Origin: Lepidodermella squamata
Taxonomy: Eukaryota > Animalia > Gastrotricha
Direction of reading: 5' to 3'
DNA: 64,000 bases
Assembly: GCA_047495785.1 (NCBI GenBank)
Contig: JBLDXI010000029.1
Location: 1,860,001-1,924,000 of the forward strand
Shown here: in pieces, positions 1 to 64,000 of the stretch
How the letters are laid out: each line of letters begins with the position of its first letter
Numbering within the stretch: position 1 is the first letter of the stretch
Notes under the pieces: model-generated
What the model was told of the DNA's origin: nothing
Databases searched by the model: none
The model's input: the letters and a program-made list of their open reading frames with translations, nothing else
Translations under genes and position numbers: made by a program

Positions 1-1069
1 TCTCCGCTTTATCGAGTATCAACAAGGCTTGTAAAGCTACGTCGTAGCATAAGTGCCGGAACTGTCTGTCTGAGGCGAGGGTATTCATCTCAATCCCCGC
101 GTACATTGTTTCGAACTCATCGACAGAGTGCCCTAAACTTGTCCGAGATGAATCATTGAATCTTATAGGAGAGTACGGTGAACCAATAAATGAGGTGATT
201 TCCAATTGTTCATTAAAGATATCTCGACCGCAGTCAGAGGGGAAGGTTGAGTCTGGCAGAGATTCTGGATCGACGTAGATAGTCATTTCAACTAGGAAGC
301 GATATCGCGATCCGCGGAAACCATTGTTATAGGCTGCACAGAGAAAAGATAGCAGCTGTTTTAGGTCTCCCGATTCAAAATCTATAATCCGAACTTCAGA
401 GTCTTTCAAAGCGTTGAAGACTTGAGTTTCCGACATCAATGTGCTGTCAACCTCTATCACCTCAATTCCAGCAAGATAAGCAAATTTGACGAACATAGCA
501 GTCAACTCGTGACCCAAACCAGTGGATGTAACGGCGGCAATCCTTCCCCACTTAGCGATTTCTGTGATGTAGCGAACTCGTGTAAGCAAGGCCAAATCGA
601 TAGGTCCTCGAGTGGAATACAAATTCGGGAATTCCTTCCTGTTAGCTGTGTTAGATGGCGATCTGCAGCCCATTGTCAGCATTACCATGCCAATCTGTGA
701 GACAACTCGACCCCAGCTGTTGCAACCTGGGGTGTAATAAGGTCCAATATTCAGCGGGGATATGGTGGCATTAGGGTCATTCCAAGAACTTTGCAAGAAT
801 GCAAAGGCTTTGCTAATGGCATAGCTGGACGACGGTCCTTCATCTTGGAAATCGAACTTCACATGGTAATTGGGCAAAATATCGGTCCGCTTATTGACGA
901 TATTAGCTACAAGTTGTTGTGTCGCCATGCATGTTTGAAAGTTGATCGGACCAGAGCCAGTTAGGGGTAGAAATGATAGAACAGTCAATTTACTAGGTTT
1001 CTTTTGGACAGCCGACTCGCTCGAGGCAGTCAAAGCGAGTCCGGATAAGGTCAATAAAGCAGAGATCAT
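1..1069 (-). CDS. Class C (GABA-B-like) GPCR, 5' part (signal peptide + Venus flytrap domain); runs off the window's left edge
   Basis: Manual minus-strand translation from ATG 1069 (in-frame alternative ATG at 1090) gives MISALLTLSGLALTASS...LSFLPLTGSGP...VNKRTDILPNYH...GPYYTPGCNSWG...FRHLCYDVAL, open to position 1 and colinear with the neighbouring full-length paralogs. Not in the ORF track because no stop lies in the window. Confidence 0.85.
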   Translation of the reverse strand, partial: MISALLTLSGLALTASSESAVQKKPSKLTVLSFLPLTGSGPINFQTCMATQQLVANIVNKRTDILPNYHVKFDFQDEGPSSSYAISKAFAFLQSSWNDPNATISPLNIGPYYTPGCNSWGRVVSQIGMVMLTMGCRSPSNTANRKEFPNLYSTRGPIDLALLTRVRYITEIAKWGRIAAVTSTGLGHELTAMFVKFAYLAGIEVIEVDSTLMSETQVFNALKDSEVRIIDFESGDLKQLLSFLCAAYNNGFRGSRYRFLVEMTIYVDPESLPDSTFPSDCGRDIFNEQLEITSFIGSPYSPIRFNDSSRTSLGHSVDEFETMYAGIEMNTLASDRQFRHLCYDVALQALLILDKAE

Positions 1070-1455
1070 TTCTAGTTCTATCTCTCGCATGAGAACTAGT
1101 AATGAGTTCGAATGTGAGATAGAGTCGTGAATTTGTAGGATCAAGTTTCCACCCGACAAATTTCCACTTAAGGATCTATTTCGACGCGTCTGTGATTACT
1201 CTGCAAGAATTTACTATCAGCAGCAACACAAGCGTCATTGGATAATCAGTGAATCGCCAGCTTATGAATTCACATTTCTGTCCGTGACTTTTTGCAATTC
1301 TTCTTCTTTATTTAAACTAATGTTCCCTTCTTTTCAGGATCTTTTTTCTTATATTTAAATCCTAGCTGAAACAGCATCAAGTTAGCTTTCTCATCATTAC
1401 AAACAGAAACAGAATCAGAGTGAAACGAAACAGAAGAATTACTTCGCAGTTATTT

Positions 1456-3795
1456 TTACGGCTGTTTGTGGTTGAAGCTCGCATTATTGCTCGCTACATT
1501 GTTTCCAACAAATCTCGACAGCGGGAAGTTCTTGACAGACGTCAAATCAGGATTCATCGGCGGCTTTAAGTATATGAGTGCACAGACGACAGAAGATTGC
1601 AAAAGGAACGCAATTGCCACTGTCAATTCCCACATCGCACTTAGCGAAACGACAAAAATTAGCACTATCGCAGCAATTAACAGACTCATGGATATCGTGA
1701 CTGCCAGCATGAGTCGCTTCACCTCAGGATAGATACTTAGTTGAGGATTCTTTCTTAATTGCACGGCGTAGACCACCCCGGCGAGTAGGATCACGAGATT
1801 GTAGATCAAGATGCTAGCCTGAAACTGCGCAGCATAATTTGACGAGCAAAATACGGAGTATTCCTCGAAATAAGCGTCATAAACGCCGACGTACCGCCTC
1901 GTTGCAGCTCTATCCGTCGTTACTGCTGTCAGCGGATCTAGAAAACTCCAGGCGATAAGCGCAACAACAGTAGCCGAGCAAAACAAGAAGATTGCAGCAA
2001 AAACAAATGGCTCGTTGAAAGTCATTGGTAACAAATCGTTCAAACCATTTCCAGCCCTGAGTCTTCGAATGAAATTGACCCTGAAAAAATGCTTAGCAGC
2101 GACCAATCGAAAAACAAGCGTGCCGTAAACTAGCGGTATTCCGATTGCTGCAGTAAACATGCTAGCTTGGCAGATCGTCGTTGTCTTCAGCTGTGAAGTA
2201 GTTGTTACCAAAATGGCAGTAATGCTCGTGAAGAAAAATCCAACTAGAAGTGTCAGATCTCGGAGCATGTGAGTAGTATCAGCCTTCCATAGTTTAGTTT
2301 GCCATAGAACGAGGGTTATTTGCCCTGCAAACACTGCAATTGCAACAATGATAATAACAATGAAACCAGGTAGCGGAGTTCCTCCTTCAAACACGATTTC
2401 AAGAGCTGAATCTCTTGGCAACGAGCCAATTTCAAACGGAACAATTTCCCGAAATACAAACGCTTCAGTATCCGCGAGATTGCTTGAAGAACCGTTGAAG
2501 GTCACCATGTCGCGAACTATAAGGCCCTTACCAGGTTGCCACGTTCCAACCAACTGCGGCTCGTAATCGAATTCAGATCTTGGGGAGTAGCGGAATAAGC
2601 CGTAACGAATACCTCTGTATGCAATTGTTCGAACACTTTCATTCGCAGCCATCACGATTTCTTTTGGCCGCTCACGATAATCCCTAAGGCTCGAATTTTT
2701 AGCCTGTAAGGATCTTTCGGTTTTATCGAGGCTGAGCATTGTTTGAAGTGCTGCGTCGTAACAGATGTGACGGAATGAAAAATCTGGAGCTCGGACGTTC
2801 TTTGTGTAATTTGCGAACAACGCCTCGAAATCATCAAGAGTATGACCTAACGAGCTGCGGCCTTCAATTGGTATGGCAACGGGAATCGGAGCGCCGATAA
2901 AAATCGTGATTTTGAGCTGTTCGGAAAATTCTTCCTTCGTGCACCCTGATTCAGCGTAAAAACTATCCGAAAATACCGTTGGTTCAGAGAATACCGAAAA
3001 TTGCGTTACAAATCGATATTTTGCACCTCGAAGGCCGAAGCGATAGGTCTGGCAAAGGAATCTTGGAAGAGAAGAAGTATCGCCAGTTTCATATGTGATT
3101 ATTCGAAGATCAAGGCGTTTCACTATCGAAAATATGAGACCATCACTGAAATCTGTGCTGGCCTCAAATAGTGCAATGTTCATCCCAGCTTGTTGAGCCA
3201 TTTCGTAGAAAATAGTCGCAGATTCAAAGTTGAAGCCCAGGTTAAGATCAGCATTCATCAATATAGCAACACGTCTCCAGCCAGCGATTTTTTTCATGAA
3301 CTGGACACGGGCTGTTATGGCGAGTTGGTACGACGATCGAATTCGATACATATTGGTGAAAGGGGGCCTTCTTGCGGTTTGAGACGGGGCGATACAGCTA
3401 TTGGCTATCATGACCATATTCATGTGGTGGGCAGTGGCTCCCCAAGCTTTGCAGCCACCCGTGTACACTGATCCGACTGATATTGGTGACATATAGGTAC
3501 CAGGTTCAGGGTTTTCGAAGTTTTGCCTCGCGAAATCTGCCGCTGCTCGGACGACAAGACTAGACGCGACTGATTCATCGCGCCAGTCCATTTCAACGTG
3601 GTAATCTGGCAAAATGTCGGTGCGGTTGTTGACAATGTCGACTACCATCTGCTCAGATGCTTGACATTGGCGGAAGTTGATTGGGCCTGAGTTGGAGAAC
3701 GGAAGTACGCCCAACACCTTCAGACGGTACTGCTTGAAAGCATTACAGCAAAACAGTTGGAGTACAGCTAAAATAATAACCTTGATGGAAAACAT
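1456..3795 (-). CDS. Class C (GABA-B-like) GPCR, single coding exon, 779 aa
   Basis: Signal peptide, VFT motifs (VNNRTDILPDY, WRRVAIL, CYDA), seven hydrophobic segments, TM3/ECL2 cysteines, ICL3 LRK..YPEVKRL resembling the class C N-E-A/S-K motif. No cysteine-rich domain between VFT and TM1. Confidence 0.88.
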   Translation of the reverse strand: MFSIKVIILAVLQLFCCNAFKQYRLKVLGVLPFSNSGPINFRQCQASEQMVVDIVNNRTDILPDYHVEMDWRDESVASSLVVRAAADFARQNFENPEPGTYMSPISVGSVYTGGCKAWGATAHHMNMVMIANSCIAPSQTARRPPFTNMYRIRSSYQLAITARVQFMKKIAGWRRVAILMNADLNLGFNFESATIFYEMAQQAGMNIALFEASTDFSDGLIFSIVKRLDLRIITYETGDTSSLPRFLCQTYRFGLRGAKYRFVTQFSVFSEPTVFSDSFYAESGCTKEEFSEQLKITIFIGAPIPVAIPIEGRSSLGHTLDDFEALFANYTKNVRAPDFSFRHICYDAALQTMLSLDKTERSLQAKNSSLRDYRERPKEIVMAANESVRTIAYRGIRYGLFRYSPRSEFDYEPQLVGTWQPGKGLIVRDMVTFNGSSSNLADTEAFVFREIVPFEIGSLPRDSALEIVFEGGTPLPGFIVIIIVAIAVFAGQITLVLWQTKLWKADTTHMLRDLTLLVGFFFTSITAILVTTTSQLKTTTICQASMFTAAIGIPLVYGTLVFRLVAAKHFFRVNFIRRLRAGNGLNDLLPMTFNEPFVFAAIFLFCSATVVALIAWSFLDPLTAVTTDRAATRRYVGVYDAYFEEYSVFCSSNYAAQFQASILIYNLVILLAGVVYAVQLRKNPQLSIYPEVKRLMLAVTISMSLLIAAIVLIFVVSLSAMWELTVAIAFLLQSSVVCALIYLKPPMNPDLTSVKNFPLSRFVGNNVASNNASFNHKQP

Positions 3796-4085
3796 GTTTC
3801 AAAATTGCTAGCTTCGAGGCGCGATCGTCAATATTCAGCTCAACGACTCAGAGCGCGTGCTAATTAGCTATTAGCTAGTCGGTTATGTTTCATCCACGCT
3901 TTTCGTAATACATACTATCATAGATCATAAACCGATTTATCTCGTTTCCTACTCCTACTTATATCCAACCGAAGATGGAGGAAACTCTAAAGGCAGTCAT
4001 ATTTGTATGATATTGTACGAGTTTTTTTATTCATATCTGAGATTCGTAGCACGAGATGTGGGCATGCTGACGAGGCCGAGCGAAA

Positions 4086-4156
4086 GTTATACCGTAAAAT
4101 ATCGAATTGGCCAAGCTACTCGACCTATATTTTTGACGACAATTCTATATTTATTG
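4086..4156 (+). repeat. Dispersed repeat, copy 1 (probable solo transposon end, TA-CCGTA type)
   Basis: GTTATACCGTAAAATATCGAATTG..AAGCTACTCGACCTATATTT...GACAATTCTATATTTATTG recurs at 48509-48579. Confidence 0.7.
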
Positions 4157-4976
4157 ATCATATTTTCCTATTTCTGAACTCCAAAAGCCATAATTTGACA
4201 TAATGAAAAATGCAGAACTCTTAAGTCTCTTAAGCTTAAGTCAACCCCCCTTATTTAAATCTTTCAACAGCAGGAAGGGCTTGCCGAGTGCCTTTGCGGA
4301 GGTGAACTTGGAAAGATGAAAGTTGATCGAATTTCACAATATCAGGCATCAAATCAACTGACGAGATACATGTTGGTTTAACGTCAACATGACGCTCAAT
4401 GTTCAAGGTTAAAGCCGAAAGTTTCCAGTGGTGCCTTGTGTAAAACTTTGAAATAGATAGCTGCCATGAAAATGACCCGACATTCTCAGTGTGCCCTTCC
4501 CGCATCAGCTCTTTTCATAGTTGCTTTCTGATAGCTGTTTCGTCGGATACATTCAAGTCAAATACATCGTCAAATACATTGCAGCTGTGGCGCATTAAAG
4601 TGTCGGGTGCACGTTAATTGCTATCAAGGCAATAGGTATTTAGTACTGAATCCAGGAAACGGTAGTCTAGTGACGCATCTTTTATAACTTTGCCTTTCGC
4701 TCTCACTGGTTCCAGGTCTCTAAATAAATTATATTTTTCTTTGAGAAATAAGAAATAACCGATAAGATAGGTTCTTGCTTCTTTCCCATAGACCCAACAT
4801 CCCGCAGAACGATCTCGAGACACAATAATTATATAGCATGTAAATCAATCCATTGAGAGGAGCATATCTCCAGTTTTCAAAATATTTTCGATTTTTGTGA
4901 TTTTTGAAAAGCTGATGTAATATTTCCTTTGACAAATAGTATTTAACTAAGGATTTCTCAAAAGCTTCATACAAGA

Positions 4977-7211
4977 ATGATCTGTGTGTTGATACTGATG
5001 ATCGCTCTGCAACTGGAATCAGCCCTTGCAACAAAACCTCATCGTATAAAAATGCTGTCCATGCTTCCTCTTACTGGCTCTGAACCTCTGACATTCAAGT
5101 CTTGCGCCGCCACACAACAATTGGTCATCGATTCGGCCAACAGCAGGAGCGACATATTACCAAAATATCACATTGAATTGGACATTCAAGACGAAGGCGC
5201 TGTTTCAACTAGAGCCCCAAAAACTGCGATTCAATTCGCCCAGAAAAATTGGCAAAATTCAACTGATAACTCCACGATTTCTCCGATTGCTCTTGGAACC
5301 CTTTACACACCAGGATGTGTAGCTTGGGGTCGGTTGGCTAGCCAGGTTGACATGGTCATGCTAGCATTCAGCTGCACAGTTCCTTCTCAAACAGCTCGGC
5401 GAGATTTATACCCAAATATGTATCGTCTGAGGTCTTCGCTGCAACTCGCGTTATACGCTCGGATTCAATTCATCAAAACCATCGCAAAATGGCAGAAGCT
5501 GGGAGTTGTGTTGAATATGGACGGCAACGCCCTGCCGTACGAAATTGTTACTCTCTTTTACGATCTGAGTTTGAAGGCTGGGATCACTGTGACATCGTTA
5601 GAGGCCCTAACGGAGTCCAATTATGACGTCTTGCGATCAATGAAGAACGCTGATATACGAATTTTCAATCTCGAAGTAGGTGTTTTTCCTGCGATTCCTC
5701 TGATTCTGTGCCGCGCTTATAACCTTGGCATAAGGGGACAGAGGTACATGTTTATTGTTGGAATGAATGCTTTTAGTTTGCCTTCAAGCTTCGCGGAATC
5801 ATTTTATCCGCCATGGTGTAGTAGAGAGATATTCTACGCTCAACTAGAAAGATGTTTATATTTCGGAGCTCCTTATGATGCTGTAATTCTATCTGGCGGA
5901 GTGACTAGTCTCGGCCATTCTGTGGAAGAATTTGAACGTTTATATCGAAACTTAACTAACGGCCTGATACCTACAGACTTTGCATTTCGACATTTGTGCT
6001 ACGACGTTGCGTTACATGGCGTCATGACACTTCACGATACTGAAATAGAGTTGAGTAGAATGAACTTGACGCTTTCAGATTATCAAAGTCACCCTAAGCT
6101 CGTTGCATCCATCGCTAACAGAACTGCCGGATCAATGAGGATGCGCAATCTACGCCATGGGGATTTCAGCTATTCAAAGAGATTAGAGGTGGATCACGAG
6201 CTCCAGCTTGTAGCTCAGTGGAATCCTGATCGAGGCTTGGTAGCTAGGTACGCGATTTCCTTCAAAGATCAAGATTCTGATGGTCTATTAAATTCGAGCC
6301 TATACGAAATTAGAATGCTGGATCCGCTGAGAGACGCAGAGCTCGCCAGAGACTCGCCAAAAGTAGTTGAGATCAATGGAGGCATTCATGTAGCAACCTT
6401 TGCGGTGATATTTTGGCTTGCAGTTCTGATCTCTGTAATGTCTCTTTTTCTCTTGGCTAAGCAGCTGAGCGACCCAGTTGAAAGAACGAAATCGACTTAT
6501 CGGTATCAGTTCCAACCCTCGATTCATCTGATGAACGCTGCAGCTATAGCCGTTGCCGTGCCAACCTCTATAAAAACAGACACATCCTGTCAGTTGGCTG
6601 TGTTCCTCGCAACAATTAGCGTCAGTCATGCAATCGGATTGATTATTTTAAGCTTGCAAAGTTGTCTGATTGAAACAAGACACCTCGATCCTAAAGAGCC
6701 CAAGGAAAATCATAGCTACCCGGTGTCGCAAAGCATAATCTTCGTGCTCCTCTGTTTTGCACTTTGCACATCTTGGGCGGTCGTCGATCCTCTCAGGGCA
6801 GTTCTTGATGCTACTTCTTCATCTGCATTTTATGATAGCTCAGCAGATACATTCATCAGGTACAGATCTCTCGTTTGCAACTCACAGGTATTCGCCGAGC
6901 CTTTTCTGGCGTCGATTCTGACTTTGAACTCTGGAGCTCTAATCTTCGGTGTTGTCTTGGCCCTGAAGCTACGGTCTTGTCAACATTTCGGTCTCAATCC
7001 AGAAGCCAAACGATTGCTGCTTTATTTCATTGTAGTGATATCCCTATTTTTCGGAATTCTCGCCGTGTGTTTTATGTCGGTTTCCAGGGTCATGTTGGAT
7101 TTGACGATGTCTATCGGCATTCTCCTGCTATCGTCATTTTCTGTTATCATTTTGAATTTGAAGATTTTTGCATCTAGCACATCGATTCGCAAGCCCTCGT
7201 GGAACGCATAG
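4977..7211 (+). CDS. Class C (GABA-B-like) GPCR, copy A, single coding exon, 744 aa
   Basis: Signal peptide, ANSRSDILPKY, RRDLYPNMYR, CYDVA, 7TM with NPEAKRL, very short C-tail. Confidence 0.88.
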   Translation: MICVLILMIALQLESALATKPHRIKMLSMLPLTGSEPLTFKSCAATQQLVIDSANSRSDILPKYHIELDIQDEGAVSTRAPKTAIQFAQKNWQNSTDNSTISPIALGTLYTPGCVAWGRLASQVDMVMLAFSCTVPSQTARRDLYPNMYRLRSSLQLALYARIQFIKTIAKWQKLGVVLNMDGNALPYEIVTLFYDLSLKAGITVTSLEALTESNYDVLRSMKNADIRIFNLEVGVFPAIPLILCRAYNLGIRGQRYMFIVGMNAFSLPSSFAESFYPPWCSREIFYAQLERCLYFGAPYDAVILSGGVTSLGHSVEEFERLYRNLTNGLIPTDFAFRHLCYDVALHGVMTLHDTEIELSRMNLTLSDYQSHPKLVASIANRTAGSMRMRNLRHGDFSYSKRLEVDHELQLVAQWNPDRGLVARYAISFKDQDSDGLLNSSLYEIRMLDPLRDAELARDSPKVVEINGGIHVATFAVIFWLAVLISVMSLFLLAKQLSDPVERTKSTYRYQFQPSIHLMNAAAIAVAVPTSIKTDTSCQLAVFLATISVSHAIGLIILSLQSCLIETRHLDPKEPKENHSYPVSQSIIFVLLCFALCTSWAVVDPLRAVLDATSSSAFYDSSADTFIRYRSLVCNSQVFAEPFLASILTLNSGALIFGVVLALKLRSCQHFGLNPEAKRLLLYFIVVISLFFGILAVCFMSVSRVMLDLTMSIGILLLSSFSVIILNLKIFASSTSIRKPSWNA

Positions 7212-7724
7212 AGACGCTCCAGAAAGCCAATTTTAATACGAGACAAGAATAGTCCGAAAACCGCATCAAATGTAATGCCTATGTATACCAAATTTTTGTA
7301 TGATTCAACTGAAATAAATCACCAGCTTTTAATTCTCAAAATAGAATTGGGAAAGAGATGACAATCGGCCCGCATATTGAGTCGAGGCCGAAAACCGATG
7401 TAATGAACTTTCATGACGCTGGAAAAGAGATTGGGTCCCTTGGCTTTCAAACTAACTTGCATAATATATTTTGCAATAAACTCGTTTTGATGGACAACTT
7501 CTTGCACTCTAAAAGGTATCTTTTTTCTCGCGGACGATAATTACTTGACACGATTCGAGTCATTCGTCATTCGCCATTAGCTTTGAGGAAGATTGAGAAA
7601 TAATTATCGACTAAATGTAAGGCATTTTGAAATTAGCAGTATCAATCAGGCTAACCCCCTCGTTTATGAAAAGCTTTTATGCAAAATCCGTGAACTAAGA
7701 AACATACAGCTTTTTGAGTCACAA

Positions 7725-10037
7725 ATGTATTTCTTTGCTATTGCAGCCTTGGCTTTGTACGTTGGGTCTCAAGAAGCACTCATGCAGACGAAAAAACCTT
7801 ATCGCATGAAAATGCTATCGCTTCTGCCGTTGACAGGCTCGGCCTTTGGTGTCCAAGCATTTAAAGTCGCGCAACAAATCGCAGTGGACAATGTGAATAA
7901 TCGCAGCGATATTCTGTCTGACTACCACATCGAGCTAGAATTCGCTGACGAAGGCACAATTTCAGCAGACGCTGCTCGCCAGGGGATCGAATTTCACCGG
8001 CGTTACTTTGGCAATCGCGACTTTGTAATGTCTCAGGTTGCCCTTGGCACCTTAGGCACCCCTGGGTGCAAAGCCTGGGGTTCTACCGCCCATTATATGG
8101 ATATGGTTGTGATTTCAATGAGCTGCACTGCAACGAGCCAGACTGCTCGACGAAACAAATACCCAAACCTTTACCGGGTTCGTTCGGCTTACGACTTATC
8201 TTTAGTTGCTCGTATGCTCTTCATGCGTGATGTTCCGAAATGGAACAGAATCGGAATAGTTGTTGGTTTCGACTCAAACTCTTTCGGTTACGATACGGGG
8301 AGTATGTTTTACGCCTTGGCATCTCAATCTGGTTTTCAAGTCGCCTCTTTCGAAGCAACAAACGATCCGACCTATGATTTTTTTTTGAACTTGAAGAGAG
8401 CAGACATAAGGGTTTTCACGATTGAAACTGGAGATGGCTTGTTCCTTTTAAAATTCATGTGCCAAGCATATGAAGCCGGAATTCGAGGGCCGAAATACGT
8501 GTTCATATCCCAGCTCGCAATTTTCATCGACCCAACAATCTATCCAGATGCAGTTTTTGCTGCGCAAGGCTGTGCTAAGCAGGTTTATCTCGAACAACTT
8601 GAAATAACTCTCTATGTCAGCACGCCTTACCCAATAATGGTACCTCCGCCAGTCACAGATGAATTAGGGTTCACTTACGATACCTACAATGCGGCTTTCG
8701 TGCAGCGAAGCCCGATTCAAACGGGAGATCTCGTTTTCAATTGGTTGGCATATGAAGTTGCATTGGTTGGAATCATGGTCCTCGATAATACTGAGAAACA
8801 ACTTCGAAAACAAAACCTCTCGTTGCTTGACTACCATTCTTACCCTGATAAGGTTATGCTGGCTGCTAATGAGAGCGCTAGAACAATTCGGATCAAAACG
8901 ATACGCCAAGGTCTGTTTCGCTACTCGGAGAGAGTTGAGCTAGATTACGAGCCTCAACTCATCACAAAATGGAACACGAGAGCCAAATCACTGACACCGA
9001 GGTATATGGTCACCATGAAAGAGAATTCGACAAAATACCTCGAGATGGATGGGTACTTTTTTAAAGCTATCGAGACTTTCGAACTTCTACCAAAGGATGC
9101 TGCGTTGAAGGTTACAATCGATGGCGGCGTTCCTCTGGGTTTCTACGCAGCTTTAATTTTTCTCGCTATTTCATTATTTTTGATACAAATCGCAGTTGTA
9201 GCGAAGAAAATTCACTCGGAAACAAGAGCCTTGGCTAATATTCATTATTCAGCGATGTTAGTCGGTTTCGCCGCGCTGAACGCAGGTTCATTGACTGTTG
9301 CAACACCGTCAACGTGGAGAACGGACTCAGCATGTCTGTCCACATGCTTCATCCTTCCTTTGGCAATATCGCTACCGCTTTCATCGGTTGTTATTCGTTT
9401 GATCGAATTCGCAAAATTTTTCAAAATGAACAAAATACAGAGGTCAATGTGGGGTTATCCTTGCGACGTGGAACCGATTAATCTATCAGAAGGTCGAATC
9501 CTGCTCAAAGCGGCCATTTTCTCGTTATGTAACATCGCAATAGAAGTATTATGGGCTGCTATGGATCCTCTTCATGTTGTGAGTAACGACAGGCTCAAGA
9601 CGAGGTATTACGACCTATTCCAAGATGCTTACATTGAAACATTCGCCCAGTCCTGTCGATCGAAATGGGAGAATAATTGGATTATCGCAGTACTCTCCCT
9701 AAACTTTGCCGTTCTCTTAGCTGGATTAGTTTACGTATTCAAACTTCGCACTAACCCGCAATTAATCATCTATCCATGGGTGAAACGGTACCTATTCACA
9801 GTTACATTGGCATTTTCTTTGTTTATCGCAATAGTGTTGCTAATGTTCATCTCACCAACGAGCGTCATGTTTGAGATTTCTATTGCCTGTGGCCTGCTTT
9901 GCGTCTCTTTTGTTGTGTTCTCAATGCTGTTTATTCGACTTCCCGAATCTCCACTTCTTGAGTCGATTCATAATTTCCCATTCAATCAGATGGGCGCTCT
10001 CAATGTATTAAAACCCTCAAAAACAAATCTTCACTAA
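7725..10037 (+). CDS. Class C (GABA-B-like) GPCR, copy B, single coding exon (~770 aa)
   Basis: Likely true start is ATG 7725 (MYFFAIAALALYVGSQEA signal peptide), not the ORF-track start at 7593. VNNRSDILSDY, KYPNLYR and a 7TM region follow. Confidence 0.88.
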   Translation: MYFFAIAALALYVGSQEALMQTKKPYRMKMLSLLPLTGSAFGVQAFKVAQQIAVDNVNNRSDILSDYHIELEFADEGTISADAARQGIEFHRRYFGNRDFVMSQVALGTLGTPGCKAWGSTAHYMDMVVISMSCTATSQTARRNKYPNLYRVRSAYDLSLVARMLFMRDVPKWNRIGIVVGFDSNSFGYDTGSMFYALASQSGFQVASFEATNDPTYDFFLNLKRADIRVFTIETGDGLFLLKFMCQAYEAGIRGPKYVFISQLAIFIDPTIYPDAVFAAQGCAKQVYLEQLEITLYVSTPYPIMVPPPVTDELGFTYDTYNAAFVQRSPIQTGDLVFNWLAYEVALVGIMVLDNTEKQLRKQNLSLLDYHSYPDKVMLAANESARTIRIKTIRQGLFRYSERVELDYEPQLITKWNTRAKSLTPRYMVTMKENSTKYLEMDGYFFKAIETFELLPKDAALKVTIDGGVPLGFYAALIFLAISLFLIQIAVVAKKIHSETRALANIHYSAMLVGFAALNAGSLTVATPSTWRTDSACLSTCFILPLAISLPLSSVVIRLIEFAKFFKMNKIQRSMWGYPCDVEPINLSEGRILLKAAIFSLCNIAIEVLWAAMDPLHVVSNDRLKTRYYDLFQDAYIETFAQSCRSKWENNWIIAVLSLNFAVLLAGLVYVFKLRTNPQLIIYPWVKRYLFTVTLAFSLFIAIVLLMFISPTSVMFEISIACGLLCVSFVVFSMLFIRLPESPLLESIHNFPFNQMGALNVLKPSKTNLH

Positions 10038-11979
10038 AAGCGAGGAGACAACTTGCTGAATTTCAATTCCATCCTCGAATGATGTTACTTAGATGTTTTC
10101 TTTCGACAGATTCGTGAGTAAAATTGTGCACATGCATTAATGACACTGTTTTGATGCGATGTTCCAATTAAATCTGAAATAAAAATGTAGCCTGGTTCAT
10201 CTTTTATCGTTATTTTCTTTGTAAGTAAGAGCTTGAAATGGCCAAATCCTAAATCATCTTCAATGGTTAACATAACTCAACGAGGCTAACATGTTAATCG
10301 GGCCTCGGACATTTGCGAATTACCACTGTCGGCCTGGGGGCCTTTGACAGCTGCCGGGGAACTCCAAACAAAGAGTTAATGTAAAGAAGTAAAGGGTTAA
10401 TATTCGATTTCATAAAACTGCAAATGAGCGTTCAGTGACATGTTTTCAGGCTACTTGGCTTTTCAATGCCTCTGATGCCTTGAGTACCTGATAGCCATAT
10501 CGGGCCATTTCTTAGAGATTTTAGAAAGTGCTTTGTGCAGAATAGCTAAATGGGTTTGAGATGCGTGGATTCAATTTTTGAAAAGAATGTTAAAGATTCA
10601 GCCTGGAACTTGGAAGCAAATCTCCTCGGGGAGAAATGACTCAAAGTTGGCTCGATATATGGCTGTTCGTGTAGCTGTAATGAGCATTCCAGTGCATCGC
10701 CAGGGGCAGCTCTCTTAAAATCAGACCTAAGAAAATGAAAGCCGCTCGTATAATTGGCATTAACTCTCTGCTTTCACAAGCTGGCAAAGCTCTATCGATG
10801 ACTGCTATTATTCCGGACATTTATCATACCTAATATGGTGCAACACAGCTAATATTTTATTCCTGGATCATATGGTTTCAAGCTCAGCTTGTCGGAAAGA
10901 TAATTAGCCCTCAAAATTAGCCTGTTCACTGTCCAACTTATCCCAATCCAACATGTCCGCCACAGTATATAAGCCGAGATGGCGAGCAACACGGTGCCAT
11001 CATTCATCGCAGATCGCAAACATCGCTACATTTTTCAGAATCATCATACATTCAGTGCTAAGATTCAGTGCACAATTGGCAGTTCTAATCCAAAATTATT
11101 GTTGAGGTTCCCAATATATATTTGTCGTGCCGATTTATTCTCTACTTTTTGTCATTTTTTGGCATTAATGGCTGGTAATTTCAAATAATACTTAAATTTT
11201 AATATTCTTAAAGGATGTCAAACCTAGCAGTTTCATTTCTGGTTCCCCTGTTCTAGTATGTGGTTCCCCTTGCTTGAATTTTCAGATTCCTTTTTTCCAC
11301 AGAAGTTGATCCTAGAGACTCTTTTAAGCTCCATGAGATTGGATTGATGTGAACTAGGGTGTTGGGTTTACTTTTTAGACTGATCAATTGCTTCAGATGG
11401 CGAAATTAATCAGTCGGACCTAGGATCATTATCTTGAACCTTGAAGGTTCAGCAAAGGTTCCAGCTGCCAACTATGACCTATTAGTCGGTTTTTGGCGCT
11501 TGAACTTCGGGAAAGCATTATTATATCTCTATCAACCCACTGAGTTTGAAACATAGATAATAGTAAAGATCGGACGCTTACGATCCTCCCATAGTATCAA
11601 AATTTTAGGGTGCATAGGTCACCATGTGCACAGCCACATTTTTGTGCTTTTTATTTGAGGCATGTGCGCCTAGCTAAATGCATGTAAAATCGACCCATTT
11701 TTAAACCGATTTTTTGAAAAACGTCATTTTTCTAATTTTTTGATAATTTTAATCTAGTACAACTTCTAGCTTCTACAGATACTTCAGTTTCATACATAGA
11801 GAACGACGATTTCAATTGCTGGACAGACTCTGGATCTTTTATGTTTCCCCCTTAAGGTGGGCAAATGTTGTCAAATTTCCAATTTAGTACAGAATTCTAT
11901 TCATTTTTTTAATAAACTCCCGCCATGTGACAAAAATTCCCCACGAACACTTAGTTCTACATATATTTCTTTAGAAAAA

Positions 11980-14196
11980 ATGATTTGCGTATTGATATTG
12001 ATGATTTCCCAGCAATTGGAATTAGTCCACACATCGAAACCGTATCGTATAAAAATGCTGTCTATGCTTCCTCTAACTGGCTCTGAACCTCTGACATTCA
12101 AGTCTTGCGCCGCCACACAACAATTGGTCATCGATTCGGCCAACAGCAGAGGCGACATATTACCAAAATATCACATTGAATTGGACATTCAAGACGAAGG
12201 CGCTGTATCAACTAGAGCCCCAAAAACTGCGATTCAATTCGCCCAGAAGAATTGGCAAAATTCAATTGACAACACAACGATTTCTCCGATTGCTCTTGGA
12301 ACCCTTTACACACCAGGATGTGTAGCTTGGGGTCGACTAGCCAGCCAGGTTGACATGGTAATGCTAGCATTCAGCTGCACAGTTCCTTCTCAAACAGCTC
12401 GGCGAGATTTATATCCGAATATGTATCGTCTGAGGTCTTCGCTGCAACTCGCGTTATACGCTCGCATTCAATTCATCAAAACCATCGCGAAATGGCAAAA
12501 GATGGGCATTGTCTTGAATATGGATGGCAACAGCCTGTCATACGAGGTCGCAACTTTGTTTTACGATCTGAGTTCTAAAGCTGGAATCACAGTTACAGCG
12601 CTAGAAGCACTCACGGAGTCTAATGATGATGTCTTGCTGTCGATGAAGAACGCCGATATCCGAATCTTCAGTTTTGAAGTAGGAGTTTTCCCTGCGATTC
12701 CGCTGATTTTGTGCCGCGCTTACAACCTTGGCATAAGGGGACAGAGGTATATGTTTATTTTTGGCATGAATGCCTACAGTTTGCCGACGAGTTTCCCGCA
12801 GTCTTTTTACCCATCATGGTGCAGTCAAGAGAAATTCTACTCGCAACTCGAAAGAACGTTGCTCTTCGGAGCTCCTTACGATGCTGCGATTCCCCTAAGT
12901 GGAGTCACTAGCCTAGGCCATTCTCTGGAAGACTTCAATCGTATGTATCGAAATATAACTAATGGCACAATCCCTACTGACTTTGCGTTCCGACATTTGT
13001 GCTACGACATAGCTCTTCATGGTGTTATGACTCTTCACGAAACTGAGAAAGAGTTGAATAAGGTGAACCTGACTCTTTCGGATTACTCGAATCAGCCTAA
13101 GCTCGTGGCATCCATCGCAAACAGAACTGCTGGACAAACAAAACTCCGAAATCTGCGTCACGGAGATTTTTCTTATTCAAAGAGATTAGAGGTCGATCAC
13201 GAACCACAGCTTCTCGCTCAGTGGTACCCCACCCGTGGTTTGGTAGCTAGATACGCAATCGCTTACCGAGAGCAAGATTCAAATGGCCTCTTGAACTCGA
13301 GTCTTTACGAAATTATGAACCTAGATCCATTGGAAGACAGTCAAATCCCCAGGGACACACCAGGAGAGGTTCAAATCGACATAGGAATCAACCATGGAGT
13401 TTTCGCGCTAATCGTGGGGTCCAGCATTATGATCTCTGCAGCTTCTTGTGCCTTTCTCGCAAAGAAATTGCATAATCCGATTGAAAGAGTCAGATCGACT
13501 CATTGGTATCACCTTCAAACCTCGATTCATGTATTGAACGCTGCAGCTATTGCTGTTGCTGTTCCAAGTTCGCTTAAAACTGATGTTTCCTGTCAATTTG
13601 GCGTTTTCCTCGCTACAACGAGTGTGAGTCATTTCATTGGCGCGCTCGTTCTTAGTTTGAGAAGATCTTTGACAGAAACTAAACATATGGACCCAAAACA
13701 GTCGATTGGAAGGAATAGCTACGATGTCCATCTCGCTCTAATTATGCCGATGCTTTGCTTGGGAATTTGCACAAGTTGGGCAGTTGTTGATCCATTGAAG
13801 GCTTCGTATAGTGACGGCAGCGATTCCCGAGTTTACAAAGAAGAATTCGACACGTACATACGATATACTTACAACGCTTGCAGCTCGATGAAATTTTCCA
13901 TGCATTTTCTGGCTTCGATTTTGATCATTGACACCGGGCTATTACTTGTTGGTGCAGCCATTGCACTGAAGCTGCGTTCTTATCAGATTGTCCGCCGAAA
14001 TCCTGAGGCTATACGCTTGTTAATCCTTTTCATCGTTACGTTCTCACTCCATTTTGGAGATGCTGCAGTAGCTTTCATGTCGTTTTCAATGGCCATGTTG
14101 GAAATGACTATATCAATCGGACTACTACTGTTGTCTTCTCTGTCTGCTGTCATTCTGAACTTGAAGATCACAGCCAACAACAGCATCAAGTACTAA
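11980..14196 (+). CDS. Class C (GABA-B-like) GPCR, copy A' (close paralog of 4977-7211)
   Basis: ATG 11980 gives MICVLILMI, the same start as copy A. The N-terminal VFT is almost identical to copy A; the 7TM is present but much more diverged. Confidence 0.88.
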   Translation: MICVLILMISQQLELVHTSKPYRIKMLSMLPLTGSEPLTFKSCAATQQLVIDSANSRGDILPKYHIELDIQDEGAVSTRAPKTAIQFAQKNWQNSIDNTTISPIALGTLYTPGCVAWGRLASQVDMVMLAFSCTVPSQTARRDLYPNMYRLRSSLQLALYARIQFIKTIAKWQKMGIVLNMDGNSLSYEVATLFYDLSSKAGITVTALEALTESNDDVLLSMKNADIRIFSFEVGVFPAIPLILCRAYNLGIRGQRYMFIFGMNAYSLPTSFPQSFYPSWCSQEKFYSQLERTLLFGAPYDAAIPLSGVTSLGHSLEDFNRMYRNITNGTIPTDFAFRHLCYDIALHGVMTLHETEKELNKVNLTLSDYSNQPKLVASIANRTAGQTKLRNLRHGDFSYSKRLEVDHEPQLLAQWYPTRGLVARYAIAYREQDSNGLLNSSLYEIMNLDPLEDSQIPRDTPGEVQIDIGINHGVFALIVGSSIMISAASCAFLAKKLHNPIERVRSTHWYHLQTSIHVLNAAAIAVAVPSSLKTDVSCQFGVFLATTSVSHFIGALVLSLRRSLTETKHMDPKQSIGRNSYDVHLALIMPMLCLGICTSWAVVDPLKASYSDGSDSRVYKEEFDTYIRYTYNACSSMKFSMHFLASILIIDTGLLLVGAAIALKLRSYQIVRRNPEAIRLLILFIVTFSLHFGDAAVAFMSFSMAMLEMTISIGLLLLSSLSAVILNLKITANNSIKY

Positions 14197-15581
14197 GCTT
14201 CAACCAATGTGCTTGCATGTTGTAGAACTAGATTGTGATAATGGTCAATTCGGGCTATTGGTGAAGAAAGTCTTTTCTGTTCTAGGTACAAATAATGTTT
14301 CAATCTCATTTGTTCAAAAATTTCCGAAGTTGAATGTTCGTCATTTCGTAAACTTTTTAGTAAAATTCAGTTCTTGGACCCGATACATAACGATCAAATT
14401 GTAAAAAAAACTCATGGGAGAGCTCATTCGGCACGTGGCTTAGAAGACACACGCAGCTCCCCGAAAAGTCGGCTGAAGAATTCCTGACCCCTGCTACAAA
14501 TAGTTCTGATTTTTCAGGCAGAGAGACAGTAGGAAGGCCTCTTTGTTAGTTTTTCAGCGCATCTCAAATCTCAAGAACCTCGTGACTTCAATCCAAAATA
14601 TCCTCCTCGAAAACTTATATTTAACGGCGTCAATCCTAAAGTTAGATCAGTATAGGAAAAGTTGGGAAATATCGATTGGGAAAATTAGCCGTATCCCTCA
14701 CCTGGCGAGCAATGTGAGTCATATCCAATATCCAATCCATCAGTCCATCATATCCAATAATTTGCAGGCGAATTTCACTTAGCGTACAGATGTTTCTCCT
14801 GGGCATTTTGTCTGTTGCAACGCATTTGAGCTCGCTGGTAGCAGCAGCCAATCTACAAAAAACGAATCGTATGAAAGTTTTGTCGTTGCTCCCGGTCGCA
14901 GACGTCATTTGACGCAGCTCGACAAGGCATTTAATTTCAGCGGCGTCACTTTGGCATCCGTGGCGCAGCTATGTCTCCAATTGCTCTAGGCACATTAGGA
15001 ACGCCTGGCTGCAAAGCCTGAGGCTCTACGGCTCACTACATGGATATGGTGTTGATTGCGACGAGCTGTACGGCAACTAGCCAAACTGCTAGAAGAACCA
15101 CATACCCTAACCTTTATCGAGTCCGCTCAGCCTACGACTTGACCCTGGTTGCTCGCATGCTCTTCATGCGCACCATAAGCAAGTGGAATAGAATCAGTTT
15201 AATCGTCGATCGTCGACATAGACGCAAACTCATTCGATTACGATTCAGGTAGCTTATTCTACGCCCTAGCGTCGAAATCAGGCTTTCAAATCGCCTCTTT
15301 CGTAGCAGCAAATGACGTTAGCGATGAGTTATTACGGAGCCTGAAACGATTAAGAATTTTAAGATTTAAGAATTTTCGCAATCGAGACGGGCGATGGTTT
15401 CTTTCTCATCAAGTTCATATGCCGCGCCTACGAAGCTGGGATTCGCGGGACAAAATATATGATTGTAGCCAACCTCGGCATCTTCGGCGACCCGAATCTT
15501 TATCCAGAGTCGTTCTTTCTAGCTAACGGTTGCCGTAAATCTGTCTACCTCGAGCAGTTGGAAATTAGCTTGTTTCTAGGT

Positions 15582-16189
15582 CGCTAGCGTTTCGGTATAA
15601 CTATCCATTTGACGGTAATTATTTTACCGCAGCACGCAAACAAGGTCACCTCAATGCTTGTGCGGTAAAACGAACGCCGCCGCGTTTGTAAATTTTTACC
15701 GCACGCGGCGTTACTTTTACCGTAGCAATTGCGCCAGTTACTATTTAACGTAAGCTTTTGTCTTTCCACTTACTGTACGGATGACACGGCGCGCGCAAAA
15801 AGCATGCTGCATAATATGAGCCATGGGGGAATCCCGCGCGCACACCATGGTAATGCGTCATTTTATTTTTATAACACTCTAAACCAACAGGCAATTTTTC
15901 TGTTATACTCAAGCGGTTGCGTAACACGCTCTATTGTAAGAACGCGATCCAAGACGCGAGCGGCTGCGCGCTCGTACCATCAGATCTGCGCGCAGTTCTG
16001 ACTCCTTTATTTCTATTTCTCCATAATATGAGCTGAACTTACCGCAGAAAAAATAAGTTTACCGCGCGCGAGTATATGTATGCTTCAGAGTCGAGGTAGT
16101 GCCATTTACGGTAAATTGTTTACCGCAACTAGAGAACAATGGCGAGATGGAGTTACCGTCAAATGGAGAATTATACCGAAACGCTAACG
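15582..16189. mobile_element. Non-autonomous DNA transposon (MITE), 608 bp, ~37-bp TIRs, 4-bp TSD AGGT
   Basis: Left end CGCTAGCGTTTCGGTATAACTATCCATTTGACGGTAA; right end reverse-complements to CGTTAGCGTTTCGGTATAATTCTCCATTTGACGGTAA. AGGT at 15578-15581 and 16190-16193. Excision restores LFLGTSIPLIVPP. Repeated internal TTTACCGC motifs. Confidence 0.9.
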
Positions 16190-16834
16190 AGGTACATCTA
16201 TCCCGTTGATTGTACCACCTGCAGTTACAGATGAACTTGGCTTCACTTTCGCAACGTATAACGCCGCTTTTGCTGCTTTTTTTAACTACTCAATTCAAGG
16301 CGATGCTTATATAAATTGGTTGGCGTACGAAGTTGCCATGGTTGGAATCATGGTCCTGGACAAAACTGAGAAGTTACTTCGAAGACAAAACCTCTCGTTA
16401 CTTGACTACCATTCTTACCCAGAAAAGGTTATGCTGGCTGCAAATGAGAGCAGTAGAACGATTCGGATCAAAACACTACGCCAGGGTCTGTTCCGCTACT
16501 CGGAAAGAGTTGAACTTGATTACGAGCCTCAAAATGGGATGCAAAAGCGAGATCTCTCAAGCCGAGGTATCTGGTCACCATGAAAGAGAACTCGACGCAA
16601 TATACAGATATGAACGCATTCACTTTGGAAGCAATAGAGCCTTTCGATTTAGAGTCATTACCAAAGGATGCAGCTTTAGAGGTGGCAATCAAGGGCGGAA
16701 TTCCTCTGGGTTTCTATGTATCTTTAGTTAGTGTTTCAATCGGATTATTCCTGATACAACTAGGAGTAGTAGGGCGGTTGATTCATGCCAAACCGAACAA
16801 TTTGGAGAATACATTATGCAACGATGATTGTCGG

Positions 16835-17163
16835 GGCTTGTGGTGTAGTGGTATAGCCTCTACATAGCTACGCAAGCCCTAGAGAGCGAGGTTCGATTCC
16901 CGGCGACAGCAGTCGTTGCGGAAAAAAATCGAACTGGATGAGCGTCATCTACCATCCACTCGCTTTCGGGCCTGCGGTCGACCAAGCCGCTAGAAATTGG
17001 TACCGCTCTGCGGGTAATGGGCTGGAATGCTGCGAACACCTGGCCCCGGATCCAGCATGCATACCTCGGTATGGGTTCCAGTTTACGCTCAGGGCCTAGA
17101 AAAGGATATGAGCGCCTCAGTATGTTCCGAAAGGAATTTGCTCCCATTAATATTATTATTATT
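16835..17163 (+). mobile_element. tRNA-derived SINE, 329 bp
   Basis: Pol III A box (TGGTGTAGTGG, ~16841) and B box (GGTTCGATTCC, ~16890), (ATT)n tail, 15-bp TSD AACGATGA(T/C)TGTCGG at 16820-16834 and 17164-17178. Excision restores IHYATMIVGFFALNAG (paralog IHYSAMLVGFAALNAG). Confidence 0.92.
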
Positions 17164-17919
17164 AACGATGACTGTCGGATTTTTCGCATTGAACGCTGGT
17201 TCGCTTACAGTCTCAACTCCGTCACGATGGAGGACAGATTCGGTTTGCCAGGCTACTAGTTTTGTCGTAGCATTCGCTATATTCTTCACCCTTTCATCCA
17301 TTGTCCTTCGTTTAACGGAGTTCGCCAAGTTTTTCAGGAAAAACAAAATACAAAGATCATCTGGGCGTTATCCTTGCAATGTAAAGCCGATAATTCTGCC
17401 AGAAGGTCGAATTTTGCTCAAATCAGCGATTTTTGCGATATTTGCCATTGCAATAGAGATCGCATGGGCTCTAGTCGATCCTCTCCAGGCTGTTAACAAT
17501 GAGAGACTCTGGTCAAGGTTCTACGATCCTGTTCAAGACGCTTACGTTGAAACTTTTGCTCGGTCCTGTCGATCTAAATGGGAAAACAACTGGATCATAG
17601 CGAATGTGGCAATGATTTTCGCTGTTCTCCTAACCGGGTTATTTTACGTTTTTAAACTTCGCGCTAATCCTCAACTGATTCTTTATCCAAGGGTGAAACG
17701 GTACCTGTGCGCCATAGTAGCGGCTCTTTCCCTGTTCATTGCTGTTATTTTGTTGATCTTTATTTCGCCGACGAGCGTCATGTTTGAGATTTCACTAGCT
17801 TGTGGGCTAGTTTGCATTTCACTTTGTTTGTTTTCGCTACTCTTCATTCGATTGCCTGAACAGCCTGTTCCAGAGTCACTTCGGAATTTTCCTTTTGCTC
17901 GTATGAGCAACGACAATAT

Positions 17920-18108
17920 CGGTAGCGTCGTTGAATAACTCGGATTTAGGCTTGTTTACATCCGTTTGAAAGTGAGAGGTGACAAGTAAAAAGTATTTTT
18001 CACTTTTGCATCCTAATTCCCGTTGAAAACCCGCTTTTTTACTTGACACCTGTCGCCTTGAAATGGATGTAAACAAGCCTAAATCCGAGTTATTCAACGA
18101 CGCTAACG
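17920..18108. mobile_element. Short hairpin MITE, 189 bp, ~75-bp TIRs, 4-bp TSD ATAT
   Basis: CG(G/T)TAGCGTCGTTGAATAACTCGGATTTAGGCTTGTTTACATCC occurs in inverted orientation at both ends. ATAT at 17916-17919 and 18109-18112. Same CGNTAGCGT terminus as the 15582 element. Confidence 0.88.
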
Positions 18109-21100
18109 ATATTGCGAGGCAATCGGCGGCGATTTTAAAGTGAATATTTTTCATGGGGTTTTATGCTGCTTTGTTGTGTCACCCTGTCCTTATGAAAAAA
18201 CATCATTTAAATTCCTTGGGGAAATTTGGATTGAGTACAAGCTTTTTAAGAATTATTAATTGTTATAAAGCTGACACCGATTAGATTATTTTTGTTGAAA
18301 AAACATGTTATTCATATATCGACCCGGAAACGCAGCCGATAAATAAAGTTTTTTCCTTCTTTAGAGGGTCCGAAAAAAACTGGAGTTAAGCGTTCACTCC
18401 AACCCCGACGTTAAAAAAACTTGAAAAATAATAAATAAAATAAAAAAGAGTAAAGAGTCCATGTCCAAGGCAAAACGGCAAGAAATCTGGAATTTCTATC
18501 GAGCTGGGTAACACATTATTTTGAATAAATGCTTGGTGTTGGTATTTTTCAATCAATTCGAGAATTTTGGATCTCGGTTGTTAGCTGCGCTATAATTATA
18601 ACCGCGGTCAAGCTGTCCATACTGCTTTTTTCAATGCACAGCAATCAGCAACGCAAAAACACGCTAGCTTTTCCTCACATTGCAATAAAAATGAGAGGCC
18701 GGTTTTATTGCCCCTGCGTCTGGGCAGCAAGTCGTAGTGAGACTTGTTATAAATGAGCTGATAAATAGCAACCAAAAGCCACGCCCGGAATTATTTTAAA
18801 AAGCTCGACACACAAATTCGATATTTTCATTACATCGATTGTAGGAGGTGAGATCTTTCATGGAATCTTGAGTTTTCTTTTAATAACAGTTCATAATCTC
18901 CTATTCCCATCACTACACATCTCTCAGCCTCCTCGTCTCATATTTTGCTCCCTTTTTTGCGAGTAAGAAATTGCAAAGAAATTTCAAAAAAATCCGCCTT
19001 AAAAAGGGCGAAATGGGCAGTTTTCTCATTTTTCAAATTAATTCCTAGCGGATTTTTGTCATCGCTAGTTTGAGGTTCAGGGCTGTGTCGTTTGTTCAGG
19101 GTTACTTATAGGCATTTTTCGATGATTTAGGCAAGCTTGGCGAAGGATTAGATAATTGTTGAATCGATGTCGTCATTTTCTAGATTTTTTTTATTTTTTT
19201 TTCATACAACTAATTATTCTATTTCCAGGTTTGAAAAGGTGTGCACAATGTTCGAAAATTTCTAAATTTTAAATTTTAAATTTCTAAATTTTAAATTCGA
19301 GGCTTAATCATATCATTTTTCCAAAATTCGAGTTCTGCGTCTTCACTTTTTTTATCGCCCTTATCCTATAATTTTCCGTATTACGTGAGTCTTGTGGCTG
19401 GGCGGTCAGTCAACAGCCCTTGAGAGTCCATATCGATTCCAAGTACGTACGTAAATACGTGATTTTATTTTTCAACCGGCTAGGAACCCAAATTTGATAA
19501 ATTTTCAAAAAATATTTTGCAGGACCTATTTTTAAAATTGGGACAGAACGCAAACTTGACAAGTCTCATTTTCAAAATATTTCCTTCAATTTCACAACTG
19601 AAAAAAGTGGAAAGTGGAAAGTTGAAAGTGGGTGCCAAGCTATTTTGCTAAAACCACGGATAATTTAAACGTAATTTATTTAGAATTTTAAAGCAATCCT
19701 GATATTTCAAAAAATTCAGAAAATTCAGTTTTGGAATAAGAATGAATTTATTGAAAATTTGATCAACTCACATTTGAGTCATTTTTAGTTCCGCAAGAGG
19801 GAATTTCGACTATGCTAGAAATTAAGACCCTAATTTTCTAAATAGCATAGGGCATCATGTAGCTAAAATAATAAATTCCTAACAGCCGTAATTAATTTGA
19901 CTTACCTATATTGAATTTATTGGCAAATCTTGTTTCTGTCATTTTACTTCTCAATTTGTTTATATTTCTAGATTGAATCCTTTAATCATAATTAGTGTTA
20001 AAAAAATCCGTGATCCACTTTCAGACATTTTTTTCCGAAATAATAGAAAAATGTTGATTCATTCGACTTCCTTCCTTAATGAATCATCTCTGTAAATTTA
20101 AGTCGTTAATGCAACAATGGAGAATTAAATCGGTAAAAACCTGCTAATCGCCTCATTTCCTCTAATTACACTTATGCTCTCAATTGAATTAACAAATTCT
20201 CCATTTTTTTAGCCCAATTGCTCCTCCCTCCAGCGCTTTTCTGTCGTCTTTAGCGAGGATCGTTCATCTTATATCGATCGAGTCAAAATAATAACTCCAA
20301 AGCACGTGTTTCTCGCGCGATAGATTGCCCATTTAACCAGCTGTGGCGGCGTGCGTCGATTTCTCGGCAAATAATGCACTGACAGCTGATGTTATCCGCG
20401 CGCATAAGCTGGCCGCGATAATAATTCCACAGCTATTTAGCATTTTTCTGCGGAAATTAGCCAAAATCAGCTAATATTCCGTATATATCTAATCTATTAC
20501 AAGTTCGCATCGTTATCAGTCTCAATATTGTACTTTGGCCTTAGCCAAATTGCCATGCCGTACTCCTTTTCGGTATTCAGCTTTCATCTAGTTACATTTG
20601 TCCAAATCCAAATGGCCAGTAGGCGAAAAAATCCAAGGGCTAAAGTTCACTTTGTATGGCGCATAGGTGGCGCCATTTTTTCAACATATGAATCCATTCA
20701 TAAAACTATGTATATTATCAAGTAAGTTTTGTGTTTACAACATAAGGCGAAATGTTCTTCTTGACGGACATATTCAAATTATTACTCAAACTATACTGTC
20801 CACGCTGTACAGCAGCGATTCATGAAGAGGCTGTTCGCTAGGATTTTAAGAATGGAAAACTTTTTTGTTAATGGACAGCTCGCCTCCAGTGCGCGCGCGT
20901 TTTCTCTCGTAAATAATAGCAAAAATATAGTATGATTAAAACAAAAGCCGCGCACTCGACAAAAAGCCCGCTGCTGTCTGTAACCGTTGCTGGTACCCGT
21001 TGCTGCTTGTGGTGGTGGTGGCATGATCAAAGCCTACACGCGCGCGCATACAGGTACGGCTCTCTATTGTCGCCGCGCAATTCATGCGTGGGCAGACGGA

Positions 21101-21380
21101 GGAGCTTTACTACACACTGGCGTTTGTGTGTTTGTATACTGCTATCATTATACATGCTGCTGATGACAAGCGGCCATGCAAAAAATTGTTGTGAATGGAG
21201 CGCTCTGTATGTGTTCATAATCTGCGCACTTCTTATCCTATTTAGGCTCGATCATTTAAAGGCCACAACCTTTGTTTGACTAGTCGCTCGCTCGTGTTAC
21301 GTGGGCACGCCCTGAAAACCACTTTCAGTTCCTCCTCGAATACATTAAGCCATTCCGCATTTTTAGAGAAATTAATCATC

Positions 21381-22819
21381 ATGACAGAAAAACCGGTCAA
21401 GGTCTACTCTCAGAAGATATTGGACGATGAGATCAAAAACGGCCGGTGGTTGTTGATTTTCGAATCGAAGGTGTACGACGTAACATCCTGGGCGCATCGC
21501 CACCCCGGCGGGCCTCTTCTCATCCAACACGTTATCGGCAAGGATGCTACAGATCAAATTCGCGTCAATCATTCCGAGGAAGTTATTCGGAAGATGAAAG
21601 TCTTCTGCGTCGGCACGATTGGTCCCGATGTTCAGAATTGCAACATGCCGCTATCGATGGCCTTCCGCAAGCTGCACGAAGAACTTACCGAGGAAGGATA
21701 TTACAAAACTGACTACGGATTTTTCGCGATTCAATACGCGAGGATTTTCGCCCTCTTTTTCCTATCCCTTTTCATTCTCTACCAATGGCACCATACCTTT
21801 TTGGGATGTTTCGCCTCGGCGTTCGTTATGGGATGGTTTTGGCGTAAGTTGAAATCTTGCTAAAGATGACTTTATTTTAAGAATATTTGGTTATCTAGAG
21901 CAAAGTGCGTTTATCGGCCATGATACCGGCCACAATGGAATAACCCACGACCGGTTCGTGGACACCCTGGTCGGCATTGTTCTTGGAAATACCCTATCTG
22001 GAATTAGCATTGGCTGGTGGAAGGGGTCTCACAATGTCCATCATTTGATAACGAATGACCCAGAGCATGACCCGGATATTCAGGTATGATTCAGATTTTC
22101 TGACCTAGATTCCTGTGAAATTAGGACATTTTTAGCATTTACCATTTTTGGCTGTTTCAACTCGATTTTTCGACTCGCTTCATTCAACGTTCCACGGCCG
22201 GAAACTGCATTTCGACTTTTTGAGTCAAATGATGGTTGCGATTCAGCACTTGCACTACTTCCCGTTGATGATGGTTGCGAGGGGCAATCTTTACATTCAA
22301 AGCTTCATCTATCTGGCTAAACACAAGACTTACATGCGTTGGCTCGAAGTCGTTTGTCTATGCTTGTACTGGGTTTGGTTCGTCAATTTACTCCTCGCGA
22401 TTCCCGAAACGAGCCATCGCGTCATGTATTTCTTCGTCTCGCTCATTTCTTCCTTCGTACTGCATCTTCAGATTAACTTATCGCACTTTGCCATGTGCAC
22501 CGAGCCGCCTGGCGAGGATGAAGTGTTTATCAAGCACCAGTTGCGGACAACTTTGGACGTTGAGTGCCCGGAGTGGTTCGATTGGTTCCACGGCGGGCTG
22601 CAGTTTCAAGTGGCCCACCATTTATTCCCTCGCATTCCGCGTAATAATCTTCGCAAAACCCGTGATAGAATCGTGCAGTTCTGCAAGCGACACAACTTGG
22701 TTTACCACTGCAAAACCTTCACCGAGGGCAATGTCTTCGTGCTAAAACACCTCAAAAGCATCGCCGACCAGGTGCAATTTCTAGCTCAGGTTGCTATGGA
22801 GAACAAGCAAAAGATTTAA
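21381..22819 (+). CDS. Cytochrome b5-fused front-end-type desaturase (delta-8 sphingolipid desaturase-like), 3 exons: 21381-21843, 21899-22083, 22136-22819
   Basis: HPGG heme motif; His boxes HDTGH, HNVHH and QVAHH; GT-AG introns of 55 and 52 bp splice in frame (WQQSAFIGHDTGH; DPDIQ^HLPF). Confidence 0.92.
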
Positions 22820-23240
22820 TACTCTCGTATTTTAATCACTCAATCTTATGTGTTGTATATTGGTTGTGTAACCGTTAATGTTATAATGAACTGTTAAACG
22901 CCCGGACAACGAATCTTCTCTTTGTTTACTGATACCGAACGAGTAGCGTCTGCGTGCCTAATTATGTGCGGTCTTCATGGTCAATAATTATCCGCAACGC
23001 CATATCTATTATGACATGTTTATTCAACTACTTGTGCCTTCTTCGTGCTTCAGCTAAGAGCACGACCGTTTGTACCATACTCGATTTGCGTGACGTGAGA
23101 CAAACCACGTGTATGATTATTTTTTAGAACAAAAGACAAAAAATCGAATTTATTATTGATTCTCTTCCAATAAGAACTTTTCTGATGAGATTTTGCAACT
23201 AATAATATTGTTTTAATTTTTAGATTTTTTAAATGAAAAA

Positions 23241-24702
23241 ATGACAAGTAAGCGGGTCTTCACCTACGACGAAGTGCAGAAGGAGGTGAAAAGCGGCCGA
23301 TCGTTGTTGATTTTCGACCGGAAGGTCTATGACGTTACGAAATGGAAGACGATTCACCCAGGCGGCGAACTCACCATTCGTCATATGCTGGGCCGCGATG
23401 CCACAGATCAAATTTTGACAAATCACTCAGAAGCCGTTGTTGCTAAATACATGAAAATGTTCATCGTCGGCGAAATCGATGACGAGAAGGCGAAAGGTGT
23501 CTACTACGACCGGCCTCTATCGCTGGCGTTTCGGAAACTCCATCAGAAAATGAAAGACGAAGGTCTTTTCACAACTCGACCATTCTACTACGCCCGTCTC
23601 TACACCGCGATTCTATCGATGTGGGTCATCTCTGCGACTCTGCTGTGGAATTATGGCGACAACATTTTCGGCGTGACAGCAGCTGCTATCTTCCTCGCTT
23701 GCTTCTGGCATCAGTCTGCTGGAGTCATGCATGACACTGGGCACAATGCGATAACTCAAAATCGGATAATTGACACATGGGTCGGCATTATCTTCTCTAA
23801 CTGCTTCACCGGTTTCGCTGTTGGCTGGTGGAAAGCCTCACATTTCATCCATCACTTGGTTACAAATGACCCTGAGGTAAGACTAACCGAGACTTGTTCC
23901 CGTGATTTTTGCAAACGTTTCCTCTTCTTATTAGCACGATCCTCATATTCAACTGATGCCGTTTATTGCCATTACAACTCGGTACTTTGACACCATCTAC
24001 TCGACTTTCTATGAAAAGTACTTCCACTACGACGCCTTCGCTAAAATTGTGGTTCCCCTGCAGCATTTTACCTTTCTTCCATTGATGCTTTTCGCGAGAT
24101 TCGTCATTTACCAGAACGGCGTCGGTTATCTGCTGAAATTCCGGCCCCCGCTCTGGAAGACAGAACTGGCTGCAATCGGTGTTTTCTGGGCCTATTTTCT
24201 TACAATGTGTAGCTGGATTCCAGATCCTAGGCTTCGTGTCTATTTCTTCTTCACTCCAATTTTTATCCTTATCATCCTTCAGCTGCAGCTATTCGTCAGC
24301 CACAACGCAATGTCGACGGATGTTATGGCTGAGGATGAAGATTTTGTGTCTTACCAGTTGAGGACTACTCTAGACTATCACTGCGATGAATGGCTCGACT
24401 GGTTCCACGGCGGCCTTCAATTTCAAGTTGCTCATCACTTTTTCCCTCGTCTTCCGCGGCATAATCTTAGGGAGGCTACGAAACACGTTTTGCAATTCAT
24501 TCGAGAGAACAAACTTCCTTACCATTCTGTCAGCTTCACTGGTGGCAATGTTGATCTGCTGAAACATTTAAAGAACATTGCTGAGGAAGCTAAGGCATTG
24601 GCGAGATCGGCGAAAGATCAGTACGATTTCTTGAAAACGTGCCAAGAACAACGCGATCGGTTGATCGACAAAGATTGCCCGACCAAACGAAGCGAAAAAT
24701 AG
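23241..24702 (+). CDS. Second cytochrome b5-fused desaturase (delta-8 sphingolipid desaturase-like), 2 exons: 23241-23876, 23935-24702
   Basis: HPGG, HDTGH, HFIHH and QVAHH motifs; a 58-bp GT-AG intron joins TNDPE^HDPHIQLMP. Confidence 0.92.
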
Positions 24703-25119
24703 ACTTCGAATACGCATCCTCTCAATGAATCAGTTTTTGTTGTGCACAATATATATTGTATTGATTGTAAAATGAAACGCTAATTACCTGTTGTTTATTT
24801 GGATGTTTCTCAAACATTTTGAAAGAAAGAAATCTGTGAAAAATTATTATTTACTTGGCTTCCAATAATAGAAACTTGAAATAAAAAAATTCAAAAATTG
24901 AGTCAACATTCCGTGTTTTGATCTGGGATCCCCTTCGTGTTAGCCTTCCAAAGGTTTCTAAGCTGATCGTAAAGTTTCGAATTGAGCTCGCTGATGGTTT
25001 CACTTCGATAACGTTTCAAATTTGCTTTCGATTCATCAAACCCCTTTTTTATTTCTTATCCATAATTGCAACGCCATTGTGATCATTCATTTCAAGTTAT
25101 AAGTTATAAGGGCAACCTT

Positions 25120-27583
25120 TTACCAAACGGTACATTTGTCGGTGGGATTCATAGGGCTTCCAGCTGGGCAGTTGAAAGCACTAGCGAACTCGGGCATATT
25201 GGAAACAGTTCCAAGAACGCGATAGATCGCAGGCGCGTGTTCGTCATTTAGTATCTGTTCAGCAATACTAGCTCGATCCAATTCCCCACACCAAGAGTTG
25301 CCAAACGAGAGGAAGAACAGCTGATCAGCAGAAAAGTCGAATCCCTGAATAGCCCGATCATCGCCACTCATTTTGAAGGCCTTGTAAGCCGCACGAAGAC
25401 CGCTGTTATCGCCAATATTTTCACCAAGAGTTGAGCTGCCATCGACATAGAAAATGCCGTCGTAGGTGTAGTTCGAATACTGTTTGACTAAACACTGAGC
25501 GCGATTGTCGAACTCCTTTCGACTCCCCGGGGTCCACCAATCACGCTGATTCCCATCCTTATCGAAGCGGCTACCTTCGTTATCGAAAGCATGGCCGATT
25601 TCATGCCCGATTGTCGCTCCAATTGAGCCGTAGTTCAAGGCATTGACCGTATCAGGCCTCATTTCGATATCGATCATTCCTGCTAGGATGAAAATGGTGT
25701 TAAGAAAAGGTTCGTATGCAGCATTTTGAATCCATGGTAACATTGGCCAGGCCTGAAAATGAAGGAAGTTGATAAATCAAGGAATAGGAAACAAACTTAC
25801 GCTTCGGTCAGGTTTATCATGAGGATTATCGAACCTATTGAGCTTGAACACGTGCCAGCTGACCAAATTTGGCACGTAGTTGTCGCCAACGGACCAATTG
25901 ATGAAAAGGTTGTCCATAAGCGAGGCATCTTTGAACCAATTCGGGAAAGCGACATCATACTTAAGAGCGTCCAGCTGAAATTTAGTTGGGGAATCAATAT
26001 GTTCAGCAAAAAATGTCTCAAAATACCTTCACAAGCGCGTTGGCTCGTGTTTCACTATCCAGCCATGTCGCTGTTTCGATCAAACTTCGAAAGGATGAAA
26101 GGATATTTTTCGTGAGTACCACTGTCTAGAAGATTCAGAAGTGAATGGAGAAAAATGGAGAAACAGTTCAGGTACGGACCTCTGGCTGTTCAGCGTTATT
26201 GAAATTTTGATCGAGGTACATTGCTGACAGAACCATACCGATCCCGCCAGCGTTGAATTGCATTTCTTGGAGACACTTCATCTCACCGGTGAAAGGATTC
26301 AAAATATCGGAATATTCAGCAATAGCCTGGTAAACGATGTAATTGTGGAGAGCCTTTCGACCTTTTTTAGTTTCGAGGAGCTTTCTGACGGAACTACCTG
26401 CTACTATGAAAGCGACAAGATTGTCAATAATCACAGGGTCACTCGAAGTTATTTTGATGTTCTTCGACCGATGAAACTCGTCGAAAAAACCTTGCAGATA
26501 CTGCTGCCAATTCATGTAACCAACTTTTTTCTGCAGCCAATCGACATTGGTCTTGCTTTGCCGCAGGTCGTGGCTTCTTTGTTTCTTATCCATAGGGTCA
26601 GCTTGTAACATTAGAGTTAGTTCGACTATATCGATGTAGACATCGGCGTCATATTGGTTGAAAAGCTGCAGAAATTGTTTCATAGCCGAAAAATCCACTT
26701 TTGATGAGAAAGGGCTAAATGCCATCATGCTCTTGCTCTTGACGTCATTCGGATCAGGAATAACCTGGAAAACAAGCATAGAATAATCTCAATCCCATGA
26801 TACCCAAACCTGGAAATTAAATAGTCCTCTTGAAGTAAGTCTATCCCGAAGTGAAAGAAGATTTTCTAGGCTCCAATTTGGCGGAACTTGATCCTCTGTC
26901 TTGATGAATCCGCCTAGGGCTTCGACGATTGTAGCCATTGTCTTTGATGCCTGATTGTAGTCCCACTTTTTGCAAGCTGCGAAGTACCGTCTGGCTTTTC
27001 CAAATGTTTCGGGGTCTCCAGGGCTTGGATCACTTTTCAAAAGTCGCAAAATTTCAGCATCTGCAGGAGGCATGAGCTCGACTCCAACGCGATGAGCGTG
27101 CTTTTTCGGAAAGATTCTTCGTTTCCCAACATTCATAACCGGGTCCTTGTAAAGGCCGCATGTGTATTGGTAGAAGTTTTCGCACGGGTTGACTGACGTG
27201 TTCATGAACCTTTTCAAATCCTCAGCGGCTTTAATGCAATTCGGTGTTGAACATGCACTAACATCGGAATTATAGCTCCAGTCAAACTTAGGTTGTCGCC
27301 TATAATAGGGATTGAATCGTGGCGTTGTCACTGCGAGGTCAGATTCAACCTTGGCCATCCCTTGATACAACAGTGTTGCCAGAACAAATACGGTACCAAG
27401 CAGGACACAACAAATCAATAGAACCAGCCATAGATTTTCTTTCTGCCGCTTGAAAGTCGGTGATCGTAGGCCTGGAAAAAATTAGAAGACCGTCATCGAA
27501 GACAGCGGACTGCGGTCATACTCCTTACTTGTGGTCTCATCCGCTTCGAAGAGATCTTCGGGAATAACTTTCAAAACACCCAT
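25120..27583 (-). CDS. M13 family zinc metallopeptidase (neprilysin/ECE-like), 6 exons, type II membrane protein
   Basis: ATG 27583, TM anchor, VNPCENFYQYTCG, NAAY, HEIGH, GENIGD and C-terminal CPAGSPMNP..KCTVW. Five short GT-AG introns splice in frame. Confidence 0.92.
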
Positions 27584-29399
27584 TTCTAATAAAATAGGAT
27601 AGAGCAACAGAATGGCTTCGTTTACCTCGTTTCATGCCTCGAATTGCTCAGTTAATTGCTCATTAAGGCGGCGGCGCGCCATCTAATCCACTTGAACCTC
27701 GAATACGAATTATTTTGTCGAGACACATCCATAGCGGAATTATGAAACTTTTAGAGGTTCATGCAGTTGTTAATTCCGCCAGATTTCGAGTTCCCAGAAA
27801 AAGCAACTAAAGCCTACAGCAAAACCGAACTCTGAAACGCTATAGGCGGCATTCGACTAAAATTTCAGGCAGCTTTTGAGGTAAAAATGACGATTGGAGA
27901 AGAGGCAGTGTTGGTAACTCGCTAAGTTATAGTTTCATTATCAGTATGCCGGTTGATGTTTAGAGTACATGAGAATGAGTGATTCCTTGGACCTTAAGAA
28001 ATAATGATTATAGTTTCCGCAACAAAATAAGCCAAATTTAGGTTTATTGTCTTTTATTCCGAGCAATCTACCAAACAGTGCATTTGTTAGAAGGATTCAT
28101 AGGGCTATTAACTGGGCAGCTGAATGCTGAAGCGAATTCCGGCATATTAGCAAGAGTACCCAGAACTCGATAGAGCTCAGGCGCATGTTCATCCTTCGCA
28201 ATCTGCCTCGCGATTGACCAACGATCAAAGCTATTGCACCAGTATTGCCCGAAAGCAATAAAGAACAGTTGTTCAGAAGTATAATTCAGCAAGCTGTTGA
28301 TCAGCCGATCATCTTTACTCTCCTTGAAAGCAATGTAGGCAGCTCTAAGGCCGCTATTATCGCCAATGTTTTCACCTAGGGTCTTCTTACCGTCCACATA
28401 AATTACGCCATCGTACGAAAACTTCGAATATTGATCAACTAAGCACTGAGCCCGAGTTTCAAATGCTTTCCTGCTAGCAGGGGTCCACCAATTGCGACGA
28501 TTTCCGTCCTTGTCATACTCACTTCCTTCGTTGTCGAAAGCATGTCCAAGTTCATGGCCGATAACAGCACCGACTGCGCCGAAGTTCAAGGAGCTGACTG
28601 TCTGAGGGTACAGGTGAACCTCGATCTATTGAGCCAATATGAAGATCATGTTCAGCTCTGGTTCGTAGTAGGCATTGTTATCCAACGGCAAATCAGGCCA
28701 TGCCTAAGCGAAAAAAAGCTATACACGAATAAGTGGCTGGATCTACAACTCACGGTTCTATCTGGCTTATCGTGAGGGGCGCCCATTCTCAAAAGCCGGA
28801 ATCGATGGTTATTCATTATATTCGTTGAAAAGTCATCGGTAATATTCAGCCCACTATACTTCTGATCCATCAAGGTTCCATTTAAGAACCAAGAGGGAAA
28901 AGCTACGTTGTATCCAATCGCTTCAAGCTAGAATAGCAAAGGAATCAAATTCATCCCCGGAATCACTTTCCTACCTTGGTCAAAGCGTTCTGCCTCGTTG
29001 AGTCATCATTCCATGCAGCAGATTCAATGAGTTTGCGGAAGGATGAAATCATAGTCTTAGTCATATCGGTTACCTAAACATCGATGATTTTGCGCTAAAG
29101 GCGACCAGCGAGAAAAAACCTCTATACAGAGTACTGCGCACTATAAACAGTACTACGCGCGCGCATAATACTATGAAATATACTTATAGCCCGCATTCGT
29201 TGTGAAAAATAATGAATGCACTGGACAAATGACCAACAAATATAATGTGTTTTTGTGGATGTTTCCATGAAATTTTCGGATTACCTGGTGGAGAACAGTC
29301 GAACGTATCCAGAAATTGATAAAAATGCATGTGTAACCGTGGGTTTTCTGCCGTTAGGCGACCTGATAGCGATCCGAAAGCGCAAAAACCTTGGAAAAA

Positions 29400-30140
29400 T
29401 GCACCCACTGGCGTTTTTGGCGGCGCTTCTTCAAGGAGCAGAATGGGTTCAACCACAGTTTTTTCACATTCCCTAGCAGAGCACATGGAGAGCCTATTAG
29501 CGAAGTAAGGAATAGTCAGTTAATATGGTTGTCATCCACGGCTTTGAAGTCTTTTCCTTCCCGGCTTGCAAAACGAGGAAAAAGTGAAAATGGTGTGTTT
29601 TTAGCCTGTCTTATCTCGAAAAAACCCATGGTTGCACCGTAGCTTTTTGTAGTCAAATAGGAGAAGGCGCTGGGAGGAAGGTTTTGACAGGGAAAGCAGC
29701 AAGAACCACCCCAACTTATCCAAGACTTTTTTGTCCCGATTAGCACTCACTACGTCAGACCCAACACCTCAAAACTGCATGGCATGGCGTCTTTTGGGGC
29801 ATTGCTGCAAGAAACAGATTGGTTTCAACCACAGTTATTTCGCGTTCTCTAGTAGAGCACAACAAGATCTTACTAAGGAAGTAAGAAATTGCCAGTAAAT
29901 GCGGTTTTTATCCACAGTTTAAAAGCCTTTACCTTCCACATCCGAATCAAGTCCGAATCGAAGAGAAAGTGAGCATTTTTCATCTTTCATGGCACTTATC
30001 TTGAAAAAACCCATGGCTGCACCATAAGTTTTTGTATTCAAAAAGGAGAGGAGATTGAGAAGAAGGTTTTAAAAGAGAAAACAGCAAGAACCACGTCAAC
30101 TTATCCACGAATTTTTCGACCTGATGGGCAATCACATTTC
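29400..30140 (+). repeat. Two diverged direct copies of a ~375-bp unit inside the left arm of the palindromic element (mirrored at ~31910-32650)
   Basis: GGCGTTTTTGGCGGCGCTTCTTCAAGGAGCAGAATGGGTTCAACCACAG (~29410) recurs as GGCGTCTTTTGGGGCATTGCTGCAAGAAACAGATTGGTTTCAACCACAG (~29786); AAAAAACCCATGG.TGCACC also recurs. Confidence 0.75.
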
Positions 30141-32874
30141 AAGCTCAAAATCGAGTTTCAAAATTGGGCTGTTCCGAGACCTTATACAGCAGAGCCCTTA
30201 TTTCACTTGTAACAAGTTGAAGGAAACGCATACTTCTTATAAAATAGCAAATATGCGGGTGCTACCACGATTTGCTATCCATTCGGTCCCAGACCGCGGT
30301 AACAAGATGGTTGAGGTAAGGAGTCATCCGATTTTAGTCCGATTTCAGTTGCTCGTTTCCGTTTAGCTGCTTAGTAAAGATGCGTTCCCCATCATAGTTA
30401 TCCACACCCGTTTTAACTTGCATCGTATCCAAGACATTTTGGTGGTAAAAAGTATCACTGTAGTGGCCTACAATGGCCCTCTGATTCATTGTAGCGGCCT
30501 CTGTTGGCTCTTGGGCTGGATCCTGCAGCGGCATGCGCGGCCGTACTAATAACCACTGGCAACTTTTCTCGCTTCCGAGTTGCAGCCATGGTTTGGCTGA
30601 ACGATTTAGTTCTCTAAAACCTTCCATCCACCGAGCTTAACTAAATTACCCAAATGAGTCTTTTGATGGTAGACCTTACTACTGTTCAAGCGACAACGGC
30701 AGTCTCCCCGTGGCGGTAGCGGGCAACGTAATTTACGGCAAATGTTGGGTCGGGTCGCGTACGCCCTGCTGTCGTTGAAAGTGGACTCTCGGCGAGTGTA
30801 AAACGATCGTCTAGGAAAGCCTCCACGCGTTAGCTAACTAGCTACCAGCAAATTGGGAGACTTGGTCTTGGTTTAAAAGTGACGAGTGACCGTCATATCC
30901 TGCCTTGGCGGGGCCCCAGTGCTTTACATGTTCACAACATCGAACTACAAGGAGATGGATGTGGAGGTATCGGGCTACGGGAGTCTCCCCTCTGGTCCTA
31001 ACCAAAAGCAACCTACCCAACTTACATACAACCAGCTGCCCCCAGATTATGCTTCCCATTCTAAAGGCACACGCAAGCTACTTTGCTCTTTGAACATGAA
31101 GCTAAAAATTTGACGGTGGGCGGCGCCAACAATAGAACGCGATTGACGCAGTTGAAAAATGACGGATCAAGGTTTTTCCGCGGTTTGGAAAGTGCACCGT
31201 TGAGTGAAATGACTCAAAAGCAAGGATTTTTAGCCATATTAGATGGCACTCTATCACGTTTTAGCGCCAACGGGGAAAAGTTATCCCGATCCCTAGGCAG
31301 TCCAGCAGCGCAACTCGACAAAGAGGCCAGTTGTCGGTGGTGCGGTGGCGCATGTTGTAGGCACTCATGCTGTTGCAAGATCAAGGCCAAGACCAAGGGC
31401 CAACCGCGGCCGCAACAATGAATCAAACTGCCATTGTGGGCATTTTAGTAAATCTTGTCCGCGTTCTTGATACAAAGTGAAGACTACCATAGTGCCAAAA
31501 TGGTACCTTTACCATTCCTACTAAATCAAAGGGAAGCCAACTTACTTACATCTCACAAAGAGCATTCCGCAGGAGTAATTAGCAAAATCTACTGGTTTTA
31601 CCACCGTATTTTATTTAAGTTGATGCAAGCGACCATGAGAGTCAATAAGGATAATCGGAAACCGATCTGTACTACGTCAGTCCACAGATACCAGGGATTT
31701 AAATGGTATGGGTCCGCATCTCGAGCGTCTTGTTGCCGCGGTCAGGGCAACGGTTCAGGGCGGAATGCATACCCCAATTCATGGTATCACCGGCATATTA
31801 GTTATCCTTTTAGAAGAAGGCACTCTTATCAACTTGTGAGACTTGGAATAAAGTCTCCGCGTTGTGCGGTTTCAGAATAGAACGGCTCCGAATCTCGATT
31901 TTGTGCTTGAAATGCCATTGCTAAACATTACGAAAAAGTCGTGGATAAGTTGTGGTGGTTTTTGCATTTTTCCCTTTTAAAAACTTCTTCTCAATTACCT
32001 CCCCCATTTGACTACGAAAAATTACGGTGCTGCCATGGTTTTTTTCGAGATGAGTGCGATGAAAGATCCTAAATGCTCACTTTTCCTTCGATTCGGACTT
32101 GATTCGGAAGTAGAGGGAAAAGACTGAAAAGCAGTGGATAAACACTACATTTACTGGGACTTCTTTCTTCCCAAGTTAGATCTTGTTGTGCTCTACTAGG
32201 GAATTTGACAAAACTGTAGTTGAACCCATTCCGTTTCTTGCAGCAGTACTCCAAAAGACGCAAGGTCATGCATTTTCGAGATGTTGAGTAGGATGAAGTG
32301 AGTGCTAATCACGACGAAAAAGTCGTGGATAAGCTGTGGGGATCCTTGCTGCTTTTCCTGTCAAAGCCTTCCTCCCAGCGCCGTCTCCAATTTGACAACA
32401 AAAAGCTATGGTGCAACCATGGGTTTTTTCGAGATAAGAGCGACTGAAAACACCAAATTTTCACTTTCTCACTGATTTGCAAGCCGGGAGGGAAACGACT
32501 GAAAAGCCGTGGATAACCACCATATTAACTAGCTATTTCTTGGTTCCCCACAAAGCCTTTATGTGCTCTACTAGGGAATGTGACAAACCTGTGGTTGAAC
32601 GCATTCTGCTTCTTGAAGAAGCGCCGCCAAAAACGCCAGTGGGTGCATTTTTCCAAGGTTTTTGCGCTTTCGGATCGCTATCAGGTCGCCTAACGGCAGA
32701 AAACCCACGGTTACACATGCATTTTTATCAATTTCTGGATACGTTCGACTGTTCTCCACCAGGTAATCCGAAAATTTCATGGAAACATCCACAAAAACAC
32801 ATTATATTTGTTGGTCAATTGTCCAGTGCATTCATTTTTTCCACAAAATTGCGGGCCAAGTATATTTTATAGTA

Positions 32875-33623
32875 AAGTATGACCAATATTTTTTTTGCCT
32901 CGCATTTCTTTAATAACTCCGTGACCGTGTGGAATATTTTTGAGCGGTTTTCAACAGTCGATAGATCAGGTCTTCGGTAAACTTTCCTGAAATTTTCGTC
33001 AAAATGGGAATCGAGCGAAGAAATTGGTGACAAAAATGCTGTTTGAGGTTTTAATTAAAAATTCCCATTTTTGAAAAATGGCATTTTTCTGGTTTTTGGA
33101 TGGGATGATATCGCCCTGTAAACAAGCTTCGTGGCGACATTTTCTTAGTTGGAAATTAGGTCCATAACACGTCTCCAACTGAGAAATTGAACTCAATAGC
33201 CACAGAAAAGCTCTTGTCCACCAACAGAGATCCGAAACGGCTTTTTTCATTTTTTTGAGTGATCCGTGCCAACCTGGCGAAGCCGCCAGTTTTGGACGGT
33301 TGTACAGGTTCTTTTCGGGAATCGGGGACTTGGATCCGTCACGGACCATCTCTCAAACAGTTTGAAGCATCTGGAAAGAGTGATGATCAGCTCTTGCAAC
33401 ATTGGGTGCAAAAATGCCATTTTTCAAAAATGGGAATTTTTAATTAAAACCTCAAACAGCATTTTTGTCACCAATTTCTTCGCTCGATTCCCATTTTGAC
33501 GAAAATTTCAGGAAAGTTTACCGAAGACCTGATCTATCGACTGTTGAAAACCGCTCAAAAATATTCCACACGGTCACGGAGTTATTAAAGAAATGCGAGG
33601 CAAAAAAAATATTGGTCATACTT
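32875..33623. mobile_element. Tc1/mariner-type MITE, 749 bp, ~215-bp near-perfect TIRs, TA TSD, nested in the palindromic element
   Basis: AAGTATGACCAATATTTTTTTT...AAAAATGGCATTTT (32875-33088) is the reverse complement of ~33410-33623. TA at 32873-32874 and 33624-33625. Excision restores symmetry with the host's left arm. Confidence 0.9.
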
Positions 33624-36376
33624 TATTATACGCGCGCGTAGTACTTTTTATAGTGCGCAGTACTCCGAATACGCGCTAGTAGCCCTGCATACTTTTATGT
33701 ATGCTGCAGAGTTTTTTGAGCGTGTATGCGATCGGTCTGTTATAGCGTAAAACCATCGACATTCAAATTCACTACCGAGATTATCTGAAATCGGAAAGCT
33801 TACTTCAACGCGATGCTCATTGTTGAAATGGTTGTTCAGATACAGAGCAGAAAGAATCATGCCTAAACCATGGTCATTCTTCATCTCGGCGAAGCAGATC
33901 GTTTCAGTAAGTGGCTCATCGCGTTCTTCGTCAACGTTCTCGTAGTAATCAATCAAAGTTGCAGCCACAATGAAATTATGCACAGCTTTACGCCCCTTGG
34001 CAGTTTGAGTCATTTCATTAAGCTCCTTGAAAACCTTCAACACCAAATCAAGTTGCTCGATATCCACAGGATCTTCAGGGCTGATGTTGACGGGCGTTCC
34101 GCTTTTCACGTGGATTGAGAAAAACTGTTGGAAATAAACAAGCCAATTCACGAAAGGAGCTTTTTCTTGCAGCCATGAGATGCTTTTCAATTCGGAACCC
34201 GAGCTGAAGACTTTTCTGACACCATCGTTCGCTTGGGAGCCCATGTCAACAACGCCAGCAACTTCGAGAGCGTCAGTTTTCACGTCGCGACTCGACTTTC
34301 CAATAGCTCGCATTACACCCTCAATTTTGTCCCAGAGTTTAGTGTAGATTTTCTCAACCGGTGAGATGCGGATGATGTTTTCTTTCAACACATCCTCCGG
34401 GTTCGCGACAACCTTTTAAAATTGGCGAAATATCAAAGTGTTCCAAATTTTTCAAATTCTCACTTCTAGGGTGAAAAATCCATTTGCTGAAAAGTAATCT
34501 CGTTTCAGCAACAGCTTTTCGAGGCTCCAGTTCTGGGGAATCTGAGATGCGTCATTGATGAAACCTCCCAAATTTGACAGAATGTTTTCCAAAGCTTTTG
34601 CGTTATATTCTTGTTTCCATTGAGTGCAAGATTTGAAGTATTGCCGGGCCTTGCCGAAAGGAGCAGGTTCGCTTGGTTTGGAATCAATTTTTAGCAATCG
34701 AATGATTTCTTGCTTTATCGAGAATTCCTTGCCGCGAAGTATGGTTTGATGCAGTTTCGGAAGCTGTGTACCATGGCCATCCCAATTACCGCAAGCGAAG
34801 TGGTAAAAGTTTTCGCAAGGATTGACGCTCGAGTTAATGTTATCAGCAATCTTCGAACCAGCTTCGTTACAGCTCTCAGTATGGCACCCATTATCGTTGG
34901 CGATAGAAAGGTGCCCACTGACATTCCATATTACCGGAAAGCTGTAGGATTTCTCATTATTCGAATCACTAATAACCGGATTTGTGCCTTTTGTAACTTG
35001 CGTGCGCAGGACGATCGCTAGAGCCAATGTAGCGCAGCTTAGCAAGGCACAAATGGAGCAAAGCACGCACAATCCAACACTGAGCTTTCTTGACTTTTCA
35101 GCCACCACCAAAACTTCACAAAGGATCTCACTAAAAAGTCAAACAAGGATGATTTTCGACCGCTCACCTGCAGCTTCGTCTGTTTCGCAAGTTGATTCGT
35201 AAATTCCCATTTTATTCTCATAAATTGTAAAATTTTTCCAAATAATTTGCAGTTCATAATAGCAGGGTAATTTTTAATAGATTGTAATTAGGTGTCTAAG
35301 GATCATAATTTCAGAGATCCTGTTTTATGCCTTAGAACTTGGAAATCCCTTACCATAATCCGTTTCCCGGGCAACTGAAAGCAGCTGACAGTTCTGCCAT
35401 AAAGAGGCCGAGATGGGATAAAGATTAATGATGCATGGGGAAAATTCCTTCGATCAGCTTGGAAATACTTTTACTTTACATGGCGCACTATGACTGTACG
35501 AATGAAATGGAGAACAATTTTTCGGCAAAATAGTCTAACCTATCATCCTATTTTCAAAGGATTTCGTACTCGCATGAGTACACCAATTGCGTTGATTTCT
35601 GAGTATATTCTTTCTTACTCACATCCTTTACTGTCGACACTATGTCGATTTCATGGCTCAATTTTGCTAACATTCAAGGTGCTGACTTTCTAACGATATA
35701 GATGAACCTAGGACAAGCAGCAACGGTTCGGCGGCAATTACAATACAGCGTACCGACGTTCGTTGTTGCGCCGTTTGTTTTGAGGCTAGGCGATTTGCCA
35801 CATCTGTGCAGAATTGCCATCATGCTTCGCACCGGCTGATAAATTATGCATTGCTTTGGCATGCGTTGTGCACATTGAGCAAAATCGGAGCAATTGAGCG
35901 AAAACGCTGTCAAGGACCGATTCACTTATAGAGAATAATTTCGAAACATCCAGAACAACACATATTTTAAATTCGATTTAAATTCGATTTTTCCATATCA
36001 CTTCGATATTAGAAGTGATCACTTCGTTCTCTATGGATTTTTCAAACACCGCCAAATGCACAGGCTGTCTCAAGTTTGTGAGCCGAGGTTTATAGCGTCC
36101 AAACTATATATACTTACTCAAACCGTCCAAGCTAGATGAGACGATTACACCATAGCGGCACGTAGGTCGGCAGCGGCTATGAAAATTGAATGATATTGCA
36201 GTTTTAGTCTTTTAAGCCGCTTATAAGGTGAAGAGAATTTTCTGCACCACACAGAAACAATTTCTTTCCAATTTTTTAACCGGTCGCACCCCGGCCGTGT
36301 CGACTTTACAGAACCTGGACTGATGTGACCTGAACAATATTTAAACCCTTCTTTTGAAGCTGTTAACATCTGACGT

Positions 36377-36383
36377 TATAAAT
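36377..36383 (+). promoter_or_regulatory. Putative TATA box of the small secreted peptide gene
   Basis: TATAAAT about 70 bp upstream of ATG 36450. Confidence 0.35.
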
Positions 36384-36449
36384 CTATCAGTGCTCAGCGA
36401 AAACCCTTTCAGGTTTACACATTCGAATCAACTTTTTGACTACACCACG

Positions 36450-36903
36450 ATGAAAAGACCTGCTCTCGGTACATTTTAAGTCTGCTTTGATTTGACGAAA
36501 TCTGCATTTCCGTCATGATAATTCTTCTTGATTAAACCGCAGTTTTGATTTGCTTCTCCGCCATTATTGTCACCGTCATGGGTGATGAAGGTGATGAAGG
36601 CGAGACCAAGTGTTCCCATGAAATTCGTGCATTGGTTCAGTAAGCACATTTTTTATTTTGTTTATAAAATATCACAAAATAATTAAAAAGGAGAGTGTGC
36701 AATGGGGATGAAGTCTGCCTGATCAACGTAACTACCCAATGTAATGATTTTGGTACATCAAACGACTGTACATCAGCAATGGCCTGCGCGTAAGTTGCTC
36801 CTCGCACAACCGATGAGCATGAATATGTTTAATAATATTTCGTTTATGTTGTTTTGCACTGGTAACTTGTAGAAAACGTTTTGCGGCTTCTAACAGCGGG
36901 TAA
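36450..36903 (+). CDS. Small secreted six-cysteine peptide, 81 aa, 4 exons: 36450-36468, 36543-36639, 36691-36789, 36873-36903
   Basis: Three GT-AG introns (74, 51, 83 bp) splice to MKRPALVLICFSAIIVTVMGDEGDEGETKCSHEIRALVQRVCNGDEVCLINVTTQCNDFGTSNDCTSAMACAKRFAASNSG*, with a classical signal peptide and six mature Cys. If intron 3 is retained the protein ends ...MACA*. Confidence 0.72.
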
Positions 36904-37880
36904 ATTCAGAATTGCTGGGACCAAAGCGCTCCAAGCCATCAAACCAGCATTCCCCATCGGTTGTCCCGAAAAAACTGTAAGAATCGATAGTTATAAAAGC
37001 CTGATCGATGCGCTTGAAAATCAATAATGTGGATGCTTATCACGTGCTTATTACACGATGTCGTATCGTCTAAGGCAATTTCTTCCAATAGCCGATTGAG
37101 ATATCTCAATGAGCAATCCGAATTGTTCCCAACGTCATTTTCAGTTATTTTAATCAGTTTTTAAACTTTGGAAACCAAGCAAGATTACAGAATAACCCTT
37201 TGCCTATCCAGCAGAGCCCACTTTCCCTAATACTTTGTTCCGTATCTGCGTGTTTTATGAGTTTTTAAAAAGCTAACGTATTTTCACAGTAACTGTCTTC
37301 TGGCCTTCTGGGTCCATTAAAACTCTTTATTAATCAATTAGCAGTCGGGCTCTTAACTACATAACTTATCTTAATCTTGACTACATACTCTTAACTAAGC
37401 ACTTAACTATATTGTGATCATGATATAAAATAAAAATAGCAGCCTGCTGCAATATCGAAAATGATATTTATTAAAAATGTCGGTAAAGAAAAAGCTGAAT
37501 GTGAACAATTAATATAGCGTTCCTGGAACCTTACTGGCGCGCTTTCGTGGCTTCAAATATATGTGGATTAAGTAATATTATGCGGATCCATCAAATTTAA
37601 TGAAATTTAGAATAGATTGGATAAGTGTAGTGAACGAACGAAATTATGTTCCCAAACGATTTCATGCGTAAACCTTCAACCTTCTAAAACATTATATTTC
37701 ACTGTCACATGTGGTGTGTATAACAAGAGGTGCTCGCAGACGAATTTTTCATTGGCGAGTGTGGCGGTGCTTCGCAGGGCAATGTCATAAAAACGTTTAA
37801 CTATTTCTAGCATAATAAGTTGAAAGCGATAAGTCTTTCAATCCTTACGATAGGTCATAAGCGATAGGTCATTCACTCCT

Positions 37881-40339
37881 TCACCAAACCGTACACTTCA
37901 CAGGTGGGTTCAACGCACTGCTTGCCGGGCAACTGAAAGCGGCTGAGAACTCTGCCATATCAGAAACCGTGCCGAGAACTCGATAAAGATTAGGCGTATG
38001 AGGATCCTTCCCTTCGATCAGATCATCAATACTTTTCCTATCGAATTTCTCGCACCACGACTGCCCGTATGAAATGAAGAACAGCTGTTCGGGAGAGTAG
38101 TCTAAGCCATCGATTCTCCGTTCATCCTTGCTGTCCCTAAACGCTCGATAAGCCGCTCGTAGGCCACTGTTATCGCCAATGTTTTCACCAAGGGTCTTCT
38201 TGCCGTTAACATAAATTACGCCATCGTACGAAAACTTCGAATATTGATCAACTAAGCATTGGGCCCGAGTTTCAAAGGCTTTCCTGCTCGACGGGGTCCA
38301 CCAATTGCGACGATTCCCGTCCTTGTCAAACTCACTTCCTTCATTGTCGAAAGCATGCCCAAGTTCATGGCCGATAACAGCCCCGACTGCGCCAAAGTTC
38401 AAGGCGCTTACTGTCTCAGGATACAGGAGAACTTCAATCAGCTGAGCTAGGATGTAGATCTTGTTCAATTGTGGCGAATACACAGCGTTGTACAATACTG
38501 GCATAGCAGGCCATTCCTGAAGCATTTGAATATAGAAAGAAGTGTGCGCAGATGCATATTATTACGTCTCGATTTGGCTTGTCATGAGGAGCTCCTATTC
38601 TCGAGAGCCCAAATCGATAAATGAGCTCAAGATTGATAGAGTAGTCATCCGTAACATTTAACCCATTGTACCGCTCATCTATCAAGCTTGCATCCGAAAA
38701 CCAAGGTGGAAAAGCAACGTTGTAACCAATCGCATCAACCTTGTAAAAAAATAATAAGTAAATGTACCAAAGAATGTAGGTACTGCCCCACCTTGGTCAA
38801 AGCGTTCTGCCTAGTTTCATCGTCAAGCCAGTTCGCGGATTGAATCAGCTCTCGGAAGGAGGAGATCATTGTTTTGGTCATTTTTGTTACCTATCATATC
38901 ATATATAGTAAGGCAAAAGGTAAGGGCGGCTGGAAACTTACTTCGACACCGTGTTCATTATTGAAATTGTTGTTCACGTAGAGAGCTGACAAGAGCATAC
39001 CTATGCTCGGGTCGTCTAGCATTCCATTCAAGCAAGCTAAATCTGCATCGTCATCGTTCGGTGCCTTCAGGACGACCGAATAGTAATCGACTAGAGTTGC
39101 AACAACTATGAAGTTATGAACGGCTTTTCGGCCCTTTGGATTTTGAAGCATTTCTTCAACTTTCTTCAATATGTTGATCATCAAATCGAATTGGTAGATA
39201 TCAACAGGATCTTCAGGTTTGATGTCTACAGTTTTTCCGCCTTTTACGTGAATTGTGAAGAATTGTTGGAAATAAGCGAGCCAGTTCATAATAGGAACTT
39301 GCTGTTGGAGCCATGAAATACTTTTCAATTCGGAACCCGAGCTGAAGACTTTTCTTAGACCCTCCGGTTGAGATTCCGAGCTAACAACGCGCGCGACCTC
39401 GTAAACGTCGGTTTTAACGCCACTATCTAGCTCTCCGACCGCTTGCAAGACGATCCCAACTGCATCCCAGATTTCCGAACTGATATTTCTGATAGGTTCG
39501 AGATGGATAACGTTATCCTTGAGTACATTCTCTGGATTGGCGACAACCTGAAACTCCTAATCAATACCGGGAATCACATAAAAAGGAGAGCTTACATTGA
39601 GTTGAAAAATTCCATTTGTTGAAAAGTAGTCCCTTTTCATCAGCAGGCCTTGAAGACTCCAATCGGCTGGTATCTGAGACTCGTCATTTATAAACCCTCC
39701 TAGAGTCGAGATGATATGTTTCAAACTCCCAACCCCATTTTCTGGATTCCAAAGTGTGCAAGTTTTGAAGTGTTTTCTTGCTTTTCCAAAGGCCACTGGT
39801 TCGCCCGGTTTAGATTCTGCTTTCAGCAGCAGTATAATCTTTTCTTTGACCTCATACAACACGCCTTTAGAGTCCCCGGTGAGAGCTTTGCTAGATCTGC
39901 CTTTCCAGTTGCCGCAAGCGAATTGGTAGAAATTATCACATGGATTGACACTCACATTAATGTTGCTCTTCAACTTCTGCCCAGCTTTACGGCAGCTTTC
40001 GGAATCGCAAACCTCATCATCAGCTTCGACTGGTCGTTCGTACCTTACGACTGACGCGGGGTATAATATGAAAGACCTTTCATTTGCAATTCTTCCGGAG
40101 TTGGGATTGTGCTGTTTTGCCAGCAGCTGCTCCCGAATCGAAATAGCGAGAATCAATGTAGTGCAGCTTAGGATGAAACCGATCAAGACAAACAAGCAAA
40201 GCATGGGCTTCTTCGATTTCTGCTTGCCAGTTAACACTTGAGAAACCCAAGGGTGTAAAAGAATGTTTCATCACCATTTGACAAATAACCACCTACCCGA
40301 TGTTTCGTCCGGTTCGCATGTTGCTGAATACGCTCCCAT
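37881..40339 (-). CDS. M13 family peptidase paralog 3, 6 exons, apparently intact
   Basis: ATG 40339, TM anchor, VNPCDNFYQFACG, NAVY, HELGH, GENIGD, KCTVW; introns at the same positions as in paralogs 1 and 2. Confidence 0.9.
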
Positions 40340-40920
40340 ATTGTCTTGCTGGATAGGTGGAAATATTCGAGCTAATTTGATAACTTGAATGTGTGTCTCT
40401 TTCAACGGGGGTAATAACGAGTTACGCATGCGCTTTACGTTTTAATGCGGCTGCAGGATTTGGCTAAAATATCTCTGTCTGATGAGAATAATTATGATGA
40501 TATGTGGTAAGCCCTAAACCCCTCCGTTTGCTCTATTTCTGAGTCTCCTGTTATTCTATCATATAATTTTAGAATTAATACTTCGCTGTCATGTTTAAGA
40601 GTTTCTTTCCGCTGATGTTACAGAGGTCTGTAATCTACAATGCAAAGTGCCTCGAGCTTCGAGCTTCGTTTGAGAAGCATTTTACGTGAGTCTCACACCG
40701 ATTATGCATTTCGAATTCTGTGTGCATGGCCTTGACCTCGTTGAAGAAGCGCACTAAACTATACAACCCATATGGGTATCTTGCAAGATTGAATGCACAT
40801 CGAAAAACAGAAGTACAGAAGTTTTATTCAAAGAACTTTTAAATCAAATTTCTTTTTCAAAATCCGAGAATATCATGCGAAGAAAATGGCCAAATATGAG
40901 TTTTTACCAGCAGATCACAC

Positions 40921-41995
40921 TTAGATGCGCTCGCACAGACCGGCATATACACCGGCTCCTTTGCAGGTCGTTCGAACGATTTTACCTTGATCAAGGATCA
41001 CACCTGCAAATGTTAAATCAACATGATTTAAAACATTGTTACAGTTATATCTAATTACAATGAAAAGCATCGTCGGGCGAGTCTGTAAAATTGAGAAAGG
41101 TACTATTGAATGGCTCTCCCGTTACCCAGGAATACTCAGCCAAATCCGAGCGTTTAGCACCGATCCAGAGTCGCCCGCCGTACCCAGCCACAAATGTTCG
41201 AGCCGCATTGTAGGTAGCTATACTTATCTTTGATTACAGCCAAGGATTTGCCGAGAGCTATGCATAGTCGGCTGCCTTAGGGGCCCTGTGGTATTAGTGC
41301 GCTGCATCTCAGCCAATGTCTGGATTATAGCATCATTTCAATCGCATTTGGATCAATGGGAAAGCCTGAACTTACAGCGCCCGCACAAAGACCAGGCCTG
41401 GTCGTTTCTCAGTTAGCATCGACAAAGCCCACGTCATCGATGCTCATACCTGTAAATCAAAACGAAAAGCAGCAGAAAATTTTATTCCATTTATCTTGAC
41501 CACTTCAATTTGACACCAAATCGCAAATCATTGCCTGAAATTACAAAATAGGAAAAACTAACACGGGCCGGTGGCAAACGGGCTGTTCGGCGCCCAAAAT
41601 GGTGAATTTATATCGACGAGCTGATTTACATCGTCCCATTTGAAGCTGGCCACGAGTCCGATATACGCCACAGTTGAGCCGAGAACTTGTTTAGCTGCTT
41701 CTAGATCGGCCGGGGTGCGGATTGTCGCCAGTTGTCCGCTCTCGTTTCGGCAGGCCAGTAATTGCGGCCGGAAGTAGTCCTTAGGTACCGACGACAGGAA
41801 ATAGCGATTCAAATCACGCTGACAGGCAGCGTAATTTTCAGCAAATTTCGTCGAATTCGAGTCCAATTTCACCTAATTTTCAAGCATTTAAATTTCGATA
41901 GAGGGACTAGTATTGGCTCACGATAGTAGTTCCGCTTGGGCGAATGTTGTAGCATTTCTTGCCGGCAGGAGTATCGCATTGTACAGCATTCTACA
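40921..41995 (-). pseudogene. C-type lectin domain gene (two CTLD-like units), apparently degenerate
   Basis: Exon-like segments translate to ACRNESGQLATIRT..VAYIGL..FKWDD..FWAPNSP, CIALGKSLAVIKD / RLWIGAKRS..YSWVTGEP and C....YAGLCERI*. There is a frameshift near 41225, stops between segments and no clear in-frame ATG. Confidence 0.6.
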
Positions 41996-43563
41996 TATTG
42001 AAGATTACGATTGACAAGATGGGATGAATTAGTTCAAAAGCCTTTAATAGCTGTTCAGGAGGAGACTAAACCTAGAGAGCGTAGTGATCACTAGATAAAA
42101 TTCAAGAGGTCATGGATTTTAAGTTTTGAAAAAGACTAAGAAAATCTCAGTGAATAGTCGTTCATTCATTACCAAGATGAGCAGCTGGCTTTTTTTCTGT
42201 ACACTTCGCTAGAAATCGTCGGTGTCATTGACAAGGCAGCGGGAAGCGGGAGCTGTTCAGGCGGCAAGCGGTAAAATCTCGGGTTGCCGCAATGAAACAG
42301 CGGATATGAGGCTTCACTGAGTCAGTATTGGCACATAATGCATGTGCCAATAGCCAATAGCCAATAAGAGGCACATAATTATGTGCCAAGAGCCACACCG
42401 TTTTTATTTTAGCTTCAGCAACACCGTATTCCTTTTCAAAACCGTGGCAATACGAAAGGTGGCACATCAACAATTGAGACACGAAATCTCTCATTAAGTA
42501 TGGCAGTGCCACTATCCGAAAGGCTACTTTATTTATGATGCGGCACGCGTCACAGTGGCAAGGTAAGCTATTTATATGTTCTGGCGAATGGTGATTAATA
42601 AATGTTTCGTAGGCAACGCAGGAAAGTAAGCGTCAATATTATAGAATTTTAAGCACGTTATCTAAGTTCTCTTATATCACGATTCGATATTTGTGGAAGT
42701 TGACAGTTGCGAATCACCAGTCGATAAGCGCTTTTTTGATGGCTTAGAGCGCCTCGGTCCAAGTAACTCTGAATTCATTCGCTGAATGCACGCGCAACGC
42801 GTTTTCTACGTTAAATGAAATATAAAATAGTAATTCCTGTTCAGCGGCGGTGCAAACTTACACGCAGGCCAATGCGGCAATGCAGTCGTCAAACTCATGA
42901 GCATCGCCACATTGGGCAAATATATCCCCCAAGCAGGCATCACTCTCTTGGCACCATCCGCTGTTTGAATATATTTTTTATGTAATTTCAAAAAATACAA
43001 TTTAGTTATAGTTACAGAATCATTTCATGATGCTCTGCAATACACTGATTAAGTTCATTTAAATCCATAGTTGCTGACGCTGTACCCATGAAGATTGCAG
43101 CTGCGCCGAAGAAGAAGAGCAAAACTGCGTTTCAATCACAAAAAAACGTGGCATCATTACTGAAACGCAAATTTTAGCAAATCAAAGCAGATATGAAATT
43201 TACCGATCGTAGATTTGTTCATCGTTGAAGTTATAGGAATCAACAAGTTGATGAGAATGTTTGAAGTGTAAAGTGTAGTATGTGAGCACAGCTTGCAAAA
43301 ACGATGAAAAACAGCTTCAAAGAAGGGGTTTATATCATCACCGGCAATTAGTGTTTTTTGACAGTCGTCCAGGGTTTTGTAAGGTGACATAGCTGCGGGG
43401 TGCAACATGCGGCAATAATGAGTTCGTATCAAGTTTGTTCTCTGTGGTGCATACGCCCATAAAGACATAAAGGACTTGCTGCTAGCCTCAAGAGAATTTC
43501 TGTCTCTTAGTAGCTCGACCGGCATGGCTACACAGAAAAAAGGACAAGAATAATTCATCCCTA

Positions 43564-44473
43564 CGGGGTGGTGATCGTAAGCTCCTTAACCCCACCTTAA
43601 TTCCTCAAGTGCTAAGGTTGGTGATCGAAAGTTAAGGTCGCCCTTATCTTTAACTGTTTTTGCGAAATAAGGTCAACTTAAGTCGAAGTGTGATCGAACG
43701 CTCAAGTTAAGGAAATAAGTAAACATTTTGTACTTTTTAACAATAAGTAAGTGATCGAAAGAAAAAGACGCCTTAAAATGGACTTAAGAAAATAAGTTAA
43801 GGGTTGTCACACCCCTAAGTGTAAGGGACCTCGAGAGGTCCCTCAGCCAACTGGTTGTCGATATTTCACGTGGAAAAACCGGGTTTACCGGGCGTCGAGG
43901 ACTCTATCGTGCCACTGCGGACCTATGCCAAGGCAGTGGTGTCGAGATTTCCTGTAAATTGCGCCAAAATAATTATCGACAATGAAGAAAAGATAAGTTG
44001 GGTGATCGTATCACGATTTTTCTTATCTTAGTGAAAGTTTTAGCGGCTACGGACAGGTGAGCAATCTTGAATTAGTGGAGCATCGCGGAGAAAATATGGG
44101 TTCCGCAATACTAGAAATAAAATAGGATCGATTACAAAGCTTCTAATCTTGACCAATGAAAATATCGGACTGATAATTAGGACACAAATTTGTCTCTAGA
44201 AATCAGGCCATCTTTTGGCATTGTTGCGCAATCACTTAAGGTCACTTTAACTTTGATCACTCAACTTACGAATCTCAGTAAAAAGTTAAGGTTGGTGATA
44301 GAACGGTATCGATATCCGGATAAGGTACGATAACATTCCTTTAAGTGGACCTTAACTAAGGGCGCCTTTGATAAGGTGAGTTTCGATCACACACCAATTT
44401 AAGGTCAACTTAGCAAAGTGAACTTATCTGAAAAGTTACCACTTAAGTTAAGGTCCGTACGATCACCACCCCG
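43564..44473. mobile_element. Non-autonomous DNA transposon, 910 bp, PIF/Harbinger-like MITE
   Basis: Perfect 16-bp TIR CGGGGTGGTGATCGTA / TACGATCACCACCCCG; flanks CTA and TTA (3-bp TSD, one mismatch); many subterminal GTGATCGAA and AAGTTAAGG repeats. The superfamily call is inferred from the TSD only. Confidence 0.8.
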
Positions 44474-44959
44474 TTAATTTAACATTAGCGAGCTTACAAA
44501 CGGCCCTTGTAATTCATGCCCTATTATGCGCTTGGGACTAATCCTGCAAGGGCACTATGTACTAGCTTACCTCTCAATACACCTCACAATAAGAACGCTT
44601 CTGGATGCAAGAAGCAGTCCGAAGAATCGTGATCGTAAAGTCGTTCAAAATCAAAAGAAAAAATTGCGATGTGATGTTTCATAAAAGACCTTCATGCATA
44701 ACCCCCATTAAATCGTGACAACTTAGAGCATCAGCTGTGCGGCGTCTTTTTAGTTTGAAACTACTAAAAACTACATAAAAAAATCATTCAAATTTCACCT
44801 TCATAGAACCCAGTTCCCATGTTCTGGTCGGCTGGTTTTGGATATACCTACGAAAACATTCGAATCTGGGGCAATGCAAAAGATGGAAATTCGGAATGAA
44901 CTATGGCTGGAGTTTTACTTATACAACGTTCAACATTCACAAGAATAAACTGACTCTGT

Positions 44960-47511
44960 TCACCAAACTGAACATTTGTTAGCTGGATTCATCGGGCTGC
45001 CAGCCGGGCAATTGAAAGCCCTGGCAAAAGCATCGGAATTCGCAACTGTGCCAAGTATGCGGAACAAACCCGGAGAATGAGGATCCCCATTTATCCGATT
45101 TGCAATCTCCTGTCTCGAAATGTCTCCGCAATAAAATTGGGCGAATGACAGGAAAAACAACTGCTCTGCAGTAAAATTCACACCTTTAATGCCCCTTGAG
45201 TCATTTGCCGCTTGGAACGCTTGATAAGCCGCTTTTGTGCCGCTATTATCGCCGATATTCTCTCCTAGGGTAAACTTGCCATTCACATAGATCACTCCAT
45301 CGACAGTGAAATTCGAATATTGTTTCACGAGGCATTGAGCACGCTCATCGAAGAGTTTGAGACTCTTATCCGTCCACCAGTTGCGATAGTTACCATTCTC
45401 GTCAAACTTACTGCCTTGGTCGTCAAAAGCGTGACCGATTTCGTGACCAATGATCGAGCCGATTGAGCCGTAGTTGATAGCGGCGATTGTGTCAGGGTAG
45501 AACTGTAAGTCGATAAGGCCTTCCAATATGAAAATCCTATTCAAATTTGACGCATAAGCAGCGTTTACAAAAAAAGGAATCGTGGGCCATATCTACGAAA
45601 AAATCTAAGAGTATTTAGCACCGATACGAGTTTCCTTACATTTCTGTTAGGAATTTCGTGAGGAACATCTCGAATTGAAGATTCAAATCTGTGTTCGTTC
45701 GCCACATTTGTTAGGTAACTATCAGTCACTTCAAGGCTTGCGAACAAGTTGTCGATATAGGTGGCGTTATGAAACCACTCCGGATGAGCGATTTCATACC
45801 GCACAGCATCCAACTGAAACATTGAATAGATGGATATGATGTGATAAGGTAAGAATGACAACCTTAATTAGGGCGTTGTTCTTAGTCACGTTGTCTATCC
45901 AGGTAGATTCAGATATCATCCTTCGAAATTCGGCTAAAATATCTTTCGTCATCCCCTCGACCTGTTGTATGAATAATTCTGAAAATTCGTTGATTAAATT
46001 AATACTTGGAACCTTTTCTGATTGATTTTCATCGTAGTGTGCATTAGTATACATTGCCGCTACTAACATTCCAACATGCGATTCATGGCGTGACATGAAT
46101 GTTAGACATAAATCCTCGCTTGTCGTCAATTCAGTATCGCCATACAACACGGCTTCGCCGTACTGAGCCAATACCAGAGTTATCAAATAATTTTTCAGAG
46201 CCTTCCTACCGCCAGGTGTTTTGTTGAGTATTTGAAGAGCTCCGAATATCCTACCCATATAGCTGCCACCAAAAATTACAACCTCGTCCTCCGAGTTAAT
46301 AGTAACGGGCTCCGATTCGGAAAAATAGAACTGCAGATACTGTTTCCAATCCAATACTGGAGCCCAGCTCTGCAGCCAAGCAACATCTTTCAGCTCGAAT
46401 CCAATCGCCAGGCCCGATTGGGCCTCCATTCGTTGGAGATTATGGTAAATTTGCTCCTCACTCTTCGAGGTCTGCAACAACAAGCTAACCATGCTCACAT
46501 CAGCGAGAACATCTTCGTTGGAAAACTCGATGAAATCGAAAACCTTAACCGCTGCGTCTACGATTAACTTTCGAGCGATAGGAATCGGCGTTATAGTGAT
46601 CGAGTTTCGCCTCAAAACATCCTTTGGATTCGCCTCGGCCTGGCAAAAATCATATAACAGCGCTTATAATGGCAAGTATTGCTTACTTCTATTTTGAATA
46701 ACCCAATCGACGTGTACTTGTCTAGCTTTTTGAGCAGGGTGAGCAAATCAAGGCCGTCCTTCATTGACGATGGCGAGGTAGCAAAACCTCCCATATCTGC
46801 CAGAATATCTTTCAAAAACTTGACATTTTCTTCTTTCTGGGTTTTGACGCAGGCTGCAAAGTAGCGTCGAGCTTTCCCGAAGGCTTTTGGCTCGCCAGGG
46901 CTGGGCTCACCTTTCAGAATCGAAATAATCTTGTCAGACACATTCCGCTGAATGCTGGTCCATTTTTGGATGTAGCTCATTCGGCTGCGCGATAAGTCGT
47001 AATCCGGGAAGGGTATGTCCGATTTCCAGTTACCACAGGTGAATTGGTGGAAATCTTCGCATGGACTTACTGAAGTGTCCATATTCTTCAAAATCTTCTC
47101 ACCGGCAGCGATACAGCTCTTGGTTGAGCAGCTATTGCCCTCATCGGCGCCGGAGTCGGATAGTGAACTAGGTAGATTGCTCAGCATTTCAAATAGTGCG
47201 GGATCATAATCTCCATCTACGTATTTCATGAACCCGAGCCGATCATCCGGAGTGCGATAGTGGTGCTTTGGTGAAGGACGCTCCAATTCTATTTTATCCG
47301 GTGAATCCTCTATTTCAACCATGGTAACCGCGGCAATAATAACTACTGTGATGACGATTACGCAACAAATGCATGCACAGCATTTTCCGCAACCTGAGCT
47401 GCTTGACCGCTGCGACAACAACGCTTAAGAAAAAATCCTTTAAGCAAGGCGTGGAAAAGTGGGCCTCAACTCACGAGCGATTTCATCGGCATTTGGAATC
47501 GATTGGGACAT
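44960..47511 (-). CDS. M13 family peptidase paralog 4, 6 exons, apparently intact
   Basis: ATG 47511, Cys-rich juxtamembrane segment (GCGKCCACICC) plus TM, VSPCEDFHQFTCG, VNAAY, HEIGH, GENIGD, CPAGSPMNP..KCSVW. Confidence 0.9.
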
Positions 47512-48508
47512 TTTAACCAGCGTGATATTAATAGAAAATACCTCACTGTCCCATCGATCTCTCTTAATGCTATTCCAATTTTTTATTTCCAAGGCGAGAC
47601 TTTTTATGTGTCGAAGCTTGATTTCGCAATGATGCATTCAACCAAAACAGCAAACAATAAAACAACGTCTGAAACTTCAGTAAGGCTCGCAACCAAAATT
47701 GATGATGATTTCCTCGTTTATTGAGCCGCATTCTGGTGATGTACCAAGAATCTCCAAGAATGGTGGTTTCTCCAGAAAACCCAACAGCTAAAATTAGGAA
47801 AATCAAGGTGTACATCATGACGCTTTGCTTTTAGAATTTAGAGCTCTTTCCAGTTCCTCTTATCAGCGGCGTCTGAACCGCAATTTACATATCGTTATTA
47901 GATATTATGTAAGTAAATACAATGAAAAATGAAAATATCTATCAAGGGACACACCAAGCGCTATTTGGTACAGGTTTTATACAGGATCTCCAATATGTCG
48001 TTCCTTTCGTTCGTTCGAGGGCCGAATTTGAAAGCTTCATTGCAACCTGCAGAAGATTTTTTATTCATTCACTCGTTTCAGGGTCATAACATCCAGGCTG
48101 ATTTAAAAATCTTTTTTTTCAACCTCAATCATCGGAGAAATTCCCTTCTTAAGTTTTTTGAAGACTGTGCATACGGCGTGTCCAACTTTTTCTGGTGTGG
48201 AAAAGTAGAGCGCAACCAGTGCATCAATGTTATTCTCATTACAGCGATATCTTTTGTCGCTCCCAGATCGCTTTCCCATCTGCTCATCATTATTCCAATT
48301 CACATGTCGCATGTCACGGAGATATGGGTTGGTGTTCAATACACACTGGCGGCATTTCAAGCCAATTTTTATATTTGTATGGTATAACATGAGTAAAGAG
48401 TTCAATTCTGTAAGGAGCCGACCGAGATTTACGAATCGAAACGAGCCGGAGGCGAGTTGCGATGAGTAAATCGAGTGCGGCGAGTTCAGATATGAACGAT
48501 TTACGAAT

Positions 48509-48579
48509 GTTATACCGTAAAATATCGAATTGTCAAAGCTACTCGACCTATATTTCTGGGGACAATTCTATATTTATTG
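48509..48579 (+). repeat. Dispersed repeat, copy 2 (matches 4086-4156)
   Basis: About 70-bp match with few mismatches to 4086-4156; no opposite end found in the window. Confidence 0.7.
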
Positions 48580-48850
48580 TATTTAAATATATTTAACTTG
48601 TTTTTAATAAAGTCGCGAAAATAAATAAAAACGCGTGATGGCTTTGATGCTGCAATGTATGACCACTTTGTAGGTACTCGACGTAGGGCGGGATTGATGT
48701 GGAACTTCTTTAGGGCTGGCAGACAGCGTTCAAAATCCCGCGTTGACGAGGGGAAATTGAAACAGGAACGGTGTGCAAACGAAAACGGCAAACGTGAAGC
48801 GGTCTTCTATGATTTCTTAAATGTTGTGAATGGCGACAGTACAGGCATCA

Positions 48851-49387
48851 TCAGCATGAGTGGGCTGGAGTTCCGCGGACGTCCATTTCGTTCATCACAC
48901 GGCACGCACTGCAATGAGGGCAACAATACCAACAAAACGCTTCTTCGCAGAGACTCTGCAATAGAGAATGCATCCAATTGAATATTAAAATCAAATACAA
49001 TGGATAAGTATTTCGACTACTTGCCTCTACTCTCTTTTATTTATACAGTGAGGTGAAAATCGGGGAGAATGATACCCTCTGTTCGAAATTATACGGGAAG
49101 AGATAATTCAACAACTTTCCTACCTGTTTCACGTGATATAGGGAGCGGAAACGCGTTGATATCGGCTGCCAAATACAACACCAGGGCAGGCAACAAGTCT
49201 CGCCAATACGTGTTGCGGCACAGCTCATAAGTATCACTGGGCAAAAACAACCTACGCATCCATGCTTACAGCTGCGGCAACAGTCGGAACAGCCCACTTC
49301 GTACGGGGTTTCGAGGTTAGTATCCACAGGCGGTTGTGCTGGTGGTCTAGGAGCGGGTTGAGTTGTAACTGCTGCAACCTGAGACAT
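48851..49387 (-). CDS. PLAC8/cornifelin-like Cys-rich protein, 2 exons (49387-49124, 48955-48851)
   Basis: VTTQP N-terminus, GCSDCC..C..GCFCP, GETCCLP, RFRSLYHV, and second exon SLCEEAFCWYCCPHCSACRVMNEMDVRG. Confidence 0.85.
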
Positions 49388-50147
49388 TTTATTAAAGCAA
49401 GGATTTCCTGTATGATGAACTATATCGGACGAAAGAACAACAATATGATAATTGCAGAACGATTTGGATTAAAAGTGCACGAAGGAAGGTCACAATTGCA
49501 TGGTATCAGTCATTAAATATTATATAATATGATAGGGTAAACTTAGATGTGGTCATGTTAAATCAAGCGTTGACAATAAAGTGTTTTCTGTGAAATTAGT
49601 TCGGCTTTTCTAGCAAAAATTTCAGTTTGGGAGGACAAAAATATCCACGATGAATGCTCTCCTACAAAAGTCTCCTCTCCTCGCGTCCAAACCGTATCGA
49701 AATATTTCCACGTCGTTTAAGGCGTTGTCACAACAGCAGCTATTCTATTTATATCTCTGTAAGAGTTCAAAGCTGAACAGAGTATAATAGTTGAAAAGAA
49801 GTTCTATTTTTAGACCACATGTCGCCTGCTGATCATTGCGGGGTTGAGTTCCATTTTAATTTTGAATAGAAACTGACGCGTTAAAATTTTGTGCCGCTGA
49901 AATTGTCGATAGCTTCAATTATTCGAGGGCATTGAATGGCGGAAAAATGAAATGGCCATTAGAGACTGGATATACGCTACATTGTAGGCCTCAGCACCTT
50001 AATGTTTCAGTGGATGATGAAAAACTGTGCCGTTGGACATATTTCTTTTGATATGTTCATGGAAGATTAGAAATACGAAAAAAATATGGTTAATGACTCG
50101 AAATATTTATTATATTAAGTACCTAGCAATGAGTTGATGCTTTTTGA

Positions 50148-51592
50148 TCACATCCTGTCTAAAAAGCGGCTTGAAGCCGTTAAGGGTCGGCTGGCGAAAT
50201 CCTCAAAAGAGCAAACTTTAGACGGATGAAGTCGTAAAGTTGGAACCAGCGATAAGTGCGCTGCAGATTCAGCAAAGCCACTTCGGCTTATCAACAACCG
50301 ATCCATTTTCGTCAGTATCCACAAATCGAGATAAGTCTTCGCCGCGCCCAACCAAGAAGCTTCATCGTCTGCAAATTTCAATTGATCGATATGCGTTAGC
50401 GTCAAGTTGTAACTTCGATCTGTGGTAAACATTTTAACGTTTGAGTCTTTTGTGAGGTCGGCTAACAGCTTTTTAACGTCTAGGTATGCCTGTTCCAAAT
50501 CCGATGTCATGAAAATGACGACTGGCTTTCCAACTAGTTCGGTCGTTTCCATGATTCGGTGAACCTCTCTCGCATAACATTGAACGATTTCGCTACTGTA
50601 AGAGGTCATATTATCCAAATCTGATAACAGTAGCTATTAGCAGTTGATGAAATAATCAACTTACTGTATGTCCGCAACTGAACTCCTATTTTAAAGGACT
50701 TCTCCCAGAATTCTAGACCAACTGCGTTTGAAATGACGTTTTCGAACAATTTTTGAAATTTTGCATTAGGCTTCTCGAATATGAATCTCAAAGCAGCGGA
50801 TATTGCTATGTTCAAGTCGCCGGTGCTGTTCTGCAATCCTGGTGCGAATTGATCGAAATTAAATTTAAAAGCTTCGTTACGCAGTATAGCGTCCAGGCCG
50901 ACATATCTGTTTGACATCATTTTGAGAAATCGAAAATTTTCGAATGAATTGCGACCTGACAGCAGTCGGACGTAAGGTTTGGGGCGGAGGTCGGCTTTAT
51001 GGGACAGCCATTTTGTGGCACCTGGCACGTCGTAGATTCTTTGAAATGTTCGAGGATCCGTATTGTAGAAATGCGCATTGATATTGAAGTAAGCACCGAT
51101 ATCGGCCGGCTTTTGCCATTCAATTGTGAACATGCGTCCTGTTGCTATAGCCAGGTAAAAAGCAACAACCGTTCCTCTCAGGCGGTCGCCAAGGCCGCAA
51201 CAAGGTGGGTAATCTCGGAATCGGCAGTTTTTCGTCCATTTTATCACTGGAAACATGAAGTCGAAGCATGTCGTAACACTTTTAAACATTGACGGTTTGC
51301 AGAACGAACTAACAAATCGGGTCATGTTTGTTAAGTTTGCTCCAACTTTTGCGAAGTAGTAGTCTTTTATTGACTTCGCTAGAGCGATAGCCATGTCGCG
51401 CTTCGAAGACAATGCCGATTTTTGGAGAGAGCTATTCGATGAATTGGATATCCACATAATTTTTGACTGAATCAATAACGATGATTTAGGCTGGATTGAT
51501 GGAAAGTCGAACACGGCAACGAAGGATAACGTGATGATCAAAAGTAAAAGTGGAAATTTCAAGATTTCCTCTGGATAACGTTGTTTCACCAT
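50148..51592 (-). CDS. Fucosyltransferase-like type II membrane glycosyltransferase (alpha-1,2/alpha-1,6/O-FucT superfamily motifs), 2 exons
   Basis: N-terminal TM; GLGDRL, IGVQLRT (motif I), IFMTSD (motif II), DLWIL...SRSGF (motif III); a 44-bp GT-AG intron at 50621-50664 joins the two ORFs in frame. Confidence 0.75.
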
Positions 51593-52944
51593 ATTTAATA
51601 GTAAAAAGTAAAATAATTGATATCGTCTTGAGAACGAATATCGAATATAAGATGTTTACTACAACAGTTTTATTACTACAAAACGCGTGCTAGGTTATTG
51701 ATATCAAAAATGTGAGCAAAATGAAAGACTTGTAGTTGAGATTTTCCATTCATAAAAGATCCAAAACTTTGCTTGATTTTTCGACATACATATTTGGACA
51801 TGAAATGCTGCTGAAGGATTCGCTTAAAGCTCACATATTACTATTATTCAGCCATGTTATTTTAAATTATTTTGATTATTCATTATCATAATATCACGTG
51901 ATACGACTTGAGGTTTAAGGAAATTACAACTTTGAATATTACTCGCTGCTGTTTCCTGGAAAGATCTGCTCATCCAAGTTCGCCCTCTGATCTTTAATTA
52001 TTTTTAGTTTTGCAGTTTTGTCGGGGCAAAACGGTTGTAAAGGAATTAGGGGGCAAACAAGTCCTCAAAGCTCGCTCAATTTCGCTTCAATTTTCGTAAA
52101 AGAATGCTATCCCCTATCCCGTTAAAAATCCCATGAAAAATAGCTTGCTATCATAGCTAAACTACACCTCTTCAATCTATGTCTAACTTAGACCCAGAAA
52201 GCAGAAACCCCTGAACTAGGCCCAGAAAAGCGGAAAATCTAGACCTAAACAGGCTCGGGTCTCTAGGCCTAGCCTAGGCCTACAGACTTTTGATTGGATA
52301 CATGCTACTCGGTTGCTTTTGCCCCTGCGATGTCGATGTCGACCTGTTATGAGCTGCCATAGTTGACATCGTCGGTGAACGTGTAGGGCTCTGGTGGGTC
52401 GTAATCGAGTGCTTCATTCGGCCGGGCCACCGAGCGACTAATTCCAACATATACCTTCCTCATAGGAAACTCAAAGGAAGCTAGTATAAGCAAGCCAGAA
52501 TCCCACTTGTTTAACGACGATAATGACATATTGCTTGACAAATTTCTTTCTTAACCTATTTTTTAAAAACTGAAATTCAAGCTCTTCCCTCGTGCAACCT
52601 TGATTCAGTCACATGCATCACGTAGGCTATCATTGGGCATTCTGGACAGTTCAATTTTATGTCACGCTTTGAACTAGTAAAATTCGACACTTCCGCGGAA
52701 AAACACTAAAAGGTGCGCAGGTCTAACAAATTTATCCACCTTTTTGGCTAATGCACGATGCGAAGTCACAATTAGGAAGTTCGTCATTTTCGTTAGAGCG
52801 AAACAATTCAAAGACAGATTTTGTTTTGTAACATTAGACATGCACGCGGAAAACATGACAAAATTGAGGGGACATTATCGACACTATTTAAAGCGAAAAC
52901 AATGCTCAGATCATTCAGTTTCAGTCAGATTTTTTCCTTCTAGA

Positions 52945-55275
52945 ATGTCCGCCGCCCTCATATTTGCTATTCTCCTCACCTTGGCAATCGATCAATCTGA
53001 AGCTCGGAAGCCGTACCGCTTGCGAACACTGTTCCACATCCCCTTGTTTCTAAACGCAGGAGATTTCAGGAACTGTCGATGGGCCTTCCAAACAGCTTAC
53101 GACTTTGCGAATAATCGCTCCGATATTCTGCCCGACTACCACCTCGAATTCGAACATCGCGACGAAGGAGCTCAAAGTACGCTGGCAACGTCGACAAGCA
53201 TCAACTTTATGCGATCGATGATGGACTCAGCGGAGCCTGATTTGTATCTCGCCCCGGTAACAGTGGGTGTTACGTATACTCCTGGCTGTAAAAGTTGGGG
53301 GAAAGTTGCGACTCATATGAACATGGTGGTCATATCTTGGGCTTGCTCATCGCCCAGTCTAGCGAACCGACGAGACCTATACCCTAACCTATGGCGTATC
53401 AGGGCTTCAACTCAACTAACTATAATGGCTAGACTCAGCTTTATCAAACAATTCACCCCATGGAAGAAAACTGCGATTGTATTCTCCGCCTCTGACAATA
53501 ATTTAGGGTTAGATGGCGCTAGCTATGCAGTAGGTGTGAACAGCCAATTCGGCCTAGCAGTTCAGACTATAGAAGCGAGTTCAGACTTCAACGATGATTT
53601 GATGCAGTCCTTTGTCAGAAAGGACATCCGAATTTTCTCAATTGAAAACTCGGATCCGTTTGTTATGATCCCTTTTCTATGCCAGGCGCACAAAAAAGGG
53701 ATAAAAGGGGAGAAGTACCTTTTCCTTACGTTCATCACTGCGTACATGGATCCTAACGTTTATCCAACATATCTGTACCCGAAGAACTGTAACATTTCAA
53801 TTTATAAAGAGCAAGCTGAGAGAGTAGTGTATTTTGGTGCCCTTTCTCAACTCAACTATGCTAATGACGGGATAAGCCAGGACTACCTAGGGAACACCCG
53901 GTCTGAGTTTGAGACTTTCCTCAAGTCGAACTTCCCAGTTGATATGAAAATGGCTGATTATCCTCTGCGATACTTTTGCTACGACTCTGCCCTGCACGCT
54001 ATCGTCACGCTGGCTGAGACGGAGAAGCTTTTGAACAGCCGGAACTCGACTCTCAGGAACTTCAAGGACGATCCTCGTAGCGTGATGCTGGCAGTTAATC
54101 AAAGTATTGGCGACGTGAGGTATAGAAATCAACAAAATGGCCTGTTTCACTACTCAGCCAGAATGGAGATGGACTACGAAGCTCAACTTGTTGCTACCTG
54201 GTCTCCGCAGACCGGACTTCGGGCAAGGTATGCAATATCTCTTGATGAAAATTCTACAACGAGTAACGACACTTCGCTATTCAAAATACGGGCGATCGCT
54301 CCTTTCGAACCAAATTTTCTGCCTAAAGATGCTGCTTTTGAAGAATTCGTCGATGCTGGGATTCCCGTGTCAGTTTTCGGCGTCTTGACAACAATAGCTT
54401 GCTTGATCGGGGTTTGCCAAATCAGCGTTATTTCTTATATCATTTTTTCTGATAAGATGAAATTGGGGAGAAAGACTGATGACTTTCTCGTAATGCTGAG
54501 TTGTCTGCTCTTAGCGGGAGGCTCTATTCTTCTCACCACTCCTACCGAGATGCGTAATACTGCTGTTTGTGAGGCAATTGCATACACTGTGGTATCGGGT
54601 TTGTCGCTTCTCTACAGCTATTTAGTATTTCGTTTGAGGTCTGCTTTCAAAATCTTGCGGCAAAATGTCTCTCATCAGCATCGTTTCCCTAATCCTGCTA
54701 GGGATGAGTTTTCATTTTTGATCACGACACTTTTGTTTTTTCTTCTTAATTTGCTCATCGTCATCTCTTGGGTAACAACTGATCCTTACCGCGCAGTTCT
54801 TGCCGAACCGGAAAACTCCAGGTCCTACGTTGCTGAAATCGATACTTATGTAGAAATGTATTCTATAACGTGCTCATCCAATTTTACGGGTCAATGGGTG
54901 GCAACGCTCCTGGCCTTAAATCTGGCTGCTCTTGGGCTCGGCGTAATATATACTGTGAAACTCAAGGGGAATCGTTATTTGCCGTATTACCCGTTTGTGA
55001 AGCGATTAGCTATAGCCATAGCTTTCTCTTCGACTTTATTTCTCGCTTTAACTGCCGTAGTCTTCATGCTGAAAACGACCAGTGGGCAGAATATCGCTGT
55101 CGCAGTGGGATTGCAGATTCAATCTGGCCTAGTGGCCGCTTTGCTCTATGTCAAAGTTGGGAACGGAGCAGACGCCGCAGGCGATGCGGTGCCTCGACTG
55201 CCGTCGTCGCAAATGCTTAGCAGATTTGACACGATAACTCGGAAGACCGCTGCTATCGGGATTCAGACTCGATAA
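52945..55275 (+). CDS. Class C (GABA-B-like) GPCR, outlying copy, single coding exon (~776 aa)
   Basis: Likely true start is ATG 52945 (MSAALIFAILLTLAIDQSEA). ANNRSDILPDY, YTPGCKSWG, SPSLANRRDLYPNLWR, CYDSA and 7TM; same family as the 1-18 kb cluster. Confidence 0.88.
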   Translation: MSAALIFAILLTLAIDQSEARKPYRLRTLFHIPLFLNAGDFRNCRWAFQTAYDFANNRSDILPDYHLEFEHRDEGAQSTLATSTSINFMRSMMDSAEPDLYLAPVTVGVTYTPGCKSWGKVATHMNMVVISWACSSPSLANRRDLYPNLWRIRASTQLTIMARLSFIKQFTPWKKTAIVFSASDNNLGLDGASYAVGVNSQFGLAVQTIEASSDFNDDLMQSFVRKDIRIFSIENSDPFVMIPFLCQAHKKGIKGEKYLFLTFITAYMDPNVYPTYLYPKNCNISIYKEQAERVVYFGALSQLNYANDGISQDYLGNTRSEFETFLKSNFPVDMKMADYPLRYFCYDSALHAIVTLAETEKLLNSRNSTLRNFKDDPRSVMLAVNQSIGDVRYRNQQNGLFHYSARMEMDYEAQLVATWSPQTGLRARYAISLDENSTTSNDTSLFKIRAIAPFEPNFLPKDAAFEEFVDAGIPVSVFGVLTTIACLIGVCQISVISYIIFSDKMKLGRKTDDFLVMLSCLLLAGGSILLTTPTEMRNTAVCEAIAYTVVSGLSLLYSYLVFRLRSAFKILRQNVSHQHRFPNPARDEFSFLITTLLFFLLNLLIVISWVTTDPYRAVLAEPENSRSYVAEIDTYVEMYSITCSSNFTGQWVATLLALNLAALGLGVIYTVKLKGNRYLPYYPFVKRLAIAIAFSSTLFLALTAVVFMLKTTSGQNIAVAVGLQIQSGLVAALLYVKVGNGADAAGDAVPRLPSSQMLSRFDTITRKTAAIGIQTR

Positions 55276-56114
55276 AGCGAGGTGAACAACGCAATCTTCT
55301 AAAAATCGCTTTTTAACGAAAAATTGCTGGATACCTATAAATTATTCGCTAACATTTAAAAGTGAAGTTTCATCATCATCAAATGTATTTCCGTTATTGT
55401 GAAAATGAGCATTATTGACTGCATCTTGATCACAGAGGACAGTGCGGTCTACAGCTCTATCTCGCTTCGAAGATAATATTGATTTTCGAAGACTTTGCAT
55501 AAACTGTTCGAATAGATTTATAATGAATCGATGGCGGCAGTTTAAATAAGATGGATGATAAGTCAAGAACTAAAGTTATTGATAACGCGATGATCAGCAG
55601 TAAAAGTGGAGCGAGAAAGAACGCTTTCGAATTTTGAACAATTCGAATTAAACAAACTCAGTCTAAAAAAAATGAGATGATTAATAGAAATTGTATACTG
55701 TTGGCGGAACGCGTGCCGTAGCCTTTGACCGCAGCGAGTTATGAATGATATTGAATATTGAAGCTGAACGTGAACATTTTCACTAATGCATTTGAATCGA
55801 CAGCAATTAGTTTTTGAAAATTGAAAGTTCATTTCTTTGGCGAATTTGGATAGAAATTTGTTCTTCATTCACGACAGTCGTTTGAAATTCATGAATTAGC
55901 CTTAACCCTTGGCCTACATCCTACACCAATAGATAACGCGTAAAATTCAAGTGTTCTTCAATCAATTTATTATCTTCATCATTGTGAAAGTGTGCATTGA
56001 TTGCATCTTGATCACAGAATAACGTTCTTATTTCCTAACAAAGTTCTTTTCAAAATTTGAATATCGACTACAGCTTGCAGGTGATTTCAGGCTTCTTCAT
56101 GTCTCGTGGTTCGC

Positions 56115-57362
56115 TTAGGCGGTCTTGACGGTGACGGGGCGGGTGTTGTTGATGAGCTGGCTGTGCTGGGCGGTGAAGCGGCCGTTCATCGAGGGCAGCA
56201 TGCCGGCGAAAGCGGTCTGCTGCAGCAGCTGCGACATGACCGGCGACTTGGCGATCTCCTCGACGCTCATCTTCGGCAGCTCGCACTCGACGACCAGGTA
56301 GCCCTCGGCGGTCTGGTACGACTTGAGCTCAACCTTGGTCAGGTCGATCTTGGCAAGGGTCTGCAAAATAAAGCAATCATTAGCAAACGAAGATATACCT
56401 TATCAAGTCAGGTTTCTTACCTCGGGCAGGACGAACTTGCGCGAGTACTTGCGGCTGATCTGGTGCTCCTTGCCGTCCTTGGCCTCGTGGGCGGCCTCGA
56501 TGACGACGGCGCGCTCGGCCTTGTTCAGGGTGACGGTGATCTCCTCCGGCTTGTAGCTCTTCAGGGCGAAGACGAGGCACAGCTGGCGGTTGCCCTCGAG
56601 GTCGACGACGCGGATCGGGTTCGACAGGGTGTACAGCTCGACCTCGCTGGAGGGGCGGAAGGCGACGTTGTACAGCTTGTCGTGGTGGGACCAGGTGTTG
56701 TCGATGGCGGAGAACAGCTCGGGGCGGGCGGTGGTCATCCACGAGGCCGGGTTGGCGCCGGTCCACTGGCGGGCGAAGACCTGGGCGGCGATGTGCTGGC
56801 AGATATCGGCGAACAGCTGCTGGCCGATGCGGGCGGCTTGCTCGGTCTCGACCGGGCCGCAGCCAAGGCGCTGGGCGACGGTGGCGCCGAGACGGGCACC
56901 CTGCTCGGCGGCGCGGATGACGCAGCGGCGGCTGGTGATCTCAGCGTCGATCGGGGCGAGGGCGAGCTCGACGGCGATCTCGGCGCAGATCTCAGCACCC
57001 CACTGGGCGGCGATCGGCTGGACGAGCTGTGGCTGGGCCATCGGGGCCATGCGGGCGGCGGCGATGTGGGCCAGCTGGGCGCCGGTCTCGGCTCCGTAGG
57101 CGCGGGCAATCTCAACCGGGCGCTCGATCGGACTCGAGTACGGGGTCGGGATGCGGGCGAACGGGGTCGGCATGACCGGGGCGTTGATCATCGACGGGGC
57201 CGGGGCGACGAAGGTGTTGTTGATGAGGCTGCGCTCGTTGCTCAGGGTCGAGTAGATGTCGACCTTGTTGCGGAGCAGGCTCTCGACGTTGACCGGGCTG
57301 GCGTAGCCGGCGACCGGGGCGACGGTCGGGTAGGTCGGTTGGAAGGTGTAGGTGGCGGCCAT
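56115..57362 (-). CDS. Small heat-shock (HSP20/alpha-crystallin domain) protein with long N-terminal extension, 395 aa, 2 exons (57362-56421, 56360-56115)
   Basis: ACD motifs YKPEEITVT, VVIEAAHE, ISRKYSRKFVLPE, S....EGYLVVE and a C-terminal V-T-V (IXI-like); 60-bp GT-AG intron at 56361-56420; very strong C/G third-position bias. Confidence 0.85.
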
Positions 57363-58067
57363 TTTGATTTCGAGTGAAGAAAACACGTAAAAGCGAATTA
57401 AAGATGAAGCTTTGAAATTGCAAGCTAGAGCGATTGATGATAAAACCGTAGTAAAATCGACCATTTAAACCCTTAAAACGCGTGCCATTAATATAGAGCT
57501 CCGGAGCAGACAATCAACCCTTGGATTCACGCGAAGCTCATCTCTGCACGTGAGAAAATACATCGCGTGCCAATTTCTATTGAACTTTTCCACATGTCAA
57601 AGAATAAAGGTCGAACTCGAAGTGGCAGCAATAATTTAACATTCTTATTTTAAACGTTTCAATCTCAATCTTTATGAACTTCAAAGCTCGATGGAAAGGT
57701 TCCTCAATCAGATTGCAATAATCTTTCGATATATCGATTACGGGTTCCATCTTGTTTTCATTCAACCTTAACATACTCAAGATGTGAAGTTGTTGTTTTA
57801 AATGAGCCGACTTCGGGTGCACTTTTTTAAATAAACATTTTCACGTCAAGCACAAGCAACACGATAATTTATTTTCCTAATAAATGCATACGTAAATACA
57901 AGCAAAAGCAACACTCCGCATAAAAATAATCCGCCAAGCTATTATAACACACAACCACACAAACACCACACACGTCAATCCTGGTTTTGATTGCGAAATT
58001 GATCCCGATCGAAGATGACGAAGTTGTCAGGTTGAAACCGGAACCTCGAAAAGCAGGAATTCAAGCT

Positions 58068-58611
58068 TTAAACGCGATGATCACACCCACGCGCGTCCAT
58101 CTCGTTCATTAGCCGGCAGCCCATGCAGAGGCCGCACCACAGCCAACAACAACCCTCTTCACACATAGTCTATTGCCACGAAAGAATGCATGCACATATA
58201 AACACTGGGTGGAATTTAGAGGCGATTAACTCACCATTTTAACGCGGTAAAGGGATCTGAAGCGCGCCGACAGAGGAATGGCTCCGAAAATGAGCGGGTA
58301 GCAGCAATGCTCACCTGACAACAAAACGAAATTCTAGAACAAATCGAAAACAAACAAGTTAAATTATACCAAGTCGCTGCGATGCGACGCACATCATGCA
58401 TTGCGGGAAAAAGCATCCAATCAATCCTTCAAAATTTCAATTTAAAACTGAAAATAAAAGTATCATAAAGAATACCCCATTTCGGGTTTTTGCAGACATC
58501 GCACAGCTTTGTGTTCCACTCGGTTTCCTGGTCCAGAGTCATCGGCTGAAACACCGGTGCGCCTTCCGGCTGAGAAGTAATCGGGTAAGTCTCAGTCATT
58601 TCTTCCGTCAT
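58068..58611 (-). CDS. PLAC8/cornifelin-like protein, 4 exons
   Basis: ITSQP...EWNTKLCDVC, GCFFPQC, GEHCCYP, RFRSLYRV, TMCEEGCCWLWCGLCMGCRLMNEMDARG; three short GT-AG introns. Confidence 0.82.
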
Positions 58612-59132
58612 ATGGGCAGGAATTATTCACCGAGTATTCGCACGAAAGAAAAATATTTTTTTAATGTGAAAATAGGCGATAGTGATGCGATATACTACCG
58701 CGCAAAACGCACTGCCGTAAGCGTGTAGTTTCAGCTGCCTATGATCTGGCGCGCTCCTTCATAATTATTTACCTTTACATGATGATAACTCGGAAGAAAG
58801 ATGCGCGAAACTTAACAATGATGTTCATTATTCTCAAGTTTTCCCCAATAAGGCGTGGGTTGTAAGTCATACAGCGTATTTCTCATATTTTATTAACTTA
58901 TTGCCGAAAAGCAAACAGTCATTTTCATCGACGTCAATTTGAAAATAAAAACCTCATTTGAACATCGTAAATAATTTTCAAAACGAACGTATTCATTGCA
59001 AGCTTCTTGAATAAAGCAGTCGAAGCAAAGATAAAATCAGTTGCTATTTCCGGTTGAGTTTTTTTGGTTACTCTAAATATTTGTTTCGTGTCGAGCAGTA
59101 TGTCGTTGATGGTTGTTTTCTCACTCTATCGT

Positions 59133-59813
59133 TTACATGCGCTCCGGGGCACCGCGGACGTCCATTTCGTTCATGAGGCGGCACGACATGCAAGCACCGC
59201 ACCACAGCCACATGCAGGCTTCTTCGCAGAGAGTCTACGAAAGAATCGGAAATTTGTTAATTCAATAAATCAAACATACGGGTCGAGAAACTGTGAATGG
59301 AATTCTACTATCCTATATCCAATCCTATCCTGTTCTTTCCTATCCTATCCTATCTTATCCCCTATCCTGTCCCCTATTCTATATTCAATGAATCCTATAT
59401 AATGATCACATGGTACGAAATCCCTTATATCACTTAGGAAATAATTGCATAATTCAGCAAAATTAATATCAATAGAATGCAAAGCTATGAGACCAGCAGC
59501 ATATTTCAGCTATTACCTGTTTGACCCTGTAAAGGGTGCGGAAACGCGTCGCGAGTGGCTGGACGGAGCAGCAGATCGGGAAGCAGATATTTTCACCCAT
59601 GCGCTGTGACGCGCAGCAGAGAAGCGCCCATGGGAAGAAGAATCCAATAGCGCCCCACTTAACGTTGTAGCAGCATTGGCATAGGCCGATTTGGTACGGC
59701 GTCTCAAGGTTAGCGTCGACAGGTTGGTGGGAGCCTGCAACAGCGAGGCCTGCTCCTCCGACACTCACTCCGACCCCACCGGGCTGAGTTGTGATCGTAA
59801 AAGTCTGCGACAT
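59133..59813 (-). CDS. PLAC8/cornifelin-like protein, 2 exons
   Basis: ITTQP, GLCQCC, GENICFP, RFRTLYRVKQ^TLCEEACMWLWCGACMSCRLMNEMDVRG. Confidence 0.85.
59305..59400 (+). repeat. Degenerate (TCCTA)n microsatellite in a PLAC8-like intron
   Basis: Repeated TATCC/TCCTA units are directly visible. Confidence 0.75.
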
Positions 59814-61956
59814 CTCTCGGAATACGAAATAAATCTACCTACAAATGTAGCAAAGGGTATTTCAAGGTATAACAGCTATTTTGATGAAAAAATTCTTCTA
59901 CTATACGTGGATACCGCGCGGTGTTGTATAAGGGTGGTGAGTGGTGGTGGCGCGTAATAAAATGTTTACTCTCGAACCTGCTTGGTGCGTACGCGTTCAT
60001 TTTATGCATGGCCAAGTCAGGCAGCTTTGTGGCGAGTTAGCACCAAGCAACTACACATACTAGCTATTAAACAACGGTCACCGTGTGTTGACGGTCAGCA
60101 AGAAAAAAATGAAACGCACCGCAATGTAGAAAATTTGACGAGGCATTTTTCTTCAAAAGATAGCTCGGCTTCATCAGCATTATTCCGAGAGTGGCATAGG
60201 ATTACCCGTCAAGAATCCAAGCGGGAATGTATATAAAGCTGCTGCTGGCGGAAAAGTCGGCCGCGACACAAAAAAAACCAGTTGTACTTGGCGGCATGTT
60301 AATAACGGCAGCTGTTAGTGTCAAACGTCGTAGCAGTGATCATATTTATTTGGACCGGTACGCATAAAAACCGGTTCAGGCATGCATTACGCATTTTCCG
60401 GCCCGCAGAAGACGCGCGCCTGTTTTTTCCCAGAATATAGTATATAGCATACATATATTGTTTGAGACTACTACGCTATTTTATGAAGCGTGTATTCGTG
60501 TGTCGCGGGCCGTTTTTTACCCCTCACGTAGAGCAAGTGTGTGGCGGTAAGTAGTACTTCTGCTTTTCCACACCTGTGACTTCTGACTTGGGGGATGAAG
60601 ACTGATGAGTCACAGTCGCAGATAGCGAAACTAGGACAGTGAAGACTTGACACTTAACATGCGATTTCAGAAACGTTGCAGACCAAATTTTGATTTGTTA
60701 AGTCACTCGAAAACGCATTTTCACAATTTCATGAATAATTCTACCAGGAAGCTGAAGGAACTCCCGATGAAACATGCCGTATTTCTCGAAAATATACACC
60801 AGGACTGCCATCGGACTGAGGCACTCTTTCGATGTGCAGTATATGTATTTATGATCTATCAACAATTTTTCGGAAATAGATAGAACATTGCAATGTACGC
60901 TGTTGTTTCATTAAACTAGTGCATGAAAAAAGGAAGGTTGCATAATGCATAATGCTTTTTTTGGTTGCATTAATATAATTATATTGTTGGTTATTGTTAT
61001 AACGATATTATAATACCCGCTGCAGTAACGTGATAAAAGTTGCAATGGAAACGTTTAGATTATTATACGGTTTATTGAATTACGTTAGATAGGCTGTATA
61101 GGAAGAAGTTTACGATTCGGCTACTACGGCTGGTGATTTCTGCATGAATATGAATTATTGTGGGTTTTCCTATTTGTAAATCGCGTAAAGCATGGACAGC
61201 AAGTTCGGAGATTGCAGCGCGTCATCCAAATAAAAGCCCCCAGCTTCCGTGTTTTGTTCAGGTCTTCTGAATAGTCCAAACAAATCGCTTTTTCGGAGTC
61301 AACTGAATAAAACTGGTGTTGTCCTCCCTTCCAATCTAGTATTATCTAGTATTTCGTATCTAGAATTTTGCCAGTGTTCTTCTTTCGATCGATGGCCAAA
61401 ATGTCCACTCGTCTACGCTGCCGTAGCCTGCCGATGCAACTTAAGCCACACTCAGGAAAATACCATCTCGTAAATTAAGATTTGGCTCAATATTATTCTT
61501 CCATACAAATTCACAAGGTTCAAATTGAAAATTCCATAACTGAGATAGCAGCAAAAAACTTTATTTTATCGGTGCATTGAATTCGAGTCAAGGTGATTAT
61601 AGTACCACGGTCATCATTATACATGATATCGTGAGATGGGCGGCGGAACGACTTGCCTAAAATAGAAACAAACGACGATAAACTATTTGTTTGCACCCCC
61701 GCCAAGTCAGTGCTAGAAGAACTGAGCGCCAGGTATTTATACGCCAGCATTACGCCACTTGTTTCTATTTTAGGCAGGTCGGTCTGTCGCCCACCCCCGC
61801 GCGACTTGGTAATATTACTAGCACATCCGATAATAAGCCAATCCGAGTTCATATTATTACACATACAAAAAGTGACAAAAATAAATATTTTTTTCAGCAA
61901 CCAACAGGTAAATTTTTTTCTGTTAAGAAAACGTTCCTCGATATGATTGTTTGCGT

Positions 61957-62487
61957 TCAATTCTTGCAGCCTCTCACATCCATCTCGTTCATAAGCCGAC
62001 ATGCCATACACTGCGCGCAAAACAACCATTGACACGCTTCACTGCACATATCCTTGAGAATGTAAAAAAACGCGGAGATTAAAATTAACAGCTTTGAAAA
62101 ACTGGGGCTTTGTTACCTGCTTGACCCTATACAAGGTCCTGAATCTTACAGCTAGCGGCAGCGACCCACAGACAACAGGATAGCAGCAATTTTCACCTTC
62201 CATTCGATTTTATGTATGTAGAAATAATCAAAGGTAAAATAAATCATCCCATACCCAATCTATTAGCAGCACAGCACATTAATGCTGACGGGAAAATCGC
62301 GCCGAGAAAACCTGAGGAAAATATACGGATGCATTGATTAGGATCGGATGAGAAACCTACACCAGCCGCAATTTTTGAAACATTCGCATAGCCCGACCTC
62401 ATACGGTGTCTCAGCATTCTTGTCCACTGGCTGGCCAGCCGTGACCATCGTCATCGGCTGGGTGACGATAGGGTAAGTATTAGCCAT
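61957..62487 (-). CDS. PLAC8/cornifelin-like protein, 4 exons
   Basis: Manual splicing gives MANTYPIVTQP...ETPYEVGLCEC, FLGAIFPSALMCCAANRL, GENCCYP, RFRTLYRVKQ^DMCSEACQWLFCAQCMACRLMNEMDVRGCKN*. Absent from the ORF track because the exons are short. Confidence 0.82.
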
Positions 62488-62993
62488 CGGTCAAACGTTT
62501 CCTATAACAAATTCAGGCCCGAATTGAAGGTAGTATTGAAAATTTATCAAATAGAAAAGTGTACTGGATTACAAATCCAACTTCGCTGCATTTTAAAGAA
62601 GACCTATGTAGCATGTTAGTTTTAGCACAGAAGACTGCCAAATTAATAAATAGCTACGCGTATTATATGTAATAAGTATCAACTCAGTGCAGGAATCGAT
62701 CACGCACAGGTCTAGGTATCAAGTGTGATCGCAGCATTCCCATCAGGCTGCCGAGCTTGTCCGCGTTTTTTATTCGCTGCAATTACTATAGCTTAAAGGT
62801 ACTCAGTCATGTTTAAATGCGCTCTAAACCGTAATTATTTCATCGATTTTTTGCGCATGATACAGGATACGATTTCAAGTACATGACTCAGTGTGTAGGT
62901 AGCGAAAAAGTCGGCGAAGTAAATATTGGGACGAACATTTTTTATTAGCATTATTTAATTCCAAAATCGATCGGAAAACGTTAATTCGTACAG

Positions 62994-64000
62994 TTAATTC
63001 GTATGATAAAAATTGCGATGAGACAGAAGAACCCCGGGTAATATGTGGTAGAATTCATTCACGATATCTGCGACTATATCGAGAGCCCAGGATACGTAAA
63101 GCTCGTCTTGACCACGAGCTGTGACACAGACCCCAAACCGCGCACCATTCTCGCCACCAACAAGCTTAGCGACGACGTAGGATTTCGTGAATTCGCTGTC
63201 AGGGTTTCGCCGAATTTCTGCGGCAACGCAACGGCCGCGTTGAATTTCCATGAAAAGCCACGCTGATTGATGTAGTCGGACTTGGAATAGCTGGAATAGC
63301 TTCTTCATTTCAATCTCAGAACCAACAAGAGGCCAAAATTCAAAAGACTGAACCATTTCACCGCCCTCAAACGCTTCAGGCCAATCAGCTTGGTTTTCCT
63401 TCGAATTTTCGTTGAAATTGTACTTCGTTAGCTTGACAATAGAGGTTGTAAACCAGCTTTGCAGATGCCCTTTACCCTGCTGGTCTGTATCGCATCGCAC
63501 ATAGCCTAATCCGTAGTCTTCCAACAACTTTTCAGCGTGTTTCATTGAAGTAACGTGGCTAGCTGTTGGGAAGAATAGAGAACACTTCAAAAGTGGCTCA
63601 CAGACAGAGCCTTGTTCCCTAAACGCCTGTAAAGCCTGTTCGAACTTGTCGTCTGGAAAACGGGCTCGATGCTTTAAGACAGAGCAATCAACAGTTGGGG
63701 CTTCACATAGGATAGGCTCCAACGCCCGGATTAATTGGCTAGGCCTTACAGTCACCCATCGCCCTGGAACGTAGCGACTTATAACGCCGGATGCCTCGAG
63801 GAAATCCAACGATTCCTGCAGTTCATCAGGGTTGCTAAGCCCGGAGACTGCCGCCTCTTGCAGAGCTTCCTGCCAATCGATTAACGGATTTCGCTTCTGC
63901 AGAAGTCGCCTACCCAAATCTTGCCACGACTTTTCAGGTTTCTTCTGAACATGAGGCGTTAGATTGGCGTTGATTGCAAGTAGCTCAAGCTGCCACTCCA
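62994..64000 (-). CDS. 3' part of a Roco-family (COR domain; MFHAS1/DAPK-like) protein; 5' end outside the window
   Basis: Frame is open to the window edge. PEKSWQDL, LDFLEASGVI and WVTVRPSQLIRAL resemble the COR-domain pattern (P.SW..L; L.FL...G.I; V...P.WL). Confidence 0.55.
   Translation of the reverse strand, partial: EWQLELLAINANLTPHVQKKPEKSWQDLGRRLLQKRNPLIDWQEALQEAAVSGLSNPDELQESLDFLEASGVISRYVPGRWVTVRPSQLIRALEPILCEAPTVDCSVLKHRARFPDDKFEQALQAFREQGSVCEPLLKCSLFFPTASHVTSMKHAEKLLEDYGLGYVRCDTDQQGKGHLQSWFTTSIVKLTKYNFNENSKENQADWPEAFEGGEMVQSFEFWPLVGSEIEMKKLFQLFQVRLHQSAWLFMEIQRGRCVAAEIRRNPDSEFTKSYVVAKLVGGENGARFGVCVTARGQDELYVSWALDIVADIVNEFYHILPGVLLSHRNFYHTN

Follow-up and report, generated by a model that had tools for sequence, protein, structure and literature searches.

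A pair of small, ORF-hidden genes for putative secreted six-cysteine peptides among neprilysin-type genes of the gastrotrich Lepidodermella squamata

The window analysed here, by which we mean the whole stretch of 64,000 nucleotides at positions 1860001-1924000 of contig C29 in the 121.2-Mb, 151-contig assembly of Lepidodermella squamata, is eukaryotic DNA with very short introns and a GC content of about 43%. It carries a cluster of M13 (neprilysin-type) genes, among which are found a small gene, designated here gene A, and, 6 kb away on the opposite strand, its paralogue B (Table 1). Gene A is located between two M13 genes and B between two others, with a C-type-lectin-like gene sharing the spacer of B. 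The stray M13 fragment close to gene A is probably a pseudo-exon left by tandem duplications. The separate M13 C-terminal exon, on the one hand, and the N-terminal and middle exons next to gene A, on the other, could belong either to one gene with an intron or insertion unusually large for this genome or to two partial genes; in the ca. 5 kb between them there are several ORFs without a Pfam match. Two tandem genes for cytochrome-b5-fused fatty-acid desaturases of the front-end type (20932-24702, plus strand) adjoin the M13 cluster.

Other features of the window include five intronless-looking ORFs of 744-843 aa, at 1456-14196 and 52744-55275, with an ANF_receptor domain, two of which also match 7tm_3. 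According to these domain matches, the five ORFs are an array of predicted orphan class C (GABA-B/mGluR-type) receptors, one of which, intronless, had no match at E<=1e-20 in a database of 5.8 billion protein clusters. In a 116-aa ORF at 49037-49387 (minus strand), without a Pfam match, the N-terminus is Pro-rich and a stretch of 45 residues with ca. 14 Cys, some of them in CC pairs, comes next. At 56106-57513 the GC content peaks at 55%, versus ca. 43%, with long ORFs open on both strands, and the minus-strand ORF 56403-57464 bears a marginal HSP20/alpha-crystallin match at its C-terminus.

Table 1. Gene A, paralogue B, their neighbours and the insulin-family loci of the same genome. Positions are those of the window, except in the last row.
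Feature	Position	Strand	Remarks
Gene A promoter-like block	36339-36364	+	TATTTAAA plus downstream motif; 85% identity over 26 nt to the block of B (blastn, alignment)
Second TATAAA	36378-36383	+	67 nt 5' of the ATG; not conserved in B
Gene A, whole span	36450-36903	+	
Gene A exon 1	36450-36468	+	ATG and first 6 leader codons; ends in phase 1; 19 nt and donor GT, both as in B
Gene A exon 2	36543-36639	+	Remaining signal peptide, then the acidic stretch and Cys1, with most of the segment up to Cys2
Gene A exon 3	36691-36789	+	Cys2 to Cys6; 99 nt
Gene A exon 4	36873-36903	+	KR site, 7-residue tail and stop; 31 nt
Gene A 3' UTR start, conserved	36904-36943	+	Alignment to B
Paralogue B	42775-43222	-	Exons 43222-43204, 43124-43016, 42960-42862 and 42805-42775; 85 aa
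Paralogue B promoter-like block	43310-43335	-	Counterpart of A 36339-36364
M13 gene	25123-27289	-	
M13 C-terminal exon	28071-28700	-	Listed together with 33795-35114
M13 N-terminal and middle exons	33795-35114	-	Other side of gene A; divergent transcription
Stray M13 C-terminal-exon-like fragment	35368-35657	-	52% aa identity over 62 residues; just upstream of the 5' end of an M13 gene
M13 (neprilysin-type) gene	37884-40237	-	HExxH and type II membrane anchor; convergent with gene A, 3' end to 3' end (Pfam, tblastn, N-terminal translation)
C-type-lectin-like exons	41051-41872	-	In the spacer from B to the next M13 gene; WIGxxD-type piece and a Lectin_C match just under the cut-off (E=3.6e-4)
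M13 gene	44963-47130	-	Upstream of paralogue B
Insulin-family loci L007-L010	G000:C9:2384716-2488152		Two pairs ca. 100 kb apart

The first-pass annotation had described gene A as a gene of four exons hidden from the ORF track, and splicing of the window sequence by script reproduced that model exactly. The three introns, of 74, 51 and 83 nt, are all of the GT-AG type, and the spliced coding sequence of 246 nt is open and encodes a product of 81 aa. The longest piece of this product contained in a single ORF is 32 aa, and since none of the pieces exceeds that length the gene is invisible to the ORF track. The paralogue B described below keeps the same splice sites, phases, six Cys and KR, which further supports the model. 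Neither gene has an upstream ATG, and the nucleotide at -3 is an A in both.

The spliced translation begins with a leader in which Lys2 and Arg3 precede a strongly hydrophobic stretch at residues 5-16, and a rule-based prediction places signal cleavage before residue 21, with V-x-G at -3/-1. The basic n-region, the hydrophobic core of 12 residues (mean Kyte-Doolittle value of 3.13, and of 2.85 in B) and the small residues at -3/-1 thus agree, by these rules, with the signal peptide that had been proposed. Downstream of the leader, the acidic stretch DEGDEGE and the six Cys with spacings of x11, x5, x7, x8 and x5 were both seen as originally reported, and a seventh Cys is located within the leader. 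As for the dibasic KR site, which had been placed directly after the last Cys, it is present, at the exon 3/4 junction, and conserved, but one residue lies between it and that Cys; a 7-residue tail follows.

The search for paralogues that the first-pass annotation had recommended yielded one sister copy, B, which was the sole related locus when the whole genome was searched at the DNA level with both loci; no third copy was found by DNA, protein or profile searches. A and B have in common six splice sites, three intron phases, the start, the stop position, six Cys with identical spacing and the dibasic site, which is conserved as (A/V)-K-R. Exon lengths differ between the two by 0, 12, 0 and 0 nt, exon 2 being 12 nt, a multiple of three, longer in B, and intron lengths differ by 5, 4 and 27 nt, so that the exon indels are all multiples of three and the intron indels are not. 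Exon 4 is 31 nt long in both copies and ends with a stop codon at the matching position. In exon 3, 11 of the 32 residues are identical, all five Cys among them. Comparison of the two sequences provides strong evidence that A and B alike have been kept as coding genes of this four-exon structure.

Two other models for B were rejected. An upstream in-frame ORF (43558-43157, minus strand, 133 aa) might extend the protein at its N-terminus, but it was judged to be fortuitous, since A is not open in the corresponding frame, the indels upstream are not multiples of three and the ORF has no Pfam match. Nor was it accepted that the exons of B are 5' exons belonging to the C-type-lectin-like gene downstream of it, since A and B have in common exon 4, the stop and a homologous 3' UTR, and no lectin is found downstream of A.

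The homology between the two loci extends over a unit of ca. 0.6-0.7 kb, in inverted orientation, from a promoter-like block to the early 3' UTR. Identity is 77% across 36869-36943, and weaker conserved blocks reach ca. 37040. At the 5' end of the unit, we infer a promoter role for the conserved block that contains TATTTAAA. The first-pass annotation had pointed to a TATA box, which probably corresponds to the TATAAA nearer to the ATG of gene A; this element is indeed present, but the block conserved between A and B is instead the one located upstream of it.

The two copies have evolved in an uneven manner along their length. The mature coding part is less conserved than noncoding sequence and than the first portion of exon 2, which encodes part of the leader. 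Introns and flanks are 70% identical and coding sequence 57% (Fisher p=0.0025), and A and B agree at 18 of the 53 positions aligned between Cys1 and the stop, the stop itself included. The dN, of 0.60-0.75, is higher than the noncoding distance of 0.39, and the dS is 0.65. Selection on the peptide was judged from two sequences, A and B, for which dN/dS is 0.93 across the mature region and 1.18 for the non-Cys codons, with a bootstrap interval of 0.53-2.59 that spans values below 1; the M13 neighbours have a dN/dS of about 0.1. These figures suggest that a scaffold consisting of the Cys, the KR, the splice sites, the leader and the core promoter is held fixed, the other residues diverging at or above the neutral rate. 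Conserved Cys and leader accompanied by a hypervariable mature sequence, as in peptides of the pheromone type, are thus found in the A/B pair, and by analogy A and B would evolve as water-borne pheromones, toxins and immune peptides are known to do.

Relatives of the pair were sought with single exons, the joined spliced model being used in scripts for translation, composition and dN/dS. At E<=10, exons 2 and 3 of either copy matched no Pfam family and an exon-3 profile matched no PDB sequence, and the top score in the ESM Atlas, 0.79, was below the level of a lead. When 1.84 billion protein representatives were searched with the exon-3 profile (HMMER, no length filter), there was no full-length match but five weak multi-stretch matches, two of which were examined and are internally repetitive proteins; the product of A is itself absent from that set. 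An exon-wise search of JGI metagenomes found no relative, and no homology to catalogued bilaterian prohormones was found. In the genome itself, protein searches that used exon 3 of either copy recovered the query alone, while the two-row exon-3 profile recovered A and B alone, plus one chance-level match containing a stop codon; in the window, the Cys framework has two exact matches, A and B. The pair would hence appear, from its sequence, to be an orphan family of two members, with a Cys framework that is matched to no described family. The initial view of gene A as a gene for a novel secreted disulfide-rich peptide is in line with these results, the gene having been unseen before, belonging to no known family and having its dibasic site conserved.

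The features of the two products are consistent with the following maturation. The hydrophobic leader would direct co-translational entry into the secretory pathway, with the signal being cut near residue 20, and the six Cys would form three disulfides in a compact core of ca. 42 residues, probably helical. A convertase of the furin/PC type may cut at the conserved KR, after which carboxypeptidase trimming would remove the basic pair, the 7-residue tail being lost; at least 10 loci with a proprotein-convertase P-domain (P_proprotein) are present in the genome. The tail is not conserved between A and B, and it ends in Gly in A only. The released peptide, of 5.5-6 kDa and strongly acidic, would then act outside the cell. 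With regard to folding, the Cys1-Cys2 segment has a hydrophobic moment of 0.49 in A and 0.24 in B, and an AlphaFold run on exon 3 alone gave two short helices with a pLDDT of 47.8, which is unreliable. The predicted mature peptides have a net charge at pH 7 of -7.2 (A) and -11.4 (B), a pI of about 4.1, and 3 (A) and 0 (B) basic residues.

The most likely explanation, to which as a whole we assign a probability of about 0.6, is that a lineage-restricted gene encoding a small prepropeptide is present in two functional copies, A and B, and that the peptide is a fast-diversifying pheromone- or hormone-type ligand acting outside the cell. The main rival, which we consider unlikely, is a secreted disulfide-rich effector of the defence or toxin type, directed against microbes, prey or predators and diversified in an arms race. 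Small size, abundance of Cys, secretion and duplication would all fit such an effector, as would non-Cys residues that evolve at or above the neutral rate with scaffold and leader kept, since toxin and immune peptides typically display variable residues on a conserved scaffold and leader. However, there are just two copies in the genome, no toxin or defensin family was matched in Pfam or among PDB sequences when these were searched by exon, and both predicted mature peptides are strongly acidic. The net positive mature charge of defensins and cationic antimicrobial peptides is found neither in A nor in B, and so strong a negative charge speaks against a membrane-active antimicrobial peptide of the classical cationic kind. 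It is mainly because of this charge that a ligand is favoured over a defence role.

A functional tie between the peptide and the M13 genes is considerably less probable. The first-pass annotation had suggested that the peptide might be a substrate of the flanking enzymes, which, as neprilysin-type ectoenzymes, would switch it off; alternatively, it might be their inhibitor. Both copies do lie in spacers between M13 genes, which seem to be active and anchored in the membrane, the one that was checked having HExxH and a type II anchor. Nevertheless, the split between A and B (dS 0.65, noncoding distance 0.39) is later than that of any M13 pair (dS of at least 1.2, or saturated), the homology is confined to the short inverted unit with no repeated co-duplication, and the C-type-lectin-like gene intervenes between B and the next M13 gene. 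Moreover, a disulfide-locked domain of ca. 5.5-6 kDa would be at or above the size of the usual neprilysin substrates. A and B therefore go back to a single local duplication, which took place after those of the M13 genes, so that their linkage to M13 represents a single event and lends no independent support; the suggestion that the peptide is a substrate thus has no support beyond position. It is no more probable that A and B are the signals of a lineage-specific chemical-communication module, with M13 ectopeptidases that would inactivate them and adjacent orphan class C receptors that would receive them, in which the placement of all these genes would be functional.

Very improbable, in turn, is that the gene pair is non-functional, be it a chance spliced ORF, a duplicated pseudogene or a non-coding unit. 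The proteins of A and B are both missing from a collection of 15 billion proteins, and dN/dS is near 1, as would be expected if this were the case. Against it, the copies have diverged by ca. 42% in their exons and yet keep frame, splice sites, phases, six Cys, KR and stop, with indels that respect the reading frame in exons and not in introns. In a simulation of neutral drift, the coding sequence of A kept its frame and six Cys in 5e-4 of the trials at 30% divergence, which is the noncoding divergence between A and B, and in 5e-6 at 42%, the divergence observed in the exons, so that the probability of such conservation by drift is at most 5e-4.

The least credible of the alternatives is that A and B are divergent members of the insulin/relaxin superfamily, an interpretation raised in the first-pass annotation from a C-x11-C that encloses a probable helix, as B chains of insulin do, and now largely refuted on the defining features tested: the spacing in A and B does fall within the C-x(10-12)-C of B chains and is the one element that fits, but there is neither an adjacent CC nor a CC-x3-C-x8-C in either copy; a C-peptide is lacking, since the five residues between Cys2 and Cys3 include no basic pair and the sole dibasic site kept in A and B follows Cys6; the Cys1-Cys2 segment is interrupted by intron 2; in either copy, exons 2 and 3 are without a match to Pfam Insulin at E<=10; and neither the exon-3 profile nor exon 2 of A resembles the insulin gene of this same genome (hhalign, BLASTP). 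Canonical insulin genes, with the CC motif kept, were on the other hand readily detected in that genome, where four Pfam Insulin matches, three of them above the curated cut-off, are found on contig C9. The best of these loci has C-x11-C, a KR-flanked connecting peptide and CC-x3-C-x8-C in one open frame; an extra Cys adjoins its CC doublet.

The A/B pair represents an unannotated gene family with a new six-Cys framework and no relatives among ca. 15 billion proteins, in the barely studied phylum Gastrotricha, and it indicates that comparison of paralogues can validate tiny multi-exon genes that are missed by ORF-based annotation. In kind, it would be one more case of a lineage-specific, fast-evolving, secreted Cys-rich peptide, the ideas of an insulin and of a neprilysin substrate failing to hold. 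If the peptide is a pheromone or a hormone, it would open a first way into the study of peptide signalling among gastrotrichs.

Several known systems resemble the pair in part. With the insulin/relaxin superfamily (PF00049) it shares a secreted precursor with a signal peptide, C-x11-C, six mature Cys and a dibasic processing site, whereas the CC doublet, the A-chain signature, an excisable C-peptide and any sequence similarity are lacking in A and B. The pheromones of Euplotes, three-helix proteins with three disulfides, are likewise small, secreted and provided with six Cys, but their Cys spacing differs from that of A and B, they belong to a ciliate and are unrelated by descent, and the A/B exon-3 profile matched no PDB chain. 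In these water-borne pheromones only the Cys and the pre and pro parts are conserved and the mature sequence varies freely (PMC9542385). The A/B pair shows the same evolutionary pattern, which would be an analogy of mode rather than membership. Attractin of Aplysia is a secreted peptide of 58 residues with three intrachain disulfides, whose precursor consists of a signal peptide and a single product (PMC3484142). The A/B peptide resembles it in size and overall plan; attractin is N-glycosylated and has no sequence similarity to A and B, and a KR-plus-tail such as that at their C-terminus is not among the features given there for attractin (PMC3484142). Finally, although A and B have neither a conserved amidation signal nor repeated peptide copies, they resemble the convertase-processed precursors of peptide hormones in having a signal peptide, one bioactive-looking module and a conserved KR, in a genome that contains convertases.
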